Part shown: positions 1 through 64,000 of the stretch, in pieces | Layout: each line of letters begins with the position of its first letter | Numbering within the stretch: the stretch's first letter is position 1 | Virus record (IMG/VR): IMGVR_UViG_3300048014_000015 | Coordinates: 1-64,000 of that record | Strand: one strand, 5' to 3' | From: a virus | DNA length: 64,000 nt | Made by a program: the position numbers and the translations under genes | The notes under the pieces: generated by a model | The model's input: the letters and a program-made list of their open reading frames with translations, nothing else | The model's database searches: none | What the model was told of the DNA's origin: nothing

Positions 1-200
1 TCAGCAATAGACTGAAATCTTGCTGATCGACCACCTAAATCATTAAATACTGGTATTTCGTACTGTTCTTGACGTTGTTTAGGTGCGGTAACGTGAGTAC
101 CAAGGAAATAACCTACACTACTATTTGATCCAACAATTGCTACAGGAAACGTTACATAGTGTAGTATCGGACCCGGCGTGAACAGAGCATTAACCGCCAT
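1..200 (-). CDS. hypothetical protein, N-terminal part only (runs off window start)
   Basis: ATG at 200..198 (MAVNALFTPGPILHYVTFPVAIVG...) stays open to position 1. Absent from the ORF track because it is truncated. Same strand as the head genes. Confidence 0.5.
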   Translation of the reverse strand, partial: MAVNALFTPGPILHYVTFPVAIVGSNSSVGYFLGTHVTAPKQRQEQYEIPVFNDLGGRSARFQSIA

Positions 201-340
201 ATATTATCCCCTATATTATTATAGCAGTATTACTTAACCAGGATAACAAGGTGGTAATGGGAATCCATTGGGTGCTGTTTTTCTATGGAAAGAAAATTAC
301 AACTATATAAAGATTATTATTGTCCACCACCATTTTGTTA

Positions 341-943
341 TTAAGAAGGTGGTCCTGGAGGGTAATAATACGGATTAATACCATATCCGCCTAATCCCGG
401 TAGGATATTATTACCGAAATATCTTTGTGTTACTTGTGTTACATCTGGTCCACCAAATGGTACGAATGGGGTCATGTACGCTAATCCAGGTAAACCAGCT
501 TGAGGGACATTAGGAACCATTGCAAAAATTCTATCACCCCTACGTAATTGCTCTATATACTGCATTGCTTCAGTATAGGCATCACTAATCATTTTATTAG
601 CTGTTACCGGTCTACTTCTCCTCTTTAGGATCGGTCCCATTGATAATCCAGCGGTAATATTAATAAGTAAATTACCACCATAAGTTTGTAAATCTGTAAC
701 AGCATATCGAGCACCAACAGCAGCAGCAGACATTAAAAATTCAGAGGCATCACCTATAAGGTTTTGTAAGAGGAGTGCAGGACCAGTATAAGGCAGTGGA
801 AATACTGGATCAGTAAGCTGGGCAATTGTAGCTGATTGCCCGTTATCCAGGATGTTCATCCCGATCCATCTACCATCAAATCTATTTAATACGTCCTGAT
901 TTAAGCAAAATAGTAGTTGATTTTGTGCCATAGGAATAACCAT
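341..943 (-). CDS. hypothetical protein (head/neck region)
   Basis: 200-aa ORF directly downstream of the putative capsid gene on the same strand. No recognisable motif. Confidence 0.6.
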   Translation of the reverse strand: MVIPMAQNQLLFCLNQDVLNRFDGRWIGMNILDNGQSATIAQLTDPVFPLPYTGPALLLQNLIGDASEFLMSAAAVGARYAVTDLQTYGGNLLINITAGLSMGPILKRRSRPVTANKMISDAYTEAMQYIEQLRRGDRIFAMVPNVPQAGLPGLAYMTPFVPFGGPDVTQVTQRYFGNNILPGLGGYGINPYYYPPGPPS

Positions 944-967
944 CCGGCAAAACAGTAATACGATTTT

Positions 968-2062
968 TCAAAAGTAGAGGCTCGTGATTAATCCGCAAGT
1001 TTCGGGTGCCACTATCGACATTCCGTAAGTTTCGTATATACCTAATTTAGTAAATTGATCCCATTTTAGGTATTCAGATTTTGTAACCATTTCTTGACCA
1101 CGATATACAAACATGTGACAGCTACTAAATCCGCTATTCACCTGTCCAACATTACTACCCAATGCACCCGGTAAAGCTAGGATGAGTGCAGTGTTATAGT
1201 TCATAATATCACTATAACTACCGGGTACGACCATACGACTGGTAAGAGTCTGTAAGGTGGGGTCGATAATCAATTCTAATCCATATAACTTATTCGGCAT
1301 TGACCATTCACCATTCTGAGATTCCTTATCACCCCTAATTTGGGCTTCAGCGAACACGCTACGAGCTAAGTACGAATGCATTTCAGCACTAGCACCAGCA
1401 ATAATAGCTGCATCAGGGTCAATAATTATCGCTAAATCTTTGTAACTAACAGTAGCTAGCGAATCTTTTCTAATTTGGTTAGATAAGTTAAGAACACTAC
1501 GTTTAATTATAGGATTAGTTTCCGAACCTTGTGCCCATCCACCACCGGATTGACCGTTAAGACTGCTCCACTGGGTAGAGGTCATAACGTGGGTAGAAAG
1601 GTGATTAACGGGATTGAGCATTAAGCTATAAAATACAGATGCTCTAAGAGTCATCATCATATGACCTAATGCATCTATTTTAGTATCTTCAATCGGCCAT
1701 ACAGCCTGTTCTTTTACCTGTTCTCCCAGATAATCAGGCATTGCAATTCTATAACACTGAAAAGCTACCGACCTAAAATCTTGTGCATTATGGTTACCGG
1801 TCGGAAATGGCTGTCCATCAACCCAAATATAGTTATTAGGTTGTTGGAAAATACGAGCTAATGATTCAGGACGTAATACTAACCAAAACCCTGATAGGTT
1901 TTGTGTAGGTGTTCTAGTTACTACCCTATTTACTGCAAATTTTTTATAATCCCTAGCATAACTAACAATAAGGCGAGCCATCGCCTTACCATCGTTAAGA
2001 TTGGGAATATATACATCATATGGACCCGGTAAACCAGTTGTATTCGGAAAAAAGGTTGCCAT
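968..2062 (-). CDS. putative major capsid protein (positional call)
   Basis: 364-aa ORF after the scaffold-like gene and a small head gene. Size is typical of HK97-fold coat proteins. No family motif recognised by eye. Confidence 0.45.
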   Translation of the reverse strand: MATFFPNTTGLPGPYDVYIPNLNDGKAMARLIVSYARDYKKFAVNRVVTRTPTQNLSGFWLVLRPESLARIFQQPNNYIWVDGQPFPTGNHNAQDFRSVAFQCYRIAMPDYLGEQVKEQAVWPIEDTKIDALGHMMMTLRASVFYSLMLNPVNHLSTHVMTSTQWSSLNGQSGGGWAQGSETNPIIKRSVLNLSNQIRKDSLATVSYKDLAIIIDPDAAIIAGASAEMHSYLARSVFAEAQIRGDKESQNGEWSMPNKLYGLELIIDPTLQTLTSRMVVPGSYSDIMNYNTALILALPGALGSNVGQVNSGFSSCHMFVYRGQEMVTKSEYLKWDQFTKLGIYETYGMSIVAPETCGLITSLYF

Positions 2063-2112
2063 TGTACTACTTCCTTATAGGTTAGATAAAGATCAATATA
2101 TTTATTTAGAAA

Positions 2113-2550
2113 TTAGAAGTTATATTCACCAAATAGTACCTGACAACGAATTAATGTGCCCGCTACTCCACCTTCTAATGCCCTAGCCCCTACCCATTGC
2201 TGACCACCACCAATAACAACTGGTTTAGCATATCCCGAAGCATCACTAGATAACATTTGATTCGGCAGACAGGTTTGACCACTACCAACAACCACCATTG
2301 CGTTCATATCGAACTGTTCGTATACCCTGATAGGATTACCCGACGCAGCAGCGGGATATCCTTGAGGGGTAAAAGCTGTTTGCCAGCTAGTACCCATCAT
2401 ATTATTTGTCCATTCGGCAGCTACACCGATAATCGGTACGCCACCCCCCGTACATTGGAGTGCTCCAAATGGTACGTTTGGTGCATCCTGAATGAATGTG
2501 AATGGGTTGATAGTCCCCATTGCAATTCTTGAACTACTATTACCTTCCAT
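2113..2550 (-). CDS. hypothetical small head protein (possible decoration/auxiliary)
   Basis: 145-aa Gly-rich ORF between the scaffold-like and capsid-like genes. TTTAACCTATAG motif lies 8 nt upstream of the ATG. Confidence 0.5.
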   Translation of the reverse strand: MEGNSSSRIAMGTINPFTFIQDAPNVPFGALQCTGGGVPIIGVAAEWTNNMMGTSWQTAFTPQGYPAAASGNPIRVYEQFDMNAMVVVGSGQTCLPNQMLSSDASGYAKPVVIGGGQQWVGARALEGGVAGTLIRCQVLFGEYNF

Positions 2551-2597
2551 TTAATTACCTATAGGTTAAATTGCAAAGGGAAACCACAAATCAGTCA

Positions 2598-4721
2598 TTA
2601 TCGAATACCGTACTTCTTACGACAGTATTTAATAGCCTCTTGACGAGATTTACCACTTGCCTGAATATTGGCAAATTCATTAATAGCTTCAAATGATCCG
2701 TGACTACCTAACCTATCTTCAAAATCATCGTCTACTTCTTCTGATGGTTGCTGTCCTGCAATATCAGTTTGGGTTCTGGAGTAACGAGCTACAGAAGCTA
2801 CATTAGGGGCACTACGTTTAGTTAGGTCGGGACGACGACGAGCATAACACATACGCATTTCTTCAATTTTATCTTTTACGTAAGTATCTGGTTGTCCTTC
2901 ATCTCCCGAATCTTCATCATGTAAATAAGCTAACGTTAATTCTTCTAAACGCTGATATTTAATCTTGTCGGAAACTTCTGGAGTATTGCCGAACATTACC
3001 CCTTCCGATTCCAATTGATTAATATCTGCTTCAGCTTTCATTCGTGATAGCTGAATTCTTAAGTCTTGAATAATCCTATCGCGTTTATCTTCTTTTTTCT
3101 GCATACGTGTAGGCATTTTATTACCTCTAGACATTTGATGGGAAGGGTGATGATTTTTGTTGCCTTTAGGAAAATTAGGAATATATCCGCTAGATGGTCC
3201 AGGCATACCCGTAGAATGTGTCATACCAGCATCCATTTTTACTGGTTTTTCCCCATGCATTGAGCGTTGGTCTTCATCTGGTTCTTCTTCCTCTGGTTCA
3301 CCTTCTTCTTCTGGTTGTCCACCACCCAAATCTGTTGCTGGTGGTGGCATTTCTTCACCACCTTCGGGACCACCAGCACCACCCATTTCCTGTTCCTCCC
3401 CCATCAAATTTTGTAGCATTCCTTTAATTTGATCTATACCGGAAGACATTTCTTTCCATTGTTTGGATTGAAATACCTTAGCTAACACTGGGTCGTCATT
3501 AATATCTTCTCCACCCATTTCGTCGTGTTCGTCTTCATCCGGAATAGACTCTTCTCCACCGTCATAATCGTGTTCGTTTCCCGCACCATATCTACTGGGG
3601 TTTTCCTCATCCACCGTACCATCATCTTGTTCGTATTCACTATATTTGTGTGGAATACGTTCTTTAGGTATATATTCTCCACGACCATATTTACTGGACA
3701 TATTACTATTCCGTGAGTTGTGGAAAGGAGGGAGTTTACGCCTTTCTCTACGATCATCTACATATTTTTTATCTGACATTTCTTTAGCTTGCTTATCTGC
3801 TATCTCTTTAGCTCGTTTTTTCTCTGCTGAATTCATTCTTTCTAAATCTTCTGGTGAGTACTGATCTTCATCATCATTATCGTCGTCATCCTCACCTTCA
3901 GCATATTTAGATGGTTTACCTTTTTTGGACTCATCAATAGCAATCGCTATAGCTTGTTTATGGGAAGTAACTTTAGGACCGTGTTTAGACCCGGAATGTA
4001 GTTCGCCATTTTTAAATTCATGCATTACTTTATGTACTTTACCATTCTTAGAGTTACGTCTTTCTGCGTACTTATGTGTAGGTTTATTATCATCAATATA
4101 GTACGTCTCGATGGAGTAGTTCCTGTGACTAGAGAAACGGATCACCTGCCCTTCGTGGTTAGAGTTATCCGAGTCCGATCTAGTAGTCCGAATACCAGAA
4201 CTAGCCACATTCCCTACACCCATCGAGACGTGGTTCAACCTACTTTGCCGTAATACAACTCCTAAATCTCTTTCGGGAGAACTACCACCCAGCATTGCGA
4301 TAGGATCAATATCTTTTTTATTCCACCACAATTCTACCGACCGTCTTGGATATTCTTCTACTAAGTGTGCCTTATTGGGACGTAACTTATAGTCCCCACG
4401 AATTGCATATATAATCTGTCCATCTGCTCTACGTTTAAATGGTTTAACCCTATAATTAACTACGAATCCTTGAGCGGGTTTTTCAGGTGCCCTTGGATCG
4501 TCAGACGTGTGACCTAATATTAGTGTAGCTGGATCACCGGTCTCATATACTTTACGATTATTATTTTGTGCTATTTCTTCTAATACTTCCTTACCCACAT
4601 ATGCTACTGGTTCTCCCTCTTCATTCGTCATCTCGTGTTCATCGAGTAACGGTACGTCAGGAATTGTTACCCATTTTTGAGGGTTATCAAAATCGTATTT
4701 TGCTGCTGCTCCCCAATTCAT
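2598..4721 (-). CDS. putative head scaffolding/maturation protein with a long acidic, His/Lys-rich disordered region
   Basis: 707 aa. Globular N-terminal ~170 aa, then low-complexity stretches (EGEDDDDNDDEDQ, EEEGEPEEEEPDED). Position is upstream of the capsid gene. Functional call is positional only. Confidence 0.4.
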   Translation of the reverse strand: MNWGAAAKYDFDNPQKWVTIPDVPLLDEHEMTNEEGEPVAYVGKEVLEEIAQNNNRKVYETGDPATLILGHTSDDPRAPEKPAQGFVVNYRVKPFKRRADGQIIYAIRGDYKLRPNKAHLVEEYPRRSVELWWNKKDIDPIAMLGGSSPERDLGVVLRQSRLNHVSMGVGNVASSGIRTTRSDSDNSNHEGQVIRFSSHRNYSIETYYIDDNKPTHKYAERRNSKNGKVHKVMHEFKNGELHSGSKHGPKVTSHKQAIAIAIDESKKGKPSKYAEGEDDDDNDDEDQYSPEDLERMNSAEKKRAKEIADKQAKEMSDKKYVDDRRERRKLPPFHNSRNSNMSSKYGRGEYIPKERIPHKYSEYEQDDGTVDEENPSRYGAGNEHDYDGGEESIPDEDEHDEMGGEDINDDPVLAKVFQSKQWKEMSSGIDQIKGMLQNLMGEEQEMGGAGGPEGGEEMPPPATDLGGGQPEEEGEPEEEEPDEDQRSMHGEKPVKMDAGMTHSTGMPGPSSGYIPNFPKGNKNHHPSHQMSRGNKMPTRMQKKEDKRDRIIQDLRIQLSRMKAEADINQLESEGVMFGNTPEVSDKIKYQRLEELTLAYLHDEDSGDEGQPDTYVKDKIEEMRMCYARRRPDLTKRSAPNVASVARYSRTQTDIAGQQPSEEVDDDFEDRLGSHGSFEAINEFANIQASGKSRQEAIKYCRKKYGIR

Positions 4722-4753
4722 TTTATAATCTTCTAGATTTATTACCTATAAAG

Positions 4754-4862
4754 AATCTGAGTTAGGGCACAAACAAAAAAAGTACCCACGGTCACGGTCC
4801 GTGAGTACCTTAGTGTTTGGAATTCTAACGTTAGCTAGACGTAGAACGCCCTAACTCAGATT
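4754..4862. repeat. 15-bp perfect inverted repeat (4754-4768 / 4848-4862) enclosing the terminator
   Basis: aatctgagttagggc ... gccctaactcagatt with a 79-nt spacer. The spacer also contains the palindrome ctaacgttag. Confidence 0.8.
4775..4808 (-). terminator. rho-independent terminator (minus strand)
   Basis: Minus-sense GTACTCACGG-ACCGTGA-CCGTGGGTAC hairpin (10 bp, one mismatch) followed by T7 (A-run 4775-4781 on plus). Lies downstream of the 4928..5374 stop. Confidence 0.7.
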
Positions 4863-4927
4863 ACTTTAAGTATATTATTTATCTTATTTTTAGATTGTCA
4901 AGAGAATTTATTCTATAAATATAAAAT

Positions 4928-5374
4928 TTATTCTGGTTCACCTACAGGACTTTCAATTAGCCATTCATGCGAGTTTCCGGGATTTATTTCTCCACTCTGA
5001 TATAAACCATATTTCCACGGTAATCTAAATCTTGTTGGATCACGTTTCCATGTTTGAAGTTTACCAGATACACGAACTGGATGGGCTTCCCCCCTCCTAT
5101 TACGGGAAGTTCTATGGAAAAACGGCCCTAGTGATTTATTGTTTGCTAATCTCTCTTCTAATATCTTTTTTGTAACACTAGGTATAGCTAATACCCTTTG
5201 GGTAGGTGATAGACCTATATGTAAATCACCGTCGTAGTTTCTTAATCTATCTAATACTTTAGGATGTACTGTAGGATCATTATCCTCTAACCAATCTGCA
5301 AACACTTTTCTAGTAGTAATATCGTTAGGTTCTTTAATTAGTTTATCTATAAATGCTTGTCGATCTTCTCTCAT
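4928..5374 (-). CDS. TIGR02996-like (repeat-companion) domain protein
   Basis: N-terminus reads ...NDITTRKVFADWLEDNDP..., matching the D-x-x-x-R-L-V-[FY]-A-D-W-L-E-E-x-G-D-P signature. Confidence 0.7.
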   Translation of the reverse strand: MREDRQAFIDKLIKEPNDITTRKVFADWLEDNDPTVHPKVLDRLRNYDGDLHIGLSPTQRVLAIPSVTKKILEERLANNKSLGPFFHRTSRNRRGEAHPVRVSGKLQTWKRDPTRFRLPWKYGLYQSGEINPGNSHEWLIESPVGEPE

Positions 5375-7724
5375 GTTTTTTGACTTGACGAGCTAACTTA
5401 CGCCTAGGATTAATAAATTTACTATTTAAATTAGGGATTATTTCACCACCCTTATACTGACTACCCCTCACAATTATCCCACCCTTTGGTGCCCTATAAG
5501 CAGAGTTCTTTACCGGTTCTTCTGGTTCTTCCGGTTCCCCATCTGTAAGATTAAAATCCTCATCTGGGTTGTGCCATTCACCTATTTCTTCTGGATTCCG
5601 TCCCTTTGGATATGATTTATGACCTTGTTTTTTACCATTGTACCACTTCTTCTTGTCACCTTTATTTAATCCATCTGATGAAGCATATTTTTTGAGAGAA
5701 GGAATAGCCATAAGGTCTATGAGGTGGGTTCTGGATTTACGTTGTATAGGTGGCCACACCCTTTTAGTAGGTTTAGGGATATTAGGTGTAGGCTTATTAG
5801 TTCTACGTCTAAAATTTGTTATATGTATGTTGGCTTCTTCTGGTGAGATACCGTGTTTTTCTACTAAATAGTCCTTTAGGTTATTAGGTGCGGACCAACC
5901 TAATTCATTATGTTCGGCAATACTTTTATATATATCATTTCTATTAGGGTATGGTTTTCTTTTTACCCTAACCTCTGGAGGTATAATGTGAACAGGTTGA
6001 GGTAATTTAAATCCTAATTCATCAGGATTGGTTCCCGATTCTTCAGTTAATGGGAACTTTTCCGTACCCTTTAGTTCTTCATATGGAAATGCACCAGCTA
6101 ATTCTAGTGGGGTAGCGTGATGTTCTGGATTAGCTAAATCTACGTCTGTAGGATTACCAAATTGATATTGTTTATCATTAAAATGATATTGACCTAAATA
6201 ACGTACTAGACCAGCAACACCAGGAACTAGATATCTACCTAGTTGTGGATTTAGAAAGTGAGAGTGCCTACCTAATAGTCTTGCTGTTTCTATATATTTA
6301 CCTGTAATCGGATCACCAGGACCGTGAGTATTCAGGTAATTTCTAGCTACTTCCGCATATGCTGGTACATGATCCTTCATTACCCTATTCATGTAGTCCG
6401 GTTCTGATTCTCCACTACTTTTAGGAGGAACTAATCCCTCTTGTAACATTGCTCTATGAATAGCATCATTGAATACCTCATTTTCTACATGTGGTATATG
6501 TTTATTAGGTAAATATTTACCAATTATTGCATACCTTTTAATTAACCTACAACGTTTAAATTGTCCAGGTTGAATATTTGATAATACTGAATGTGTGTTT
6601 CTATTTCTAGCTCTTGGATTCCTCTCCCAAGCTGGAGTTTCATATTCTGGAACAGTATATTTTTCATTACCATGACGCCTAACAGTATTACCATCTTTAT
6701 CTACTTTCCAGTTTGTATTCTCCCTATGGTGTTCTGTTTCCGCATTACGTCTTAAAGAATCTTGAATATCTTTATAGGTATGATCTTTTAATGCTCCTGT
6801 ATGATATAGGTGCTTACGAATAGCTTCATACCATTGTTTACGTTGTTCTTCATTTACTCCACCTATACCGTGTTCAATACCATTATAAAATCTACGTTGT
6901 AATTGATGTTCTGGATGTATCCCCTTGGAAGCTTTACGAACGAACTGAGCTATAGCGGAATCTAGTGTTAATTTTTTACCAACATTATGCCAATTATATT
7001 GTGTAGCTAATTCATATGCTCGTCCTTTCTTGTTTCTATCATGTAACATTAATGCATTACGGAGTTCCACGAATTTATCTGGATAGAACGATCCACCCGC
7101 TTCTTGGGCTAATTGAGCTAAATGTTTATTAGACCCACCCAAAGATGGGTGATGTTCTATTTCATTTAGAACTATACCTAATCTGGAACCAGCTATTCCA
7201 GAAGAATAATTAGTAGTATCCCTGGCACGACTTACAGTTGTAGAAGCATATTTTTTAATTAACCTACGACGTTTAAATTGTCCAGGTTGATGGCCTAATA
7301 ACTCTGCTTGTCGTTCTAGGGGTAATTGATTAAATGCGTGTGCAGCAGCATCTTCGGCATGTTGTCTGGGACGATTAACAAATATTTTGGACTCTATACT
7401 ATTACTACCTGATAAGTGGTGTATGTAGTGTTGGTCGTGTCCTTGTACTAAATTAAGCCAATCTTTAGGGATTTCAAAATGACTTGAATCGGGTTCCAGT
7501 CCCAGTTCAAACCAAGTGTGATCTATATTAGTAGACTCTGGATCATCGATAAAATTGTATCTGTATCTATAGGGTTGCTTTTGTAATTTACCTAATGCTC
7601 GATACCCATTAGCTCTAGGATCACCACGTTCTTCTAACCAGTCAGCAAATACTAGTCTTGTATTGTGGTCATCAGGATTCTGGTCTAAGTGTCGTTGAAA
7701 GTCTTCTTCGCTAGTCATTACCAA
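5343..7724 (-). CDS. large TIGR02996-like domain protein (793 aa)
   Basis: N-terminus FQRHLDQNPDDHNTRLVFADWLEERGDPRANGYRAL. Internal repeat QPGQFKR[RC]RLIK[KR]YA occurs twice. Confidence 0.75.
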   Translation of the reverse strand: MVMTSEEDFQRHLDQNPDDHNTRLVFADWLEERGDPRANGYRALGKLQKQPYRYRYNFIDDPESTNIDHTWFELGLEPDSSHFEIPKDWLNLVQGHDQHYIHHLSGSNSIESKIFVNRPRQHAEDAAAHAFNQLPLERQAELLGHQPGQFKRRRLIKKYASTTVSRARDTTNYSSGIAGSRLGIVLNEIEHHPSLGGSNKHLAQLAQEAGGSFYPDKFVELRNALMLHDRNKKGRAYELATQYNWHNVGKKLTLDSAIAQFVRKASKGIHPEHQLQRRFYNGIEHGIGGVNEEQRKQWYEAIRKHLYHTGALKDHTYKDIQDSLRRNAETEHHRENTNWKVDKDGNTVRRHGNEKYTVPEYETPAWERNPRARNRNTHSVLSNIQPGQFKRCRLIKRYAIIGKYLPNKHIPHVENEVFNDAIHRAMLQEGLVPPKSSGESEPDYMNRVMKDHVPAYAEVARNYLNTHGPGDPITGKYIETARLLGRHSHFLNPQLGRYLVPGVAGLVRYLGQYHFNDKQYQFGNPTDVDLANPEHHATPLELAGAFPYEELKGTEKFPLTEESGTNPDELGFKLPQPVHIIPPEVRVKRKPYPNRNDIYKSIAEHNELGWSAPNNLKDYLVEKHGISPEEANIHITNFRRRTNKPTPNIPKPTKRVWPPIQRKSRTHLIDLMAIPSLKKYASSDGLNKGDKKKWYNGKKQGHKSYPKGRNPEEIGEWHNPDEDFNLTDGEPEEPEEPVKNSAYRAPKGGIIVRGSQYKGGEIIPNLNSKFINPRRKLARQVKKHERRSTSIYR

Positions 7725-8800
7725 TATCCTAATATAGTATCAAATACATTATACCACTGTTTACGACATTCTTCTTTATTCCAATTATATTGTTCTTCTA
7801 CCCTCATTCTACCATAGCTAGCAAGTTTAACCCTAAGTTCGTGATTAGTAACTAATTCTGTTAAAGAGTCATAAAAATCCAGATTATTATTACACTTTAG
7901 CCCATCAATACCATGCTGTATACAACTATATTCCCCCCAATCAGTAGCTAAGGGTACAGCACATAAAGCCCATGACTCCATAATCCGTAGATTAGACTTA
8001 CCCGCATTAAAGTTAATTGGCGATAGTGGAGCTAAATATATGTGAGGATTAATTGAACTTAGTATCTGATGGTAAGATACAAAAGGAACCATAGGCTGAT
8101 ATAATAGCCCTTTATGTAGGTATTTTCTTACAATACCTCCGTGTGGCATCATACCGGAAAATATTACTACAGCCCTATTTCCATTATTTAATCCACAATA
8201 TGTACTTAAAAACCTATCTAAAGGTTCTGTAATTTCGTCTACATCTCCCTTATGGGTTTCACTACCAACCCATACCACACGTACTGGGGTTTGTACTTTG
8301 ATGTTATATTGCTTTCCTCTACGTCCATCTAAATCTTCAAATTCTTCAGATTCTACATGAGGATACATACCTAAATCTAGTAAGTTTGGAGCTATCAGTA
8401 CTTTCTCTTTTACGTCTGAAAATGTAGTAGCTAAATACGGTGTTGATACTACAATCCAGTCAGATAGCTCTTTCATAATATCGTATACACATAATCCACC
8501 TTCATCTGGCCTAGCTGGATTCCAATTAGGAATAGTTAACCAATCATCATCAAGTGACCAAACAAATTTAGCCCCATTTCTACGAAGATGTTGAATCTCT
8601 AATAGGGTATTAGAAGCATTCTTTACATCTGGTAACCCACTAAAATAGTATACCCCTTTACCGAACGATGGTCCAGGACCAACCTCAAAATGCCAGTCTC
8701 TATCATACCTTTCGTGACAAAATCTAGCAGGTTGCAATACTCGATGGTAATTACATGCTCCATCGTTAGGGTAGAAAAAATACATAGTCTTTTTGGACAT
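7718..8800 (-). CDS. glycosyltransferase (GT-B fold, GT1/GT4-like)
   Basis: C-terminal half (GKSNLRIMESWALCAVPLAT...GIDG...LRVKLASYGRMRVEEQYNW) resembles the GT1/GT4 nucleotide-sugar binding domain. Confidence 0.6.
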   Translation of the reverse strand: MSKKTMYFFYPNDGACNYHRVLQPARFCHERYDRDWHFEVGPGPSFGKGVYYFSGLPDVKNASNTLLEIQHLRRNGAKFVWSLDDDWLTIPNWNPARPDEGGLCVYDIMKELSDWIVVSTPYLATTFSDVKEKVLIAPNLLDLGMYPHVESEEFEDLDGRRGKQYNIKVQTPVRVVWVGSETHKGDVDEITEPLDRFLSTYCGLNNGNRAVVIFSGMMPHGGIVRKYLHKGLLYQPMVPFVSYHQILSSINPHIYLAPLSPINFNAGKSNLRIMESWALCAVPLATDWGEYSCIQHGIDGLKCNNNLDFYDSLTELVTNHELRVKLASYGRMRVEEQYNWNKEECRKQWYNVFDTILGYW

Positions 8801-8836
8801 GGAAGAATCTTTCTTGAAAGAAATAACCTATATAAG

Positions 8837-10945
8837 TTAGCGATGACCAAACTCATCTATAATACGTTGATGTTCTTCAGGTGTTAAATATACTAAATGA
8901 GTAACTACGTTATTATATGGACCAGTAAGTAGACGGTAAGAATATACTGACGGTTCGTGGGTTTCTGGCGAATGACCACCCGCGTACAGCGGTGTATATG
9001 AGATTCTAAACGAATCCCCAGTATCTATATGATTGATCGATCCCTGACTTATAGGCCCTAGGTTATCATTATATGGTAGTAACCCGTTTATATGATTTGC
9101 TCTACCTTCATCCCACCCACCGGGATGGTTACTATACTGTAAATCCCTACGAACTATAATATGTCTCGGATCATCATAATCTTCAAATTTATCAGCTAAT
9201 ATACTATCAGCATGTCTATTACTACTAACTCCACCAACTTGACCAACGAATGGACGTATTTCATTCTCTGGTGCCCTACCGTATTTCTTAACCATAATAC
9301 GATTTAATCTTTTTTTATCTCTTGTATTCAATACCTTTTTATCTTGTGTTACCAGGTTAGGTTTAGATTGCAATGATCTATATCGAGTTATAATTCCTGA
9401 TGGTCCAGGTGGGCCGATTCCCTTTTCTTTAGAAATATGTATTAGGTTATTTTCTTGTGCATACCTTTCTGCTATATCTAGTGCTTTTCCTGTAAATTGT
9501 CCATTTTGTAACTGTCTTCTAGTAACATTCCCAAAACGATCAACATATGCTTTGAGTCTATGACCTAGTTCTTCTGGTGGTCGTAAATGTTGTGTACTCC
9601 TGAATATCTTGGTAGTTCTGACTCTGTTACGATTTCTTAGTTTTTCAATAAGTGGGGAATAGTGTGTTATTATACCGGTTGGTCCACCCTTTTTCTTAGA
9701 TATTTGTATTAGGTTATTTTCTTGTGCATATTTTTCTGCTATAGCCAATGCTTTTGGGGTGAATACACCAGTACGGTATAAATCGTTTTTCCCTAGTATT
9801 TTTCCTTTACGCTCTACAATAGTTTTTAATCTGTGTCCTAATTCTTCTGGTGGCCGTAAATGCTGTTTATCTTTATACCTGTTAACAGCCGCAATTCTTT
9901 GTCTTAATTGTGTAATACGTTTTTTAGCTTTATCACTCAAATTATCCATTATATCGTTACCCTTTTCAGAGTAACGTATCACTTTCCTACTTAATCTCTT
10001 TACACCTTTATGATCCCATAATTTACATCCCCAATTAGTCTTTACATTCATATGTACTTGATTGTTAAAGCAGTATAAATTACCACCACTTTTATCTGCT
10101 TTATGGTGTCTACCATACTTACACGACCCGCAAGATTTTCCAGATATAGACTTAGGTAGTACTACTAACTCTACTTTCTTAGCTCTATCTTTTTGTGCAG
10201 GAGTAAGGTTAGGTCTTCTATAGGTTATTACTTGTATACGTTTACGAGATAGTTTCTTAGGTTTCAATAATCTATTCTTAGTTTGTTTTGGTAAACTACT
10301 AAAGGCTAAAGCAGCAGCATCTTCTGAATTACGTCTACTAGTGTGATATCTCCAATTATTATTAGGGTCACTATATTGGTCGTGGTCGTAACGAGGGTGG
10401 TTATTAATAATTCTTCTTAACCAACTCTCTGGTAATGCTCCATTTATACCATACCAGGTGTAATTGTGTGAACTATTTTCATTTCTACCCCATACCCAAG
10501 TATCGTCAGGACTATATCTAGATTGATTAGGTCTTTTTTTTAATTGTACTAATGCTCTATACCCTTCTGCTCTAGGATCATTACGTTCTTGTAGCCAATC
10601 AGCAAATACAAGTCTTGTATGGTGGTCATCTGGGTTAGCGTCCAATAACTTATGAAAGTCTTCTTCAGTAACTTCGGTAGAATATCGCTTAGGCTTAATA
10701 CGAGATAGTTGTTTAGGTTTATTAGGAACCCACGGCATTATTACGGCACTTAACTGATGGGCAGGTCTACCAAACTCATCATTCTCCCCACCAAATGATA
10801 TAGGCTGATGTTGGGTGGGTCTACGTTGTTGTACCTGTTGAACTGCTGGTGGAGCAGAACCTTGAGATTTAGGTTTAGTCTGTACTGGTGTAGGAACAGG
10901 TACAGTTATTTGCTCAGTAGGTGTATTTCTGCTTATAACTGGCAT
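8837..10945 (-). CDS. large TIGR02996-like domain protein (702 aa) with an internal ~70-aa duplication
   Basis: aa ~94-135 read EEDFHKLLDANPDDHHTRLVFADWLQERNDPRAEGYRAL. Two repeats begin with QHLRPPEELGHRLK. Confidence 0.75.
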   Translation of the reverse strand: MPVISRNTPTEQITVPVPTPVQTKPKSQGSAPPAVQQVQQRRPTQHQPISFGGENDEFGRPAHQLSAVIMPWVPNKPKQLSRIKPKRYSTEVTEEDFHKLLDANPDDHHTRLVFADWLQERNDPRAEGYRALVQLKKRPNQSRYSPDDTWVWGRNENSSHNYTWYGINGALPESWLRRIINNHPRYDHDQYSDPNNNWRYHTSRRNSEDAAALAFSSLPKQTKNRLLKPKKLSRKRIQVITYRRPNLTPAQKDRAKKVELVVLPKSISGKSCGSCKYGRHHKADKSGGNLYCFNNQVHMNVKTNWGCKLWDHKGVKRLSRKVIRYSEKGNDIMDNLSDKAKKRITQLRQRIAAVNRYKDKQHLRPPEELGHRLKTIVERKGKILGKNDLYRTGVFTPKALAIAEKYAQENNLIQISKKKGGPTGIITHYSPLIEKLRNRNRVRTTKIFRSTQHLRPPEELGHRLKAYVDRFGNVTRRQLQNGQFTGKALDIAERYAQENNLIHISKEKGIGPPGPSGIITRYRSLQSKPNLVTQDKKVLNTRDKKRLNRIMVKKYGRAPENEIRPFVGQVGGVSSNRHADSILADKFEDYDDPRHIIVRRDLQYSNHPGGWDEGRANHINGLLPYNDNLGPISQGSINHIDTGDSFRISYTPLYAGGHSPETHEPSVYSYRLLTGPYNNVVTHLVYLTPEEHQRIIDEFGHR

Positions 10946-10974
10946 TGTACTTCTCTTAATTAACTTTTATAAGT

Positions 10975-11427
10975 TTATTGATTAGCTTCTCTAACTTCTC
11001 TATCAATATCATCTTGTTCAGCCTCTTTACTTTTACGTTCTTCATCTATACCGAGTTGCGTTATTTTTGGTTTTTTATGAATAGATAAAAACCCCTTATC
11101 TTGTAGTTCTTTTATCTCAGCAGGAGCTAAGTAAATGTGACGTTTTTTATCTAACATATCCCTATAAGCAGTTATTTGTTGACCATAGATTGAACCAAAT
11201 CCTTGCCATTTTTCTAAACGCTCTTTAGGAGAGCTATGACCATTTAAATCTCTCTTAAATGAGTGTTCATTAGTATACCCCTCATTATTACTCATATTAT
11301 CGGTAAACCTCTTTAAATCCTCACCGTTCCTAGAAAACGATAATATAAAGTCTCTACGTCTACTATACTTATTAACTACATTAAAGTACCTACTAATATC
11401 TCTTTGTCTCTTTATCAAATCCATCAT
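10975..11427 (-). CDS. hypothetical protein
   Basis: The ORF track starts it at TTG 11439. The first ATGs are at 11427/11424, preceded by GGTGGAG. Confidence 0.5.
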   Translation of the reverse strand: MMDLIKRQRDISRYFNVVNKYSRRRDFILSFSRNGEDLKRFTDNMSNNEGYTNEHSFKRDLNGHSSPKERLEKWQGFGSIYGQQITAYRDMLDKKRHIYLAPAEIKELQDKGFLSIHKKPKITQLGIDEERKSKEAEQDDIDREVREANQ

Positions 11428-11566
11428 TTTCTCCACCAAATAATATGGGTGAATGAACTTGAGGACGAACCTGTTTAGGTGCTTCTGACTGTGTTTTAGA
11501 CTGTACAGGCGTAGGTAAAGGAACCTGTATATTAGTTACAGGTTGGTTAGGATTAATAACAGGCAT
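11393..11566 (-). CDS. small hypothetical protein (57 aa), paralogue of the N-terminus of the 8837..10945 product
   Basis: MPVINPNQPVTNIQVPLPTPVQSK...PILFGGENDGF versus MPVISRNTPTEQITVPVPTPVQTK...PISFGGENDEF. TAATG stop/start overlap with the upstream gene. Below the ORF-track size cut-off. Confidence 0.45.
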   Translation of the reverse strand: MPVINPNQPVTNIQVPLPTPVQSKTQSEAPKQVRPQVHSPILFGGENDGFDKETKRY

Positions 11567-14304
11567 TACTTATAGCCCCTAAATGTTCTACGACGACGAC
11601 TATATAAATTTCTACCTGGACTATGTTTACCAATATTAATTTTAAGTTTCTTACCTGGATGCCCGCTAATATCCCAACTCCAATTATTGTTACCTTGTTT
11701 GGCTTTCATAGCTGCATTTATAATCGCATGCTTTAATAGGTTGTGTACTACAGGTATATGTTTTTTACCTAAACCTAAAAATTTAGCTAATGCTCTAGCA
11801 TGTGTGGTAGCGTGATTGTGTGCCCAACTATCAAGAGTATTATGTAATTGGTCATTAGGTGGTTGACTGTTATTAGGTGGTGTCGGTTGTGCAGCAGTCT
11901 TATGTGATTCTGGTAAATAAGGTAATTGATGTAATCCGTGTTCATCACCTCCCCTTACTTTACCTAATAAAGTAAGGGGAGATGGTTGTACGGTAGTCTT
12001 TTGTGGCTCTGGTAAGTAGGGTAGAGAATGATAACCAGCAGGGTCTTCCTCTTGATTTACCCTAGGTGGTGGGGAGTAGTTAGCTGGTCCATACATTGCT
12101 TCCATACCCATATCTAGGGCTGGATCATGCCATTTACTAGTTTTTGGTGAATCTATAACTTTAGGAAATTTAGGTACAGGTGGTTTACCTAAAGCATACC
12201 TTTTTAATAACCTATTACGTCTTTGTTGAATTGGGTCGTTTTCATGTTTCATAATTTTATTCCTAAAGGTGTCTCTAGCTTGTGCTTGATCTTGTGAACC
12301 TACTGTAAAAAAATGTCCTTGTGATGCTTCGATAGGTACTTTTTGTTGTTTAGCAAACTGATGTATAGTATTGGTATTTTGGTTACCCTTATCTGGTAAT
12401 AATATATCTAACCCCTTTTTATGTGGTACAAAGATTCTACTCATTATACCAAACCTATCAAGCTTTACTCGTGTCTCGTATCCAGAACCTTGCATCCGTA
12501 GACGATATAATGTATCTGGTCCACTAGGTCTAACATGAAATACACCATATCCAGGACTATTCGGTAATAATCCATTTACCCAACTACCTAGAGCATGTGC
12601 GGCATTGGGTTGTATTCTTCCATATACTGCCACCGCTACACCTGGAACGGATTGAGTAGGGGTATCGTGCAATGCAGGGAACTGTTTGGTCTTTTGTGCT
12701 CCAACTTTCTTAGCTAACTCCCGAGTACGTTGTACGAATATTTTATGTTCAGGACTACTCGCTTTTAATAGTGCACCAATAAAGTTAGACTTATTGGCTA
12801 ATGAGTACTTTCTAGGTAGCCTTTTACCATTGTCTCTTAGTGATCCATTACTAATTCTTACCCACCCATCATTCTGTTTAGGAAACACTTCTGCTTCATA
12901 AGTAACTTCACTAACGCCGGGTACTTCTTTAAACTTTTTTATAGGTAAATTATTATTTCCTTTACCCCAATTATCCCCATCACCGCCCACATACCACACA
13001 TGACTACCTTTAACAAATATCTGTCCATAACCCGGCATAGCACCATTTTTAGATAATAATTTACCTATAGAAGTTAATTTATTATAATCTAACTTTTTCT
13101 TCTTATACCGAGTAGCTATCTCATTTTGTTTATTAGTAGGATCATTATCGGACTTTTCATGCGGATTGTTTAACGCACTTTTAACACCCCTATATGGTGG
13201 ACTACCATGCCTATTACGTGCTGCTTCCTGAAGTCCCCTATACGCATGTCGTTGTATGGATTCTTCTATCTCTTTATCGCTTGATTCCGGTGATAGTTGT
13301 TTAATTCTGTTAAAAATTCCTATATATCTTGACCTATCGTATCGTGGGGTTCCAGGTTTAGTTCTTCTATCCGAGTCAGCTTCTACAGCGTAATACTCTG
13401 GTGAGTGGGAAAAAGGATTATTAATTGCCGTCACTGGCCTATTTTCTTCTGAAACCTTTCTGAGAACAGAGTAGGTATGTTGATCCAGGTGCAATTTATT
13501 AACTGCATTTAACCAATTATATTTAGCTTTTAATATTGGGTGTTTACTGTGATTTAGTTCATCGTGTAAACCCCATAAAGCCTCTGCATGTCCCCTAAGA
13601 ACTGCTACAGCTAAATTTCTAGCATCTGGTGTACTATGTTTACTATTAGCTATATGCCTTAAAGCATACTCAATAGGAAATCCACGTACTAATGGATGTG
13701 CTGGTTCTTTATATGGGAATCTAGCATATCTTTTAGGATTGTTACTTCTAGGATAAGCGGGTCTACCCTTTTTCTTTAAAAACTCAATAGGTTTAGTTCT
13801 ACGATGCATAGAATAGTAATCTTCTGGTATTGTCTCATCAGGTCGCCAATCTACTCCTTCTGCTTCTGGTGCTTTTCCTCCTAACCCATACATCCATAAA
13901 TGGTATTCAGATAATGGTTTACCGATGAGTTCCCTTGCTTCAGGTAACTTATCCCAATCACCATGTTCAGCTTCACTATGTGGTACTGCTTCTCCTGCAG
14001 ATTGCCATATATACTTGCCATTATGTTTTACAGGTTTATAACCCCTTACAACTTTCCAACCTCTTATAGATGATTGAGACTTACCGTATATCCCTGGTTT
14101 ATTAAGATCAGTATTTACTAATTCACTATACTTTATAGATTTAGTTCTACGATTCATATTAGTATATCCTAACCTATATAACAATCGTTGTAACAGCAGT
14201 AGTTTATTAGGTGGTAGTTCAAGATTAAGTCGCTTTAATTTCTTCTGTTCAAGAAGAAGTTCAGCAACTTTCTTTTCCATCTCCTTCCTGGTCATTATCC
14301 CCAC
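11566..14304 (-). CDS. large hypothetical protein (912 aa)
   Basis: Long uninterrupted ORF with basic K/R-Y-A/S motifs and an internal LPYLPE[PS].K repeat. No enzymatic motif recognised. Confidence 0.7.
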   Translation of the reverse strand: MGIMTRKEMEKKVAELLLEQKKLKRLNLELPPNKLLLLQRLLYRLGYTNMNRRTKSIKYSELVNTDLNKPGIYGKSQSSIRGWKVVRGYKPVKHNGKYIWQSAGEAVPHSEAEHGDWDKLPEARELIGKPLSEYHLWMYGLGGKAPEAEGVDWRPDETIPEDYYSMHRRTKPIEFLKKKGRPAYPRSNNPKRYARFPYKEPAHPLVRGFPIEYALRHIANSKHSTPDARNLAVAVLRGHAEALWGLHDELNHSKHPILKAKYNWLNAVNKLHLDQHTYSVLRKVSEENRPVTAINNPFSHSPEYYAVEADSDRRTKPGTPRYDRSRYIGIFNRIKQLSPESSDKEIEESIQRHAYRGLQEAARNRHGSPPYRGVKSALNNPHEKSDNDPTNKQNEIATRYKKKKLDYNKLTSIGKLLSKNGAMPGYGQIFVKGSHVWYVGGDGDNWGKGNNNLPIKKFKEVPGVSEVTYEAEVFPKQNDGWVRISNGSLRDNGKRLPRKYSLANKSNFIGALLKASSPEHKIFVQRTRELAKKVGAQKTKQFPALHDTPTQSVPGVAVAVYGRIQPNAAHALGSWVNGLLPNSPGYGVFHVRPSGPDTLYRLRMQGSGYETRVKLDRFGIMSRIFVPHKKGLDILLPDKGNQNTNTIHQFAKQQKVPIEASQGHFFTVGSQDQAQARDTFRNKIMKHENDPIQQRRNRLLKRYALGKPPVPKFPKVIDSPKTSKWHDPALDMGMEAMYGPANYSPPPRVNQEEDPAGYHSLPYLPEPQKTTVQPSPLTLLGKVRGGDEHGLHQLPYLPESHKTAAQPTPPNNSQPPNDQLHNTLDSWAHNHATTHARALAKFLGLGKKHIPVVHNLLKHAIINAAMKAKQGNNNWSWDISGHPGKKLKINIGKHSPGRNLYSRRRRTFRGYK

Positions 14305-15200
14305 CCTATTTCATTTATTGCTGGGTATATTAAATCACTGGGATTATCAAGATTGATTTTACTTAATTCTTCTTTCCATACAGATTCAATTCTTGGTGTA
14401 ACTACATCTGTAGGTAAATCGTGATTCTGGTGGACGACAATCGCTGACTCATTAGAACAGGTATAGTTCGCTATACCTAATACCCTACGTCTATGCATCC
14501 AACCAACATCACAACTACCCCACATTGATGTATTAATCATACCTCCGAGTCTCTTCCATGTTTCTCTACTATGTCCCCCAAATATCCAGGATTCCCAAGT
14601 TGGTATACGACTACCCGGCTGAGCTACGATATCAGTAGCTCTATGTGAAAAGTCAGGGTGTCCATTAGTATCATCTTCATAAAACCTATCAATATCTCTT
14701 ACCGCTAGTAGTCCCTTTTCTATCCATTGTACACTATCCAACAATACCTGTTCTTTGGGAGAAAGATAGTATGATCTACAACAGGCGTATAAACCTATAG
14801 GGGTTCGTTTATCAGTTGGTCCCTGATCTATTCTAACTTTTTCAAATTCATCTAATTTCTTTACACAATCCAAAACACTAGTCCTACCAACCATAATTTC
14901 AGGATGGGTAAGTATTATGTGTCTACCTTGTGAGACACGAATACCGTGATTAATGGTTGCAGCACAATCACGCCATTTTTCTTGCTTAGGGTGTGGTGTG
15001 AGTATGGTTGTTTTAATACCAGTACGATGTGACCAGCTATCAACCAGAGCATAGGTACAGTCGGTAGAACTATCGTCTACCACTACCAACTCAAATAGGT
15101 TTTTTGGAAATTCTTGTTTCTCATAACACATTAAGGAACGTTCTAGTAAATGACTACGGTTATATGTAGCCATAACAACTGAACAAATAATCTTATCCAT
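14295..15200 (-). CDS. glycosyltransferase family 2
   Basis: N-terminus CSVVMATYNRSHLLERSL...LVVVDDSSTDCT is the classic GT2 (GT-A, DxD) signature. Confidence 0.85.
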   Translation of the reverse strand: MDKIICSVVMATYNRSHLLERSLMCYEKQEFPKNLFELVVVDDSSTDCTYALVDSWSHRTGIKTTILTPHPKQEKWRDCAATINHGIRVSQGRHIILTHPEIMVGRTSVLDCVKKLDEFEKVRIDQGPTDKRTPIGLYACCRSYYLSPKEQVLLDSVQWIEKGLLAVRDIDRFYEDDTNGHPDFSHRATDIVAQPGSRIPTWESWIFGGHSRETWKRLGGMINTSMWGSCDVGWMHRRRVLGIANYTCSNESAIVVHQNHDLPTDVVTPRIESVWKEELSKINLDNPSDLIYPAINEIGWG

Positions 15201-15217
15201 ATATCTACTCTTTGAAA

Positions 15218-15493
15218 TTATTTTTTATTTGTAAGTTCTTCAATCTTTTCTTTTATAGCGTCATAATCCTCTGTCTTAATAGAGTCCATTTGTCCTATTA
15301 TTTCCCCCTTGATATCATAATAGGTTGTCCATAATGGACCAACCACCACCTTATAAACCTTGTTGTGTACCTTTTTAATATATACGGGTTTATCAGGTTG
15401 GTCTTTGACTGCTAAAAAACCTATACTATCCCAACCACTTTTATAAAGTAGGTTGATAACAATATCCCTACAATCAGTCATAATTGTAGACAT
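15218..15493 (-). CDS. hypothetical protein
   Basis: 91-aa ORF tightly packed between enzyme genes. Confidence 0.6.
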   Translation of the reverse strand: MSTIMTDCRDIVINLLYKSGWDSIGFLAVKDQPDKPVYIKKVHNKVYKVVVGPLWTTYYDIKGEIIGQMDSIKTEDYDAIKEKIEELTNKK

Positions 15494-15495
15494 TA

Positions 15496-16074
15496 CTATT
15501 TCCTTTTATGGTATAGCCAAACATCATGGGGAGAGTACCACCATCCAGGTAATAACTCGTCTACTGCTTTCTTAACACCAGGCCAAACCCTCTCATCGTC
15601 TTTTTCCGTTGATGTACCTACATCATCTCCCGCTATTATACCATTTATCTTAATTTTTGGGAGCCATGCTTTTATTTCTTGAGAGAGATGATTATAGGTG
15701 TGCTGTGTATCCAGGAATAGGAAGGATATACTGTTATTAGGGAATAAAGATGCTGCTCTTATAGAATCGTATACCAATATTGATACTATATCCTGTAACC
15801 CACAGTTATAAACATTAGATATCAATTCAATTGATATCAATCTATTATTATTTATGCTCTGGTTTAAACCTAAACAATTATCTATACCTATCACATTCCA
15901 GGGCTTACCAGATTCTTTAACTCTCTCACCCAGATAACATAATGACCTACCAAGTAGACAACCACATTCTATAAGTAGTCCACCCTCATCAGGACATGCC
16001 AGGTGTTCAATGATATTATCGTAGGTTTCTTTATAATCAAAGAATCCTGTAATATTGTGCCATCGGGTAATCAT
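15496..16074 (-). CDS. class I SAM-dependent methyltransferase (Methyltransf_24 / sugar O-MTase-like)
   Basis: LIECGCLLGRSLCYLG (motif I-like) and FLFLDTQHTYNHLSQEI...GIIAGDD. Confidence 0.7.
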   Translation of the reverse strand: MITRWHNITGFFDYKETYDNIIEHLACPDEGGLLIECGCLLGRSLCYLGERVKESGKPWNVIGIDNCLGLNQSINNNRLISIELISNVYNCGLQDIVSILVYDSIRAASLFPNNSISFLFLDTQHTYNHLSQEIKAWLPKIKINGIIAGDDVGTSTEKDDERVWPGVKKAVDELLPGWWYSPHDVWLYHKRK

Positions 16075-16084
16075 AGGTTCTCTG

Positions 16085-17563
16085 TTAGTTTAATATCCCT
16101 ATACCCATCCATTGTTCATCATCACTTCTAATAAACTCAATGGCTGGGCGAGTTTTCTTTAGTTCGCGGTAGAGTGTTGGTGTGCCGCCATTTTGGGCTT
16201 CTCTCTTTACACAGGCATCTTTGATATCGTGAAACATTACTAAAGGAGAATCTTTTAATCTTTCATAATCCGATTTAGCAGCATTGTAATTATGGTCAGC
16301 ATCTATAATCACTAAATTAAAATCCCTACCACTAAAGTCATTAGACGTTACACCATACTTATACTCAAGTCCCGGTAATTGTATTGGTGGTTCATACTTA
16401 TATAGGTCAATTGCTGTATATATTATATCATCAATAAATTTACCTATATAAGTATGAAGTATAGCACTTAAGTAACCGTGAAAACACCCCACCTCTAGTA
16501 TACGAAAACGACCATACCCAGTAATTTCTAGACTCAACCATATTAGAAAGTGTGCTAATTCTTCTGGATGCTGCCACAATCCAGGACGTTTTAATGGTGC
16601 TTTAGCAAATTCCCACTCACCATACATCGGTCTACCATCGTTATACAGTCCTACAGAGGCTAGTAAACTTGATAAATATTGTGGATTCCTTAACTGTTGG
16701 TATGTGCTAGAATTTAGCTTTTCTAGTGTAGTTTCTAGTCTATTGGATGGGTTGGGTGTGAGCATTTTATAAGCATCTAGTAAAGTACCATCTTCTAATC
16801 CTGCTCCACGTTGAGAATAGAAAGCATAATGTACGAATGGACCGCAACTACCAGCAATTACGTTAGGTCTACTTACTCTTTTGGGTTCTTGGTGGGCTAA
16901 CCAGGCCTCTTCATCATTAGACATGGTATTAGCCCACACCGCACAATCAGAACCCAACCAACTGATAACATTGATCGAATGTCTTAGGTAATCTGGTGGC
17001 CCTAAAACAATATCTGGTAGGTGCCAACTATCTGGATTAGGGTCGTTAATAAAATCTTGATGTAATAACCTAACAAACTCTGACGAACCCCAACCTACTT
17101 GATCCATACACCCTACACCAACTGTTCCACGAGATAACGGAATACGACCTAATTTCTGATGTTCTCTTGATGTAAGGGCAGTATTGATTACATTGCCATA
17201 AACTAAGAAAGGATGTTGATTTTCTATACGACAATTAGCAAGTGCTTTTATTGCTCCAGGATGGTAGTAAACAATATCGTCATCAAGTCTGATATATACG
17301 GTGTCTTTGTCGGTACTATGTGGAAAGAACTTATGTATCCGGTAGGCCACCGGATGATATATCGGTTCTGGTATTTGGACCAATTGACATTTTGGATGCT
17401 TGCATAATTCATGTATGTAGTCTATATCAGGTTGGTGGTCAGTGTTTAGCCATATATCCCACCTATCTACGTCAAGATCAGCAAGCAATCTAGGTGCAAG
17501 TACCCCCATATACTGGTTACGACCAGCGGGAGTACATACTACTACTTTATAACCTTTAATCAT
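16085..17563 (-). CDS. two-domain protein: N-terminal glycosyltransferase-like (DxD) domain fused to a C-terminal class I SAM methyltransferase
   Basis: N-terminal part has VVVCTPAGRN...YIRLDDDIVYY. C-terminal part has RILEVGCFHGYLS...LVIIDADHNYNAAKSDYERL...MFHD. Confidence 0.65.
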   Translation of the reverse strand: MIKGYKVVVCTPAGRNQYMGVLAPRLLADLDVDRWDIWLNTDHQPDIDYIHELCKHPKCQLVQIPEPIYHPVAYRIHKFFPHSTDKDTVYIRLDDDIVYYHPGAIKALANCRIENQHPFLVYGNVINTALTSREHQKLGRIPLSRGTVGVGCMDQVGWGSSEFVRLLHQDFINDPNPDSWHLPDIVLGPPDYLRHSINVISWLGSDCAVWANTMSNDEEAWLAHQEPKRVSRPNVIAGSCGPFVHYAFYSQRGAGLEDGTLLDAYKMLTPNPSNRLETTLEKLNSSTYQQLRNPQYLSSLLASVGLYNDGRPMYGEWEFAKAPLKRPGLWQHPEELAHFLIWLSLEITGYGRFRILEVGCFHGYLSAILHTYIGKFIDDIIYTAIDLYKYEPPIQLPGLEYKYGVTSNDFSGRDFNLVIIDADHNYNAAKSDYERLKDSPLVMFHDIKDACVKREAQNGGTPTLYRELKKTRPAIEFIRSDDEQWMGIGILN

Positions 17564-17891
17564 TTTTTACCCATTTGTTGTGGTGGTCACATGGGTACAA
17601 CTCATCCCACCTTTTACCTAATATATCTCGTGTTAGGTTTCTACCAGGACTATAAAAATAACTTCTAAAAGTATCTATAAATTCTCTTAAATTGTGCCAC
17701 TCTTCTACATGTCCTGGATGATCTTCTAAAAAGTCGGCAATAATACCAGATAATTGACCATCTACTCTACCATCAGTTCTTTGCCATTGAGCGTATAAAT
17801 TATAAAATTCTTCTGAACACTTAACATATTCTCCCACCATTAAAGAAGGATTATAAAAATAAAAGCCTTTTGAGAGAAATTCATTTCCCAT
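17556..17891 (-). CDS. hypothetical protein
   Basis: 111-aa ORF with an 8-nt overlap with the downstream gene. Confidence 0.6.
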   Translation of the reverse strand: MGNEFLSKGFYFYNPSLMVGEYVKCSEEFYNLYAQWQRTDGRVDGQLSGIIADFLEDHPGHVEEWHNLREFIDTFRSYFYSPGRNLTRDILGKRWDELYPCDHHNKWVKND

Positions 17892-17934
17892 ATCTATAAT
17901 CTCATAGGTTATATATTATGGGCTATTTATAAAG

Positions 17935-19011
17935 CTATTTAAGTAATCCTTTAATTAGTGTTCTAAATTTATCAGCATTATCATGCCATGATACACAGTA
18001 TTTATCGAATTGTCCGTAAGTCGGTTCATATCCACTACCGTTGATAATTTCGTTCCATATTCTGCCTAGTTTTTCCTGTTCAAAATTGTGTTGAGCATTG
18101 CTAGCTCTTGTATGCAGTATAGTTGAACCACCTGTATAACACGCCCAATTTAATTTATCAAAATCATATTTTAGTCTTCGCCCCATCCATATATCACCAA
18201 ACCTATTAAGAGTTGGAATCTTTCCAGTACCCTTACATTTAGAACAGGGTTCGGTTTTCAGGTTGTCATTACCATTACATAAAGGACATTGACCAGTAAT
18301 ACCTGTATCTGGTCCCATAGGTGCAAAATAAAGGTATGGTAGTGCCTCTACCTTTACCATTACGTTCATCCCACATAAGGGAAATAAAGTTCCCCCAGGT
18401 ATTGGACCAACATAGTACGGTAGTGTTCCGGGAATACCTTGACCGCTTTCCAGTTTTAATTGTGTCTCACCGTCAAAATCTGGAACACCAATCCATACAC
18501 CGTGAGATAGCATTACTGGAGATTCATTCCGTATGCTGTACGGAACACCCCTAAGATATAGGTCGGTATCATGTGCTGTATTCATCCACGATAAAGGTAC
18601 TCGTTTTTGAAGTACATCCAGGTGCTGTTGTATAGGATCATTAAATGGTTCTGGATTAGCCAGTATTCCATTAAATTTTTGGTTTAGTGGTACGGGAGCT
18701 ACATCATCATCTAATGTCAAAATGTGTGTAGGTTTTAATGTTCCTGCTAATATAAATCCTAAATTTCTAACTGAATCAGTTTTTCGATATATCAGACTTT
18801 TATACTTTTCATATAACGTCCCACCATCCTTCTTCAATTCAATTTTATCTTTATAATTGTAAACAGCTACTTCCGGTATATCTCCATCCCATACCGTAAT
18901 TAAAGTAACCTCATGTCTATTAAATAGAAAATCCCAAGCTTTTAGGAATGTTTTATACTGCTCTACTCGAATAGTTGGAATTACTACAACAATCTTGTTA
19001 GGTTTAGTCAT
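17935..19011 (-). CDS. GT75 / reversibly-glycosylated-polypeptide (UDP-arabinopyranose mutase)-like protein with an inserted CxxC zinc finger
   Basis: VVVIPTIR, WDGD, TLDDDV, RGVPYSIRNESPVMLSHGVWIGVPDFDGETQL, IPGGTLFPLCGMN, RFGDIWMG and HTRASN match the plant RGP signature blocks. Start moved to ATG 19011 because the track's N-terminal extension overlaps tRNA-Leu. Confidence 0.8.
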   Translation of the reverse strand: MTKPNKIVVVIPTIRVEQYKTFLKAWDFLFNRHEVTLITVWDGDIPEVAVYNYKDKIELKKDGGTLYEKYKSLIYRKTDSVRNLGFILAGTLKPTHILTLDDDVAPVPLNQKFNGILANPEPFNDPIQQHLDVLQKRVPLSWMNTAHDTDLYLRGVPYSIRNESPVMLSHGVWIGVPDFDGETQLKLESGQGIPGTLPYYVGPIPGGTLFPLCGMNVMVKVEALPYLYFAPMGPDTGITGQCPLCNGNDNLKTEPCSKCKGTGKIPTLNRFGDIWMGRRLKYDFDKLNWACYTGGSTILHTRASNAQHNFEQEKLGRIWNEIINGSGYEPTYGQFDKYCVSWHDNADKFRTLIKGLLK

Positions 19012-19035
19012 AATGTTTAACCCATGGGTTAGGTG

Positions 19036-19117
19036 TGGTAGTGGTGGGAATCGAACCCACAAGCTTTTCAGCGACCGATTTTAAATCGATTGTGTTTACC
19101 AGTTTCACCACACTACC
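19036..19117 (-). tRNA. tRNA-Leu (anticodon UAA), type II with long variable arm
   Basis: Manual cloverleaf: acceptor GGTAGTG/CACTACC, 3-bp D stem, anticodon loop TTTAAAA, variable arm GCT-GAAA-AGC, T arm GTGGG-TTCGATT-CCCAC. No encoded CCA. Confidence 0.85.
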
Positions 19118-19118
19118 G

Positions 19119-20675
19119 TTAAGAGAATACGATCTTTTTACGTTGGAGTCTTTTTCTTGGTTTATTTAACCTATATAACTCTGTTTTAGATTTTCTACCC
19201 ATTTGTTGTGGTGGTCCCTGTGGTCCCGCTTGTCCTATCTGTGGTACGCCTTGCGGTGGGGCTTGTTGTGGCATTTGTGCCTGCATATTTCCGACTTGAG
19301 ATACAATACCACTACCAATAGAGGGCTTCTTCCACTGTGATATCTCGTATACCTGATCTTCGTCTAGTGGTACACCCCATTCAAATAGCTTATCGGCATG
19401 TTCCATAAGTTGTGAGGCATTTGGATCATCAACATTAAAGGTAAATGTTCCTGGAGCAACACCGGGAGCATTGTAGGAATACAATACATTTACAAGATCG
19501 GATTGTATGGTTTCTTGTAGATCAACTGCGTGATATTTTACAATCTCGTCTAATGTCTCTCCATGTTGATCGGCAGTACCTGAACCTAATCCTGTCGCTT
19601 CTGCCTTACTAGACAAAGTTTGACCCTCAATAAACCTTTCCATTTTTGGATCAAAATAGTCGTTTACCAGTTTCCATAGTATATCCGAACTAGCTGCACT
19701 AACCTCTAATCTCTCCACCTTGTTTACATCTGGATTAGTGCTATTCCATCTAGGATAAAGTAATACAGTATTAGAAAATTGTGCTCTAGCTGCTGATTGT
19801 GCTTGCTGCATAGCCTGTGGATTGCCAGCATCATAGTAAAATATTGTTAATCCATTTGCAAACCTATGGATATAATTCATTAATTGGCCAAATACTTGTT
19901 GTTTTAGCCACCAGAACCAATACAACCTACCACGAACACCAACACCACCAATAGAACCAGCTAACTCAGGTTCAATAAAGTCGGCATCATCGGGTTCGTG
20001 CTGATGTATAATATACTGTATACGTTCATCAGGTGTTAAGAAGTGACACAATCCCCAATCGGTGGAAGTCTTTTCTCCTGGATAACCCGGATATACAAGA
20101 ACCCCCCATGTTTTAGCATCCCATTTAAGCCTTAATTTATCACCATTGATAGGTGTAAAATCTCTAACAAATATCTTTTGTTCACCCTTATAGTTACGCC
20201 ATTCATAATCTAGTTCAACAGCATACTTTCCATACCATATAGCTTGAAGTAACCACATCTTTAATCTTTGAAAATGTGGTATCTTCTTTATAATATAGGT
20301 ATTCATTTTCGCCGCTTCTACTTCGGCGGGATTCGTCTCATCGTCTGGTTTCAGTGACCAACCAACTTGAGCTACGGGACGCCAGATCCTTAACAACGCT
20401 CCCCACAAAGTAGGGTCACGTTTCATAGCTATAGCGTTTGTATAGCTATCTCTTAACGCCTCATCTGAAGTGTATAAAAATGCTCTGGATGCACTACGAA
20501 CTAGAGAGGAGAACGATAGGAAATTAGGTATACTATATCTGCCACCCCCTGGAGGTAGTCCACCCGGATCGCTAGGAGTGGGACCGGGATAACCTAACTC
20601 TTGTGCTGTAAATCCCCCAGATTCTACACTCCAGGGAGGATTTACAGAAGAGTTGGGATTGTTATTATCAGACAT
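19119..20675 (-). CDS. putative portal protein
   Basis: 518 aa, downstream of the large terminase. Gln/Pro-rich basic C-terminal tail. The call rests on size and position, with weak resemblance to Mu gp29/DUF935-type portals. Confidence 0.55.
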   Translation of the reverse strand: MSDNNNPNSSVNPPWSVESGGFTAQELGYPGPTPSDPGGLPPGGGRYSIPNFLSFSSLVRSASRAFLYTSDEALRDSYTNAIAMKRDPTLWGALLRIWRPVAQVGWSLKPDDETNPAEVEAAKMNTYIIKKIPHFQRLKMWLLQAIWYGKYAVELDYEWRNYKGEQKIFVRDFTPINGDKLRLKWDAKTWGVLVYPGYPGEKTSTDWGLCHFLTPDERIQYIIHQHEPDDADFIEPELAGSIGGVGVRGRLYWFWWLKQQVFGQLMNYIHRFANGLTIFYYDAGNPQAMQQAQSAARAQFSNTVLLYPRWNSTNPDVNKVERLEVSAASSDILWKLVNDYFDPKMERFIEGQTLSSKAEATGLGSGTADQHGETLDEIVKYHAVDLQETIQSDLVNVLYSYNAPGVAPGTFTFNVDDPNASQLMEHADKLFEWGVPLDEDQVYEISQWKKPSIGSGIVSQVGNMQAQMPQQAPPQGVPQIGQAGPQGPPQQMGRKSKTELYRLNKPRKRLQRKKIVFS

Positions 20676-20921
20676 TTAGTAATTACCTAATATTCTTTCT
20701 TCAATAATTGTAGGTTCTTCTATGGTCTCTTTTGTATCAACTTTCTCAACAGAATAACAAATGAATAATCGTAAATTTGGATTTACTATATCTTGTTTAA
20801 TTTTTTCCAAAAGCTTTTCAAAGTCCTCTTTTTGAGAGAGACTTACATACCTACTTATATACTTATAGTTATGTGTGATAGGTTTATTGTCCTGTGGTGG
20901 AACTGGTGGCTGTTGATCCAT
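20676..20921 (-). CDS. hypothetical protein
   Basis: 81-aa ORF abutting the portal start. Confidence 0.5.
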   Translation of the reverse strand: MDQQPPVPPQDNKPITHNYKYISRYVSLSQKEDFEKLLEKIKQDIVNPNLRLFICYSVEKVDTKETIEEPTIIEERILGNY

Positions 20922-21117
20922 TGTCTACTTTTCCATTAGGGTTTGGTTTTGTATATCCTATTGATTTAGCTACCGCTAGTATTTCCGAGTATGCCAGATA
21001 TCTTTTCTTTTCTTTCTTTTGGTATCTCTCTATAGCTTTAATAAACTCCATTTCTTCTTCAGTGTAGTCAAAATTATCTGAATACCATAGACTACGATTA
21101 GCTGGAGAGATACCCAT
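20884..21117 (-). CDS. hypothetical protein
   Basis: 77-aa ORF. TTAACCTATAAGGA motif lies upstream. Confidence 0.5.
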   Translation of the reverse strand: MGISPANRSLWYSDNFDYTEEEMEFIKAIERYQKKEKKRYLAYSEILAVAKSIGYTKPNPNGKVDNGSTATSSTTGQ

Positions 21118-21153
21118 ACTATATTCCTTATAGGTTAATACTATATCCTATAG

Positions 21154-21525
21154 TTATGGTGCCCCAATTATCGTATACCTAATTCTACCGGTAAGCGTAC
21201 CAGATGAATTGGTAATTGATAGTGAACATCCGGGATCACAATCATACTGACCGCCAAAACCCGGTCCATCATGGCTACCTAGAACCACATTACTGCTAGC
21301 AGTTAATTGGAGAATATCTAGTGCTCTTGTTGGGAATGGTCCCCCTACACTCTGAATAGTAACAGTTGTAGTTCCACTAGCTGATAGGTCTAATCCCAGT
21401 ACACGTATAAAAGCTAATGCATATGGTGGTGGTGGGTTGAGTAGGGTAGTTGTGGGACCGGGAGCAGGAATAATAGTTGCAGTTGTTGCACCCATATTGA
21501 CTAGAATACTATTCGGATCGGGCAT
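21154..21525 (-). CDS. hypothetical protein
   Basis: 123-aa Thr/Gly/Pro-rich ORF. TTTAACCTAAAC...AAGGA leader. Confidence 0.55.
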   Translation of the reverse strand: MPDPNSILVNMGATTATIIPAPGPTTTLLNPPPPYALAFIRVLGLDLSASGTTTVTIQSVGGPFPTRALDILQLTASSNVVLGSHDGPGFGGQYDCDPGCSLSITNSSGTLTGRIRYTIIGAP

Positions 21526-21568
21526 ATCTCAATCCTTTTAGTTTAGGTTAAATACTATACCCGGTATT

Positions 21569-21949
21569 TTAGATTATATCTTCTTGATCCCACTTAGATG
21601 GAGGATTGTTCGTTTGTGGTGGGTAGTCATCTTTATTGGTATCATCACCAAGATCGTTTATTTGATATTCGATATCTCTTTCTAGCACCTTATGTATCAT
21701 TAGTTCTTCCTTATGTATTTCTTTAAGAACGGTAAAGTCCACAACATACGCCGCTATAATCTCACTTAATAATATAAAATTTGGTGTATTAGATATATTA
21801 TTAACACTCACGTATTTGCGTGATGGTGTTGTTCTACCTAATTCACTCGTAATATTTGTAACGTTGTTCTCTGCTTGTGACCTATCTTTACAATATACTG
21901 TTAACTGTCCATTTTTAGTCCACACACAAGTTGCCCATTTGTATTTCAT
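21569..21949 (-). CDS. hypothetical protein
   Basis: Start moved to the internal ATG (MKYKWATCVW) at 21949, abutting the stop of the upstream gene (21951). Confidence 0.55.
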   Translation of the reverse strand: MKYKWATCVWTKNGQLTVYCKDRSQAENNVTNITSELGRTTPSRKYVSVNNISNTPNFILLSEIIAAYVVDFTVLKEIHKEELMIHKVLERDIEYQINDLGDDTNKDDYPPQTNNPPSKWDQEDII

Positions 21950-21950
21950 C

Positions 21951-22595
21951 TTAACTCCAATATAATGGATCACTAGAAAATCTATAACGACTAGCTTGTC
22001 TACGTTTAGAAAATCTACCTGGCTCGTCATTCTCTATTAAGTGGTCAATCAACATATGTCGGGGTGAGTCTTCATGTGGGTTCTCTAGAACTGCCTTTCC
22101 TAGCTGTTCTGACTCGGAAGTGTGAGGTAGGTTATAAGAATGAAGTCCTTGAGCTCCATTACCTATACCCCTGGTTGTATGTCTGCCATCGGGTGCCCTA
22201 TAATCTATTATTATGCGTTTACCATGTGGATGCTCTGGGTCATGTATTTGATTTAATAAAACGTGGTGACCATTTATATTTAAAAACATTCCACCTCTAA
22301 CCATATTTTCTAGTAAATCTCGGTATCTGCCATACATTATTAAATTTGTATTGTGTTGATCTTCGTTATCGTATTCGTCCCAAGGATAACCTACGTGTTC
22401 CTGGTGGTTTTTGGACAATACCCTATAACCTGTATTAGGAAAATCTTCATGACTATCAAACTTACCCCTGATAAAAAGGTAGTCGTGATATGCTCCTGGA
22501 ATATGTACCTGAGTCCTTGACTCATGACCTAAATCTTCAGTTTTAGTTATAGCATTTAATCTATTTAGATGTTCTCTTATCTGTGGTGGTATCAT
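21951..22595 (-). CDS. hypothetical protein with a degenerate C-terminal TIGR02996-like motif
   Basis: C-terminus reads LENPHEDSPRHMLIDHLIENDEP. Confidence 0.6.
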   Translation of the reverse strand: MIPPQIREHLNRLNAITKTEDLGHESRTQVHIPGAYHDYLFIRGKFDSHEDFPNTGYRVLSKNHQEHVGYPWDEYDNEDQHNTNLIMYGRYRDLLENMVRGGMFLNINGHHVLLNQIHDPEHPHGKRIIIDYRAPDGRHTTRGIGNGAQGLHSYNLPHTSESEQLGKAVLENPHEDSPRHMLIDHLIENDEPGRFSKRRQASRYRFSSDPLYWS

Positions 22596-22613
22596 AAAAC
22601 ACCCATCTTAATG

Positions 22614-24323
22614 TTAGGTTATATCCCCCCTATCCCACTTAGAAGGACTAGTACTACTTGAAGTACCACCTCCATTAATACCGAAGAAATTCCATCTATT
22701 GGGGGCACCAACTAAAGAGTTTGGCAGCAGCATTATATCACTGTTGTCAACGTGTCTGGTATCTCCTAATACTGGTCTAAGTTTATTAGGATTGGGTACA
22801 GATTCAGGACCAACAGATAGCGGAACACCTTCTGGAAATGCATGTAATAACCCCATGCCTATGGTTACACATCTATCATCGTGTCTTCCCGCCTCATGGT
22901 CGAATCTATAACCCCACATAGTAGGTTTGGTAATGAGCATTGATAATTCTTGTTCTAATGTCTGATCTTCTATAGGTATAATACGACCATTTTCTACATA
23001 ATGTTGTGGTAACCTACCAGCATCTGGCGACCATGATACCATTCTATTCTGAATAGAGGTCTTCAATATTTGTGCCATACGGTAGTTAGCTTTCCCCCCC
23101 CTATACTCGAATCTAATAACACGTATACCAATTCTTTCGTAGTATATCGCTAGTCCTTCCATTTGTGCAGGGTCGACTATCAATGCTGATAGGTTAAAAT
23201 TTTTCCTAACAACCTCTATCCATGCCTGTACGCTCCTGCCTTCCATATACCTAGGATCATTGTAGTTATCTTGTAATATAGGTATTCTTAATTCATGCGT
23301 ACCTTGCCAGCAATCGAGACGATCTACGATAGCTTTATTAGTTTCTGGTTCTAGGTGCATAACACCTAACGAACACCTATCACGAACACCCCCATAGTCA
23401 ACAACTGCGTAGTACTGGGTGTATCGTCCTCCATATGTACGCTCCCTAAGGTTGAAGTCCCTACATTTTAGACATTCTTCTTCAGTTAGGTATCCATGTT
23501 CTTCTCCTGGATCAACCCATCTATTTTTATATAGTCTATCACGTTCTCCGGGCATCATACCTTGAGATGCATCGGCTATCTTTGAATCATCCATCCACGA
23601 TGGTAGCGGCTTACCTACTGGTGCTTCAAAGAACGACCAGTATTTAGATTTTTCACACCTATTGCGTTCTTTCCATTGCCAGCTACCTTTCAATCCTGCA
23701 TTCGTGCTAACAACTAATACACAGTATGGACGTTTATTTATTGAACCTAATATAAATGACTCCCAAAATAATTTACTCTCTTCATGCTGCCAGTGTGTAA
23801 GTTCCTCAACTACAATCATATCTGGGAATGCTCCAGATTGTGTATATGCATTTTTTGTTAGAACAGATAACTCACCCCCACTACTACCAACAGCCTTTAA
23901 GTCGGATACCTGCATTCTTTCAGCTATCCAAGGATTATCAGAACATATACCTCTCATGGCTTTTGTAATGAGACTTGCTTGATCTTCTGTACCAGCACAC
24001 ACAACTATATTTAATCTCCTCCTACTCCAACCAAGTAACCAACACAATTGCCTTGCTGTCTCATGTGTCTTATCACTACCCTTGTGATAACCATTCCAGA
24101 ACCACCTAGGACCATTATAGGTATTATTAATCCCAGCTAAAGAATCTATAGCTGGTGCAACCCTCATACTGCGTTCCCATTGCCATCGTTCTGCAATGAG
24201 ACGGAATACTAGTTTCTTTGGTTGTGCGTCTACCACAACGTGAGATAGGAAATTCAAATAACCTAGCGAACTTTCGTAAGCAGCTAGGTTATAAATTTCT
24301 TCTAGTGTACTTTGTTCAGACAT
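22614..24323 (-). CDS. terL: terminase large subunit
   Basis: Deviant Walker A (HKGSDKT), Walker B (DMIVVEELTHW), and C-terminal RNase-H-like nuclease acidic residues (YAVVDYGG, LIVDP, RHDDRCV). Confidence 0.8.
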   Translation of the reverse strand: MSEQSTLEEIYNLAAYESSLGYLNFLSHVVVDAQPKKLVFRLIAERWQWERSMRVAPAIDSLAGINNTYNGPRWFWNGYHKGSDKTHETARQLCWLLGWSRRRLNIVVCAGTEDQASLITKAMRGICSDNPWIAERMQVSDLKAVGSSGGELSVLTKNAYTQSGAFPDMIVVEELTHWQHEESKLFWESFILGSINKRPYCVLVVSTNAGLKGSWQWKERNRCEKSKYWSFFEAPVGKPLPSWMDDSKIADASQGMMPGERDRLYKNRWVDPGEEHGYLTEEECLKCRDFNLRERTYGGRYTQYYAVVDYGGVRDRCSLGVMHLEPETNKAIVDRLDCWQGTHELRIPILQDNYNDPRYMEGRSVQAWIEVVRKNFNLSALIVDPAQMEGLAIYYERIGIRVIRFEYRGGKANYRMAQILKTSIQNRMVSWSPDAGRLPQHYVENGRIIPIEDQTLEQELSMLITKPTMWGYRFDHEAGRHDDRCVTIGMGLLHAFPEGVPLSVGPESVPNPNKLRPVLGDTRHVDNSDIMLLPNSLVGAPNRWNFFGINGGGTSSSTSPSKWDRGDIT

Positions 24324-24328
24324 ATTTA

Positions 24329-24340
24329 CTATAGGTTAAT
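24329..24340 (-). promoter_or_regulatory. TTAACCTATAG leader motif upstream of terL
   Basis: Gene-sense ATTAACCTATAG ends 5 nt before the ATG at 24323. One of more than 20 copies of this motif in the window. Confidence 0.5.
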
Positions 24341-24372
24341 AGGACAAGAACTTAATATCTATATTGCCATCT

Positions 24373-24975
24373 CTAAATAGACTCCCCAGTATCTATGAAC
24401 TTAATATCTATATTATATTTACTTTTTATCTTAATAATTGGCCTTATACTAATGTCATTAGCTCTCCTGTTCGTTCCGTTTCTCCTAACTATTATATACT
24501 TAATAGGGTGGGCAGTTATGGGACAAGGAATACCCATAGATGGATGCCAAACTATCTTGGGAATCACATTAAAAAATTTACTACAATCTACTTGTATTTT
24601 TTCTACAAATCCTCTACTAAAACTAACCCTACTTTGAGGAATGTAACCATATATATTGTTAGGTATATTAAGGGATTGTAACTTATGTAATATTTCATCT
24701 TGTTTTTCTAGTAATTCTACCGATATGTGATACCATTTCATAGTATCTAGTATCGACATACCATTATCAACTACTACCCCCACTAATTTATTATCTTTTC
24801 TAGGTTGTGTTAGTTTATTGTGATTAGACAACTCTATTGATACCTTGATAAATTCCCCATACATCTTATCTACTTCGCTATCGCTATCCAGTAGGTAGTC
24901 TGCATACATTAATCTGGGAACATCCTCATCCCTATTCATTATCACACTAGTTAATAGTTCTTGACGTTCTGTCAT
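24373..24975 (-). CDS. TIGR02996-like (repeat-companion) domain protein
   Basis: N-terminus EDVPRLMYADYLLDSDSEVDKMYGEFIKVSIELS. Confidence 0.7.
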   Translation of the reverse strand: MTERQELLTSVIMNRDEDVPRLMYADYLLDSDSEVDKMYGEFIKVSIELSNHNKLTQPRKDNKLVGVVVDNGMSILDTMKWYHISVELLEKQDEILHKLQSLNIPNNIYGYIPQSRVSFSRGFVEKIQVDCSKFFNVIPKIVWHPSMGIPCPITAHPIKYIIVRRNGTNRRANDISIRPIIKIKSKYNIDIKFIDTGESI

Positions 24976-24997
24976 AGTAATTCAGTAGGTTAGGTAT

Positions 24998-25093
24998 TTA
25001 TCCAATTATTCTAAATACAGTGATACAAATAATAATTACTGACACTACTACTACACACCCCCAATCATTAGAACTATTATTTTCATTATTCAT
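24998..25093 (-). CDS. possible 31-aa hydrophobic peptide
   Basis: MNNENNSSNDWGCVVVVSVIIICITVFRIIG. ATGA start/stop overlap with the upstream zinc-ribbon gene. Too short to be sure. Confidence 0.25.
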   Translation of the reverse strand: MNNENNSSNDWGCVVVVSVIIICITVFRIIG

Positions 25094-25317
25094 AATTCCC
25101 CTCTACCCTTTAAATCATTGAACAATACTATGAACAACTTATAACATTCATCACATAAACTAACTTTATCCTCTGGCATACTACCAAAATTTCTCTCTGC
25201 TTCCGCCACCTTTAGGTACTCAGGCATAGAATTAAGAAATACATCATTACATAAGCCACAGGTGAATTCATTCATTGGCGGCTTATTTAAGGAATCCATC
25301 ATCCCAAGATACCCCAT
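25090..25317 (-). CDS. small zinc-ribbon protein
   Basis: CGLC...x28...CDEC cysteine pairs in a 75-aa ORF. Confidence 0.6.
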   Translation of the reverse strand: MGYLGMMDSLNKPPMNEFTCGLCNDVFLNSMPEYLKVAEAERNFGSMPEDKVSLCDECYKLFIVLFNDLKGRGEL

Positions 25318-25369
25318 ATTCCTCAGTTTTCTTGGCTAGATTGTAAATTCACATAAACATATAGAACAG

Positions 25370-25492
25370 TGCCTCTGGTGGGTCTCGCAGCCCACAAGTA
25401 CAATACACTTCTAGATTTTCACTAGTTAAGTTATATAGTATTGTACCAAACGGGTCTTAACCGCTCCGCTTTACTAATTTGCGTACAGAGGC
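25370..25492 (-). ncRNA. 123-nt tRNA-like element (non-canonical; possible pseudo-tRNA or tRNA with a ~50-nt inserted arm)
   Basis: Perfect 7-bp acceptor GCCTCTG/CAGAGGC plus A. 3-bp D stem. Anticodon-like arm AGCGG-TTAAGAC-CCGTT. 10-bp extra arm GGTACAATAC/GTATTGTACT. T-like arm GTGGG-CTGCGAGA-CCCAC with an 8-nt loop and no TTC. Confidence 0.45.
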
Positions 25493-25496
25493 ATAG

Positions 25497-25569
25497 TCTT
25501 CCCGGTGCGACTTGAACGCACAACATACGTCTTAGAAGGACGTTACTCTATCCATTGAGTTACGGTAGG
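25497..25569 (-). tRNA. tRNA-Arg (anticodon UCU), weak acceptor stem
   Basis: D arm ACTC-AATGGATA-GAGT, anticodon arm ACGTC-CTTCTAA-GACGT, T arm GTGCG-TTCAAGT-CGCAC. Acceptor CCTACCG/CGGGAAG pairs only 5 of 7. Confidence 0.6.
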
Positions 25570-25659
25570 GGGAGGAATTGCACCTTCCGACCGCTTAGCT
25601 TCTATCTATACATAGTATACATAGTACAGATTTAGGTTCGCGGTCTCTATGGCCTACCG
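25563..25659 (-). ncRNA. 97-nt tRNA-like element lacking a D arm
   Basis: Perfect 7-bp acceptor CGGTAGG/CCTACCG. 6-bp helix GACCGC/GCGGTC enclosing an 8-bp hairpin ATCTGTAC/GTATAGAT. T-like arm GGAAGG-TGCAATT-CCTCCC. Its 3' strand is the same 7 nt used as the 5' acceptor strand of tRNA-Arg. Confidence 0.4.
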
Positions 25660-25662
25660 ATA

Positions 25663-25733
25663 TCCGCCCTGATGGAATTGAACCATCATTCGCAGCTTAT
25701 AAGACTGCCGTTCTGCCATTGAACTAAGGGCGG
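25663..25733 (-). tRNA. tRNA-Ile (anticodon UAU)
   Basis: Manual cloverleaf: acceptor CCGCCCT/AGGGCGG, D arm GTTC-AATGGCA-GAAC, anticodon arm GCAGT-CTTATAA-GCTGC, T arm GATGG-TTCAATT-CCATC. 71 nt. Confidence 0.85.
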
Positions 25734-25747
25734 TGAATTACTCCCAC

Positions 25748-26038
25748 CTATTCACTGTTTTCGTACTCTTCTAGTTTTTTGAAGAAATCTTTTACTCGTA
25801 TAGACCATGTAGACGAATTTAACTTAGCTTCTCGCAATAGGTTGATAGCTTCCATAGCAAAAGGTCTCTCTTTTTCGATAACATCAGCTATCTCACGTAG
25901 ATCAGTTATCCCGCGTCTCTCTTTTTCGATAACATCGGCTATCTCACGTAGAATAGTAACAGGATCGTCAGTCATTGAAATTCGTTCGCGTCCCCTCAAT
26001 TTCCTTATTGTTCTGAACATTTCGTGAATACTACCCAT
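25748..26038 (-). CDS. hypothetical protein with an in-frame 17-aa tandem duplication; paralogue of 26379..26573
   Basis: LREIADVIEKER occurs twice. The C-terminus ...AINLLREAKLNSSTWSIRVKD matches ...AIILLEKAKLSSSTWSIRVNE. Confidence 0.6.
   Translation of the reverse strand: MGSIHEMFRTIRKLRGRERISMTDDPVTILREIADVIEKERRGITDLREIADVIEKERPFAMEAINLLREAKLNSSTWSIRVKDFFKKLEEYENSE
25864..25952. repeat. 38-bp direct repeat, period 51 bp (one mismatch)
   Basis: gtctctctttttcgataacatc[a/g]gctatctcacgtaga at 25864-25901 and 25915-25952. Confidence 0.85.
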
Positions 26039-26049
26039 AATTAACCCCC

Positions 26050-26295
26050 TTATAGATTGTTTGTCAGTAGCTTATTTACACATCCTCGTACCATTTCCGG
26101 TTCGTACTTATCAGCCATGCGGCTTCCATCGTCTTCAGATATGTACGGAAACATTAATAGGTAGCATTCGATGAATCCCTGATAAAATGCTTTTCTCATG
26201 TCCTTGAATTCAGAGGTTCCTACAAGGATTGGTCGATCATCAGAGTTATTACGTAGGAACTCCATGTACATTTCATGAATGCTTTTCATTACCAA
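26050..26295 (-). CDS. hypothetical protein
   Basis: 81-aa ORF. Its N-terminal SIHEM is shared with 25748..26038. Confidence 0.6.
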   Translation of the reverse strand: MVMKSIHEMYMEFLRNNSDDRPILVGTSEFKDMRKAFYQGFIECYLLMFPYISEDDGSRMADKYEPEMVRGCVNKLLTNNL

Positions 26296-26354
26296 TCCCT
26301 ATAGGTTTATTCTATGGGCGATAGGTGTATTATATCAGATACGTCAATAGGTTA

Positions 26355-26375
26355 TTGACAGTATCACACTGTCAA
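26355..26375. promoter_or_regulatory. symmetric TTGACAG-N7-CTGTCAA element (TTGACA on both strands)
   Basis: ttgacagtatcacactgtcaa, embedded in a larger imperfect palindrome (caataggtta...taacctattg) at 26346-26389. Confidence 0.5.
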
Positions 26376-26378
26376 TGA

Positions 26379-26573
26379 CTAACCTATTGTATTTTGAGAG
26401 AAGTGAGCCATCAACTCTACTAGCTGTTTCCGTAGTGTTTCATTAACTCTGATTGACCATGTAGAGGAACTTAGTTTAGCTTTTTCTAATAGAATTATGG
26501 CCTCTTTTAATAGTGGACGTTCCTTATCAATAGCATCTGTTAACTCATTTAAGATAGTAGTACCACTCATCAC
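26379..26573 (-). CDS. hypothetical protein (paralogue of the 25748..26038 C-terminus)
   Basis: DAIDKERPLLKEAIILLEKAKLSSSTWSIRV. Confidence 0.6.
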   Translation of the reverse strand: MMSGTTILNELTDAIDKERPLLKEAIILLEKAKLSSSTWSIRVNETLRKQLVELMAHFSQNTIG

Positions 26574-26582
26574 TATTCCCCA

Positions 26583-26837
26583 CTATTCACCATGATTCGG
26601 GTTAATCTCTTTCTCAGTTATAACACCGAATGATTTAATTTCAGATTCCCATTTCTGAATAGCTTCCTCAAACTGCCCCTCATCACCCAGTATAAACCCT
26701 AGTGTAATCACGATAGCGGAATATACAGCTTTCTTAGTCCTACCAATCTCCGTAGTCTCACTACACCTACGTTGAGCAGCAAGAAATAGATTAAAAAGTT
26801 CCATACATCTATATCTTTCACCACCTGATAAATTCAT
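26583..26837 (-). CDS. hypothetical protein
   Basis: 84-aa ORF. Weak resemblance to 26050..26295 (KKAVYSAIVITLGFILGDEG versus RKAFYQGFIECYLLMF..EDDG). Confidence 0.55.
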   Translation of the reverse strand: MNLSGGERYRCMELFNLFLAAQRRCSETTEIGRTKKAVYSAIVITLGFILGDEGQFEEAIQKWESEIKSFGVITEKEINPNHGE

Positions 26838-26877
26838 ATCAATTACCTTTACTAAGTTTATCTTTGAGTTAACTATT

Positions 26878-26916
26878 ATAGGTTAATTGTATAATATGTA
26901 TACAATTAACCTATAA
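26878..26916. repeat. 39-bp palindrome carrying the TTAACCTATA motif on both arms
   Basis: tataggttaattgtata-atatg-tatacaattaacctata, with 17-bp perfect arms. Lies between terS and the small-gene cassette. Confidence 0.85.
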
Positions 26917-26938
26917 CGAATTAACATAAAATATCATA

Positions 26939-27511
26939 CTAAGAGTTTGATACTCTAACTGCCTCAGCATCTGACTCAGGTACTACCCTCACCACCTCAG
27001 CATCTTGAACATCAATAGTATCGGAAAGTTCTTTAGGTTTGTTCACATCATTAAATGAAACACCATTAGCCTCTAACTTCAGTCTAATGGCCGCAATATC
27101 ATCAGGACTATATTTCTTCTGTTGGTTATGTTTGGAATACATACCATAGTGTTTCATTAATAGGTCTAGTGCCCCTTTAGCTGAGTGATAATCTCTATCT
27201 CGCATGGCATAGAGATAAATTCTCTTCATTTTTTCGATTACTTCTTCTTTCTCACCTTGTTTTTTAGCAATATACTTACACTCTTCTTCATCAATAATCT
27301 TTTGCACAATCAAACTTTTGAACAATTTAGCCGCACATGACTTAGCTACTTCATCCTTCATATCACCATTTTCATCAAAAACAGCCCTATAAGCCCTACC
27401 TGTATCATAGTCAATTAGGTATTCTCGAGCAAACCGCTCATGTCTACGCTCAATTACAGTTTTATTATTATTTTTCTGTAACATCTTAACAACGAGATTA
27501 TCCATAGCCAT
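26939..27511 (-). CDS. terS: terminase small subunit (Terminase_2-like)
   Basis: RHERFAREYLIDYDTGRAYRAVF...AAKLFKSLIVQKIIDEE resembles the conserved N-terminal HTH region of Terminase_2 small subunits. Confidence 0.7.
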   Translation of the reverse strand: MAMDNLVVKMLQKNNNKTVIERRHERFAREYLIDYDTGRAYRAVFDENGDMKDEVAKSCAAKLFKSLIVQKIIDEEECKYIAKKQGEKEEVIEKMKRIYLYAMRDRDYHSAKGALDLLMKHYGMYSKHNQQKKYSPDDIAAIRLKLEANGVSFNDVNKPKELSDTIDVQDAEVVRVVPESDAEAVRVSNS

Positions 27512-27527
27512 AATCCTCTTAAAAGTA

Positions 27528-27540
27528 CTATAGGTTAAAT
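27528..27540 (-). promoter_or_regulatory. TTAACCTATAG leader motif upstream of terS
   Basis: Gene-sense ATTTAACCTATAG lies 16 nt upstream of the ATG at 27511, followed by AAGAGGA. Confidence 0.5.
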
Positions 27541-27560
27541 AATACTACCTTAATTATAAC

Positions 27561-28211
27561 CTATTCCTCAATCTCAGCTTTAAGCCTAACAATCGTACTC
27601 TGTACATCCTGTAATCGTGGACACCCCGGAAGAAACCACCTACCATCTATCAAACTCTTCAATAAATTATACGTGTCAATAAGAACTGGAGAACAACCCT
27701 CTTTAGGATTAAGTTTACTTGTTGGTGGTGCGTACGATATAACAGCATTAGGATTAGAATTAGCATTAGTAACGCTTGATTCCATATCCGAGAGTTTCGT
27801 AGTTGGCCGGAAACTCTCCATAGGATTCCACATACGTAGGTTACTCTCTGGAACGATAACATCCCTTCTAACAGGTGGTACAGCCATTGCGGTAAACTCT
27901 GTACTACCCTGATTAGCTGGCACCAAACCTTGACCATTCATGATAGCTTTAAAAGCACTCTGTAATTGTACAGCTTGATCCGCTGATATACCTTTAGGTA
28001 ATTCCAGCATCTGTGGGGAGTTAACAGAATCAGAATTCATAGGTTTAACTCCGCTATCTCCTTCAGCAGTTCCGATAATAACTTTATCCATATTATTTAT
28101 TGCAAACTTATCAAAATCTGATAGTTCTCGCTTGGGCGGACCACTAGAACCACCATTAGGTACAGTACCACCCTTTAATGGTGCAGGCTTCTCAACAGGC
28201 ATGACAACCAC
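27561..28211 (-). CDS. hypothetical protein
   Basis: 216-aa ORF. The internal overlapping ORFs on both strands look spurious. Confidence 0.6.
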   Translation of the reverse strand: MVVMPVEKPAPLKGGTVPNGGSSGPPKRELSDFDKFAINNMDKVIIGTAEGDSGVKPMNSDSVNSPQMLELPKGISADQAVQLQSAFKAIMNGQGLVPANQGSTEFTAMAVPPVRRDVIVPESNLRMWNPMESFRPTTKLSDMESSVTNANSNPNAVISYAPPTSKLNPKEGCSPVLIDTYNLLKSLIDGRWFLPGCPRLQDVQSTIVRLKAEIEE

Positions 28212-28257
28212 CCCTTATAATATGTTAGAGTTAGAAACAACTAGACAACAACCTAAA

Positions 28258-30678
28258 CTATACAATGTTGTTTAGGTTATATTCCTGACCTATTGACCTA
28301 ACTTGATTGTATAACGTCTTAAATGCACTTGTCAAGCGGAATCTAGCAGTTCTTACAGGAAATGGCAGATGGGTCGGAACATATTGTTCCATAACACCGA
28401 TCCTAGGTAAGTACATTAACAAAGATTCCATATCCCTTAAATTTTTACCACACCTACTAGCTAAAGTCTTAGGCTCTAACCCCTCATCTCCATCACTACT
28501 AGCATCTAACAACACCCTCACTAAATCCATAGCCCAACCATCGCTGGTATCTAGTGCAACCTTATAGGTTATTGCAACTACCTGCCTATCTATAGGTCGT
28601 TGCATTACCAAAGCTAAAAACCTAATGAGTTTTACTAGTTGCTTTGATACACGAGCAGGGAGAGACTTTTCAGCAAAGCTTTCTAGACTGGAATTCCTGG
28701 ATGGTCTGCCTCTCATACGCTCAATAAACTTAGCTAATGTACCTAGCTTTACTAACACATCATATGGAACCCCAGGTAAGGTAAGACTATTAGTATCTAC
28801 ACCTAACCTAAGATAGTTTATATATCCGCCAGTTAGTTGTCTAGCTCTGAGATAGTCAGGGTTATCTACACTCTCAGCAGAACCAGTTACTACACCTGAC
28901 CCAGCTTGTTCTTGCATAGCTTTCATAACAATGTCGTCTTCTAACCTATCACTAATTCCCTTTACAATTATATAGTCAATAAATCTTGGACCTAGTTCGG
29001 TATCGTCAAAGTATTTAATCCGTGGAGTACCAGCTAATAACCACGTTCCCCGCCAACCTGAGTACGACCGTTTAATTGAGTTATTGTACACTTTTTCAAT
29101 CTCTCCATCATATATAGCCCTAGCTTGTCCTATTATCTCCTCTGCTCTAGGATGAGTAACAAGTGTTGCGCCTTCCTTGGTAATCAAACATTTGTCGAAC
29201 CATCGAGCTACTAAAGAATGATCCTTACCATCTCCCAAATCCATACCTGAAAAGAAACCATTCATACCATCGTTAAGTATTGTATAACGATCATTTGTTC
29301 CTAGTGCTTTACACAATTGAGATTTATAGGTTGATGGCGGAGATACTAACCTAACCCAAAGAGGCTCACCAACTCCTCTGACAGAGCTAACACAAGCGAG
29401 CGAAACAGCCAGGGCACCATGTAACTCGGGTGTCCACTTAGCCGCTAACTTGAATGAGTCTGTTAGCTCATTCCACGAATTACACTCAATAGGTCTAATT
29501 CGACCAACACCAACATTAGAACCACTACTAGAATTATTTGAACTACTAGAACTTGAACCTACAGGAGTATTAGAACTAAGCAACCATTCACCAGGAACAG
29601 GACGAACATAAGACAGCAATTTACCTATATCCTTTCCATCTTTAATCCAATCCCTCACATCGTATTTATCAGGTATATCTGGATCATATCCCTTACCGTC
29701 TAAATTCCAATCCAACCACGACACGGACAAGGGATGACTTGAACTATCATTCTGACTAGCCATTATTCCTACAGCACGTTTAGTACCTGATAGTGATGGT
29801 TGATAGGTAGTCTTAGTCTTCTCGTTAACCTTTGGATGGTCGTTATCGTATAGAAAAACAACATGCTTATTAGCAATATACCTAACCCAACCCTTATTGA
29901 ATATCCCACACCCTGGAACACCTATCACCACATAATTACCGTTAGGTTTATTCCTCTCAAAAGAACTACCTGTATTTGAACCTAACACACTATCTAAAGC
30001 TACAGCATCCCAAACACCCTCACAGATATATATGGTTTCAGCTTCTTGTAGTTCCGTAGTGATGGCAGAACTACCGTTAACTATTCTAGGCAGATGGATA
30101 CCGTGAGATTCACCCTCAGTGAATCCGGGAGTAATCCACAGTTCGTACCGTGGGGTTCCATCAGGTTTATTCTTCTGACGAGTACGGCGATATAATTGAA
30201 CTATGTTCGGTGGGTGCTTTACCCCATATCCAGGTACTAGCCAATCACCAGTAATAACGCTCTTACATATACCCCATCGTCTGAGAGACTCAACAGATAG
30301 CCTTCTATCCGTGGATAGCTCTTGATAGTCTATAGGTTTGGTATTGGTGTAGGAAATTCTCCACAAATATTTGATAAAACCGTAGTGATTACCTGTGATC
30401 GGGTCGTTCTTATCATCTTTGTACTGATCCTGCCAGTTGCAAACCTTACAATCACTCCGAGAGGTGTTTGTATCGATGTAAAATTTAGGCTTATCACAGA
30501 ACGGACAAATAGCCAACCACTCTCGGGTATCTCTGCGAACAAACTCGACACCATGGAACCGATAGGGGAAGATAGCCCTAGGCTCTGTGGTGGGGTTCCC
30601 ACTACTACTACTAGCTGACTGGCTCTGTGATAGGTTTGCAGCAGGGATACTAGGGGTAGGGGTATCTTTCTGTGGCAC
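28258..30678 (-). CDS. DNA primase (zinc finger + TOPRIM) with a large C-terminal helicase-like/unknown domain
   Basis: CPFC...x17...CKVC zinc motif. TOPRIM residues IYICEGVWDAVAL and FLYDNDHP. The C-terminal 400 aa have only a degenerate P-loop-like SPPSTYKS. Confidence 0.8.
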   Translation of the reverse strand: MPQKDTPTPSIPAANLSQSQSASSSSGNPTTEPRAIFPYRFHGVEFVRRDTREWLAICPFCDKPKFYIDTNTSRSDCKVCNWQDQYKDDKNDPITGNHYGFIKYLWRISYTNTKPIDYQELSTDRRLSVESLRRWGICKSVITGDWLVPGYGVKHPPNIVQLYRRTRQKNKPDGTPRYELWITPGFTEGESHGIHLPRIVNGSSAITTELQEAETIYICEGVWDAVALDSVLGSNTGSSFERNKPNGNYVVIGVPGCGIFNKGWVRYIANKHVVFLYDNDHPKVNEKTKTTYQPSLSGTKRAVGIMASQNDSSSHPLSVSWLDWNLDGKGYDPDIPDKYDVRDWIKDGKDIGKLLSYVRPVPGEWLLSSNTPVGSSSSSSNNSSSGSNVGVGRIRPIECNSWNELTDSFKLAAKWTPELHGALAVSLACVSSVRGVGEPLWVRLVSPPSTYKSQLCKALGTNDRYTILNDGMNGFFSGMDLGDGKDHSLVARWFDKCLITKEGATLVTHPRAEEIIGQARAIYDGEIEKVYNNSIKRSYSGWRGTWLLAGTPRIKYFDDTELGPRFIDYIIVKGISDRLEDDIVMKAMQEQAGSGVVTGSAESVDNPDYLRARQLTGGYINYLRLGVDTNSLTLPGVPYDVLVKLGTLAKFIERMRGRPSRNSSLESFAEKSLPARVSKQLVKLIRFLALVMQRPIDRQVVAITYKVALDTSDGWAMDLVRVLLDASSDGDEGLEPKTLASRCGKNLRDMESLLMYLPRIGVMEQYVPTHLPFPVRTARFRLTSAFKTLYNQVRSIGQEYNLNNIV

Positions 30679-30826
30679 TTTGGTACTACCTCTCTCGTAA
30701 AAACTGGGGTCGGTAAACAGTCGTGGAGAATTTTTCGGAAACTTTTTTCCTGCTCAAAAACACTGGAATTTCTGGCGTATTCGCAGATTCCGAAAGAGCA
30801 TTAGGTGAAAAAACAAACTCCTGATA

Positions 30827-30855
30827 TTGACAGTTAGCAGCTGTCGGCTTAAAAA
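30827..30855 (+). promoter_or_regulatory. sigma70-like promoter with dyad (TTGACAG-N7-CTGTC), -10 TAAAAA
   Basis: TTGACA 30827-30832, 17-nt spacer, TAAAAA 30850-30855. Faces the GC-rich island. Confidence 0.55.
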
Positions 30856-30884
30856 GATCTTACCACAGTGGTCAAGGTGATCCA

Positions 30885-30928
30885 CTGGGGGAATTAACCT
30901 ATCACAGTTTTGAGGGGAAGTCATGGCA
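30885..30928 (+). repeat. partial copy of the island cassette-boundary repeat
   Basis: ctggggaattaacctatcacagttttgaggggaagtcatggca is identical to 31222-31265, including RBS, ATG and the first codons (MAR). Confidence 0.85.
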
Positions 30929-31159
30929 AGGGCACTGGTCAACGCGAACGAGTTCATCGGTCGCAACGCGAAGATGGACGCTCTGCTCCGATACGTCTTC
31001 GAGACCTGTGAAAGGCCGCACGGCCTCAATCCGGGCACGCTTCAGGTCTGGGAGGCGATGATGTTCCTTGGTGTCGTGAACTGCGGTGCAGACGGCCGAG
31101 CATGGCTTTCTGAGGGCGGCAAGGAACTGTTCAAGCTGGCGGATCGTGGGTCAAGGTGA
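30923..31159 (+). CDS. hypothetical protein (GC-rich island ORF A, 78 aa)
   Basis: GAGGGGA RBS 5 nt upstream of the ATG. GC-rich codon usage unlike the backbone. Confidence 0.6.
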   Translation: MARALVNANEFIGRNAKMDALLRYVFETCERPHGLNPGTLQVWEAMMFLGVVNCGADGRAWLSEGGKELFKLADRGSR

Positions 31160-31164
31160 GTAAA

Positions 31165-31245
31165 AACAGGTGTGACCAGCGGCAGGTAGGTGCAAGCCCT
31201 ATCCACACCTCTCCCCAATGTCTGGGGAATTAACCTATCACAGTT
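31165..31245 (+). repeat. 81-bp cassette-boundary repeat, copy 1
   Basis: aacaggtgtgaccagcggcaggtaggtgcaagccctatccacacctctccccaatgtctggggaattaacctatcacagtt. One mismatch to 32258-32338. Contains AGGTGTG/CACACCT and CCCCA/TGGGG stems. Confidence 0.9.
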
Positions 31246-31258
31246 TTGAGGGGAAGTC

Positions 31259-32245
31259 ATGGCACGGGTCGAACAGTACTTGCCGGTTGGAACAGTGGTC
31301 ACCGCTCGCCCACAGGGAGGAAAGGCGATTGAATGGACCACAAAAAGGGAGGTGACAATCGCGGATCATGTCCAACAGGATTGCCCGCTCGGGGGCAAGA
31401 CAAAAACCCTCACCGGAACTTTTCTTCGCGACCGTCAATGCACGGTCAGCGGTGTGGAAATTTGGTTCTCGGCCCGATCACTCCGTCAGAGAATCGCGGT
31501 GGACAAGTGGGAGGTCTGTGATGATGCATACAACCACCAACTCACCAAAATCGACTACGATATCCCGACTTCTTTGGGGCAGGCGTACGCAGTGAGCGTA
31601 GCCGCTGAACTCCACAAAATTGGTGTCCGTTCATCAAATTCCTGTTGGTTTGTCCGCACCGGAGATACTCCCTACTATCTGTTAGGAGAGATGGAAGAGA
31701 TGGGCGTACGCAAAGTTAGTGCCGACAGGATTGACCCATCAGAGACAAAAAAGTTGATTGCTCGAATGATAGTCGAATTGTCCGAGCAAGTAGAAAAATA
31801 CGTTCGGGGGGCTAATGAGACTCTCGTGTCGGCAACGGCGAAGTTGCAAGAGTCACAAGAGAATGGAATAGATGAGGAGAAGGCGGTCAACGACTGCCTG
31901 ATAGCTGCTAAAGCTTTGGAAAAGAGGTTGGAAAAATACAAGGAACAAATGCTCGCTGGAGCGAACAAACTGGGGATTCGCTCTTCGGCATGGAATGCTG
32001 ACAGGCTATCACAGATTGCTCAGGTGACGGGCAGTGAGCTACGAAAACGGGCAGCAGCATACAAACGAGCGGCGGATATCCTAGTGCAGAGTACAGATAC
32101 TGATTTGCACGCGGCTGGCATAGTCGCACAAGTATCAGCCCTACCAGCGGGGGTCATGGCTGATATTCTTCGCGAAGCTGGACATGAATCGGCAGCGGAA
32201 GAATTGACCGCTGAATACTCACTCCTGGATACACTGGGTGATTAG
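31259..32245 (+). CDS. hypothetical protein (island ORF B, 328 aa, C-terminal coiled-coil-like half)
   Basis: Same leader and RBS as ORF A. Long ORF in the only sensible frame. No recognisable motif. Confidence 0.7.
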   Translation: MARVEQYLPVGTVVTARPQGGKAIEWTTKREVTIADHVQQDCPLGGKTKTLTGTFLRDRQCTVSGVEIWFSARSLRQRIAVDKWEVCDDAYNHQLTKIDYDIPTSLGQAYAVSVAAELHKIGVRSSNSCWFVRTGDTPYYLLGEMEEMGVRKVSADRIDPSETKKLIARMIVELSEQVEKYVRGANETLVSATAKLQESQENGIDEEKAVNDCLIAAKALEKRLEKYKEQMLAGANKLGIRSSAWNADRLSQIAQVTGSELRKRAAAYKRAADILVQSTDTDLHAAGIVAQVSALPAGVMADILREAGHESAAEELTAEYSLLDTLGD

Positions 32246-32257
32246 TACAGGAGTTAG

Positions 32258-32338
32258 AACAGGTGTGACCAGCGGCAGGTAGGTGCAAGCCCTACCCACA
32301 CCTCTCCCCAATGTCTGGGGAATTAACCTATCACAGTT
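32258..32338 (+). repeat. 81-bp cassette-boundary repeat, copy 2
   Basis: Identical to 31165-31245 except one base (t/c). Followed by a 7-bp duplication (cacagtt). Confidence 0.9.
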
Positions 32339-32374
32339 CACAGTTTTGAGCAACCCCTGACTGGAGACTGACCC

Positions 32375-32692
32375 GTGACGACCGACACCATGACCATGAC
32401 CCTGCAATCGTTCCTCGCCGAGCATGCGATCTGCCGCGTGTGGTACGCGAGCGTCGCGTCCCCCGGCGGGAGCGAGTTGGTTCTCAACACCGACGACGAC
32501 TACTGCGACTCGCAATCTCTGCTGGAGACACCGCCGGTCCCGGCAGCCCTCGACCTGGGGGGCACCGTGACCCGCGACGCGGACGGCGAGTACCGCTGGA
32601 AGGTCGATTCGCTCGCGGGCGTGGACTTGCGGGACTGCGCCAGGTCCACCGTCTACGACCTGACCGTCTGGGGCGATGTCATTCAGGGCTGA
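32375..32692 (+). CDS. hypothetical protein (island ORF C, ~105 aa, very GC-rich)
   Basis: GTG start 9 nt after GGAGA; alternative ATGs at 32390 and 32396. Strong GC3 bias in this frame only. Confidence 0.6.
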   Translation: MTTDTMTMTLQSFLAEHAICRVWYASVASPGGSELVLNTDDDYCDSQSLLETPPVPAALDLGGTVTRDADGEYRWKVDSLAGVDLRDCARSTVYDLTVWGDVIQG

Positions 32693-33031
32693 CGACGACC
32701 GTCGCGAACACTATACGGACGGAGACCCGATCTACTCCGTCTGCAACCGCGACACGAATATTACTATCCTACTATCCTATCGTACATCATGTATAGGGTG
32801 TGTATCTCTGTGGGTGTCCAATGAATGTCAGACTATTAGAGAAGCTGTCGATCAGTGGCTAACTCACGGAGGGAGTGAGTGAGAAGACGGCTTACCAGGA
32901 AGTGGGATGAGGGTGGGGTTGTTGCCCTGCCCCCTTTAATCGTTTACAGGATGCTTCAGGATCGACGATCTACGTGCTGTGTGTGAAATCACTCAGGGGG
33001 ATAGCTCGAATCGATCCTGGAGTGAGTAAAC

Positions 33032-33925
33032 CTAACAGTAGGTAGAGTGGGGAGCAGGGAGCACTATAGGACGACACCTAGAACGTCTGATTAGATTAGA
33101 ATTAGATAAACGATCATTAGACTTATTAGTTTTAGAATGATCTATCTTAGAGTGCCCTACTTTAGAATGATCTACTTTAGAATCATCATCACTATTTGGT
33201 ATACCCCCTAACTTACCTATAACTAATTTATGTACTAATTTACGTATACCATCTTGAGCATTGTGTCCCATACTCCTTAACTTACGAATCTCTATAGGTG
33301 ATAACCAGGTAGTAACTGGTTTCTTCTTTTTATTAGGACTAATTTTAGGTTTACTATACTGTTTTAAACCTAACACAGTATTAGATTTGGTACTGTGTGG
33401 TAAACCGCATCGCTTTTGAGCGGTGGTTAGTACGACCCTCCTGGATTTCATATACCGCATCGCTGTATCTGATCGTCCCATCTTCATTGCGGCATCTAAT
33501 AGTTTTTTCCTACGATGTTCTGGTAGATTACCAAACTCATGAGCCGCTTCATCATCTAAACTTCTTCTACTACTATGTACTCTAGAATTAGCTGCGAGTG
33601 GTGGACCAACATCTGGTCCATGATGCATCCTAGCAAACCAATCTCCAGGTAGTTCGTCAGGTTGTGGTATATCTGTGTCATCGTATAACCAGTATCTCCA
33701 TCTATGGGGTATAAATGGTCCCTCTGAATAAAGATTATGATGTTCTTCAGGTTCACCACGATCACTATAAGCAGTAGGTATTTTACGCATTAAACCTAAT
33801 GCACGATAACCTTTTGCTCTTGGATCACCAATCTCCTCTAAGTGGTCAGCTAGTACCATCCTGGTATGATGGTCATCTGGATGTTGGTCTAAGTGAGCCT
33901 GCATAGCTTCTTCTGTATCTGTCAT
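33032..33925 (-). CDS. TIGR02996-like domain protein
   Basis: N-terminus EEAMQAHLDQHPDDHHTRMVLADHLEEIGDPRAKGYRALG. Confidence 0.75.
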   Translation of the reverse strand: MTDTEEAMQAHLDQHPDDHHTRMVLADHLEEIGDPRAKGYRALGLMRKIPTAYSDRGEPEEHHNLYSEGPFIPHRWRYWLYDDTDIPQPDELPGDWFARMHHGPDVGPPLAANSRVHSSRRSLDDEAAHEFGNLPEHRRKKLLDAAMKMGRSDTAMRYMKSRRVVLTTAQKRCGLPHSTKSNTVLGLKQYSKPKISPNKKKKPVTTWLSPIEIRKLRSMGHNAQDGIRKLVHKLVIGKLGGIPNSDDDSKVDHSKVGHSKIDHSKTNKSNDRLSNSNLIRRSRCRPIVLPAPHSTYC

Positions 33926-33964
33926 ATCTGCACCAACACTTTCTTGAAAGAAATAATATATAGG

Positions 33965-36076
33965 TTATTTACCTATGGAAGTTACTGTTCTAGGTAACAC
34001 CCCCCCAGTAGCCCAATTCTCTGCATGTCTTTCTACTGAAACCCTTATAGGTATATTAATACCTTTACTAGCAGACTCCATAATACTACGAATTTCGTTA
34101 GCCCTGGAATCAGTAAATTTATAATCGTTACCCACTATTGGAAAGTCAAACACGAGTTCATCATGTACAGTTAGTATCATCCAGGCATCGAATCCATTAG
34201 ATCGCCATTCTGTTAGTTTTTGGTCACAGAGTACCATAGCTTTATTTAACACTTGTGCGGCAGTAGAACTAACATGATAACATAAAGGAGTAGTCGGTTC
34301 AACCTTACCATAATACCCACGTTTAGCCTGAATAGGAAACCCACGTTCAGGATCAATTGTCGTATCGGGAATAGTTGAAACATAATTTTGTTTCTCAGCC
34401 AATCTTAGCAAGTCTTTAGATAGCTTGTCGATCCTGGGGAATCGACTAGCAATCTTGTGGTAACCCCCTGATACTCGATATGTCTGATCTACCTTCTTTT
34501 CTTGTGCTCCATACTGCCTTGCAAAACTTCCATTTTTTGTCCATTGATACCAACTATCTTCAAATAAGGTCTTAACGTCTTTACCATGTTTCTTAAATAG
34601 CTCTGGATGTAGTGTATCGAATATTAGTAAGTGATAGCTACCATAATACGGTGGTTCTTCGGGATTGTCGAATACCTTTGCCATCTCTACTTCATTAGCC
34701 TCATATGCTGGTATCGCCAGTTCAATACCCGTATAGTCACAGCTATACCATATCCGCCCCTCTCGTGGACCGAAACACTTCCTAAGATTGGTTTTCTTAT
34801 GTTTACTAACGTTAGCTTGGTTAGGATTATTATGTGAAAACCTTAAACCTATAGTACCAGTTGGATTCAGGTTAGGGTATAATGTAGCATACCTGGCACC
34901 AATATGGTCCAGGATTGGTTGTTCTTTATCTCGTATACAAAATCTTTCATATGCTCTTAAATAACCTAAAGCAGTATCATACTCACTCTTCTCATTTAGA
35001 ATCTTAATAAATTTCTGTTCTAATGAATGTTCTGGTAATGTTAACTCATACTCCTCTTTAACTTCAGTATCAAATACTGGATTACCTAGTGGGTCTTTAC
35101 TCTTACTTTCACTACGACGTAGAACAGGTAATCCCATTACCTCAAATACGAACTTATCGAGATTTTTGTTACGTCCACGTTTAGGTAATTCAAGTTTGTA
35201 GTTATACTCTTCAGCTATACCTATACAAATTTGTTCCAGGTCATTGGATTTCTCTGTAAACTCTTTCACCATTTCTAAATGAGTTTTGAGTTTATAGGTA
35301 ATACCATGATGTTCCATCCTATGTACTACTGGAAGTATCTTCAAACGTTCCCGATATATCCTATCTAACCTTCGTCGTAACACCTCTTCCCACATTACAC
35401 TTATTAACGGTATTAAACAGGAACTATCCACATCAGCATAAGTAGTTGCAGCTGTAAGCCAATTTTCATATCCATAACCTGCAGTCCACTTCTCACCTTC
35501 AAATCTGGCTATACACTCCGGTAACCATGTATCAGCCATCCATGCTTTACCTTCCTTATCACTATTACCCCTGGTAGAGGGTAATAATTGGTATCCCTCT
35601 CCGTCGGTCAAACCATCTGAAGCTAATTTCCAATCCTTCATATAGACCCTACTCCTACACAACCTCCTAGCAGTTTGTACGATAGTTTCCATCTTAGTTT
35701 CAAATGGTTTAATATCCCTATCTAAGTATTTTTTAACTACAGAAGTTAGGTCGTGATTTTCTTGAGAAGAAAGCATATGAGCCATAAATAGGGTATCTTC
35801 TACCTTATGCCATAAGTTCTCCAGGTTTATTCCAATAGCTCCGAGCATTTTTAAATCGAACTTTGCATTGTGGAACACCAACTTGTCTGCACTATCTAAT
35901 AGGTTTTGTATTTTACCTACATCACTTTTATCGACTAAAACTTTTCTGGTTTTTGGATCGACTTGCCATTGCCATGTACGCTGTACGTCCCTATCATCAC
36001 AAGTAGTAACTAGATACGGACGACAGCCGTGAAAAGTATCTAGTCCAGTCGATTCTACGTCTACTCCGAGAATCAT
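33965..36076 (-). CDS. family A DNA polymerase with 3'-5' exonuclease domain
   Basis: Exo I GVDVESTGLD, Exo II HNAKFDLKML. Pol motif A CDYTGIELAI, motif C LTVHDELVFD. Confidence 0.9.
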   Translation of the reverse strand: MILGVDVESTGLDTFHGCRPYLVTTCDDRDVQRTWQWQVDPKTRKVLVDKSDVGKIQNLLDSADKLVFHNAKFDLKMLGAIGINLENLWHKVEDTLFMAHMLSSQENHDLTSVVKKYLDRDIKPFETKMETIVQTARRLCRSRVYMKDWKLASDGLTDGEGYQLLPSTRGNSDKEGKAWMADTWLPECIARFEGEKWTAGYGYENWLTAATTYADVDSSCLIPLISVMWEEVLRRRLDRIYRERLKILPVVHRMEHHGITYKLKTHLEMVKEFTEKSNDLEQICIGIAEEYNYKLELPKRGRNKNLDKFVFEVMGLPVLRRSESKSKDPLGNPVFDTEVKEEYELTLPEHSLEQKFIKILNEKSEYDTALGYLRAYERFCIRDKEQPILDHIGARYATLYPNLNPTGTIGLRFSHNNPNQANVSKHKKTNLRKCFGPREGRIWYSCDYTGIELAIPAYEANEVEMAKVFDNPEEPPYYGSYHLLIFDTLHPELFKKHGKDVKTLFEDSWYQWTKNGSFARQYGAQEKKVDQTYRVSGGYHKIASRFPRIDKLSKDLLRLAEKQNYVSTIPDTTIDPERGFPIQAKRGYYGKVEPTTPLCYHVSSTAAQVLNKAMVLCDQKLTEWRSNGFDAWMILTVHDELVFDFPIVGNDYKFTDSRANEIRSIMESASKGINIPIRVSVERHAENWATGGVLPRTVTSIGK

Positions 36077-36242
36077 AGGAGGTGTCCAATGGATGAAAGG
36101 AAAAAGGAAGAGAACGAAAAGGTTAAGAAGGAAGATAAGAGAATCAAGGAAGAATTACTCTTAAAGTACCTACTTGACCCTTTTACTACCTTCGACGAAG
36201 CTAAGCAAATGACAGAACTACTCGATAAAATTAAAGTTGATC

Positions 36243-36536
36243 CTAAATCCCTGTACCCTTTTCGTAGAATCCAGCGGGTAGTTCCTTCCAAATCGGTTCT
36301 TCAGGTGGGAGTTTAGGTAGCGACTGCTCTAGGTTAAATCTATCCAGAGCAGTCTTAATATACTTCCAATGTCTCTCTTGCTGGTCTGGTGTAAATGAAA
36401 CACCATACCCATCTACTAAAATTGCTTCGGGTTGTGTGGATTCTGGTACAGACTGTATAGGTTCTAGTGTAGGTTGTATAGGTTCTGGTACAGGGTCAGA
36501 TTGATTGTTCACATCTTTCTTAGAATCTTCTGACAT
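36243..36536 (-). CDS. hypothetical protein
   Basis: 97-aa ORF with a Pro/Glu-rich N-terminus. Confidence 0.55.
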   Translation of the reverse strand: MSEDSKKDVNNQSDPVPEPIQPTLEPIQSVPESTQPEAILVDGYGVSFTPDQQERHWKYIKTALDRFNLEQSLPKLPPEEPIWKELPAGFYEKGTGI

Positions 36537-36554
36537 ATAATTAACCTATAAGTT

Positions 36555-36591
36555 AAAAGAAAAATGGGTAGAGATATTTATATCTCTACCC
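36555..36591 (-). terminator. rho-independent terminator (minus strand)
   Basis: 11-bp perfect stem gggtagagata/tatctctaccc with a 4-nt loop, followed in minus sense by ATTTTTCTTTT. Confidence 0.75.
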
Positions 36592-36770
36592 ACTTGTTAG
36601 TGCAATTGTTGGGGATTCCTGAACAACCCACTAACTGCTATGGTTTTTGGAAGCGACGGATTCCGGGTACTCATAGCTAATCCCATAGCACTAGGTTACG
36701 AGCAGAATAACCTTATTGGTCCGCTACCGACCACCACCTACGCGGCCATAGATGGACACCTAAATATCGA

Positions 36771-37943
36771 TTACTTCAAAAACTCATCAGATGAATATAC
36801 AACAAATTCTTCAGTCTTTTTAGCTAGATTCTGGATAGTTATTTTTCCTGTTTCATTATCAATTGAGATTACTTTACATTCCCGTTCTTTCAGCCTCTTT
36901 GAACTATCCTTCTTATCTGGTGGTGAGTAGGTATAAACCTGATCTAGTTGAATAACCCTTGCAGGTTTTTCAACAATTGTTGTAGTTTGCTTTTTACCAC
37001 CAGTTCTAACCCAGTTACCAACCTCTTCCCAAGAAGAACTCTCGTTAACTTCCTCATCAGTATAACCTAAAGCTTTCGCATATTCTGTTAACTTATCATG
37101 AGCTTCACTATCCATCTTCGTTGCACGAACAATTAACGAACCAATATCATCAGAATCGCTATAGGTTATATCACTATTAGATGGTGGGAGTGAACCCATT
37201 CTTTCGGTCCAAGGAGCAGTATCAGGTGGGGGGTTAACCATAAGCCCATTATTATTGATATAGGGAAGAGTAGAAGAACCATTAGTAAGAGTAGAATCAG
37301 GGGGACGAGTAGAGGTAGGGGGAGTAGGGAAAGAAGCAGGAACAGGAGCACCAGTAGGATTGGTAGGAGCAGTGGTAGCGGCAGAACTACGGATAGCAGA
37401 CTTTTCCATATATCCTGGAATAGCTGCGTACCAGTTTTCCCAAGGCCATACGGTAGCTGGTTCTCCAGTTTCCGGATCGATTTTAGGTGGTCCCTGTGGT
37501 TTCTTAGGCGAAGTAGAAAATTTAAAGTAGATAGGTTTATTCTTTGTTGCTTGATTTAGAAAATCAACAACCTTGAAGAAATTCACATTCCTGCCATCAC
37601 CTAGAATACTCTTACCACCCAAGCCAACTAAAATAGCCTGAATACGAGCTACAGATTCCTCAATGTTATCAACAGAATAGGGAATCCACTGCCGAGTAAA
37701 AGAACCCTTGATATACTGACCATTCCACATATCTGGATATTCAATTTCAGCAACAGCACGAAACGACTCCCTGTTCTGTTCGTCCATATCAAAATATGCT
37801 TCAATGAATTTAGCTATCCCATTTTTGATATTATCTGGGAGTGGTCCACCGCCTGTGCGAATAGGATCATGGAGATGTTTTACAACAACCTCTTTAACCG
37901 CCGTTGATTCTAGAAATCGACTGGTTGTGATTCGTTCGGCCAT
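36771..37943 (-). CDS. hypothetical protein (replication-module, 390 aa, central Pro/Thr linker)
   Basis: Long ORF served by the dyad promoter at 38038-38066. No motif recognised. Confidence 0.65.
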   Translation of the reverse strand: MAERITTSRFLESTAVKEVVVKHLHDPIRTGGGPLPDNIKNGIAKFIEAYFDMDEQNRESFRAVAEIEYPDMWNGQYIKGSFTRQWIPYSVDNIEESVARIQAILVGLGGKSILGDGRNVNFFKVVDFLNQATKNKPIYFKFSTSPKKPQGPPKIDPETGEPATVWPWENWYAAIPGYMEKSAIRSSAATTAPTNPTGAPVPASFPTPPTSTRPPDSTLTNGSSTLPYINNNGLMVNPPPDTAPWTERMGSLPPSNSDITYSDSDDIGSLIVRATKMDSEAHDKLTEYAKALGYTDEEVNESSSWEEVGNWVRTGGKKQTTTIVEKPARVIQLDQVYTYSPPDKKDSSKRLKERECKVISIDNETGKITIQNLAKKTEEFVVYSSDEFLK

Positions 37944-37976
37944 TTGGACATTCCTTAAGGGTTATAGGTTAGAACA

Positions 37977-38004
37977 CTGACTACTGACTACTGACTACTG
38001 ACTA
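37977..38004. repeat. 4 x 7-bp perfect tandem repeat (ctgacta)
   Basis: Lies in the leader between the promoter at 38038-38066 and the ATG at 37943. Confidence 0.9.
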
Positions 38005-38037
38005 CCACTAGCTGCTAATACCATTCAACTAATTAAT

Positions 38038-38066
38038 AGTATACCACGACAGCTACTATCTGTCAA
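38038..38066 (-). promoter_or_regulatory. sigma70-like promoter with dyad (TTGACAG-N7-CTGTC), -10 TATACT
   Basis: Minus sense reads TTGACA-gatagtagctgtcgtgg-TATACT. Confidence 0.65.
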
Positions 38067-38076
38067 TACCGTCAAG

Positions 38077-38205
38077 TTATCGTCGTGATTTTAGATATGT
38101 CCCTCCTACAAAGGTATAGACTAAAGCAGTACTTACACCAGATAGAAATATGATTACCAACATAACTAACAAACTACCAGAACTAAAATCTACAGTATGT
38201 TCCAT
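38077..38205 (-). CDS. possible 42-aa membrane peptide
   Basis: MEHTVDFSSGSLLVMLVIIFLSGVSTALVYTFVGGTYLKSRR. Preceded by a duplicated AAAAGGAACCACA. Below the track cut-off. Confidence 0.3.
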   Translation of the reverse strand: MEHTVDFSSGSLLVMLVIIFLSGVSTALVYTFVGGTYLKSRR

Positions 38206-38251
38206 TTGTGGTTCCTTTTGTGGTTCCTTTTATAGTTCCCTTGGGATTACG

Positions 38252-38377
38252 TTAGGTTAATTTTTTAGGATATAGAAAGGCTGATTGTCCTTTATAAACA
38301 ATTCGTAGTACACCTATTCTAATAAGTAGGTCAGTTCTAAGATATCCATACTGTTCAATATATCGATTTAATCTCAT
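38252..38377 (-). CDS. possible 41-aa ORF
   Basis: ATG lies 1 nt after the stop of the ATPase gene. No other support. Confidence 0.2.
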   Translation of the reverse strand: MRLNRYIEQYGYLRTDLLIRIGVLRIVYKGQSAFLYPKKLT

Positions 38378-38378
38378 A

Positions 38379-39410
38379 TTACATCTCCCCCTTAATAACC
38401 TTTAAGATTTTCTCGTAGGTAGGATCTACGATGAAATCAGGTAGTGGTGTTGTGATGTTAATCGACCTACGAAACTTAGTTCGATAGATAGGATCGGGAC
38501 CAACTCTCAATACATATTCAGTACCTACTTTAACTTTGGTAGGTATAGATATATCTCCCATCATTTGTTGTTGTGTTTCTGTCTTATCTCGAATAACCGT
38601 TTGACCCATATAGGATACCTCAGCATTTAAAAAATCTGATACAGATTTACCTATAGCACTAGAAATATTGGGTTTCAGGAATTCACTCATAGCAGGGGAA
38701 GTACCCTCATCGTGGGTTAGATTCACCTCATGGGAGTTAATTACTATAGATAATTCATTAGACCTAGGAATATCTAAAATAGCTTGTAGCATCTTCATTA
38801 AATCATGAGAACATTGTATCCAAACATCCTTCCACTCTTTACTAGCATATAAGAACGGTTTACTAGCTGGAACCTCTTTTCCTTGTGCGGCAAATAGCTC
38901 TACAATACGGTTTTTACGAAGTTTCGTAGCTGTGTCCAATACTATTGTCCTATATCTTTCTCCAGTAAATGAGCCCATACCCAAGAACTTTAATTGTTCT
39001 TTGAAACTGTTACCCTTGTCTTGAGAATTAACCACTTTACTGAACCCCCACTGTGACCGACCACTAACAGCATGCTCCAAACACCTGTAATAGTCACTAG
39101 CAGTCTCAATATTAGCTACATCTATTCCCGGAACACCAACGATACTATCAGTTCCCACTTCAGTAGCAATTAACAAAAGTGGTTTAGGAAAGGTACAAGC
39201 GATTCTAGTCTTACCTGTTCCTGGATCACCGTACCAGCTACATTTTAACCTATTGTAGTTAGTAGACTCTACTGGTTTTATAAGTGAACCTATGTTATGG
39301 GTTCCGTTTGAGTTCGTCTGTATTTGTGGAAATGTTGGGTTTATCTGTGTGGTACGGGATGGCATCTGATGTTTCCTGTTCTGGGGTGTAAATAGGTTGG
39401 AAAGACTCAC
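38379..39410 (-). CDS. Sak4-like / AAA_24 RecA-fold ATPase
   Basis: Walker A WYGDPGTGKT and Walker B IVLDTATKL. Start is uncertain: GTG at 39410 or ATG at 39365. Confidence 0.8.
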   Translation of the reverse strand: MSLSNLFTPQNRKHQMPSRTTQINPTFPQIQTNSNGTHNIGSLIKPVESTNYNRLKCSWYGDPGTGKTRIACTFPKPLLLIATEVGTDSIVGVPGIDVANIETASDYYRCLEHAVSGRSQWGFSKVVNSQDKGNSFKEQLKFLGMGSFTGERYRTIVLDTATKLRKNRIVELFAAQGKEVPASKPFLYASKEWKDVWIQCSHDLMKMLQAILDIPRSNELSIVINSHEVNLTHDEGTSPAMSEFLKPNISSAIGKSVSDFLNAEVSYMGQTVIRDKTETQQQMMGDISIPTKVKVGTEYVLRVGPDPIYRTKFRRSINITTPLPDFIVDPTYEKILKVIKGEM

Positions 39411-39498
39411 ATTCTAAACAATAACGGTTAATTACGGTAGTTGACTGCTTACAATAGACACAATAACTAGCAACTACCTTGTTAGGTTTATTATTCAT
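39295..39498 (-). CDS. small zinc-ribbon protein
   Basis: CVYC...x10...CLEC. Its tail overlaps the ATPase ORF by 116 nt. Confidence 0.5.
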   Translation of the reverse strand: MNNKPNKVVASYCVYCKQSTTVINRYCLECESFQPIYTPEQETSDAIPYHTDKPNISTNTDELKRNP

Positions 39499-39529
39499 AT
39501 ATTAGTTATTTTCCTAATGTACTTTATCA

Positions 39530-40702
39530 TTACTTCCTTGTAACTAAATTACTGGTATTGGTTTTCAATTCTGTAAACATTTCTGTACATTCCTCTAAAT
39601 TTGCTGTACTCCCAGTAAGAATATAATCGTCATATTCTGATCCATAATCATTTGTTATAGATGGTATACCAAAGGGAGTAGTATACTGAATATTGTCCAG
39701 GAGAGTCGTAAGAATATTACTAGTCCATGACGCAGATGATCCAGGACTTCTAATTAGTTGCTCCTTATAATTGATAACAGTCTGGCAATCCCACCATATA
39801 CATAATCTCTCCAAAGTTGGGATTAGGGTTTCTTTTTCAAAAACTTCTATATCTTCTTCACTTTTCTCTGTTTCCCACCTAAAGAAATACGTCTCTGGTT
39901 CGTCCTGTATATATTTCGCTAACCTATTATAATACTGATCGATAGACTCATTTTTTGTCTGTCTGATACTCCCCTTACCACCAGATAATGGTCTTCTAAT
40001 TACGTTATAACGAATGCCTTTTACTTTATTACCATAAGTATGTCTCAGTGCAATCAGGTATATCATTGTCTGTAAGTCATACTTTAATTGTCTCTCAATT
40101 TTACTAACATCTACCTCGCCTTTAGTTTTTGTATCTCCTAGCCATATTTCGGAGTTGTCGTCATCTATCCAATCCATTTTTCCACGTAGATATACCGTCC
40201 TACCACTAGGTAGTTCATACGGAACACAAAATACATGTTCCTTAGCTATTGGCCTATTACCAAACTTCATGGAATGGTAGTTCTTTTCCCAATAGCTTAT
40301 ATAAACTGGAAACTGACATAGACATACACTATACCATTTATAAATCTCTTCTTGAGAGAAAGGATATAACCTACAGAGTTGTTCGGCATATTCCTTTAGT
40401 GCATAGGACCAACCTAAATTACTTCCAACCCCAATATTCGATGAGCTATATAACTCATCACATAGGTGAAACATATTTCCATATTCTAGTTTATGGTTAA
40501 ACGTACTCCTAGGTTTTAGCTTATCAATAATAAATACTTTGAACCGTTTTGGACATGCTAGGAATTTACCTAACAGACTTTGTGTTACTCCACCATTGGG
40601 AGAATTTACCTCTGGACCATCCCAGATAGGTTTAGTATTAACGTTCACGTTAGATAGTGGGTGAACGTATGGAACGGCATTATTCGGATTGGTATTATTC
40701 AT
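39530..40702 (-). CDS. PD-(D/E)XK nuclease (RecB/Cas4-like exonuclease)
   Basis: GKMDWIDD, LGDTKTK (D-x-K) and QLKYDLQTMIY (QxxxY) motifs in the canonical order. Confidence 0.75.
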   Translation of the reverse strand: MNNTNPNNAVPYVHPLSNVNVNTKPIWDGPEVNSPNGGVTQSLLGKFLACPKRFKVFIIDKLKPRSTFNHKLEYGNMFHLCDELYSSSNIGVGSNLGWSYALKEYAEQLCRLYPFSQEEIYKWYSVCLCQFPVYISYWEKNYHSMKFGNRPIAKEHVFCVPYELPSGRTVYLRGKMDWIDDDNSEIWLGDTKTKGEVDVSKIERQLKYDLQTMIYLIALRHTYGNKVKGIRYNVIRRPLSGGKGSIRQTKNESIDQYYNRLAKYIQDEPETYFFRWETEKSEEDIEVFEKETLIPTLERLCIWWDCQTVINYKEQLIRSPGSSASWTSNILTTLLDNIQYTTPFGIPSITNDYGSEYDDYILTGSTANLEECTEMFTELKTNTSNLVTRK

Positions 40703-40752
40703 GTTTTTGTATTAAGTTTAGGGGTTAGGGGGCTAAGTAGTTGGTCAAATCA

Positions 40753-40929
40753 TTACAATAATAAATTCGATACTGCTTGACTAGTGTAAGTTACTTTATA
40801 CTCAGGCCATAGCATTACCATATGATCGTAGTTTTTCTTAGCCTTCTTTTCATTATCTTTTAATTCTGGTGGGAATTCCTGTTCGTATATTAACTTATCC
40901 TCATCCCACACTCTAACGACGTAGTACAT
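40753..40929 (-). CDS. small hypothetical protein (58 aa)
   Basis: MYYVVRVWDEDKLIYEQEFPPELKDNEKKAKKNYDHMVMLWPEYKV... fills an otherwise empty 250-bp gap. Below the track cut-off. Confidence 0.4.
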   Translation of the reverse strand: MYYVVRVWDEDKLIYEQEFPPELKDNEKKAKKNYDHMVMLWPEYKVTYTSQAVSNLLL

Positions 40930-40953
40930 TAGTCTATATCTCCCCTGGAGGTT

Positions 40954-41235
40954 TTAGGTTGTATCTTTATTCTTTTTCCTATAACGATTATTGTGGACTT
41001 CGGGACACGGATCAGTTGTTCCATGTACCTTTATTACAATATAACCATCACATACGGTTACAGAAATCAGGTAACCATGTCTTTTAGCTGCCTTTCTACT
41101 ATACTGAGCGAAAGTATGGTCTAGACCGTTATAGTCTTTATTCCTAAATAACTTTACTTCCCTGTTTTTAAACCAACTGAACCAGTTGTATCTCCTACCC
41201 TTTTTTAGATTACAATTATTAACCACTTTACACAC
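40954..41235 (-). CDS. hypothetical protein
   Basis: 93-aa ORF with a GTG start directly after the MazG stop. Confidence 0.5.
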   Translation of the reverse strand: MCKVVNNCNLKKGRRYNWFSWFKNREVKLFRNKDYNGLDHTFAQYSRKAAKRHGYLISVTVCDGYIVIKVHGTTDPCPEVHNNRYRKKNKDTT

Positions 41236-41237
41236 CT

Positions 41238-41657
41238 CTAGTATTTTTTACCGTGCATGTACTCCCTACTCTTGTTGTACTCCATTTTAGCTAATGTAAT
41301 ACTGGCTAAATTAATGTCATACCCACCACAGAAATCTAGTAAGCGGATGAATAAGTCCGCACATTCTTCTTCCATCGAAGTAATCGGTCTGGGTGATTTG
41401 GTAGAAGTAGAATCAAAAATCCTTATTGGTAGTAACTCCTGTTTATTTGGTTCTCCTTGTAGAAATTTCTTTTCACAAGGTGGATTACCTTTCCTATGTG
41501 CTTCTAACAACTCAGATAATTCCGAATGCATCAGAGCAACCTTACATGGTACACTAGCTACTTCAAAGTTTTTCCAGAATCCGTTTTTTGCAGCTGTTTC
41601 GTGACATTCCTTAATTAGTTTTTCCATAATTTCTAAAAACATGGCAGATTCAAACAT
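41238..41657 (-). CDS. MazG-like nucleoside triphosphate pyrophosphohydrolase
   Basis: Paired acidic helices: MHSELSELLEA and EEECADLFIRLLDF. Confidence 0.8.
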   Translation of the reverse strand: MFESAMFLEIMEKLIKECHETAAKNGFWKNFEVASVPCKVALMHSELSELLEAHRKGNPPCEKKFLQGEPNKQELLPIRIFDSTSTKSPRPITSMEEECADLFIRLLDFCGGYDINLASITLAKMEYNKSREYMHGKKY

Positions 41658-41685
41658 CTGGTCTCTACCTTTTGTGTTAGGTTAA

Positions 41686-41713
41686 TTGACAACGACACGA
41701 CCATACCTATATC
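41686..41713 (+). promoter_or_regulatory. sigma70-like promoter for the plus-strand block
   Basis: TTGACA 41686-41691, 16-nt spacer, TATATC 41708-41713. Confidence 0.45.
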
Positions 41714-41734
41714 ATGACATGTAGCAACTGTCAA
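41706..41734 (-). promoter_or_regulatory. sigma70-like promoter for the minus-strand replication operon
   Basis: Minus sense reads TTGACA-gttgctacatgtcatga-TATAGG. Its -10 overlaps the -10 of the plus-strand promoter. Confidence 0.45.
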
Positions 41735-41761
41735 TAGTAACAAAGGAATAAGGACAAAACC

Positions 41762-42040
41762 ATGAGAATATACAAAACTTTAATAGATTATGGGGATAAA
41801 GCTAAGAAAACTAAATTTCATTTTATTATTTCTAACTTGTCTGGGGAATTGATGTATAGCTATGATATAGGGTCTTATTTTTACGATAAAGAGATATTTA
41901 CCTATTGGAAACCTATTGCAGACTTAATTTTTGATAGGTGGATGATAGAAAAAGTTACAGGTGTACCAGTACCTTACGGATATGATAGGTTAAAAGAATT
42001 GATATATGGTTCATCAGATACAGAAGATATAATTATTTAA
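41762..42040 (+). CDS. hypothetical protein
   Basis: 92-aa ORF with an AAGGA RBS. Confidence 0.55.
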   Translation: MRIYKTLIDYGDKAKKTKFHFIISNLSGELMYSYDIGSYFYDKEIFTYWKPIADLIFDRWMIEKVTGVPVPYGYDRLKELIYGSSDTEDIII

Positions 42041-42059
42041 TACTGCTATCTAATACCTG

Positions 42060-42189
42060 TATTGGTATTAAGTATTGGTATTAAGTATTGGTATTAAGTA
42101 TTGGTATTAAGTATTGGTATTAAGTATTGGTATTAAGTATTGGTATTAAGTATTGGTATTAAGTATTGGTATTAAGTATTGGTATTAAG
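42060..42189. repeat. 10 x 13-bp perfect tandem repeat (tattggtattaag)
   Basis: Counted directly: ten identical head-to-tail units with no spacers. Each unit is itself tatt-gg/tatt-aag. Confidence 0.95.
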
Positions 42190-42340
42190 GAGAATCTTTT
42201 CCCACCCAACCGCCCTATATTATATATATAGGTATAGAGGTATAGTAGATACTTAACATAAGACATATACTAAACTACCAGTCAATAGTAGTTTTCGGCC
42301 GACCATCCCCCATTGCGAAAAACACATACCACTACAGAAA

Positions 42341-42410
42341 ACACACCTATCCCCAGGAATACACACCTATCCCCAGGAATACATACCTATACCAGGAATA
42401 CATACCTATG
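42341..42410. repeat. ~3.5 copies of a 20-bp tandem repeat (acacacctatccccaggaat) running into the HNH start codon
   Basis: Two perfect copies (42341-42360, 42361-42380), one degenerate 19-nt copy, and a partial copy containing the ATG at 42408. Confidence 0.85.
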
Positions 42411-42812
42411 ATAGAATTCTATACCCAACTCAAAAAACTAGGACATAATACCTATTATGAATATCTCCAGTCCGATCACTGGAAGGAGTTCCGTAAAAAG
42501 TATTATAGGTCAAGAAAACGCAAATCATGTACACTATGTAAATCACGGAATGACATACACCTACACCATATAACCTACAATAGATTAGGGAGGGAACAGT
42601 TGAACGATGTTATACCTCTATGTGGGGAATGCCATGAACTAATACACGAACATTTGACTAATAAGTACCAAAGCAAGGTAGAACATACTAATTCCGTAAT
42701 CGCTCTCCTTAGAGCAGAACAACCCATTAGGGGTATACCGCTACATAGGTCCACCAATCGCCGTGGAAGAAGAGCTAGGGCCATAGGAATCGATCCTACT
42801 GAAGACCAATGA
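42408..42812 (+). CDS. HNH endonuclease
   Basis: CTLCKS...IHLHHITYNRLGREQLNDVIPLCGECHELIH (Cys4 + H-N-H). Confidence 0.8.
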   Translation: MIEFYTQLKKLGHNTYYEYLQSDHWKEFRKKYYRSRKRKSCTLCKSRNDIHLHHITYNRLGREQLNDVIPLCGECHELIHEHLTNKYQSKVEHTNSVIALLRAEQPIRGIPLHRSTNRRGRRARAIGIDPTEDQ

Positions 42813-42872
42813 ACCCCACATACCACCAGATAACCGGATATGTTATTTCTCTCAAAAAAGTTGCTTTGGGGC

Positions 42873-42901
42873 TGGACAGTGTGTAGCTGTCATGCTACTA
42901 T
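42873..42901 (+). promoter_or_regulatory. sigma70-like promoter with dyad (TGGACAG-N7-CTGTC), -10 TACTAT
   Basis: TGGACA 42873-42878, 17-nt spacer, TACTAT 42896-42901. Confidence 0.55.
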
Positions 42902-42979
42902 GTTACTGGTTAGGTAGGGAATTAACCTAACGAATACTTGATAGTTTGATTTAACCTATCACACTTTTGGAGTACTACG

Positions 42980-43762
42980 ATGGACGATCAACTGGACATG
43001 GGTATGGAAGCTATGTACAACCTTAATAAGAATGTTGAGTCTGAACAGATCGAATCTGAACAGACAAATGCGTCTATAGGGGACGTACTAGGGGAAGGTG
43101 GTGAGACTATTAGTACGATAGATGAACAGGAGAGTACATCAGAACAGGGCAGTACATCAAGTACAAATAATGATACGACAGATGTAGTCAGTAATTCACC
43201 TATCGTAAATGATACTGAAGATATTAAACCTATACGAAAAGGGAGAGGAAGACTACCATTAGGGCCAAACGTACTGAGGCAGACTCAATTGAGGGTGTTA
43301 GCGGCATTGTCTGATAAGGAAGCAACTAATGGAACCAGTTCGTTGAACATCGATCAGATATCGGCTATCACAAGGGTATCGGTTCCAATGCTAAAACAGG
43401 GATTAGGATCAAACAATCCAGAGAAGAGGGAAGCACACGATAGACAATATGGGTATAAGTCTTTGATCTCACACGGGTACGTCTGTGTGGTCTATGCTGG
43501 TGGTGTCTATCAGTACTATCTATCGCCCATTGGTCAGAGGAAGTGTGACGATCTAGAGGACGAACTTATAGCCATTAGGATGAAGGAACCAAGAGATGCT
43601 GGACTATCGATCCGGCAAGGACCGAAAAAACCTAAAGACTTTCGAAGGAGATATACCAAACGGCTACCGAAGAGGGTGGCCAAACACGAAATCGTCGAAG
43701 TTGATCTATCGCTTTGCGTTCAGAAAAAGCCCGAATTCCGGGCACCTGGGAGGAATCTGTAA
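42980..43762 (+). CDS. hypothetical DNA-binding protein (winged-helix-like core, acidic N-terminus, basic C-terminus)
   Basis: RQTQLRVLAALSDKE...LNIDQISAITRVSVPMLKQGL looks like a wHTH. GGAG RBS. The N-terminal LDMGMEAMY is shared with the 912-aa protein. Confidence 0.6.
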   Translation: MDDQLDMGMEAMYNLNKNVESEQIESEQTNASIGDVLGEGGETISTIDEQESTSEQGSTSSTNNDTTDVVSNSPIVNDTEDIKPIRKGRGRLPLGPNVLRQTQLRVLAALSDKEATNGTSSLNIDQISAITRVSVPMLKQGLGSNNPEKREAHDRQYGYKSLISHGYVCVVYAGGVYQYYLSPIGQRKCDDLEDELIAIRMKEPRDAGLSIRQGPKKPKDFRRRYTKRLPKRVAKHEIVEVDLSLCVQKKPEFRAPGRNL

Positions 43763-43778
43763 AAATTCCTCCCAGGTG
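43743..43778 (+). other. 14-bp perfect hairpin spanning the stop codon of 42980..43762
   Basis: cacctgggaggaat-ctgtaaaa-attcctcccaggtg. No T tract follows, so it is not a classical terminator. Confidence 0.8.
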
Positions 43779-43780
43779 GG

Positions 43781-43809
43781 TTGACAGCTACTAGCTGTCG
43801 GGATAGGAT
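43781..43809 (+). promoter_or_regulatory. sigma70-like promoter with perfect dyad GACAGCTA-C-TAGCTGTC, -10 TAGGAT
   Basis: TTGACA 43781-43786, 17-nt spacer, TAGGAT 43804-43809. Confidence 0.6.
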
Positions 43810-43871
43810 ACTCTCGCCTAGGTGGTTCCGCAGTGGTTTCACCAGGGCGAACACTCTAAAGGAGAAGAATC

Positions 43872-44105
43872 GTGTCTAGACGGAAGGCGAAAATCGAGAA
43901 GCAAGTCCCACGTCGTAGGCAGTGTGTAGTGTGTGGGTTCACATCGTTTAGGGGGGACGTAGTTCACGGTAGGTTTATGTGTACAGCATGTGAGAAGCAG
44001 ATGGTTGAAGATCAGTGTCGAGATTTTGAGGAACGAGAGTACGGGGAGTTCCTACGAATTTCAAACAATCTCGATAGGTTTGATAGAGATGGTAGATTTG
44101 CATAA
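43872..44105 (+). CDS. small zinc-ribbon protein
   Basis: GTG start 8 nt after AAGGAG. CVVC...x17...CTAC. Confidence 0.55.
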   Translation: MSRRKAKIEKQVPRRRQCVVCGFTSFRGDVVHGRFMCTACEKQMVEDQCRDFEEREYGEFLRISNNLDRFDRDGRFA

Positions 44106-44172
44106 TCATTAACCTAACTGATATTTTTAAACCTAACCAACACCACCAACCTAACCTGATTCAGGGGATATC

Positions 44173-44811
44173 ATGAAAACTCGTATAACACTCAACTTCG
44201 CTGAGCAAACCAAAATCCGAGAATATATTATCGCTAACCGTGAGAGACTGGAAACTACTAAGGGTATGACCAGACAGGATTTGGCGGACGAATGCACAAG
44301 ACTACTTAATCGACCAGTAACCATTGGTAATCTGCGGAGCATCGAACCATCAATAGAACCACCGCTAAATATCCGTACACAGGAATCTCGTGGTTATGCT
44401 CCCAGCAGAGAGCAGATAGAGAAGTTGCGAGAAGAGGTAGTTCAAGATATTTCAGAACTATCTAAATCAGTCACATTGATTGAGGAAAGATTGACAGTAC
44501 AGGAATCCTCACTGAAAGAAATCCAATTAGAATTCTCTGACCGTATGCGAAAATTCGATGAAGCTCTGTCTGTATTGTCGTCACTAGAATCTGAGTGGAA
44601 ACGTGCCGCGAGTCGAATCGCTGAAGTCTCACGAGCGGTACAGGATACACAGACTCAGGTATCCAGAATTATTACAACTATTGATAAGGCGAGAGTGGTT
44701 TCGGCTATCAATGATGTGATTGAGGAACAGACCAGGTTTAGTGATATAAAGGCTGTCAAAGGTGAGGAACTGGGAAAGGCTGTGATAGTGCCTACTAATG
44801 GGAAAAAATAA
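44173..44811 (+). CDS. hypothetical protein: HTH-like N-terminus plus coiled-coil
   Basis: GMTRQDLADECTRLLNRPVTIGNLRSIE, then heptad-like E/L/K-rich sequence. AGGGGA RBS. Confidence 0.6.
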   Translation: MKTRITLNFAEQTKIREYIIANRERLETTKGMTRQDLADECTRLLNRPVTIGNLRSIEPSIEPPLNIRTQESRGYAPSREQIEKLREEVVQDISELSKSVTLIEERLTVQESSLKEIQLEFSDRMRKFDEALSVLSSLESEWKRAASRIAEVSRAVQDTQTQVSRIITTIDKARVVSAINDVIEEQTRFSDIKAVKGEELGKAVIVPTNGKK

Positions 44812-44826
44812 TTTCCTCCCAGTCAG

Positions 44827-44855
44827 TTGACGGTTGAGAGCAATCCCTATATCAT
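44827..44855 (+). promoter_or_regulatory. sigma70-like promoter (TTGACG-N17-TATCAT)
   Basis: Upstream of the ParB-like gene. Preceded by TTCCTCCCAG, as at 43766. Confidence 0.55.
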
Positions 44856-44874
44856 ACCCTCTCTACTAGTCGAT

Positions 44875-44895
44875 ACTGACATCTGACACCTGACA
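44875..44895. repeat. 3 x 7-bp tandem repeat (ctgaca[t/c]) in the leader of the ParB-like gene
   Basis: ctgacat ctgacac ctgacac, followed by a 9-bp-stem hairpin gaagcccca/tggggtttc. Confidence 0.85.
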
Positions 44896-44989
44896 CCGAC
44901 TGAAGCCCCATTGCTGGTGGGTGGGGTTTCGGTCGCTGCCAGAATGATTCTGGAGCGAATTCCGTAACAAACTGTGAAAGGTTATTTTG

Positions 44990-46978
44990 ATGCCACCGCG
45001 TACACTCAACAACGAACCGATTACATCAACTACTAAAGGAAAAATTATGAATGCGTTGGAAGAAGGACAGGAAGAGGCTATCGGAAGTGGGGGCAATGAG
45101 GGCAATGAAGGGGGTAAAGCTAAGTCCCTGAAACCACCGATTGTAGAACCAGAACCAATTGAAGAACTCAATAAGGTTATCTACCCACAGGTATGCGTCA
45201 CTGTGTGTGGTGCGCCAGAAGAAACTGGAGTGACTGAAGAACTCGCACAAAAGGTATCAGCACTCTTTTTATCAATTGGTGTCGATAATCTGATTGCATA
45301 TGCTCCACCTCTCACAGCAGAGGATGCGATTGGGATTATCGGTGCCGAATGGGAGCCAAAAGACACGAACGTGAAGTTCAAGGATAACTATGACATTGTA
45401 GATATTTACGGTAGGAAAATTAGATTCCACCGAAATATCCGGAACCGTCCGATCTATAAGTCAAACATCGACGATCGCTGTCAGGATATTCTGAATAAAA
45501 GATGGGAACTCAACGGCGAACCCATCATCATTTCGGATACAGGTAATACTCTGGATGGACAGCATACCCTACCTGCCCTGATTCTGGCGCAACAAAGACT
45601 AGAAACTGAAAAGGATGTTACCGGTACTCTAAAGTGGGCTGAGAAGTGGCCTTCAGGAATCATATCTATTCCTAAGGTAATTGTTTACGGAATTAAGGGT
45701 ACTGATTCCGTAATCAATACCATGAACACCTGCAAACCTAGGAGTTTCGCGGATGTTCTTTATCGCTCCCCATATTTCAGTGATTTACCAACTCACTCGA
45801 AAGATGGGTTAGATAGAAAGACGGCAGCAAGGGTTACCGACCATGCCGTTAAGGAAATCTGGCAGCGTACTGGTCTGTATCAGGATGGATATTCTGCTCG
45901 CCGTACCAACTCCGAAGGAGCAGCATGGATTGAGTCTCACGGAGGAATGGTCGGTAAGTTCATGGAGTGCGTCAGGTTTATTCTCGAAGAAGATCAGTTC
46001 GGGCATATTAGTAGCTATGTTCCGTGTGGAACTGCTGTAGCTTTAATGTGGTTATCAGCGTGTGGTAGCTCTGATAGTGCGAAATATTACGTCCTTCGCA
46101 ATGAAGATCGTGATATTGAGGCTTATGAGAGCCTAAGCTGGAAGAACTGGAAAATTGCCAAACAATTCTGGTTGGAGTTTGGCAATCGAGAAGCCGACCG
46201 CATCGTTAATGCGGGAAAGGAAAATGAACGGCGGGAACCTGGAAAGGTGACGGGTGACCTAAAGGCACTTACTGAGGTTCTTGTTGAGATGGGTGCATCA
46301 GAAGAACCTATGATTCGCGAGAAGGATTTCGTTATCGCGAAGGCATGGAACCTATGGCTAGAAGATAAGCCAATTACAGTAGGTGCCTTAAGGATTAAAG
46401 AGAGTGATTACGGAAAGCCAGACGAAAAAACTGGTGTCCGTAAACTGGACAAAAAGAAGCATCTACAGTTTGGGAATATTGATATCGGGATCGATCGTAT
46501 CCCTACAGAGAGGAAAGTTAAGGAAGCCGACGCAGCTACTCAGGCCAAACTGAATGCTGAAATAGAAGAAATGAAACGCCGGACTAAGGAAGGTCTGGGC
46601 GATAAGAAAGAAGATGACGAATCAGTAACGAGTGATGTTTTAGGTAATATTAAACCTAAATCCCAACAGGATTGTGAAGCATTACATGCTGCTCATCCAG
46701 AGTTGCAAGTAATACTCGTAAAAACCTATAACGGAAATTGCGAAACTTGGGGACAAGGTTCGGTAGTATTGGCAGAGATACTAAAGGTTCCCCCAGTAAC
46801 GCACCCCAATAATTCTCTATACCTGAAACTCAGTGTAGATGATTGGGACGCAATTTCTAACAGGGTTACTGATCGTGGATTTGCCATAGGTCTGGCCGAA
46901 TCTGTTAATGGTAGGCCGGAAATTATTATGACCAGCAAGCCATCACCTAGGAATGGGAATGGGCAGAGGAAGCGTTAA
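44990..46978 (+). CDS. large protein with a ParB/Srx-fold (DGQHR/DGQQR-type) N-terminal domain
   Basis: PIIISDTGNTLDGQHTLPALILAQ resembles the ParB-like nuclease/DGQHR core. Start is uncertain: TTG 44987, ATG 44990, or ATG 45047 after AAGGA. Confidence 0.55.
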   Translation: MPPRTLNNEPITSTTKGKIMNALEEGQEEAIGSGGNEGNEGGKAKSLKPPIVEPEPIEELNKVIYPQVCVTVCGAPEETGVTEELAQKVSALFLSIGVDNLIAYAPPLTAEDAIGIIGAEWEPKDTNVKFKDNYDIVDIYGRKIRFHRNIRNRPIYKSNIDDRCQDILNKRWELNGEPIIISDTGNTLDGQHTLPALILAQQRLETEKDVTGTLKWAEKWPSGIISIPKVIVYGIKGTDSVINTMNTCKPRSFADVLYRSPYFSDLPTHSKDGLDRKTAARVTDHAVKEIWQRTGLYQDGYSARRTNSEGAAWIESHGGMVGKFMECVRFILEEDQFGHISSYVPCGTAVALMWLSACGSSDSAKYYVLRNEDRDIEAYESLSWKNWKIAKQFWLEFGNREADRIVNAGKENERREPGKVTGDLKALTEVLVEMGASEEPMIREKDFVIAKAWNLWLEDKPITVGALRIKESDYGKPDEKTGVRKLDKKKHLQFGNIDIGIDRIPTERKVKEADAATQAKLNAEIEEMKRRTKEGLGDKKEDDESVTSDVLGNIKPKSQQDCEALHAAHPELQVILVKTYNGNCETWGQGSVVLAEILKVPPVTHPNNSLYLKLSVDDWDAISNRVTDRGFAIGLAESVNGRPEIIMTSKPSPRNGNGQRKR

Positions 46979-46991
46979 AGTGTGTTAGGTT

Positions 46992-47032
46992 AAATCCTAC
47001 CTGAATAATGTACTATTCAGGTAGGATTTTTT
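46992..47032 (+). terminator. rho-independent terminator
   Basis: 16-bp perfect stem aaatcctacctgaata/tattcaggtaggattt with a 6-nt loop. The last three stem bases plus the following ttt form a 6-T run. Confidence 0.85.
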
Positions 47033-47051
47033 ACACCCTATTTGGTGGACT

Positions 47052-47522
47052 ATGGAAGACTTAATTATTAACCTAGAAAGAAAGTTTGGACCATTGATAG
47101 GAAATACAAAGCTAGTAGCTACTGACTATTGTAAAGAACAAAATGATATTGATTCCTCAATATTAGCAGCATGGTTAGAGAGTGGGGAAGATTTTTCCGT
47201 ACTTGAAAATATCGATAGGGATAGGGGTGCTCGTGTGGAAAGTTTTTGTTGTCGTTTCTCCTGGAGTTTCCTGCATGTCGGTCCCCCGGATACATTACTA
47301 GTAGTAATGAGTAGAAGAGACACCGCAATAGCGCATACCACAATAGCCTTCAGAATCATAACAACTAACCTCATAACCTTAATTCCTCAAAGTCCTTTAA
47401 GAGATGGGCGAGTGAGTAAGGTATACTATCTTACTACAACAATCAATATCAACCCTGGACGAGAGAGTACGCCGATTCCTTCATACTCTGGTGGTCCACC
47501 TTACCACCCTACCCCCTCATAG
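47052..47522 (+). CDS. questionable ORF (conflicts with 47126..47374 on the minus strand)
   Basis: GGTGGA RBS and a plausible first ~60 aa, but the C-terminal half looks like antisense of a membrane segment. Confidence 0.3.
   Translation: MEDLIINLERKFGPLIGNTKLVATDYCKEQNDIDSSILAAWLESGEDFSVLENIDRDRGARVESFCCRFSWSFLHVGPPDTLLVVMSRRDTAIAHTTIAFRIITTNLITLIPQSPLRDGRVSKVYYLTTTININPGRESTPIPSYSGGPPYHPTPS
47126..47374 (-). CDS. questionable small membrane protein (possible holin/spanin component)
   Basis: N-terminal TM segment LVVMILKAIVVCAIAVSLLLITT. GAGGAattAAGG upstream. Lies downstream of the peptidase gene. Confidence 0.3.
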   Translation of the reverse strand: MRLVVMILKAIVVCAIAVSLLLITTSNVSGGPTCRKLQEKRQQKLSTRAPLSLSIFSSTEKSSPLSNHAANIEESISFCSLQ

Positions 47523-47551
47523 CTCGTCCAGGGTAGTTCTATAATATCCTA

Positions 47552-48595
47552 TTAAAATCCGAATGCTGCTTCTAGGTCGGCTAGAATTTCGGACCAGCTT
47601 TTACCAGCTTTCAAGTCCGAAAGTATTATAGGTAAAGCTACTGACCCATACTGAATAACTAATTGTAGAACATTTAACCAATTAATAGAACCTAAAGCAT
47701 ATTTATTAGACGCGGAAGCAACATTAACAAGGCTACCATTAAGGTATGATAGACTACCAGTAAATCCAGTTGTTGGTACAGGGGGGGTCGGTGTGGGGGT
47801 AGGGGTAGGTGGAGCAGGAGGTACAGGAGTAGGAGTAGGAGGAAAAACCCCTACCGTAGTTGGATTACGTGACCAAGCCTCAAATGTAACAGCTAACATA
47901 GATTCCTTATCTATTACACCTACGGTACTCCATGTAAAGGCCAGAATACCGGGTTTAGTTGGATCAGGAACACTACTTAGTACAGGCATATTAAGAAATT
48001 TATAGCAGTCGGCAATAGTCCCATACCCTGTATAACAAATACAATGATCTTCATCCTGCGGACTAGCCTGAGTAAATCCAGTAGCAAACCACCCATTAGT
48101 AGTTCCGATTCCTGGAACATTTTGTAATTGTGCAGATGCTACACCTATTTTAATTGGTCCCTGAGTAATGGCCGCTTGTAAATTCGCATCGTTTGTCCAA
48201 TCTACAGCAGTATATGGGCCATCTTCGTAGGTCTTTCCAGAAGCATCTGGTAGACCATTGTACTTCATCTCATCCATTACATCGGTAAGAGCAGCACCAT
48301 TCAAGAAACCATATTTATCTGCCCATGCAATTACACTTTGTTCCGTGATAAATAATTCAGGTAAGCCACATAAAATAGAATATGCTGCTTTGGCATACGC
48401 CTCTTCTGCCGTTACACAATCACCATACTGATCGTTACCCCACATAGATAACTGCGTAGGCACAATTCCAAACTTATCCGGAACCCCCATCAATGATGGT
48501 AACGGTTTAAATGGAGTAGCAGCAGCTAATTTATGTCGTGGGGTTGACTTAGCACCTGTCTTAAACTTTTTCGGTGGCATAATTTCGTCTGGCAT
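47552..48595 (-). CDS. putative Cys-His peptidase (CHAP/papain-like; candidate endolysin) with a Pro/Thr linker and C-terminal domain
   Basis: GNDQYGDCVTAEEAY (Cys) and DEDHCICYTGY (His) in the expected order. PTPTPVPPAPPTPTPTPTPP linker. Confidence 0.45.
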   Translation of the reverse strand: MPDEIMPPKKFKTGAKSTPRHKLAAATPFKPLPSLMGVPDKFGIVPTQLSMWGNDQYGDCVTAEEAYAKAAYSILCGLPELFITEQSVIAWADKYGFLNGAALTDVMDEMKYNGLPDASGKTYEDGPYTAVDWTNDANLQAAITQGPIKIGVASAQLQNVPGIGTTNGWFATGFTQASPQDEDHCICYTGYGTIADCYKFLNMPVLSSVPDPTKPGILAFTWSTVGVIDKESMLAVTFEAWSRNPTTVGVFPPTPTPVPPAPPTPTPTPTPPVPTTGFTGSLSYLNGSLVNVASASNKYALGSINWLNVLQLVIQYGSVALPIILSDLKAGKSWSEILADLEAAFGF

Positions 48596-48723
48596 TTGTA
48601 GTTCCTTAAAAGGTGATACTAATTTAGTAGGTGGCTTGTTTGGATGGGTTTTAATCTAGGAAAGATTTACTTATCTAGATTCTGTTAGGTTTAGTTGAAT
48701 TCTGTTAAGTTCAATTAAATGGG

Positions 48724-49035
48724 TTAATTTTTTGAAGATTGCAGTTGTTTTTCTAAAACACCCAATCTTCCCCTCATTTCTGCCCTATCCTTTTGTGATT
48801 CTTCCATTTGTTCCATTAATTTTTTATGTCCTGTTTCGCACTCCTTTAAAGCTAGTAGTGTTTGTTGGTGTTGCTCCTTACAATAGTCATGTTCTACCTG
48901 TAGCTGGACTAATTTTGCATCCATAACCAGCTTATCCCTAGCTACCTGCCTTGCGGTCATAGCTGCCCATTCTCCACGAATCATACCAGCTATAGCTATT
49001 GTGGCAGCAATCCAACTAAGATGATCCGCAGCCAT
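48724..49035 (-). CDS. TM + coiled-coil protein (spanin/holin-like)
   Basis: N-terminal LSWIAATIAIAGMI, then a heptad-like region. Adjacent to the peptidase gene. Confidence 0.45.
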   Translation of the reverse strand: MAADHLSWIAATIAIAGMIRGEWAAMTARQVARDKLVMDAKLVQLQVEHDYCKEQHQQTLLALKECETGHKKLMEQMEESQKDRAEMRGRLGVLEKQLQSSKN

Positions 49036-49150
49036 AATTAAATCCCTTTAATAGACTAAATTATATCAAGTTATAATATACATGTACAGTATTATTTTCA
49101 ATATTTGTTATGAATATTGTGTTAAATCTATTGACATACCCTCAGAAAGT

Positions 49151-49546
49151 TCAGGCTATACCTACTTCTCCTTCAGCTTCAATTGTCAAACTGCTAGAAG
49201 CTGATGCCAAACCTGTTAGGTAATCTCCAACATCTAACCTTACTCTACCGTACCAATCTAACCAATTAGTACCTGAAGTTTGGGCAGGAACAGGTGACGA
49301 AGAAAATGCAAATTCTGTTCCGGCACTACTCCCACCAGTACCACCAATAAACAGCGAAGCATTAACAGAGCCAGTAGTTTTATTAACGATGCGGATATGA
49401 GTTAATAGAACATAAGTATTAATATAGTTACCTGATGACCAGGCACCACCATTAAGTACACCACCGGTTAATGTACCTGGATTAAGGATATTTGTAGCTC
49501 CAGAAGCCATAGCTGCTGGACCCATACGAAATGGTTTATTCTGCAT
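49151..49546 (-). CDS. hypothetical tail-associated protein
   Basis: 131-aa Gly/Thr/Ser-rich ORF at the end of the tail module. Confidence 0.55.
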   Translation of the reverse strand: MQNKPFRMGPAAMASGATNILNPGTLTGGVLNGGAWSSGNYINTYVLLTHIRIVNKTTGSVNASLFIGGTGGSSAGTEFAFSSSPVPAQTSGTNWLDWYGRVRLDVGDYLTGLASASSSLTIEAEGEVGIA

Positions 49547-49575
49547 AACAAAACTCCTTTAGGTTAAAAATACAA

Positions 49576-51960
49576 TTAAGTTAAAGAAATATAAGAGTCA
49601 CTATTTGAGGTAAACAACCTAATTCCGTGAATTCCTGCTGATAATGTTATTGTATTGCTGTTACATACTACACCATCGATTAGTAGTGTATAACCTACAG
49701 GAGAATGAACACTTATTGTATATATTTTTTGAGAAGAAGATATTACTATCCAGCCCATCCAGGGGCCATGCCAGTTATATCCTACCTCTGCGTTCATTTC
49801 TGTTAGGTTAGACGGTAAAAATATACCATTAGTAGGGAATACTGTAGGTGTAGTAATTGTTCCATTAACTAAAGGGTAGTTATTTATACCGGTTATAAAT
49901 CCTTGTGTAGCTTGGGGATCACTCCAGGTAGGCCAAGTCTCATAAGTTCCTTGTGCGTTTTGTTGTATACCAGCTTGTTGAGCAATAATACCTAATTGTT
50001 GTTGTGAGGTTATAGCTCTGGAATCCGCATATCTAAATAAATTTTGTATACCTGTTCCCCCATCATCCCCACCTAAACCACAACCACCTTCATAACATGT
50101 GGGTATTAGTCCATAAAGAATTGCCCATAATGATTCACCCCTTAAAATTGTGGATATTGCTGAAGATGTGGTATTATTTGGGCAACCACTATTATAAATT
50201 TCATCTACAGAACCTAATATAAAATCCTTAAAGTATACTGTTCCTGAACCTGTACTTAAATCCGCTCCCTGAATAAATATTGATATTGTTTCTCCTGGAG
50301 TTGCTGTAAAAGGCTTACTAGCGTAATAATGGGATTTAGTCCAAGATACTAGTTGTGCTGACCAATCAGTACCATTTCCTTGCAGTGGTATATATGGTAT
50401 CGGTTGTGAATAAGTTGGTTGTCCTATATTAATAGCTGTAGTCGATGTTTGTACCTTAAATACTTTTATACTTAGATTACCACCTATTGAATTTAGGGCA
50501 GTAAATAACAAACAATAATTATTGGATACTTGAGTCTCTGGTGCAATAAACGTCAAGTTAATTGTAGAATTGTTGCTTATATAAGATACCACTTCTCCAT
50601 TATATGTGGTTTTACCTGCTAAATTTGTATAGGTTATTTGTGGTTGTATATCGGTACAACCATCAGGGTTATTAGCTGTGTAATAACTAGCTCCCCCAGC
50701 AGCATGTAAATAATCCGGAATTGGTCTAGGTGTAATACCTAGAGGTGGACTAATCGTAGCTGGACCAGGAATTTGAGAAAATGTACTTTCTGCCCATACT
50801 AGGGGACCAGAAGCCGTATTATTAATATTATCGTATTGGTAAAAGAACGCTATCTTGAGTCTAGTATTAATTTGGGTAGGAGCAATATTACGAATTATTT
50901 CCGACCATTGAATAAGTCTAGCTATAATCCATCTACCTTGATTAACTGAGCCAATTAATTTACCCAGGAGTGTTCCATTATTGTACTCATGAGTAGCCTG
51001 TGATAGTGTATTCCAATAATCTTGATAAAATGGGTAAGCAGTATTCCATAGCTCATTCCCCATTTCAAATAATACAGTTAATGATGGGTTTAGTGGTGCC
51101 CAGGTAGGATTAGATTGATGACTTGTATAAGGATTTATACCGTCTGATCCGTATAAAATTGTCTGAATAAGTTTAGTAAAGTAATCATCAGATGCTAGTG
51201 GTGGGACTGATAGATGTAGATTCTTGTTGGTTGCGTTAGCAAAAGCTATACAAATTTCCCATGATGGACCATTACTAGTAGAACTTACTACACCTGCACC
51301 ATTCCAGGAATAAATTACACGATTAGTTATGTCAGGGTATGCAGATGTATTAATTGCACGGTTAGTTGCGATAGGATATGGGGATGTAGTTTGTTTACCA
51401 CCCTTCTGATTAAAAAAAGACGGTAAAGTACGATCTAACCATTGTACTTCATTGTTACCTATACGTTGAAATCGGAGTGTATTGTATGGTCCGGAAGAAT
51501 AAGCATTAAGAACTATAGTATCAAATAGAGTACCAAGTGGGTAGTGTACAGCAGCACCCGGTTTAATTGGTTTCATTATCTGTAGGTTTTTAATACCACC
51601 CACAGAATTAGTAAAAATAAAATAACTAGCATTCCATTTGTTATCGAATACCTCTATATCACCTAATGTAGTATTAGTAGATTTATCGTATTCCCAATAA
51701 CCTAGCTTACAATTACCTCTTACTGACGGAGTAGCCTTTCCTATGAATGAAAATGCACATTGACCAACCATTATTGGGTCAACAGATAACCCTCCTAATA
51801 AACTTTCTTGAAATACGTATTGACCATCTGATAGTGGCCATCCATTACTATCTAAGGACGTTAGGTTAGATGTACCAGCTATAGTTAACCAGGAATTTCT
51901 AGCTCCCTTAACTAAGTCGGCGTATAGTGCTGGATCAGGGTTATTAATAGTGGTATTCAT
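49576..51960 (-). CDS. large tail fibre/spike-like protein (794 aa)
   Basis: Asn/Thr/Ser/Gly-rich beta-type composition in the tail module. No catalytic motif recognised. Confidence 0.6.
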   Translation of the reverse strand: MNTTINNPDPALYADLVKGARNSWLTIAGTSNLTSLDSNGWPLSDGQYVFQESLLGGLSVDPIMVGQCAFSFIGKATPSVRGNCKLGYWEYDKSTNTTLGDIEVFDNKWNASYFIFTNSVGGIKNLQIMKPIKPGAAVHYPLGTLFDTIVLNAYSSGPYNTLRFQRIGNNEVQWLDRTLPSFFNQKGGKQTTSPYPIATNRAINTSAYPDITNRVIYSWNGAGVVSSTSNGPSWEICIAFANATNKNLHLSVPPLASDDYFTKLIQTILYGSDGINPYTSHQSNPTWAPLNPSLTVLFEMGNELWNTAYPFYQDYWNTLSQATHEYNNGTLLGKLIGSVNQGRWIIARLIQWSEIIRNIAPTQINTRLKIAFFYQYDNINNTASGPLVWAESTFSQIPGPATISPPLGITPRPIPDYLHAAGGASYYTANNPDGCTDIQPQITYTNLAGKTTYNGEVVSYISNNSTINLTFIAPETQVSNNYCLLFTALNSIGGNLSIKVFKVQTSTTAINIGQPTYSQPIPYIPLQGNGTDWSAQLVSWTKSHYYASKPFTATPGETISIFIQGADLSTGSGTVYFKDFILGSVDEIYNSGCPNNTTSSAISTILRGESLWAILYGLIPTCYEGGCGLGGDDGGTGIQNLFRYADSRAITSQQQLGIIAQQAGIQQNAQGTYETWPTWSDPQATQGFITGINNYPLVNGTITTPTVFPTNGIFLPSNLTEMNAEVGYNWHGPWMGWIVISSSQKIYTISVHSPVGYTLLIDGVVCNSNTITLSAGIHGIRLFTSNSDSYISLT

Positions 51961-52036
51961 TATTTACTTTATACAGTAGATTGTGATAAACTTTGAGAAG
52001 CACGAAATAATAAACCCGCCTTACCGATGGACCAGC

Positions 52037-52615
52037 TCAGTTCACTACTACCGCGTCCAGGTCGCTGATCTGCGCCGCGCTCTCGATCTGGCCGCGAAGC
52101 GTGATGTGGTCCACCGTTCCGCCGCCCGACAGTGCCGCCACCGATCTTAGCCCAGCTCGATAGGCCGCGTATGCGCTCTTGAAATTCGCAGCGCTGAGCG
52201 TGTACTGGCCGCCCTGGAATGCGATCTTTATCGATGTTGCACCGCCGAGCACCTCCGCCGCCACGCCGACCAGGTAGTCTTGATAGACCTTCGCCGCTGG
52301 TATCTGGTAGGTTATAGACCCGATAGTAACCGGGACCGTAATCTGAAGTAAGCGAAGATCATGGCAAGTTCTTATAGCTAATTGGTAGTCGCTAACAACA
52401 GGGGATCCGATACCAGTATATTGAGTTAGCATCGGATAACGGTAATCTATTAATAATGCTGCTGGGGGATTGAGTACATTAACAATAGATCGACCTATCG
52501 CTGCATTATTTGAAACTCCCGCCGAAACAATGTTAGGATAATCGGTAAAGACTGTTGGCTTGTACCAAGTATAGATATCAGTTACTTGAGTACAAAATGA
52601 CATTATATACGGCAT
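52037..52615 (-). CDS. hypothetical tail protein with a compositionally foreign (GC-rich) C-terminal third
   Basis: The ORF is continuous across an AT-rich to GC-rich junction near 52300-52350. Confidence 0.65.
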   Translation of the reverse strand: MPYIMSFCTQVTDIYTWYKPTVFTDYPNIVSAGVSNNAAIGRSIVNVLNPPAALLIDYRYPMLTQYTGIGSPVVSDYQLAIRTCHDLRLLQITVPVTIGSITYQIPAAKVYQDYLVGVAAEVLGGATSIKIAFQGGQYTLSAANFKSAYAAYRAGLRSVAALSGGGTVDHITLRGQIESAAQISDLDAVVVN

Positions 52616-52620
52616 GATAG

Positions 52621-53919
52621 TTAGTACGAAGTTGTACCCCCATCTTGGTTGTATCCACCTGCTAAGTATCCTACCTGCGTTGCTGTAAGAGCATAATTGT
52701 AATAACGATATTCGTCAAGATTACCTTGAAAATACACATTTGAACTAGATCTAATAAGTGCTCCGACAGTCCACTGATTGATCCCGGATATTGAAGCGAG
52801 CCATTGTCCTGTATTGCTTCCTGTTTGAATACTTAGAGTTTGCAGATTTCCGTCTATGTAAACTTTCACAGTAGAACCGTCAGAAGTTACGGCAGCATGA
52901 TGCCATCCCGTATCAGTAACAGTATTGTTTGGAGTTATGGCATTTAAGCCACTACCACCGTTTAAAACATATATCTGAAACTCTTTATTATCATCTCCGC
53001 GATACTCTAATCCAATAAAAGTAGTGAGTGCTGTATTATTTGAAATACTCCAAATTAGATTGGCAATTGCAGCCCCGAGATTCTTGAACCATACCGTAAT
53101 ACTCCCTGCTGTATCACTGGTATTAAAAGGTGTGACTTGAACGTACTCATTAAACGATGTTGTGAAGAGTAAGGAATTCGTATCTGGAATCGATACAGTA
53201 GGGATAACTCCCGACCATGAAGGAGGACCAATCAAACTACCTGTATGTCCATTTCCGGTAGCATCAGATGCAGATGATCCTGTACCATCGTCAAATTTCC
53301 ACAGGAGTTTAGGAGCAGTTAAAAGCGGTGTTACGGCACCTGAAGCGGTAGCTGTTGATTGTTGTCCTGTAGACGAAACGGAAGTTAGCCAAAAATAGTA
53401 TGGCGTCCCATTAGTAAGTCCAGTAACAGTATAGTTCGAGCTTGCTGTATTGGTGTCAAGAGTAGCAGTATTAAAATTATTACTTGTATTTTGGTAAACG
53501 TTGGTACTGACTCCTGATCCATTTGACCATGCTAATTCTACCTGTGTTGTTCCTGGAGTCGCAACAAGATTGCTAGGTGCTGTAGGTATCGCACCAGATG
53601 GTAATGGATACCACCCTTTAGTTCCACTCGTAGTAGATGTTCCATAATAATGGGCCGCTCCTGGTAAAGCTGAATCACCAGATAATTGAATCCCACCATT
53701 TGCTTGTACGATGCTATTTTGTGTAGGTACTACCGTACCCCAACTTCCATTCCAACTCTGATAAAGAATACTGGTATCGGTTGCATAGTAATACATCCCT
53801 TGATTCTGGGGTGTTGCTGCGGGTCTAGCAGCAGCAAGACCTTGAAGGGCATAACTTCGAGCTACGGAAGTAGGTATCTTCCAATTTACTTCTCCAGCCA
53901 TTAGAATGTATCCCCCCAA
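52621..53919 (-). CDS. tail fibre / receptor-binding protein with FN3 and LamG (concanavalin-like) domains
   Basis: FN3-like PSNLVATPGTTQVELAWS...YTVTGLTNGTPYYFWLTSVS. LamG_3-like LLWKFDDGTGSSASDATGNGHTGSL...HHAAVTSDGSTVKVYIDGNL...LDEYRYYNYALT. Confidence 0.75.
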   Translation of the reverse strand: MGGYILMAGEVNWKIPTSVARSYALQGLAAARPAATPQNQGMYYYATDTSILYQSWNGSWGTVVPTQNSIVQANGGIQLSGDSALPGAAHYYGTSTTSGTKGWYPLPSGAIPTAPSNLVATPGTTQVELAWSNGSGVSTNVYQNTSNNFNTATLDTNTASSNYTVTGLTNGTPYYFWLTSVSSTGQQSTATASGAVTPLLTAPKLLWKFDDGTGSSASDATGNGHTGSLIGPPSWSGVIPTVSIPDTNSLLFTTSFNEYVQVTPFNTSDTAGSITVWFKNLGAAIANLIWSISNNTALTTFIGLEYRGDDNKEFQIYVLNGGSGLNAITPNNTVTDTGWHHAAVTSDGSTVKVYIDGNLQTLSIQTGSNTGQWLASISGINQWTVGALIRSSSNVYFQGNLDEYRYYNYALTATQVGYLAGGYNQDGGTTSY

Positions 53920-54332
53920 ACGAGTACATCTAATGCTTTTCCCGTACCTAAAGCTACTGCTAAACCCAGGTACAGCGACGTAGCACTATCGAGCCGAATA
54001 AATGGATTCCCAGCCGAATCACGATTCAGCGGAATCGCCATAGAACCAGCTATTAACGCTTGAAGAAGGTCAACAGGTGGTACTGAATTCGAGAACCCTG
54101 CTCCGGCAGGAATTGAAATCTGAGCTATTTGATATGTGCTACCAGCATTTTTTACCGATAGTTCAACATCATGGGCTGACGTATCCGAGTTAGCACAAAG
54201 AATACTACGAATCTGTATTCCGTTGGTTTGTGCTCCAAGAATCTGTGTGGCTGTTGTCCCAGTAGCATTGGTGAAACCGGTAGGAGTCGAAACAAAATTC
54301 TGCGGGTAAATCTGTGTCGATTGAAATGACAT
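53901..54332 (-). CDS. hypothetical tail-fibre-associated protein
   Basis: 143-aa ORF. Its ATG overlaps the stop of the fibre gene. Confidence 0.6.
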   Translation of the reverse strand: MSFQSTQIYPQNFVSTPTGFTNATGTTATQILGAQTNGIQIRSILCANSDTSAHDVELSVKNAGSTYQIAQISIPAGAGFSNSVPPVDLLQALIAGSMAIPLNRDSAGNPFIRLDSATSLYLGLAVALGTGKALDVLVWGDTF

Positions 54333-57292
54333 TACGGTGCTCCTCCATAGGTCGAATACATCACGTCGAATACCACAGGAACTACAATCGTTGTAGCTAC
54401 TACATATGGACTAGCATTTGTACCCGATCCAGTGACGATAATATTAGTTCCGGCTGTAATCAATCCGGAAATTGTCGCTACGGTCCCAGCTTGACCGGTT
54501 GTGTTCTGGTTCAGAGTCGGGAAAGTACAGTTCGCGAGATTGCCGCTTGCTGGTGTACCAAGTGTAGGACTCGTGAATGTCGGAGAGGTTAAGGTGAGTC
54601 CAGCAATTGAAGTAATAGTGTTGCCAAGCGACACTCCACTAGACCCAATCGTTATAGCTGAATTAACTAAATAAGAGTTAGCGATTGCTGCCCCATGCCA
54701 TGTTCCACTTGTAACAGTTCCGAGAGTCGTAATACTTGATTGACCCGTGTATCCCGACGCAATCGAAAACTGATTACCACTTAATGCTATGGTTGTTCCA
54801 TCAGCAGTATAGGTGCCGGCACCATAATTTTGAACGAAGGTAATTGGTGTCGTACCAACAGTGGGCGGTGATGTGTTACTACACACCCAACCTGTTGTTC
54901 CATTAGTTGTACCCTGTTCAATGAATACTTGTGCTCCTGGAAATTGACTTCCAGTGTTCATATCATTGGCACGAGTCCAAATCCCAGCAACTCCAACCGC
55001 TCCAGCAGTTGTTACCTGATATAGTCCATTATAAGGGGCATTTGTGCTAGTCTCGTTTTTTACAAGAACAAATGATCCTACCGTAGTTGCAACCCCATCG
55101 ATTGTTTCAACACCAGTTAAACTGAAGGTGATAACACCACTCGTATAGGTATATGTCGGCAATGCCCCAGTTGTAGCACAAGACGCAGCGTACTTAGCCG
55201 TAATCCCTTGTGTATAGGTTTGCAGTGTTTGAAGGTTAACAACGTCAGTAGAGTTGACTGGATTAGCCAGATTATCAATTACATAACCACCCATGTTGAG
55301 TGGTTGTGTTTGCACTCCAATTGCACCAAGATTAGCCAGTGTCGTAACCAGATTATTTACTAACACTCCACTTGTAGGTAGTGTTACATTCGTTGACCCT
55401 GTTGCTGTTAGGGTAATATTCCCGCCATTAGTTACAAGATTCCCACCTACTGTAATTGTGTTGTTCCCATTGTTAACCCCTGTTCCCCCGTATGTGGGTT
55501 GAACAACGCTACCATTCCATGTTCCCGTTGTGATTGTGTTAATAGTCTGCAACTGCGGAAGAGCAGAAACATCCGTATTCGGAATAGTTCCAGTCTGAGG
55601 AAGGATAACGTTAGTAGCTCCCTGTAATTGAAATTGAGCAGGGAAGCCAGTTGTATTTCCAGTTGGAACCGTAGATAGATTTCCTGTTAACTGAACTGCA
55701 GTATTCCCAGAGAGCGTGAATTGAAGTGGATAGTTAGTGCCGTTATTCCCTTGTATGGTCAGTGTCGAGATATTGTTATTTGCTATCCCTGTTCCACCTT
55801 GGAAGGGAACGATTGGATAGCTGATATTCCCCCCACCTGTTGTACCGGTAGGACCAATGGGACCAGGAATAGGAAAATAATCTTCTAAATCTGGATCATT
55901 AGGGGGAATAGTTAAACCGGCGGGACCAGTAGAACCGGTATTTCCTTTTGTACCGGTAGGACCGATAGGACCGGGAATAGGAAAATAATCATCAGGATCA
56001 TCATTAGGTGTTAATTGGTAATTTTGATATAGGTTATTTGTTGTACCACCACTAGAAGGTGTATAACCGGCATAATAGTTACCTACCTGAAAATCGATCC
56101 ACGGTCCACGATGTATTTGTGTTTTACTATATGGATCATCATATGGAGAATCTGGTAATGCCGGATTTTGTTCTACTAATTTCAATGTCCATCGTATCTC
56201 ATCTTCCCACCCAGTAGGAACCCACGGCTCTATACCTGGATATACTAAATCAATATCTACTAATCTCCACCCGTACCAATCACTAGCAGCCTGAGTAGCG
56301 TAGTTAGTGATTGCTGTTAAATTTGAACCATTATATTGAGTATCAGCATAAATAGTCTGTAGGTAATTTGGTAAACCGACAGCATTACTGTATTCAGGAA
56401 TATTTAGAGATTCTAACGTTACGTTAATAACATAAGGTGTACTAGCTGGTGGATTGGTAGACGCATTTAGAAATAGAGTTTGTACACTAGATGGAACTGA
56501 ATTAGCTATTGCAGATTCTTCTATCAATCCACCACTAATTACAGTTCCATTAATGTTGTTGATGTAATTTTGTGCGGCACTTCTAGCAGTAGTCCAATTT
56601 ACTGTAGTAACTTGTCCAGATAATGATACTACAATTCTTTGACCTATCTGATTAGCTACAGCATCTAAAATAGCTGGTGTAGAAACTTGATACGGTAATA
56701 CCCACTTACTACTTGGAACACCATAATTAGAAGAGATACTATCCGGAGTGATACTTACCCCTAAAATAGTACCTATTTGAGAATAAAGATTAGACCAACT
56801 ACTAGGTTGGGTAATACTACCTTTTGAATAGTACCAGTAAAATCTTTGATCTACTAAGGTTATTAACCATAGATCGTTATATATATTTCCTAACTGATTT
56901 AGTGGTCTTGCAGCACCACAGATATACATCGGTGCTGTTATGGTTTTTCCTGCTCTACCATCAAAAAACACTAAAGATTGAGGTGTATTGTAATTATCTG
57001 GAGCACAAATAGCCCGTATATTGTTCCATCTATTAGTTTCAACTATAGTGTGGAACCAAGCAACATTACTAGCACCGGTAGGCCAACTCAATACATCCAA
57101 TGAAAATTTTGGAGGTACTGGTAAACTAGGGGTAGGAAGTGTTTGTTGATTGGGTCTATCAAAATTCCAAAATGAACCCAAATCATTATCATACCTATCA
57201 TGTACAACCTTTAACCAAGTATCTTCTAAAAATGACGGAGATAAAGGGAGTGTTATTCCAGCATAACTTAAATGTTGTACGTTAGATGCCAT
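54332..57292 (-). CDS. tail fibre protein with collagen-like G-x-y tracts
   Basis: DYFPIPGPIGPTGT occurs twice, flanking GTKGNTGSTGPAG. Long Thr/Gly/Asn-rich C-terminal region. Confidence 0.8.
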   Translation of the reverse strand: MASNVQHLSYAGITLPLSPSFLEDTWLKVVHDRYDNDLGSFWNFDRPNQQTLPTPSLPVPPKFSLDVLSWPTGASNVAWFHTIVETNRWNNIRAICAPDNYNTPQSLVFFDGRAGKTITAPMYICGAARPLNQLGNIYNDLWLITLVDQRFYWYYSKGSITQPSSWSNLYSQIGTILGVSITPDSISSNYGVPSSKWVLPYQVSTPAILDAVANQIGQRIVVSLSGQVTTVNWTTARSAAQNYINNINGTVISGGLIEESAIANSVPSSVQTLFLNASTNPPASTPYVINVTLESLNIPEYSNAVGLPNYLQTIYADTQYNGSNLTAITNYATQAASDWYGWRLVDIDLVYPGIEPWVPTGWEDEIRWTLKLVEQNPALPDSPYDDPYSKTQIHRGPWIDFQVGNYYAGYTPSSGGTTNNLYQNYQLTPNDDPDDYFPIPGPIGPTGTKGNTGSTGPAGLTIPPNDPDLEDYFPIPGPIGPTGTTGGGNISYPIVPFQGGTGIANNNISTLTIQGNNGTNYPLQFTLSGNTAVQLTGNLSTVPTGNTTGFPAQFQLQGATNVILPQTGTIPNTDVSALPQLQTINTITTGTWNGSVVQPTYGGTGVNNGNNTITVGGNLVTNGGNITLTATGSTNVTLPTSGVLVNNLVTTLANLGAIGVQTQPLNMGGYVIDNLANPVNSTDVVNLQTLQTYTQGITAKYAASCATTGALPTYTYTSGVITFSLTGVETIDGVATTVGSFVLVKNETSTNAPYNGLYQVTTAGAVGVAGIWTRANDMNTGSQFPGAQVFIEQGTTNGTTGWVCSNTSPPTVGTTPITFVQNYGAGTYTADGTTIALSGNQFSIASGYTGQSSITTLGTVTSGTWHGAAIANSYLVNSAITIGSSGVSLGNTITSIAGLTLTSPTFTSPTLGTPASGNLANCTFPTLNQNTTGQAGTVATISGLITAGTNIIVTGSGTNASPYVVATTIVVPVVFDVMYSTYGGAP

Positions 57293-57340
57293 ATATCTTT
57301 TTTGAGAGGAATACTATGAATAGTGCTTTAGGTTAATTGA

Positions 57341-58012
57341 CTACATAGGATTATTAATCGGAGCAGGAATAGTAGTTGATGCGGGATTATTGTTATTAAT
57401 AGATAGTATGTAAACAGCTTCAAAATCCAGATGACTTCTGATTAAACCTACTTCATTTTCTGGTGGTCTAACTGCTGGACCGTCAGAACTATCGATCCAG
57501 TGTAGTGTACCTAATACAAGTGGAGTAGTGGCTAAGGTTAATGAGTTAACATATGTAGGACACCATTCGTCTAAAGCATTTAATACGAGTTCTTCTAATA
57601 TATCGTGACCCGGCCACGAAGGGGGAGTATTAATAGTTTGACTATTAGTTGTGCCACCTAATGATACCTCATCCCCACCTACAACGTCCATACCTACCCT
57701 GGAATAGAGGTATATTCTAATTCTCCTAGAAACATTCCTAGCTAATCTTCCCGCTCCTTGGTCTGATAAGTAACCACCTGTTTTAGCATTTATAGGTGAT
57801 GGTCCGTATACTCTGACATATGCAAACCAATTTTCAGTAGCCGTTATTTGATAGTCATCACTTGCTACGGGTCTTACCCAAGGAGGTGGTAAAGGATTCC
57901 CGTTTTGGTCAACCGGTATATAAGAACCTATAGCACTTGCTACACGATTTACTACTGCTGTACGTATTAACGCAAATGGTACTGATCCAGAAGATAGCGA
58001 AGGTGATGACAT
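57341..58012 (-). CDS. hypothetical baseplate/tail protein
   Basis: 223-aa ORF in the tail module. Confidence 0.6.
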   Translation of the reverse strand: MSSPSLSSGSVPFALIRTAVVNRVASAIGSYIPVDQNGNPLPPPWVRPVASDDYQITATENWFAYVRVYGPSPINAKTGGYLSDQGAGRLARNVSRRIRIYLYSRVGMDVVGGDEVSLGGTTNSQTINTPPSWPGHDILEELVLNALDEWCPTYVNSLTLATTPLVLGTLHWIDSSDGPAVRPPENEVGLIRSHLDFEAVYILSINNNNPASTTIPAPINNPM

Positions 58013-58079
58013 TATTTTTGAAAGAAAATCCCTATATTATGTATATAGGTTAATTATAGGGTATATTAACCTAACATAG

Positions 58080-58343
58080 TTAACTGAAGAAATGCCAACT
58101 CCAGAAGATAGTTAAAGCTATACAAGTTCCAATAAATATATAGGGTACGCACTTATAGTGTAATGATAGTACATACACCGCATGGCTACCGGTCCATTCG
58201 TGGCCACCTAAAATATAAAATGTACCATCTAATACTGAATAAGCTAAGAATCCACCTATTAACCACACTAGCATAAAAGCTAATGCTATTATGGATTGGA
58301 AAGTCAAATCTTCTATTCGTGTATCCATATGTGTTCTTCTCAA
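58080..58343 (-). CDS. small membrane protein (2-3 TM segments)
   Basis: IIALAFMLVWLIGGFLAYSVL and YIFIGTCIALTIFWSW. Confidence 0.55.
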   Translation of the reverse strand: MRRTHMDTRIEDLTFQSIIALAFMLVWLIGGFLAYSVLDGTFYILGGHEWTGSHAVYVLSLHYKCVPYIFIGTCIALTIFWSWHFFS

Positions 58344-58347
58344 AAAG

Positions 58348-59712
58348 TTATGGATTGGTGACCAAGCTGTCTGGTATAGTGGGAGAATTAGAACTAGGCC
58401 AATAGATCTTAATTCCGAGATTGGGGAAATTAAGTACCCTTTGACAACCCCTAACGAATGATTGTGTTCCTAATGAATTAGTATAAGTAGCGGTATATAC
58501 ATCGCCAATAATATCTGCTGTACTACTGCTAAATGCAGCAACATACGGCCCCTGATTATATAGCTGAGTTGCTGCTACTCCTGCTGCTAAATCGAGTGAG
58601 AGAATCTTGGTAGAACCAGGGGCGGTACTAAATCCATATTGAATATAGACTACAGAAGGTAGATATTTAGGGGTAGCAAAGAATACAGTAAAGGTTGTAT
58701 AAGAACTACCAACATTACTACTACTACCAGTAGCACTACTCATTGTAAATGTTTGTGATAGGTTATTACCTGCATCATTAGTGAGTATTGTACCACTACC
58801 ATTTGTCAAACATATACGAAATATACCAGCACCATCCGTACTACTCATCTTAGCTTGTACAGAAAATGCATATACAGTGTTAGGAGATAATGATACTGCT
58901 TGTGCTAATTGAGTAGCACTTGTCCCGTCACTAACAATAGAAGCACTATAGGAATAACCCGAACGTATAGGGGAAGTGCCCTGTAGTACCTGTGTACCAG
59001 CACTACCATTAAGTATTATCCAATTAGTAGGGGTATTATTACCTACACCACTCCAGTTATTAAATACCCCATCTGTGATAAGTGTAGTTGATGCAGGGTT
59101 TGTAACAGTAATACTCGTACTTGTACCACTACCTTGAGGCCAATTATATGCCGTAAATGGTACTGCTACTACCCCTACAGCTTGAAATGTTTCATTGTAT
59201 GGAACAGATGCAGACGTACAGGTTATTGTGACTGTTTCGGCATAGATCGTATCAGACTGTACACCGTAGGGATTAAGTGTATAGGTTGAGAATGTAGGAT
59301 TACCAATATTAAGGGTATTAGTGATACTAAGCCCAGTAGCGACAGTAGAAGTAATAGTGGGTTTATTAACGTATTGAGACGTACTAATCATCTGCTGGAT
59401 AACATTTTGTATTGATTGGGCATAAGTGTAGGGATTTAGTGGTACGTTATCGTTCACTTGTAATTGTGAGGATATTTGTGCTGCACCAGCTAGGTAACTC
59501 TGATATGAATTAGGAGAAGACTGGTAACTCGTTTGTGCAGCGGGTAGTCCTACTACCGCCGCTTGATCGCTGGTAGCATATTGCGACCAGATAGATTGAA
59601 ATCCGGTAACTGTTAATGCAGTACCGTATAACGCACTAACTCTATTGTACTCACCTATAAACGCACCAAGCCTGGTGAAATAACCGTTCGTTCCTAAAAG
59701 TTGGATTGACAT
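58348..59712 (-). CDS. hypothetical tail/baseplate protein
   Basis: 454-aa Ser/Thr-rich ORF. Confidence 0.65.
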   Translation of the reverse strand: MSIQLLGTNGYFTRLGAFIGEYNRVSALYGTALTVTGFQSIWSQYATSDQAAVVGLPAAQTSYQSSPNSYQSYLAGAAQISSQLQVNDNVPLNPYTYAQSIQNVIQQMISTSQYVNKPTITSTVATGLSITNTLNIGNPTFSTYTLNPYGVQSDTIYAETVTITCTSASVPYNETFQAVGVVAVPFTAYNWPQGSGTSTSITVTNPASTTLITDGVFNNWSGVGNNTPTNWIILNGSAGTQVLQGTSPIRSGYSYSASIVSDGTSATQLAQAVSLSPNTVYAFSVQAKMSSTDGAGIFRICLTNGSGTILTNDAGNNLSQTFTMSSATGSSSNVGSSYTTFTVFFATPKYLPSVVYIQYGFSTAPGSTKILSLDLAAGVAATQLYNQGPYVAAFSSSTADIIGDVYTATYTNSLGTQSFVRGCQRVLNFPNLGIKIYWPSSNSPTIPDSLVTNP

Positions 59713-59729
59713 AATTTACCTATAGTAGT

Positions 59730-60917
59730 TTAAGGTTTACCAGGAGTTCTTAATCTTTTTGCACCGGGACCACCGGGTGTAGCGTGGTGTATTGATTCTT
59801 TATTTTCTTTTAACCACTTTGTATTAAGCATTAGTCCTACGGTACGTTCATATGCCGATAAAGCTCCAGTTAAGATATCCTCCCCAGTAGATACCGCTTG
59901 TCTATGTAATACAGTAATAGAAGAAGCCCCAGTACCAGGTATATTAGGATTAGTGTATGGTCCTGCTACAAAGTTAGATTTTTGTTGGGTATCTGTATAC
60001 CCGTATCTGACTCCTGTTACATCTGGTAACCCCTCAACATAGTTAATTTCTCTAATAAATCCTTGAGGGATAGGCATAAATAGTTGTGCTCTCTCTGAAT
60101 CTGGAGATTGAAGGTTATTAAATGTCATGTCAGTACGGTATATTGCCGTACCTTCTGTCATTATTGTTGTCCATCCATCTGTATCTACTGAATGTCGTTG
60201 TGAGTATCTATTAGATAATAGTCCACTCATGGGACTAACTTCATTTATTGCAGCTTCATTAATATAGGTCTCACACGCCCAATCAGCTACAAAAGTATTA
60301 CTATCTCCTACCGCTGCATTAATACTAAAAATTTTAGGCATAGGACCAGATTTACAGTCACATATATTACCTAACCCAGGACTAGATAATATAATGGGTC
60401 CAACTGGTGGATTAGGTGTACTTACTGTGGGTACACCTGTTTCCATACCGGGACCAGAAAATACGTATAATTGACCCCTTGGGGACTGTAATCTATGTCG
60501 TACTACTGAATGTGTTAATGGGGGGGCATTTGGTATACGAATTATAGCCCTTGGTGTAGAATTTATTATACCTACCTTAATACCAGCAGCACCGGGTAAT
60601 GGTAAAAATGCGGGAGGTACTCCAGCATTAACAAGAGATACACCACTTAACAGAGCACCATCTATTGGTGATGCTATAGCAATAAGCCCACCAAGTATAC
60701 CGGCACCACTTATTGTAGTGCCAGCAAAAGCATAACTAATAAATGGGCCTGGAGCACTACCAAATACAACTGCTGAATCTCCATTAATTAATACTGTAGC
60801 ATGTATATATGCTCTGGTATATAGATAATCTACCCCTTCATCATCATATACAGCTTGTACAGAAAAATCATGTGTTTCTAAACACATTAAATCTAACCCA
60901 TTATATATAATTCTCAT
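59730..60917 (-). CDS. hypothetical baseplate protein
   Basis: Start moved to the internal ATG (MRIIYNGLDL) at 60917, abutting the upstream stop at 60919. Confidence 0.6.
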   Translation of the reverse strand: MRIIYNGLDLMCLETHDFSVQAVYDDEGVDYLYTRAYIHATVLINGDSAVVFGSAPGPFISYAFAGTTISGAGILGGLIAIASPIDGALLSGVSLVNAGVPPAFLPLPGAAGIKVGIINSTPRAIIRIPNAPPLTHSVVRHRLQSPRGQLYVFSGPGMETGVPTVSTPNPPVGPIILSSPGLGNICDCKSGPMPKIFSINAAVGDSNTFVADWACETYINEAAINEVSPMSGLLSNRYSQRHSVDTDGWTTIMTEGTAIYRTDMTFNNLQSPDSERAQLFMPIPQGFIREINYVEGLPDVTGVRYGYTDTQQKSNFVAGPYTNPNIPGTGASSITVLHRQAVSTGEDILTGALSAYERTVGLMLNTKWLKENKESIHHATPGGPGAKRLRTPGKP

Positions 60918-60918
60918 T

Positions 60919-61587
60919 TTATTGTAGTATATTGGTATTTTCGTTAATCGGTGGAACAATGGTAGAAGTACCACCATTAGCTAGGTCTGTATAGAATAAC
61001 TGTCCTGGATAAAATGAAGTAGTATTGTACCCCCATACCCCATTTAACGTTCCTTGTGACCCACCTACTACAATTTGTTGTCCTTGCCAATAACCAACCA
61101 ATACATCACTACCAGCATAAGCTACCGCACCAATAGTAGGTATTGTACCTTGATACTGTTCTGAATTAATTTGTGAGGTATTTTGTGAAAATGGTGGAGT
61201 ACCAAGTACTAACCCATCTTGTGCCCTAATAACGCAATTCTCTACATAAGTGTATTCTGTACCCACTTCCCAATCGAAATTAGAATATGTTGAATTAAGT
61301 GTATTACCTAAAGATATTACCCCATTTATAAATACAAATGCTCCGCTATCTCCAAATTGAGGCATAGGTGGTGGATTATTCACTTTATCAGAACGTGTAG
61401 TATATTTCCTTATTCGATATGGGGCATGTAACCTAGCAATAACAACAGGAGAGTAAGAAGAAAGTTTAGTAGTTGGTGGGTCTTCTGCTAACGGTAGTAT
61501 GCATACTCCCGGTAACACTACGTAATCATTTTGTGAACCGTAGTGGTTGTAATTTAGTATTTGTTGGGTATCGTCTGGATAAGGCAT
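60919..61587 (-). CDS. hypothetical tail protein
   Basis: 222-aa ORF. Confidence 0.6.
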   Translation of the reverse strand: MPYPDDTQQILNYNHYGSQNDYVVLPGVCILPLAEDPPTTKLSSYSPVVIARLHAPYRIRKYTTRSDKVNNPPPMPQFGDSGAFVFINGVISLGNTLNSTYSNFDWEVGTEYTYVENCVIRAQDGLVLGTPPFSQNTSQINSEQYQGTIPTIGAVAYAGSDVLVGYWQGQQIVVGGSQGTLNGVWGYNTTSFYPGQLFYTDLANGGTSTIVPPINENTNILQ

Positions 61588-61603
61588 AATAACCTATAGT
61601 AGT

Positions 61604-62443
61604 TTATCCTATATCCGGGGATGTTACGGGTGTAACAAATCTCATACTAGCATTAGTTGCAGGAGCGGACAACGCAGCAAATACCATTGGGATTAAAGCT
61701 AGTGTCTTTGCACAACATGCAATATTGCTATTGATACTGCTATTTATACCAGATGAAGGGGTACTACTACTAGTAGTAGTAGTAGTCGGTACTACCACTG
61801 CACCACGAGAGCGACTATCTCCAGGTGGTTTAGGATTAGGACTAGGAAATTGTACAGCATTATTTCTATTCTTAGTTTGTGTTGGTGCTGGTGCTTGTGT
61901 AATTGGGACTGGTGTAGGTAATACTGTTGTTGGACACGGTGTAAGGATAGTCTGATTAGCAAATGGCAAACCACCAGGAGAGTTAGGAGCATCAGGACTC
62001 CTAGAACCATCTGGTAAACCAGCAAGTATATTATCAACAAAATCAAAGTTTCCTCCTACCAGTTCACAAGACGGACCACGATATACCGCTAAATTATTAA
62101 ATATGTTACCACCAAGTATAGGTGCAGTTTGAAAAGCTGAGTTAGCTACTAACATAGAAGTCTTATAACGTATAGTACACCTTACCCAATTTGAAGCTTG
62201 ATCGAATTCTATCATTAGTAGTCCCCAAGCTGGGGCAACTATTGCTACAAGATTGGCAAATCTCCTAACTTCTCCATTCGCGGCGGCCAATGCTAAAAAA
62301 TATAGTTGTTGTTTTTCACATCCCGGTTGTCCCACAACTTCTACAACTACTTCATCTTCTAATTGAGGGACAACTTTTTTAAATGCCTGTACACCAGCAG
62401 CACCACCAGTAATAACAGCATTAGCAGTTTGTAAAGATGACAT
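61604..62443 (-). CDS. hypothetical tail protein
   Basis: 279-aa ORF. The internal ORFs in other frames look spurious. Confidence 0.6.
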   Translation of the reverse strand: MSSLQTANAVITGGAAGVQAFKKVVPQLEDEVVVEVVGQPGCEKQQLYFLALAAANGEVRRFANLVAIVAPAWGLLMIEFDQASNWVRCTIRYKTSMLVANSAFQTAPILGGNIFNNLAVYRGPSCELVGGNFDFVDNILAGLPDGSRSPDAPNSPGGLPFANQTILTPCPTTVLPTPVPITQAPAPTQTKNRNNAVQFPSPNPKPPGDSRSRGAVVVPTTTTTSSSTPSSGINSSINSNIACCAKTLALIPMVFAALSAPATNASMRFVTPVTSPDIG

Positions 62444-62453
62444 AAACTATACC

Positions 62454-63116
62454 TTATAAATCTGAAACCCGTAATGGTCTCGATATTTGGTTATTAAAGG
62501 TAATAGGACCACCACCGATTTTAGTGGAAACTTTACTACCATTAATAGAATCTACCTGTAATTTTTGTTTTCGAGTAGTTCCCAATATATTGGTAGTGTT
62601 TACCTTACTACGAGTTATACTACTACTGATATTACCTACTATAGGTTTACTACGATTAATATTACCACTAATACCAGGTACTTTTAATGTACTACGAATA
62701 TTAGTTTGACTTATGCTCTCTGAAGTAGGTATCTCCCTTTTATTTACCCTATCAATATCTTTTTTTGAGAGGAACGACCTATTACTATTCTGTGTGATTT
62801 CCTTAGTAGGTTTAGATCGGGAAGCTGTAGGTGATTCTATGTTAGGTTTATTACCAGTACGATTAGGCATACCAGACTCTATATTAGGTTTATTATTTAT
62901 TCTATTGTCTATAGTACTTTGTATACCTCTAATTGAACGCATTTTAATCTGTGAAGATGTACCCTCTATAACTCTTTTACCATTGCTATTTGGTTGGGCC
63001 TTATTATTATTGTTTGTGGTAGTAGTTGTACGACTTCTAGGTATATTACTAGTAGAAACTACATTAGGTTTATTCTTTTGTACTACATCAACTTTTGGGA
63101 TTCTTCGCTTCGCCAT
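62454..63116 (-). CDS. basic, low-complexity protein in the tape-measure position
   Basis: 220 aa rich in N/S/T/K/R with NKPNIES repeats. Immediately downstream of the chaperone pair. Confidence 0.5.
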   Translation of the reverse strand: MAKRRIPKVDVVQKNKPNVVSTSNIPRSRTTTTTNNNNKAQPNSNGKRVIEGTSSQIKMRSIRGIQSTIDNRINNKPNIESGMPNRTGNKPNIESPTASRSKPTKEITQNSNRSFLSKKDIDRVNKREIPTSESISQTNIRSTLKVPGISGNINRSKPIVGNISSSITRSKVNTTNILGTTRKQKLQVDSINGSKVSTKIGGGPITFNNQISRPLRVSDL

Positions 63117-63364
63117 AAGGCACGTTCGTACTCAGACTCAGTTAATAGATTTATAGACTCTTTAGGCATTTTAGCACCGCTACCGATCTTTACTCCTTCA
63201 CTATATTCGAATATCCTTTGTGCTACCGACCAATCGAACCACAAGTACATAGTTACATAGTCGGCATAGTCCCACAGAATAGTTTTGGTACTTGATCCAA
63301 ATCCGTTGCCGAAATAGAAGAGTCTGGCAGAGTAGTATCCTTCATCTCTTTTTTTTTGCACCAA
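63083..63364 (-). CDS. -1 frame extension of the tail assembly chaperone (T-like ORF, no ATG of its own)
   Basis: Opens at the A9 run in the -1 frame of 63253..63672. The only in-frame start is TTG. Confidence 0.5.
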   Translation of the reverse strand: MVQKKRDEGYYSARLFYFGNGFGSSTKTILWDYADYVTMYLWFDWSVAQRIFEYSEGVKIGSGAKMPKESINLLTESEYERALWRSEESQKLM

Positions 63365-63672
63365 TCAAGATACCCACATAACCACTCTAAAGCTTGACCA
63401 TCAGTACAATCAGGAAAATCAGGTAAATCAAATACTTTACGACATATTAAAGCTAATTGTTCTTCTGCTTCATCGCTCGCCAATGCTGTAGTTAACCTAC
63501 CTTGTTCGCTAATATCGCCTTCGTCTAAGTCTACTGCCTTCCATGTTTCAATTAATTTACCTAAACGATTGTTGCTCTCTCTCCGTAGTGCTCTATCTAA
63601 AGCTAATGGGTCAAATTTCTTATCAGAACCCTCAATAGAAAATATAAGTTTTTGTGAGTCAGTAAAAAACAT
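63253..63672 (-). CDS. tail assembly chaperone (G-like)
   Basis: 139-aa acidic ORF between the tube-like gene and the tape-measure-position gene. Contains the slippery run. Confidence 0.55.
   Translation of the reverse strand: MFFTDSQKLIFSIEGSDKKFDPLALDRALRRESNNRLGKLIETWKAVDLDEGDISEQGRLTTALASDEAEEQLALICRKVFDLPDFPDCTDGQALEWLCGYLDWCKKKEMKDTTLPDSSISATDLDQVPKLFCGTMPTM
63349..63357 (-). promoter_or_regulatory. candidate -1 programmed ribosomal frameshift site (A AAA AAA)
   Basis: Minus sense reads TGC AAA AAA AAA GAG in the zero frame. The -1 frame stays open for a further 88 codons. Confidence 0.55.
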
Positions 63673-63683
63673 AGATATATAGG

Positions 63684-64000
63684 TTAGGTAGTGGGATTTA
63701 ATGTAAGAACGCTGGGTATACCACCTTCAAAATAAATACCAAAACCTCTACTTGGTATACCTAATGTTGTACCACCGGTAGTAGGAGTTAGAGTAGGGTT
63801 AAATACCCCTCTTGTCTCTATAGCCATACTAACCTCAATAACTCGTGTAGTTTCAGTATCTTCTTCATAGGCACTAATACTACACGAAGTGAATCCGCGA
63901 ACATTATGTAAATCTAATACCGCTGCTGCCGATGGTAAACCAGCAGCAGGAGAACCAAAAAAAGTATTAACAAGTATTAAACAAAAATCCTGTTGTCCTG
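63684..64000 (-). CDS. hypothetical protein, C-terminal part only (possible tail tube)
   Basis: Frame open from 63998 to TAA at 63686..63684 (...GVFNPTLTPTTGGTTLGIPSRGFGIYFEGGIPSVLTLNPTT). The function call is positional. Confidence 0.45.
   Translation of the reverse strand, partial: GQQDFCLILVNTFFGSPAAGLPSAAAVLDLHNVRGFTSCSISAYEEDTETTRVIEVSMAIETRGVFNPTLTPTTGGTTLGIPSRGFGIYFEGGIPSVLTLNPTT

What the first reader, a model, noticed from the sequence alone, without database searches (positions are those of the whole stretch)
25370..25659. Two oversized, non-canonical tRNA-like elements packed between the tRNAs, one sharing a strand with tRNA-Arg
**Seen (minus strand).** The array reads Ile, 3 nt, a 97-nt element, Arg, 4 nt, a 123-nt element.

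*97-nt element (25563-25659)*
- Perfect 7-bp acceptor-like helix CGGTAGG/CCTACCG.
- T-like arm with loop TGCAATT.
- No D arm.
- In its place, a 6-bp helix GACCGC/GCGGTC encloses an 8-bp hairpin.
- Its 3' strand CCTACCG is the same 7 nt that must serve as the 5' acceptor strand of tRNA-Arg. That strand pairs only 5 of 7 with the tRNA-Arg 3' end, so the two helices are mutually exclusive.

*123-nt element (25370-25492)*
- Perfect acceptor helix.
- D-like arm and anticodon-like arm (loop TTAAGAC, giving the unusual anticodon AAG).
- A 10-bp extra arm carrying about 30 nt.
- An 8-nt T-like loop lacking TTC.

**Inference.** These could be processed tRNA-like RNAs (decoys, primers, Y-RNA-like or RNase P/Z substrates), intron- or insert-bearing tRNAs, or decaying pseudo-tRNAs.
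Basis: partly seen in the sequence, partly recalled or inferred. Interest (0 to 1): 0.7.

Follow-up and report, generated by a model that had tools for sequence, protein, structure and literature searches.

The report
Two oversized tRNA-derived RNAs in phage
A 64-kb environmental phage packs two unusually large tRNA-derived RNA genes between ordinary tRNA genes: one is a leucine tRNA with a giant extra arm, and the other is a tRNA-like stub that borrows one strand of the neighbouring arginine tRNA. They resemble the still-unexplained small stable RNAs of phage T4.

Summary
On the minus strand the array reads tRNA-Ile(UAU), 3 nt, a 97-nt element, tRNA-Arg(UCU), 4 nt, a 123-nt element.

- **123-nt element.** It is a type-II tRNA-Leu(AAG). 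ARAGORN calls it at default settings once the inner 31 nt of its 52-nt variable arm are replaced by a tetraloop. Its D arm is the signature of phage tRNA-Leu genes. An independent assembly reproduces nt 31-123 exactly.
- **97-nt element.** It cannot be rescued as a cloverleaf. It has an acceptor/T-arm minihelix, and its T arm is identical to that of a real phage tRNA-Met. A long composite hairpin sits where a variable arm would be.
- **Shared strand.** Its 3' acceptor strand is the 5' acceptor strand of tRNA-Arg. In the joint transcript the 97-nt helix wins (P~0.99, 8.7 kcal/mol). Twelve related phage tRNA-Arg genes all have fully paired acceptor stems.

No homologue of either element was found. 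Relatives of the phage carry no tRNAs at this locus, so covariation could not be tested.

The closest analogues are T4 rnaC and rnaD. Similar uncalled oversized tRNA-like elements occur in other phage tRNA arrays. Function is inferred, not shown. This is a new variant of a known but unexplained kind.

The parts
25663..25733 (-). Canonical tRNA-Ile(UAU), the first gene of the array.
   Evidence: ARAGORN. Rfam RF00005 67.4 bits. ATA makes up 42% of Ile codons in the phage.
25563..25659 (-). The 97-nt tRNA-like element. It has an acceptor/T-arm minihelix and a long composite arm, with no D arm and no anticodon loop.
   Evidence: Fold -31.7 kcal/mol, z -3.4. No ARAGORN or Rfam call in any mode.
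25653..25659 (-). 5' acceptor strand of the 97-nt element, CGGTAGG. It starts 3 nt after the end of tRNA-Ile.
   Evidence: Sequence. Pair probabilities are 0.84-0.99 in the joint fold.
25646..25652 (-). Single-stranded linker CCATAGA, in the place of the D arm. It contains ATAG.
   Evidence: Compare the D loops TTAGT (123-nt element) and ATAGT (L024 tRNA-Met).
25589..25645 (-). Composite long arm. The 6-bp helix GACCGC/GCGGTC encloses an 8-bp hairpin with a 12-nt loop. The arm abuts the T arm with 0 nt between them, which is the variable-arm position.
25607..25626 (-). 9-nt tandem duplication (2.2 copies) forming the apical loop of the hairpin in the 97-nt element.
   Evidence: Tandem Repeats Finder. 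After removing one copy the hairpin keeps 8 bp with a triloop.
25570..25588 (-). T arm of the 97-nt element, GGAAGG-TGCAATT-CCTCCC. The stem has an A.C mismatch, and the loop reads U54-G55-C56.
   Evidence: The 18-mer is identical to the T arm of tRNA-Met(cat) at L024 5060-5136, which scores 46.6 bits on Rfam tRNA. None of the 20 hits in cellular genomes lies in a tRNA.
25563..25569 (-). Shared strand CCTACCG. It is the 3' acceptor strand of the 97-nt element and the 5' acceptor strand of tRNA-Arg.
25497..25569 (-). tRNA-Arg(UCU), with a defective acceptor stem (C2.A71 and A4.G69).
   Evidence: ARAGORN. Rfam 52.1 bits. Twelve phage tRNA-Arg genes with the same D arm all have 7 of 7 acceptor positions paired. 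AGA makes up 35% of Arg codons.
25370..25492 (-). The 123-nt element: a type-II tRNA-Leu(AAG) with a 52-nt variable arm and an 8-nt T loop. The discriminator is A at 25370. CCA is not encoded.
   Evidence: ARAGORN at default settings calls tRNA-Leu(aag) once the inner 31 nt of the variable arm are replaced by GAAA. Fold -42.3 kcal/mol, z -4.3.
25467..25483 (-). D arm CGC-AAATTAGTAAA-GCG of the 123-nt element. It is Leu-type, with A in place of G18.
   Evidence: The motif TACGCAAATTRGTAAAGCG has 8 IMG/VR hits, 6 of them ARAGORN tRNA-Leu genes in phage arrays.
25449..25465 (-). Anticodon arm AGCGG-TTAAGAC-CCGTT. U33 and A37 are present. The anticodon AAG lies at 25458-25456.
25397..25448 (-). 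52-nt variable arm: a 10-bp stem, an internal loop, and a 4+4-bp distal hairpin with loop TGAAAAT.
   Evidence: Identical in the independent scaffold L054.
25378..25395 (-). T arm GTGGG-CTGCGAGA-CCCAC. The stem is identical to that of the phage's own tRNA-Leu(UAA). The loop holds the core T-G-C-G-A with one extra C.
19035..19117 (-). Canonical tRNA-Leu(UAA) of the same phage, a paralogue-like relative of the 123-nt element.
   Evidence: ARAGORN. Rfam 59.9 bits. It shares CTTGTGGG...CCCACCA and the D loop AAAyTrGTAAA.

Best explanation
Both elements are tRNA-derived RNA genes. They are probably transcribed as part of the long minus-strand operon and cut out by the host tRNA-processing machinery, like the tRNAs they sit between.

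**123-nt element.**
- It is a type-II tRNA-Leu(AAG) whose variable arm has grown to 52 nt.
- All its stems are intact, and it keeps U33, A37, G53-C61, A58 and discriminator A73.
- It most likely still behaves as a tRNA: cut by RNase P, given CCA, and possibly charged by LeuRS.
- If decoding, it would read CUU, or CUU/CUC/CUA if A34 is deaminated.
- The arm would project from the elbow region as an extra handle.

**97-nt element.**
- It is not a decoding tRNA. It keeps only the acceptor/T-arm coaxial stack, which is the part RNase P recognises.
- It also has a single-stranded D-loop substitute and one long arm at the variable-arm position.
- It has no 3' acceptor strand of its own and uses the 5' acceptor strand of tRNA-Arg.
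- Its helix is perfect and forms first during transcription, whereas the Arg helix has two non-pairs. A given transcript should therefore fold into the 97-nt tRNA-like form, and tRNA-Arg cannot mature from that molecule.

**Comparison.** Functionally the pair is best compared with T4 rnaC and rnaD, the stable oversized RNAs at the end of that phage's tRNA cluster.

**Shown versus inferred.**
- Shown: the sequences, the folds, the tRNA ancestry, and the thermodynamic competition.
- Inferred: transcription, processing, charging, and any role as decoy or regulator.
For: **Array register.**
- Spacers of 3-4 nt separate each element from the preceding tRNA.
- All genes lie on one strand.
- No promoter or terminator signal exceeds shuffled controls.

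**123-nt element.**
- ARAGORN at default settings calls tRNA-Leu(aag) after only the variable arm is shortened; the native 8-nt T loop is kept.
- Its D-arm motif is diagnostic of phage tRNA-Leu: 6 of 8 IMG/VR hits, including a tRNA-Leu(aag).
- Its T stem and flanks are identical to those of the phage's own tRNA-Leu(taa).
- Every one of its 38 predicted stem pairs is standard: 36 Watson-Crick and 2 G.U.
- An independent assembly is identical over nt 31-123.
- The phage's canonical tRNAs match its three top codons (TTA 42%, ATA 42%, AGA 35%). CTT+CTA+CTC make up 41% of Leu codons.

**97-nt element.**
- Its T arm is identical to that of a bona fide phage tRNA-Met.
- The fold has z -3.4.
- Acceptor pair probabilities are about 0.99, against about 0 for the tRNA-Arg acceptor. 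Forcing the Arg helix costs 8.7 kcal/mol.
- Of 13 phage tRNA-Arg genes sharing the D arm, only this one has unpaired acceptor positions, and only this one has an upstream complement.

**Analogues.**
- In T4, rnaD and rnaC lie 1 nt and 6 nt after tRNA-Arg. rnaC contains a 91-nt acceptor/T-arm module with a 10-bp hairpin next to the T arm.
- Their role is unknown (PMC3014915).
- Uncalled oversized tRNA-like elements also occur in other phage arrays: L027 4200-4314, L061 6918-7102, L025 794-895.
Against: **No comparative support.**
- No relative of the phage (terminase 36-76% identical, 18 loci) carries tRNAs or any similar sequence at this locus.
- No match was found in GenBank phages, IMG/VR or GTDB genomes.
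- Conservation and covariation are therefore untested.

**No expression data.**

**Altered elbow.**
- Nucleotides that build the tRNA elbow are changed in both elements. Both have G at position 55. The 123-nt element also has A at position 18 and an 8-nt T loop.
- These changes could abolish tRNA function.

**Possible sign of relaxed constraint.** The 9-nt tandem duplication in the apical loop of the 97-nt element looks like unconstrained slippage.

**Cost to the phage.** Sacrificing tRNA-Arg(UCU) seems costly for a phage that uses AGA for 35% of its Arg codons.

**Software.** Rfam's tRNA model gives no hit to either element, even at E<=10.
Confidence: 0.6

Rival explanations
1. Both elements are decaying pseudo-tRNAs with no function. 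They would be relics of duplicated tRNA genes that picked up insertions and loop mutations and have not yet been deleted. The overlap with tRNA-Arg would be the scar of a small deletion.
For: - Both are singletons, absent from all relatives.
- Near-universal elbow nucleotides are changed.
- There is a tandem duplication in a loop.
- The tRNA-Arg acceptor is damaged.
- The array lies in a hypervariable stretch of small orphan ORFs between o84 and o200.
Against: - All changes spare the stems. In the 123-nt element 38 of 38 predicted pairs are standard. In the 97-nt element 7/7, 6/6 and 8/8 pairs are standard in the acceptor stem, the 6-bp helix and the hairpin. Random decay would hit stems about as often as loops.
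- The Arg 5' strand is not random. It still pairs 5 of 7 with its own 3' strand (about 1% by chance, my calculation) and 7 of 7 with the 97-nt element. That looks like selection for the upstream helix.
- Phage genomes are compact and lose non-functional DNA quickly (general knowledge).
Confidence: 0.2
2. The 97-nt element is not a separate RNA. It is a cis-acting 5' leader of tRNA-Arg that sequesters the tRNA's 5' acceptor strand in a tRNA-like decoy fold. This would delay or tune maturation of tRNA-Arg(UCU), acting as a structural switch resolved by a nuclease, a helicase or transcription kinetics.
For: - The two helices share a strand and exclude each other, with an 8.7 kcal/mol bias.
- The 97-nt element has no 3' strand or discriminator of its own.
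- tRNA-Arg(UCU) matches the phage's most-used Arg codon, so it should be needed.
Against: - Nothing in the sequence shows how the switch would be flipped.
- The equilibrium is so one-sided that tRNA-Arg would hardly form.
- The T arm, which matches a real tRNA T arm, is unnecessary for simple sequestration.
- I know of no precedent for such a leader in bacteria or phages (from memory; the literature search found none).
Confidence: 0.12
3. The signal acts at the DNA level. It would be, for example, an attP core carrying the 3' half of a host tRNA, or a packaging or recombination site between the small and large terminase genes. In that case it is not an RNA.
For: - Phage attP sites often contain the T arm and 3' acceptor strand of a host tRNA (PMC10865867).
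- The array lies between terS and terL.
Against: - No integrase was found in the 29 ORFs scanned. The phage has PolA, primase-helicase and a PD-(D/E)XK nuclease, a lytic-type replication module.
- An attP core needs no complementary 5' strand, D arm or anticodon arm.
- The T-arm 18-mer occurs in no cellular tRNA in 185,579 genomes.
- The hairpin motif is not repeated elsewhere in the window.
Confidence: 0.03

Closest known systems
Phage T4 rnaC (species 1 RNA, 139 nt) and rnaD (species 2 RNA, 119 nt)
   Same: - They are oversized, stable, non-tRNA RNAs packed at the end of a phage tRNA cluster.
- They lie 1 nt and 6 nt from the neighbouring gene, directly after tRNA-Arg(UCU), with tRNA-Ile upstream.
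- rnaC contains a 7-bp terminal helix, a canonical T arm, and a 10-bp hairpin next to the T arm.
- Their function is unknown (PMC3014915).
   Different: - There is no sequence similarity (nhmmer against L019).
- rnaC has a canonical TTCGAAT T loop and a 46-nt 5' extension.
- rnaD shows no significant fold (z -0.8).
- Neither shares a strand with a tRNA.
- The T4 RNAs were shown experimentally to exist. These two elements were not.
Phage type-II tRNA-Leu genes, including tRNA-Leu(AAG) at L029 244-324
   Same: - The 123-nt element has their D arm, matching 19 of 19 positions of the pattern with R=A.
- It also has discriminator A73, a Leu anticodon, a canonical anticodon loop and a 5-bp T stem.
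- ARAGORN names it tRNA-Leu(aag) once the arm is shortened.
   Different: - Its variable arm is 52 nt. In those genes, which total 76-85 nt, it is about 8-15 nt.
- Its T loop is 8 nt with G at position 55.
- It has A in place of G18.
- Rfam tRNA gives no hit.
tRNA-like domain of tmRNA
   Same: The 97-nt element has the same topology. It runs acceptor stem, single-stranded D-loop substitute, long helix, T arm abutting that helix, then 3' acceptor strand (my knowledge of tmRNA architecture).
   Different: - ARAGORN in tmRNA mode finds nothing, and there is no Rfam tmRNA hit.
- It has G3-C70 rather than G3.U70.
- The discriminator would be U.
- There is no room for a tag reading frame.
Overlapping tRNA genes of animal mitochondria
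   Same: Two tRNA-type genes on one strand share acceptor-stem nucleotides. Only one complete product can therefore come from a given transcript (general knowledge).
   Different: - Those overlaps are usually 1-6 nt and are repaired by 3' editing or polyadenylation.
- Here a full 7-nt strand is shared.
- It serves opposite sides of the two helices: the 3' strand of one and the 5' strand of the next.
- The system is a phage.
Non-canonical tRNAs with long variable arms: allo-tRNAs (PMC5389517) and engineered aptamer-tagged tRNAs (PMC7590224)
   Same: - Long variable arms occur on otherwise functional tRNAs.
- The abstract of PMC7590224 reports translationally active tRNAs carrying an added hairpin, so an enlarged arm need not destroy function.
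   Different: - Allo-tRNAs have an 8/4 or 9/3 acceptor/T configuration. The 123-nt element is 7/5.
- No natural arm of 52 nt is described in those abstracts.

Membership tests
Canonical tRNA (Rfam RF00005 / ARAGORN) | Score at or above the family threshold (Rfam gathering score 29 bits; ARAGORN default threshold). | tested here: not met
   Neither element gives an Rfam hit even at E<=10 in a 701-nt search. ARAGORN makes no call in default, intron or mitochondrial mode. The 123-nt element is called only after its variable arm is shortened in silico.
Canonical tRNA (Rfam RF00005 / ARAGORN) | Cloverleaf: 7-bp acceptor stem, D arm, anticodon arm with a 7-nt loop (U33, purine 37), and a T arm with a 5-bp stem. 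| tested here: inconclusive
   The 123-nt element has all four arms, with U33 and A37. The 97-nt element has only the acceptor stem and T arm.
Canonical tRNA (Rfam RF00005 / ARAGORN) | T loop of 7 nt reading T54-T55-C56, and G18-G19 in the D loop. | tested here: not met
   The 97-nt element has TGCAATT. The 123-nt element has CTGCGAGA and TTAGT in its D loop. Of 62 phage tRNAs in the fetched loci, 60 have TTC and 60 have GG.
Type-II tRNA-Leu | 3-bp D stem with an 11-nt AAAyTGGTAAA-type D loop. | tested here: met
   123-nt element only: CGC-AAATTAGTAAA-GCG. The motif finds 6 tRNA-Leu genes among 8 IMG/VR hits. One G is changed to A.
Type-II tRNA-Leu | Leu anticodon, discriminator A73 and a long variable arm. 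| tested here: met
   Anticodon AAG, A at 25370, and a 52-nt arm. A phage tRNA-Leu(aag) exists at L029 244-324.
Type-II tRNA-Leu | Aminoacylation by LeuRS and use in translation. | not testable with these tools
   This needs charging assays or sequencing of charged tRNA.
T4 rnaC / rnaD | Sequence homology to the T4 RNAs. | tested here: not met
   nhmmer with both elements against L019 (T4 69500-73500) found no hit at E<=10.
T4 rnaC / rnaD | Oversized non-tRNA gene within a phage tRNA cluster, a few nt from a tRNA, with a tRNA-like T arm and terminal helix. | tested here: met
T4 rnaC / rnaD | Accumulates as a stable small RNA in infected cells. | not testable with these tools
   No expression data are available for this uncultured phage.
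tmRNA | G3.U70, an alanine-type acceptor, and a tag reading frame with a resume codon. | tested here: not met
   ARAGORN -m finds 0 genes. The pair is G3-C70. Only 65 nt lie between the acceptor stem and the T arm.
Intron-containing tRNA (group I or archaeal bulge-helix-bulge) | A recognisable intron whose removal restores a canonical tRNA. | tested here: not met
   - ARAGORN -i at default threshold makes no call. Calls at 80% threshold are inconsistent parses.
- There is no Rfam intron hit.
- The variable-arm stem is a perfect 10-bp helix without the two 3-nt bulges.
- The insert lies in the variable arm, not in the anticodon loop.
Y RNA-like (YrlA) | The 5' and 3' ends form the Ro-binding stem, and the tRNA-like module is internal. 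An Rfam model exists. | tested here: not met
   There is no Rfam hit. Here the ends form the acceptor-like helix itself. I did not search for an rsr gene.
allo-tRNA / tRNA-Sec type (8/4, 9/3, 8/5 acceptor/T) | Acceptor stem longer than 7 bp, with a correspondingly altered T stem. | tested here: not met
   The 123-nt element is 7/5. The 97-nt element is 7 plus 6 (with an A.C mismatch), or 7 plus 5 with one bulged C. In neither is the acceptor stem longer than 7 bp.

The most novel reading that the evidence does not exclude
The two elements may belong to a widespread, unannotated class of phage 'elbow-variant' tRNA mimics. Its features would be G55 T loops and a giant arm at the variable-arm position. 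T4 rnaC would be the founding member.

In this phage the 97-nt mimic and tRNA-Arg(UCU) would form a true two-state unit that shares one acceptor strand, so each transcript yields either a mimic or a tRNA.

The mimics would engage a host factor that reads the tRNA acceptor/T-arm/elbow without entering translation. Candidates are RNase P, the CCA-adding enzyme, a synthetase, or a tRNA-cleaving defence nuclease of the kind that phage tRNAs are now known to counter (PMC10264068, PMC11464382, PMC11555353, PMC13056530).
Probability: 0.15. Interest if true: 0.8.

Novelty: new variant of a known kind. Interest (0 to 1): 0.5.

Why it matters
**An old open question.** T4's species 1 and 2 RNAs have been known for about fifty years and still have no function (PMC3014915). 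This unrelated environmental phage shows the same habit: oversized tRNA-like genes tucked between tRNA-Ile/Arg-type genes.
- One element's ancestry can be read directly: tRNA-Leu with a five-fold enlarged variable arm.
- The other captures a strand of a neighbouring tRNA.

**A concrete hypothesis.** Such RNAs may be tRNA derivatives that keep the acceptor/T-arm face and a long arm beside the T arm.

**An annotation blind spot.** In the phage tRNA arrays fetched here, several elements of this sort escape ARAGORN and Rfam. Phage tRNA censuses, and codon-supply or anti-defence arguments built on them, may therefore be missing a class of genes.

**A rarity, if confirmed.** If the shared-strand arrangement really makes tRNA-Arg and the mimic mutually exclusive products, it would be a rare natural example of two RNA genes competing for one helix strand outside mitochondria.

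Tried and rejected
**Conventional re-annotation**
- I ran ARAGORN in standard, intron, mitochondrial and tmRNA modes and at lowered thresholds. Low-threshold calls were Ile(tat) for the 97-nt element and an Asn-with-intron parse for the 123-nt element. Both have poor, inconsistent stems and were rejected.
- Rfam found nothing for either element at the gathering threshold or at E<=10.

**Homologues through synteny**
- The terminase search returned 81 proteins.
- I fetched 18 related loci from Logan, JGI and IMG/VR. Gene order is conserved, but there are no tRNAs and no blastn or nhmmer similarity.
- GTDB genomes hold no relative.
- GenBank phages give no match to the region beyond the two canonical tRNAs.

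**Exact-pattern scans**
- The 37-mer across the junction gave 0 hits.
- The T arm of the 123-nt element hit only coding DNA by chance.
- The T arm of the 97-nt element gave one informative hit in IMG/VR. In cellular genomes it gave only chance or riboswitch-like hits.

**Neighbouring genes**
- The neighbouring ORF o75 has no homologue apart from itself.
- Neighbours have no Pfam or PHROG function.

**Other ideas tested**
- *Duplication masking an anticodon loop:* removing one copy of the 9-nt duplication in the 97-nt element does not give a tRNA.
- *Alignment to other tRNAs:* aligning the 97-nt element to tRNA-Ile, tRNA-Met and a 93-nt phage tRNA-Ile matches only the T arm.
- *Helix-plus-T-hairpin scan as a significance test:* rejected as too permissive.
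- *Tertiary covariation G18:U55 to A18:G55:* the 123-nt element and the L024 tRNA-Met fit. The G55 element at L066 350-422 keeps GG. I treat this as weak.
- *Archaeal intron, attP, promoter-hairpin and repeated-motif readings:* no support.
Full report
**1. What the window is**

The window is almost the whole of a roughly 64-kb phage genome from a metagenome.
- Genes run mostly on the minus strand (42 of the 48 ORFs selected).
- They include a large terminase (22614-24323), a small terminase (26939-27511; Terminase_2, phrog_51), a primase-helicase-like 806-aa protein (28258-30678), DNA polymerase A, an AAA_24 ATPase and a PD-(D/E)XK nuclease.
- No integrase was seen in the 29 ORFs scanned.
- G+C is about 37-40%.

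**2. The observation**

| Feature | Coordinates | Note |
|---|---|---|
| tRNA-Ile(UAU) | 25733-25663 | canonical |
| spacer TAT | 25662-25660 | 3 nt |
| 97-nt element | 25659-25563 | |
| tRNA-Arg(UCU) | 25569-25497 | overlaps the 97-nt element by 7 nt |
| spacer CTAT | 25496-25493 | 4 nt |
| 123-nt element | 25492-25370 | |
| ORF o75 | start 52 nt further on | |

- ARAGORN finds only Ile, Arg and a distant tRNA-Leu(UAA) at 19117-19035.
- Rfam scores Ile at 67.4 bits, Leu at 59.9 bits and Arg at 52.1 bits. It finds nothing for either element, even at E<=10.
The 97-nt element folds at -31.7 kcal/mol (z -3.4) and the 123-nt element at -42.3 kcal/mol (z -4.3).
- A crude scan for '7-bp helix plus T-like hairpin' gives 148 hits in the window, so helices alone are weak evidence. 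The case rests on the points below.

**3. The 123-nt element is a tRNA-Leu(AAG) with a giant variable arm**

Its parts, in order:
- acceptor GCCTCTG/CAGAGGC
- U8-A9
- 3-bp D stem with the 11-nt loop AAATTAGTAAA
- G26
- anticodon arm AGCGG-TTAAGAC-CCGTT, with U33 and A37
- 52-nt variable arm
- T arm GTGGG-CTGCGAGA-CCCAC
- discriminator A

Evidence for the tRNA-Leu assignment:
- I replaced only the inner 31 nt of the variable arm with GAAA, keeping its 10-bp stem and the native 8-nt T loop. ARAGORN at its default threshold then calls tRNA-Leu(aag). Arm length is therefore the only thing that blocks detection.
- The D-arm motif TACGCAAATTRGTAAAGCG has eight exact matches in IMG/VR. Six are ARAGORN tRNA-Leu genes (CAA, UAA, AAG, UAA, UAG, UAG) inside phage tRNA arrays. 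The anticodon AAG is therefore not unique to this phage.
- The T stem and its flanks (CTTGTGGG...CCCACCA) are identical to those of the phage's own tRNA-Leu(UAA).

Evidence bearing on function:
- All 38 predicted stem pairs are standard, 36 Watson-Crick and 2 G.U. Every deviation lies in a loop.
- A separately assembled scaffold (ERZ12298651 scaffold_115162, seen in three samples) is identical from the anticodon loop to beyond the 3' end. The odd arm and T loop are therefore not assembly errors.
- The three canonical tRNAs of the phage match its most-used codons: TTA 42% of Leu, ATA 42% of Ile, AGA 35% of Arg.
- CTT is 12% of Leu codons, and CTT+CTC+CTA together are 41%. A decoding role for an AAG (or IAG) tRNA-Leu is plausible but not shown.

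**4. The 97-nt element is tRNA-derived but not a tRNA**

Its parts, in order:
- acceptor-like helix CGGTAGG/CCTACCG
- 7-nt single strand CCATAGA
- 6-bp helix GACCGC/GCGGTC, enclosing an 8-bp hairpin whose 12-nt loop is a 9-nt tandem duplication
- with no spacer, the T arm GGAAGG-TGCAATT-CCTCCC

Findings:
- No software mode gives a credible cloverleaf, with or without the duplication.
- The 18-nt T arm has a single exact match in IMG/VR. That match is the T arm, in the same register, of a tRNA-Met(CAU) in a phage tRNA array (L024 5060-5136; Rfam 46.6 bits).
- In 185,579 cellular genomes the same 18-mer occurs 20 times, about the chance expectation, and never in a tRNA.
- The 3' part is therefore a phage-type T arm. 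The long arm sits where a type-II variable arm would sit. The D and anticodon arms are missing.

**5. The shared strand**

CCTACCG (25569-25563) closes the 97-nt element perfectly. It is also nt 1-7 of tRNA-Arg, where it pairs only 5 of 7 with CGGGAAG.
- In a joint fold of 25662-25493, the upstream helix has pair probabilities of 0.84-0.99 and the Arg acceptor has about 0. Forcing the Arg acceptor costs 8.7 kcal/mol.
- Twelve IMG/VR phage tRNA-Arg genes share the 20-nt D arm. All have 7 of 7 acceptor positions paired (Watson-Crick or G.U), and none has an upstream complement. The window's gene is the only exception on both counts.
- Compared with those genes, the 5' strand still looks like an Arg 5' strand. 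Against L056, positions 1 and 5-7 are retained and pair 3:70 is changed on both sides. Positions 2 and 4 match the upstream strand rather than the tRNA's own 3' strand.
- I infer that the upstream helix is the one kept by selection. From a given transcript, either the 97-nt RNA or an intact tRNA-Arg can be made, not both.

**6. A shared peculiarity**

- Both elements have G where tRNAs have the near-universal U55. The 97-nt element has T-G-C-A-A. The 123-nt element has T-G-C-G-A with one extra C.
- Of 62 ARAGORN tRNAs in all fetched phage loci, 60 have TTC. The single TGC case is the L024 tRNA-Met.
- That tRNA and the 123-nt element also have TAG instead of TGG in the D loop. The 97-nt element has ATAG in its linker.
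- A fourth G55 element, at L066 350-422 and not called by ARAGORN, keeps GG.
- I therefore regard an A18:G55 tertiary covariation as a weak lead only.

**7. Relatives**

- The terminase has 81 homologues (36-76% identity), mostly on 60-70-kb contigs from soil- and peat-type metagenomes.
- Eighteen loci were fetched. The order primase - o216 - terS - o84 - [variable small ORFs] - o200 - terL is conserved.
- None has a tRNA or any similarity to the RNA region.
- The array therefore sits in a hypervariable accessory slot and is so far unique to this genome.

**8. What it resembles**

- *T4.* The T4 tRNA cluster ends tRNA-Ile ... tRNA-Arg, 1 nt, rnaD (119 nt), 6 nt, rnaC (139 nt).
- *rnaC structure.* It contains a 91-nt module with a 7-bp terminal helix, a canonical T arm and a 10-bp hairpin directly before the T arm.
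- *rnaC/rnaD function.* The roles of both RNAs remain unknown (PMC3014915).
- *Other phage arrays.* A quick scan of the other arrays fetched here found further uncalled, oversized tRNA-like elements next to tRNAs. Examples are L027 4200-4314 (115 nt, Leu-type D arm, two hairpins in the variable region) and L061 6918-7102 (185 nt).
- *Enlarged variable arms.* Type-I tRNAs with added variable arms also occur: tRNA-Ile(UAU) of 93 nt and tRNA-Glu of 88 nt.
- *Aeromonas phage 1233.* It has an unannotated 102-nt element with the same D arm.
- The window's elements thus belong to a loosely defined, under-annotated kind, not to a brand-new one.

**9. Mechanism and confidence**

Most likely (0.6):
- Both elements are co-transcribed with the operon. 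No promoter or terminator signal exceeds shuffled controls.
- Both are released by RNase P and 3' trimming.
- The 123-nt RNA behaves as a tRNA-Leu carrying an extra arm.
- The 97-nt RNA is a non-decoding acceptor/T-arm mimic, made at the expense of tRNA-Arg.

Rivals:
- neutral decay (0.2)
- a cis-acting leader that tunes tRNA-Arg maturation (0.12)
- a DNA-level site (0.03)

An anti-defence or decoy role is attractive, given recent work on phage tRNAs and tRNA-cleaving immunity. It is pure inference here.

**10. Verdict**

- Novelty: a new variant of a known, unexplained kind.
- Interest is moderate. The shared acceptor strand and the 52-nt arm are unusual. The finding rests on a single genome, with no conservation or expression evidence.

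Noticed in passing
L025 794-895 (Aeromonas phage 1233, OR359403.1 32684-32785): An unannotated 102-nt tRNA-like element. It has a 10-bp terminal helix with one C.C mismatch, a D arm almost identical to that of the 123-nt element (TACGCAAATTGGTAAAGCG), an enlarged middle region and a canonical T arm. Neither ARAGORN nor Rfam calls it.
   Followed up: partly
L027 4200-4314; L061 6918-7102 and 7359-7438; L028 3349-3418 and 3429-3506: IMG/VR phage tRNA arrays contain further elements that ARAGORN does not call. Each has a 7-bp terminal helix and a canonical T arm. Several are oversized (115 nt and 185 nt) and lie next to called tRNAs.
   Followed up: partly
L029 959-1051; L028 4096-4183: Type-I phage tRNAs carrying an added variable-arm hairpin: a tRNA-Ile(tat) of 93 nt and a tRNA-Glu(ttc) of 88 nt. 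Variable-arm enlargement therefore seems to recur in phage tRNA genes.
   Followed up: no
L066 350-422 (minus strand): A 73-nt tRNA-like element in a phage contig, with T loop TGCAAAT (G at position 55), a 5-bp D stem and a 4-bp stem with a 5-nt loop in place of an anticodon arm. ARAGORN does not call it.
   Followed up: no
L024 5060-5136: A phage tRNA-Met(cat) scoring 46.6 bits on Rfam. It has T loop TGCAATT, TAG instead of TGG in the D loop, T at position 37, and an A.C mismatch in the T stem. Its T arm is identical to that of the 97-nt element.
   Followed up: partly
window 25864-25954 (minus strand, inside ORF 25748-26038): A roughly 54-nt direct repeat in the coding sequence duplicates the peptide LREIADVIEKER. 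The 64-aa ORF at 26379-26573 looks like a paralogue, with DAIDKERP...LLEKAKLSSSTWSIRV. Both lie in the same hypervariable slot as the tRNA array.
   Followed up: no
window 30001-34000 and 42001-48000: G+C rises to 0.48-0.49 and 0.42-0.44 respectively, against about 0.37 elsewhere. The second stretch also changes coding strand (ORFs at 42980-47522 lie on the plus strand). These may be mosaic modules of different origin.
   Followed up: no
L054 and L055 (ERZ12298651 scaffolds): In this second assembly the contigs break on both sides of the array. One ends inside tRNA-Ile and the other starts in the anticodon loop of the 123-nt element. Window positions about 25722-25463 are left unassembled, which could reflect low coverage or strain variation in the array.
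   Followed up: no
L036, L041, L049, L050 (cellular genomes): Several chance hits of GGAAGGTGCAATTCCTCC lie in non-coding G+C-rich contexts that recall the conserved core of cobalamin riboswitches. I did not check them with Rfam.
   Followed up: no

Follow-up and report, generated by a model that had tools for sequence, protein, structure and literature searches.

Gene content and composition of the segment

The segment at positions 30827-33030 of the 64,000-nucleotide stretch of viral DNA analyzed here (the window) carries three plus-strand genes, ORF A, ORF B and ORF C, which lie between minus-strand replication genes and are accompanied by a series of repeated intercistronic elements (Table 1). 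Among the labels that the original prediction gave to the flanking genes, PolA is solid, whereas the other two are weaker than stated: 'primase' stems from PHROG matches only (E 0.012-0.024), and the TIGR02996 match (E 6e-6) reaches 25.8 bits at a cut-off of 29.05 bits. Searches with PADLOC, Pfam, PHROGs and NCBIfam returned no family assignment for the three products. As first noted, neither integrase nor transposase is found nearby; the same holds for recombinases in the region and its flanks, and for integrases among the phage genes scanned.

The deviant base composition that drew attention to the segment is borne out by sliding GC, GC3 and tetranucleotide distance. Its GC content is 54.5%, compared to 38.8% in the rest of the window, and by tetranucleotide L1 distance no other 2.2-kb window deviates as strongly (z = 5.4). 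In 1-kb windows GC amounts to 0.53-0.57 at 31-33 kb and to 0.34-0.41 across most of the window; at 150-nt resolution the maximum, 0.69, lies over ORF C. The reservation about ORF B, whose GC-richness had looked only moderate, was correct as well. The composition steps are sharp, at ~30.9 and 32.76 kb, and AT-rich phage-type sequence is back from ~32757. Such abrupt changes might point to an assembly chimera, in which a GC-rich contig was fused to an AT-rich phage. However, two separate assembly records match the window at 100% identity: L004 reproduces 31235-32287, and L090 (1398 bp) is identical to 32208-33605, so that it runs from the end of ORF B across a cassette and ORF C into the AT-rich TIGR02996-like gene and thereby bridges the right-hand GC/AT junction. 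In addition, a native leader stands ahead of every GC-rich ORF, and the layout is common to relatives. Since both intervals recur in separate records, the segment is not an assembly artefact, and a chimera is hardly credible.

Table 1. Coordinates of genes and sequence elements in the window (z, fold compared with shuffled sequences).
Feature	Position	Strand	Remarks
tRNA-Leu-UAA	19035-19117	-	
tRNA-Arg-UCU	25496-25569	-	
tRNA-Ile-UAU	25663-25733	-	
Sigma-70-type promoter with embedded palindrome	30827..30855	+	read from sequence; heads the plus-strand operon
Small stem-loop CCACAGTGG...CCACTGG	30863..30888	+	directly 5' of leader copy 1
Leader copy 1	30888..30922	+	GGGGAATTAACCTATCACAGTTTTGAGGGGAAGTC: box AACCTATCACA plus Shine-Dalgarno GAGGGG
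ORF A	30923-31159	+	78 aa; GC3 0.72
Class-2 intercistronic stem-loop, copy 1	31168..31210	+	starts 9 nt past ORF A stop codon
Small hairpin CCCCA-ATGTC-TGGGG	31213..31258	+	overlaps leader copy 2 (31224-31258)
ORF B	31259-32245	+	328 aa; GC3 0.52; core gene of the module
Class-2 intercistronic stem-loop, copy 2	32261..32303	+	starts 16 nt past ORF B stop codon
Small hairpin and leader copy 3	32306..32350	+	junction to GC-rich ORF C cassette
ORF C	32375-32692	+	105 aa; GC 0.67; GC3 0.90
GC-rich nested hairpin	32701..32753	+	directly after ORF C stop codon; z = -1.9
Candidate intrinsic terminator of the plus-strand operon	32911..32940	+	z = -1.4
Strongly structured region	32940..33031	-	3' of minus-strand TIGR02996-like gene; z = -3.8
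Fourth, diverged leader copy TTAACCTATCACACTTTTGGAG	42951..42972	+	before gene 42980-43762, outside the segment

ORF B and its module in related phages

Comparison with related phages, which had been proposed along with the original prediction, divides the segment: ORF B and its module are present in the relatives, whereas none of them has ORF A or ORF C in its version of the module. A plus-strand, GC-elevated module between the putative primase and TIGR02996-like/PolA genes occurs in four relatives (L001, L005, L091 and, in part, L003), with the primase side shown in three and both sides in two. In L001, the minus-strand primase (6160-8385) is followed by the plus-strand module (8400-13250) and then by the minus-strand TIGR02996-like and PolA genes; L005 has the same gene order. 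In L091, small plus-strand ORFs follow ORF B and precede minus-strand genes including PolA and AAA_24. All four carry a syntenic ORF B homologue, and the content of the module is different in each. Homologues of a further window gene, 42980-43762 (36-48% identity), are situated 3' of ORF B inside the primase-PolA module of L001, L005 and L091; this 260-aa family has thus been relocated between leader-bearing modules when the window is compared with its relatives.

Among the three AT-rich genomes (the window, L001 and L005), amino acid identity is 44-51% for ORF B, 53-58% for the primase, 47-59% for gp190, 48-56% for gp216 and 69-72% for PolA; across the relatives, ORF B spans 43-51%. Because ORF B is syntenic in the relatives and its divergence matches that of backbone genes such as primase and gp190, it belongs, to judge from these sequences, to the vertically inherited core and has diverged at the pace of the backbone. 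At four-fold sites, saturation is nearly reached (0.28-0.33 identical vs. 0.24-0.26 expected). ORF B is nevertheless GC-elevated in all five genomes: its GC4 is 0.36-0.51, that of primase and PolA 0.18-0.26, and in L091 its GC is 0.59 compared to 0.43 for PolA. Since this elevation is found in every relative, the composition of ORF B is long-standing and does not reflect a recent import. GC1 is raised too (0.60 vs. ~0.49 in the backbone), so that amino acid composition contributes besides synonymous choice. By our own rough estimate of decay from four-fold-site data, ORF B could still show a GC4 near 0.37-0.45 if it had been transferred long ago from a donor very rich in GC, so that the offset fits selection or incomplete amelioration alike. 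In two phages of 54% and 68% GC (L006 and L008), the ORF B homologues share the local GC, and each of them opens a plus-strand operon at a divergent junction.

ORF B belongs to a large, uncharacterised phage family with 221 cluster representatives at E<=1e-3. Its AF2 model (pLDDT 93.6) comprises an N-terminal beta domain (residues 1-80), a Cas2-like ferredoxin-fold domain (95-157; elements E95-101, H104-119, E122-126, E129-133, H139-147 and E152-157) and a long helical C-terminal domain (160-326). No fold match extends over the whole protein. Foldseek delivered local matches to Cas2 (prob 0.96-0.97), and the top PDB sequence match, at a sub-threshold E of 0.24, is the Thermus thermophilus Cas2 1ZPW; Pfam gave no match even at E<=10. 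Compared with the Cas2/VapD ferredoxin-fold nucleases 1ZPW, 4ES1, 3OQ2 and BPSL1038 (PMC10491678), ORF B shares the motif YDIP...SxW, namely YD(I/V)P, whose conserved Asp closes beta-1, and SxW/SxF on beta-3. The Asp, D101, is near-invariant in 70 sequences and invariant in the 42-sequence domain alignment. Unlike these nucleases, ORF B carries additional domains on either side, the N-terminal beta and the long C-terminal helical one, and its likeness to them stays below statistical thresholds. No cas1 turned up in the genes inspected in the window and the loci, and repeat searches of the modules revealed no CRISPR-like array. As a matter of speculation, ORF B is most likely an early protein that binds or cleaves nucleic acids and is built around a Cas2-like domain.

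ORF A and ORF C

ORF A has homologues with 83 and 77% identity, which occur only on short, GC-rich, unrelated metagenome contigs. When compared as DNA with such a contig, the similarity starts exactly at the start codon (ATGGCA), and the DNA upstream of it is unrelated. Against the copy in record L009, dN/dS is 0.31. Its AF2 model, built from only 3 sequences, has a pLDDT of 82. Foldseek matches to MarR proteins show a probability of 0.99-1.0 and a TMq of 0.63-0.70, yet E values of 0.03-0.1, and there is no Pfam match; a small winged-helix (MarR-like wHTH) protein is a tentative prediction.

The reading frame originally assigned to ORF C holds: it is coding, because its GC3 far exceeds the 0.50 of the overlapping frame at 32440-32796. 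An alternative ATG at 32390 would yield 100 aa. Its codon signature is that of a genome with ~65-70% GC, without a single TTA, AGA or ATA codon, and among 5.8 billion protein clusters the sole match of ORF C is itself. These sequence data support ORF A and ORF C as lineage-specific cargo that behaves like imported genes. From their composition and distribution we infer that the import was fairly recent and drew on a GC-rich pool, either the host itself or GC-rich phages that infect it too.

Intercistronic cassettes

The leader GGGGAATTAACCTATCACAGTT occurs in exactly three copies (30888, 31224 and 32317), compared to 0 expected by chance. An AT-rich leader ahead of each island ORF had been claimed, and three copies do exist, but the third is altered: it carries a 7-nt duplication (CACAGTT CACAGTT TTGAG), then diverges and is truncated after TTTTGAG, so that only ORF A and ORF B are preceded by the complete 27-mer. 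The leader box aligns with CCTNTCGCCCA boxes before plus-strand genes of L001, L003, L005 and L091. The diverged copy at 42951 is part of the same system.

The class-2 stem-loop, as seen in copy 1, consists of the outer stem AGGTGTG/CACACCT, a conserved 5' bulge ACCAGCGGCA, an inner stem and the loop TGCAAGC. Compared with the copy in L005 (10583-10625), 3 of the 13 pairs show compensatory double changes and none is broken; a difference between the two window copies converts a G-U pair to G-C. A further class (class 1), found in relatives, comprises seven copies with 13 pairs, seven of which show compensatory changes, and an invariant loop. The covariation sample is small and related, with three lineages in class 1 and two in class 2. 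Folding energies of the hairpins do not differ significantly from those of shuffled sequences (z 0.5 to -1.9), the stem-loop at 30863..30888 included (fold of 30827-30926, z = -1.3); consequently, the case for structure rests on covariation. The motifs AACCTATCNC and AATTAACCTA occur 8 and 13 times, compared to 0.7 and 0.58 expected. Rfam gave no match at E<=1 in 30000-34000 and only tRNAs in L001, L003 and L005. Hairpins accompany ORF B in all five sequences of the clade; no such hairpins are present at the homologous loci of L006 and L008. The existence of two classes with sequence-invariant loops suggests specific recognition rather than generic termination.

An 88-nt repeat (31158-31245 and 32251-32338, 97% identical), which includes the class-2 stem-loops, is absent from the original prediction. 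This repeat and a 45-nt one are intergenic, extending from 9-16 nt past the stop codon of ORF A or ORF B to the next start codon, and analogous repeats are present in L001 and L005. Within one genome, cassette copies are 97-100% identical.

Transcription signals

The TTGACAG-N7-CTGTC promoter that had been read at 30827 is present: TTGACA(G)-N7-CTGTC is followed, with a 17-nt spacer, by the -10 candidate TAAAAA (30850-30855). With <=1 mismatch, the palindromic motif is matched 8 times in the window, at 6 sites, compared to 0.38 expected, and a TTGACAG-N7-CWGTC-N4-TAnnnT layout stands at the module head in L001, L003 and L091 as well. A simple sigma-70 consensus scan of 30500-33200 called no promoter and missed the 30827 site because its -10 candidate lacks the final T. 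The TTGACA-17-TAnnnT type occurs only at the operon head (there without the final T), at 42873 and at 43781. The internal cassettes, before ORF B and before ORF C, contain no detectable sigma-70-like -35/-10. Judging by promoter type and analogy, the operon is presumably expressed early.

The nested hairpin that follows ORF C is possibly the terminator of its own cassette. Further downstream, GGGUGGGGU-UGUU-GCCCUGCCC followed by CCUUUAAU (32911..32940) may perhaps be the intrinsic terminator of the operon, although a simple scan did not call it. The adjoining region up to 33031, which none of 200 shuffles matched in folding, is a candidate convergent terminator.

Codon usage and phage tRNAs

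Three phage tRNAs (span 19035..25733) read UUA, AGA and AUA, precisely the codons that are scarce in the segment. These account for 42.4% of Leu, Arg and Ile codons in 43 backbone genes, but for 5.9% in ORFs A, B and C together (Fisher p 2.5e-16) and for 22.1% in a second plus-strand module (p 6e-14), which also sits behind TTGACAG promoters. In the relatives, by contrast, the operons are mosaic and include small, TTA-rich, AT-rich ORFs such as a 68-aa ORF of L001 (GC3 0.35, 5 TTA). This argues against codon selection across the operon and for a mosaic of mixed ages. The host is probably a planctomycete, an assignment drawn from the sub-threshold TIGR02996 match. The tRNA pool of such a GC-rich host could translate the module before the phage tRNAs build up. 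As Bailly-Bechet et al. reportedly described in 2007, phage tRNA genes compensate for codon usage mismatch with the host. Likewise, the present phage is AT-rich, carries tRNAs for A-ending codons, and its gene classes use them differently. However, the contrast found here is extreme and local, and horizontal origin is a confounding factor for two of the three genes.

Interpretation of the segment

Taken together, the segment is probably the phage's own divergently transcribed accessory operon, a hyperplastic region rather than a single foreign insertion. Such an operon would be fixed between replication genes and transcribed from the palindrome-bearing sigma-70-type promoter, which recurs at six transcription-unit heads. 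Each cistron is preceded by a composite cassette of stem-loop, clade-conserved leader box and ribosome-binding site. On the transcript, the stem-loops may act as attenuators, terminators or signals for processing or stability, and by analogy the near-identical cassettes could serve as substrates of homologous recombination through which genes are swapped, inserted or relocated. The GC-richness would then be two-layered, with ORF A and ORF C as imported cargo and ORF B as an inherited core gene of persistently GC-richer codon usage. The GC-rich segment is thus real, but it appears to combine one core gene with two swapped-in genes and not to form one island.

The closest parallel are the promoter-early stem-loop (PeSL) cassettes of hyperplastic regions in T4-type phages, for which gene exchange by recombination between cassettes has been demonstrated (Arbiol et al., 2010, PMC2839356; Comeau et al., 2014, PMC4122927). 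Both systems consist of repeated intergenic units that reach from the upstream stop codon to the next Shine-Dalgarno sequence and start codon, contain stem-loops with G/C tracts, cluster around ORFans in a variable region between core genes, and go along with gene replacement and relocation between relatives. In contrast, the present phage, with about 64 kb and PolA-type replication, is not of the T4 type, and its internal cassettes bear a clade-specific leader box instead of a recognisable sigma-70 promoter. Since no promoter is detectable in them, the internal cassettes are not full PeSLs by the definition used here (PMC2839356), which calls for a strong sigma-70-like early promoter and also for mini-circles or exchange products of recombination between copies.

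The original prediction regarded all three genes as a moron array from a GC-rich source under phage control and called their position typical of host-takeover or anti-defence genes, a role for which PADLOC, Pfam, PHROGs and NCBIfam gave no indication. What stands of it are ORF A and ORF C as cargo behind native signals; ORF B and the single island do not. Morons, said to have been described in lambdoid and other temperate phages by Juhala et al. and Hendrix et al. in 2000, are autonomous units of promoter, gene and terminator, usually in late regions of temperate phages. Like morons, ORF A and ORF C represent additional genes of deviant composition that relatives lack between the same neighbours, but they follow a shared native leader in a polycistronic module and no promoter of their own was detected; ORF B, syntenic in four relatives, is no moron. 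That the whole block is a recent foreign island within the replication module, acquired from a GC-rich host or phage, would agree with its rank as strongest compositional outlier, with the extreme GC3 of ORF C and its lack of homologues, with the GC-rich contigs of other context that carry the nearest relatives of ORF A, and with three products that lack a family. We consider it unlikely all the same, because ORF B diverged like the backbone and sits with its module in four relatives, because promoter, leader box and hairpin classes are native elements conserved in the clade, and because GC3 is uneven, between 0.52 and 0.90, which argues against one acquisition event. The opposite explanation dispenses with horizontal transfer and takes the GC content of three native genes as immediate-early codon adaptation to the tRNAs of a GC-rich host. 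It would account for the avoidance of exactly those codons that the phage tRNAs serve, for the weaker trend in the second plus-strand module and for the GC offset of ORF B that all lineages kept despite saturated synonymous sites, and codon differences between early and late genes were found in about half of the phages studied (PMC5683454). Yet no relative has ORF A or ORF C, GC1 and GC2 are raised besides GC3, AT-rich cistrons occur within the same operon of relatives, and the similarity of ORF A to a copy on a GC-rich contig of unrelated origin breaks off exactly at the start codon, which renders adaptation alone improbable.

Repeats that flank each ORF like cassette boundaries recall an integron-like, site-specific cassette array or an inserted mobile element. 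This candidate was rejected as very improbable: no integrase, transposase or recombinase is in or beside the region, the repeats are direct leader-plus-hairpin units without attC-type inverted cores, and the same architecture is native to all relatives. A different thought concerns ORF B and the hairpins, which might form one system, with a Cas2/VapD-like endoribonuclease or RNA-binding protein that recognises the stem-loops and processes or stabilises the early polycistronic transcript. The Cas2-like fold with YD(I/V)P and a near-invariant Asp would fit, as would stems that covary around invariant loops and bulges, as in RNA recognised by proteins, and the co-occurrence of both partners in all five clade sequences. 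However, the homologues in L006 and L008 do without hairpins, the likeness to Cas2 is sub-threshold by sequence and local by structure, and ferredoxin-like folds are very common, so we hold such a system to be rather doubtful. Functional parallels would be RegB of T4 and, in the early region of T7, the sites between genes that RNase III processes. The latter resemble our elements in that conserved hairpins, each with an asymmetric internal loop, separate the cistrons of an early operon transcribed by the host RNA polymerase, but the stems found here are ~13 bp long, the sequences are unrelated and Rfam gave no match.

A joint reading goes further, and we give it little credence: ORF B would found an unrecognised, widespread family of Cas2-like early phage proteins, and the hairpin-plus-leader cassettes would be a PeSL-like device for shuffling genes outside the T4 group. 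Sharing in that same small likelihood, ORF B and the covarying hairpins might control the early operon as an RNA-processing or anti-termination system, or ORF B might be a Cas2 decoy that sequesters host Cas1 and so blocks spacer acquisition. As to the accessory operon that we favour, its resemblance to PeSLs is joined by a site elsewhere in the window, at 43740-43800, where a stem-loop adjoins a TTGACAG promoter in the classical PeSL layout.

Composition and Genomic Context of the Island

The GC-rich region between primase and polymerase genes was initially regarded as a foreign, moron-type island of three genes. Our analysis indicates instead an operon that is native, modular and conserved, in which two genes were swapped in alongside a single core gene. 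The compositional anomaly itself, noted in the original prediction, is real and statistically strong: GC content is 0.545 for the island against 0.388 across the remaining window, and 1-kb windows give 0.53–0.57 at 31–33 kb compared to about 0.37–0.40 in the flanks, with a peak of 0.69 in ORF C (150-nt windows). Of all 2.2-kb windows, that of the island lies furthest from the complete sequence in tetranucleotide distance (z = 5.4). All three plus-strand ORFs were found, and the suspected heterogeneity is evident, since GC3 differs among ORF A (0.72), ORF B (0.52) and ORF C (0.90). An assembly chimera could produce such a pattern as well. Yet it is very unlikely and was rejected, because two separate assembly records reproduce island stretches with 100% identity (31235–32287 and 32208–33605), the latter running across the GC/AT junction and reaching the TIGR02996-like gene. 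By BLASTN among 50,697 phage records, the island DNA remained without match.

The window covers almost the entire 64,312-bp contig and encodes portal, terminase, a PolA with exonuclease domain, a PD-(D/E)XK nuclease, an AAA_24 protein, a large putative primase (weak similarity) and a TIGR02996 domain protein. The match of the latter is sub-threshold and points towards Planctomycetota as host. Using a related ORF of contig L005 as tblastn query, TIGR02996-like N-terminal domains were detected in at least four window ORFs. These look like a paralogous family within one phage genome, mirroring the expansion of the same domain in Gemmata-type planctomycetes.

Features of the window and of related contigs
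Feature	Contig	Position	Strand	Remark
GC-rich island	window	30827-33030		
ORF A	window	30923-31159	+	78 aa
ORF B	window	31259-32245	+	328 aa
ORF C	window	32375-32692	+	105 aa
ORF D	window	32676-32882		68 aa, doubtful
TTGACAG-N7-CTGTC	window	30827		head of island
TTGACAG-N7-CTGTC	window	26355-26375		Ile-UAU and Arg-UCU tRNA genes directly downstream of copy 26375(-)
TTGACAG-N7-CTGTC	window	38048-38066	-	
TTGACAG-N7-CTGTC	window	41716-41734	-	
TTGACAG-N7-CTGTC	window	42873-42893		
TTGACAG-N7-CTGTC	window	43781-43799		
AATTAACCTA inverted pair	window	26879-26913		
AATTAACCTA inverted pair	window	about 58046-58075		
AATTAACCTA	window	6540, 7257		both within ORF 5343-7724, part of longer repeat AATTAACCTACRACGTTTAAATTGTCCAGGTTGA
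Second plus-strand module	window	42408-47522	+	GC 0.40-0.46
Homologue of 202/232/206-aa gene	window	42980-43762	+	behind diverged leader copy
Stem-loop abutting TTGACAG promoter	window	43740-43800		PeSL layout
ORF with Pfam Gin zinc ribbon match	window	43872-44105		E 7e-6, just under cut-off
TIGR02996-like domain	window	33794-33907	-	
TIGR02996-like domain	window	10268-10657	-	
TIGR02996-like domain	window	7587-7700	-	
TIGR02996-like domain	window	5282-5356	-	
Second compositional outlier	window	52037-52615	-	192-aa ORF
ORF-less stretch	L001	8386-9299		
ORF-less stretch	L005	8977-10000		
PolA	L005	15196-18180		994 aa
Tandem 12/18-nt repeat (AGTAGGATTAGG...)	L001	11791-11898		within 88-aa ORF, giving SRIRSGS-type repeats

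A Conserved Module in Related Phages

Four related contigs were reached through close homologues of ORF B: L001 and L005, both filed under the Sphagnum balticum assembly, the Logan contig L091 and the JGI contig L003 (2.1 kb). L001 and L005 have in common the order of putative primase (minus strand), plus-strand module and PolA (minus strand), and the first part of the module is GC-elevated in both (0.47–0.57). A TIGR02996-like ORF adjoins PolA, on the minus strand in L001 and on the plus strand, at the module end, in L005. The order in L091 is ORF B, small plus-strand ORFs, minus-strand genes, PolA and AAA_24. Between the three AT-rich genomes (window, L001, L005), amino acid identity is 44–51% for ORF B, 53–58% for the primase, 48–56% for gp216, 47–59% for gp190 and 69–72% for PolA. 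ORF B has thus diverged together with the backbone and is a core gene rather than a newly imported one. No relative has a counterpart of ORF A, of ORF C or of the doubtful ORF D; the relatives carry other genes at the module: a first gene of 191/208 aa and a gene of 202/232/206 aa. A homologue of the latter is found in the window within its other plus-strand module.

Searching IMG/VR by PolA or by the ORF B alignment revealed no relatives. In JGI metagenomes the best PolA match was only 39% identical, and none of 80 PolA loci from there carried an ORF B homologue.

L001/L002 (CBCUEQ010001185.1) and L005 (CBCUEQ010001146.1) are phage genomes filed as Sphagnum balticum contigs with eukaryote-style spliced gene models. 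In the contig of 80,460 bp the locus recurs after 65,307 bp, so that this contig represents a concatemer, the phage genome itself measuring about 65.3 kb. The PolA of L005 exceeds that of the window (703 aa) by an insertion of about 290 aa, which begins with CCDGDTEILT and is thus probably an intein. In L001 and L005, a stretch of about 0.9–1 kb with a GC content of 0.48–0.53 and no ORF ≥60 aa separates the primase gene from the first plus-strand gene, the window equivalent being 244 bp. The block CCCACACTGACTGATCTTTGACAACTTA is common to both stretches, which could harbor a non-coding RNA or extra promoters.

Leader Box, Promoter and Stem-loops

Throughout the clade, plus-strand cistrons are spaced by a stem-loop right after the stop codon, followed by a conserved box and a Shine-Dalgarno sequence. 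The window contains three copies of the 22-nt core of the repeated leader and no others (expected: 0). As predicted, the core precedes each ORF. Its third copy comprises a 7-nt duplication and has lost its Shine-Dalgarno part. In a MAFFT alignment the window sequence AACCTATCACA pairs with CCTNTCGCCCA of the relatives, the L003 version being AACCTATCGCCCA; a TCSCCCAA box assumed for the window had no specific match and was dropped. What had been described as a phage-type leader is thus a native regulatory element of the whole clade. It may act as promoter for a modified polymerase, as operator or as RNA-level signal. The exact leader pattern was without match in IMG/VR or GTDB genomes.

Two related short motifs are strongly overrepresented in the window: AACCTATCNC with 8 copies (0.7 expected) and AATTAACCTA with 13 copies (0.58 expected), the latter in both orientations and partly as inverted pairs. 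We considered T7/T3-type phage RNA polymerase promoters, given the likeness of AATTAACC... to the beginning of a T3 promoter. This idea was dropped for three reasons: a PHROGs scan of the 10 largest ORFs matched no RNA polymerase, AATTAACCTA is found in both orientations and in inverted pairs, and the downstream half of the promoter does not match.

The promoter TTGACAG-N7-CTGTC that was noted at the island head is present. Including it, the window has six sites of this type (8 matches, as palindromes count double; 0.38 expected), and in each of them TTGACA is followed at a distance of 17 nt by a TAnnnT-like hexamer. This palindromic promoter/operator heads several transcription units, and its symmetry suggests a dimeric regulator. 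A consensus scan, which leaves the head promoter itself uncalled, found no sigma-70-type promoter in 30500–33200 and so none in the internal cassettes.

The stem-loops belong to two classes. Class 1 copies were found in L001 (n = 3), L005 (n = 3) and L003 (n = 1), and by eye in L091. Their apical sequence CAUC(A/G)GGGAG is invariant, and compensatory double changes affect 7 of 13 pairs. A class 1 covariance model gave no copy in the window, L006, L008, L010 and L012. Class 2 (two copies in the window, one in L005) is characterized by a conserved 5' bulge ACCAGCGGCA and the loop UG(C/U)AAGC, with compensatory changes at 3 of 13 pairs and not a single broken pair. The window copies lie within an 88-nt repeat that is 97% identical downstream of the ORF A and ORF B stop codons, and one of the differences between them turns a G-U into a G-C pair. 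By themselves, the folding energies are unexceptional. Both structures are well supported, although with few independent lineages they stay short of proof. Neither class matched Rfam when the region and its relatives were scanned (only tRNAs, in relatives), and the class 2 pattern was unmatched in IMG/VR and GTDB genomes. Both hairpin classes, which show covariation, and the leader box found across the clade are clear and new cis elements absent from Rfam.

The nearest described system is the PeSL cassettes in hyperplastic regions of T4-type phages, where repeated units of stem-loop and early promoter separate small variable genes and recombination between them leads to indels, replacements and mini-circles (PMC2839356, PMC4122927). 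Position, stem-loops, the association with ORFans and evidence of shuffling are alike. However, the internal cassettes described here lack a sigma-70 promoter by consensus scan, contain conserved sequence-specific loops and belong to another phage lineage. The moron concept fits ORF A and ORF C loosely, but does not fit ORF B, and an integron-like explanation was rejected. We regard the locus as a compact case of cassette-mediated gene exchange among phages that are not related to T4. What was a foreign-island idea becomes a testable model of how first-expressed genes are organized in an AT-rich phage whose host is probably GC-rich and poorly studied (Planctomycetota).

The ORF B Family

None of the ORFs A to D could be assigned to a family from Pfam, PHROGs, NCBIfam or PADLOC. 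A profile search among 1.84 billion representatives yielded 221 relatives of ORF B at E ≤ 1e-3 (113 at E ≤ 1e-10), many of them comprising the C-terminal two thirds only, and none either assigned in Pfam or PHROGs or named informatively. Comparing 70 family members against Pfam and PHROGs gave scattered chance matches only, and the extra domains of longer members matched nothing in Pfam. In the seven contigs examined the gene lies within an operon at a divergent junction. It comes first in L091 and in two unrelated phage contexts, L006/L007 (GC 0.54) and L008 (GC 0.68), where it opens a plus-strand operon and its GC content equals the local one; one or two ORFs precede it in the window, L001, L005 and L003.

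The AlphaFold model of ORF B, which is confident (pLDDT 93.6, pTM 0.82), has no whole-protein match in PDB or BFVD (Foldseek, E ≤ 0.001), and PDB profile matches to coiled-coil and PPR-repeat proteins were discarded as spurious. Its middle domain matches at least six Cas2 structures locally (probability 0.96–0.97, 16–23% identity), and Y100, D101, P103, S128 and W130 are conserved in the family. The best PDB sequence match of the middle-domain profile is T. thermophilus 1ZPW (YDIP...R..LS; E only 0.24), identified as Cas2 (PMC10491678). From these matches, we predict a Cas2-like fold for the domain but do not count it as a member of the Cas2 family. This large uncharacterized family is a further new element: its architecture is common to more than 200 cluster representatives, the Cas2-like domain being the only lead to its role.

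Origin of the GC-richness and Codon Usage

Two mutually compatible processes fit the GC excess: recent import and an old, maintained excess. The simplest reading for ORF A and ORF C is that they were imported recently out of a GC-rich pool, because both are lineage-specific, ORF A has GC-rich relatives elsewhere and ORF C shows an extreme GC3. For ORF A, by prediction a small winged-helix protein, comparison with the copy on the GC-rich contig L009 shows purifying selection (dN/dS 0.31). The similarity of both copies begins at the ATGGCA start and the DNA upstream is unrelated, which suggests that ORF A was joined to the native leader at its start codon; ORF B likewise starts with ATGGCA. ORF C has neither homologue nor family. 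Its frame displays GC1/GC2/GC3 values of 0.62/0.49/0.90 (GC3 of an overlapping 118-aa frame: 0.50), and this GC3 suggests the codon signature of a genome of roughly 65–70% GC. ORF D is doubtful as a gene (GC3 0.51, weak PHROG matches with E 0.025, no homologue).

The excess of ORF B is old. Four-fold sites at identical residues are near saturation between genomes (0.28–0.33 identical versus 0.24–0.26 expected), yet their GC content is 0.36–0.51 in ORF B, compared to 0.18–0.26 for primase and PolA from those genomes. The offset is found in L091 as well, where the backbone is GC-richer. Such an offset despite near-saturated sites suggests maintained pressure, and the way codon usage complements the phage tRNA set suggests translation with the tRNA pool of the host during early infection. 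Three points call for caution: GC1 is raised too, AT-rich, TTA-rich small ORFs occur in the same operons of relatives, and, as estimated roughly from decay, GC4 could still be near 0.4 after ancient transfer if the donor was very GC-rich.

The phage encodes three tRNAs (Leu-UAA, Arg-UCU, Ile-UAU) reading A-ending codons that are rare in GC-rich bacteria. TTA, AGA and ATA comprise 42.4% of Leu, Arg and Ile codons in the backbone (43 minus-strand genes, GC3 0.26) but only 5.9% in ORFs A, B and C (GC3 0.63; Fisher p = 2.5e-16). This striking complementarity between island codon usage and phage tRNA set counts among the new elements as well. Near-perfect avoidance of three tRNA-supplemented codons provides a clean natural test of the role of phage tRNAs and could tell whether translation splits in time between early genes with host tRNAs and late genes with phage tRNAs. 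Among phages studied for this, about half use codons differently in their early and their late genes (PMC5683454). The second plus-strand module (42.4–47.5 kb) is likewise poor in these codons (22.1%, GC3 0.39; p = 6e-14). The 192-aa ORF that is the second compositional outlier of the window has a GC content of 0.50 and a GC3 of 0.52, compared to a GC3 of about 0.2–0.3 in its late-region neighbors.
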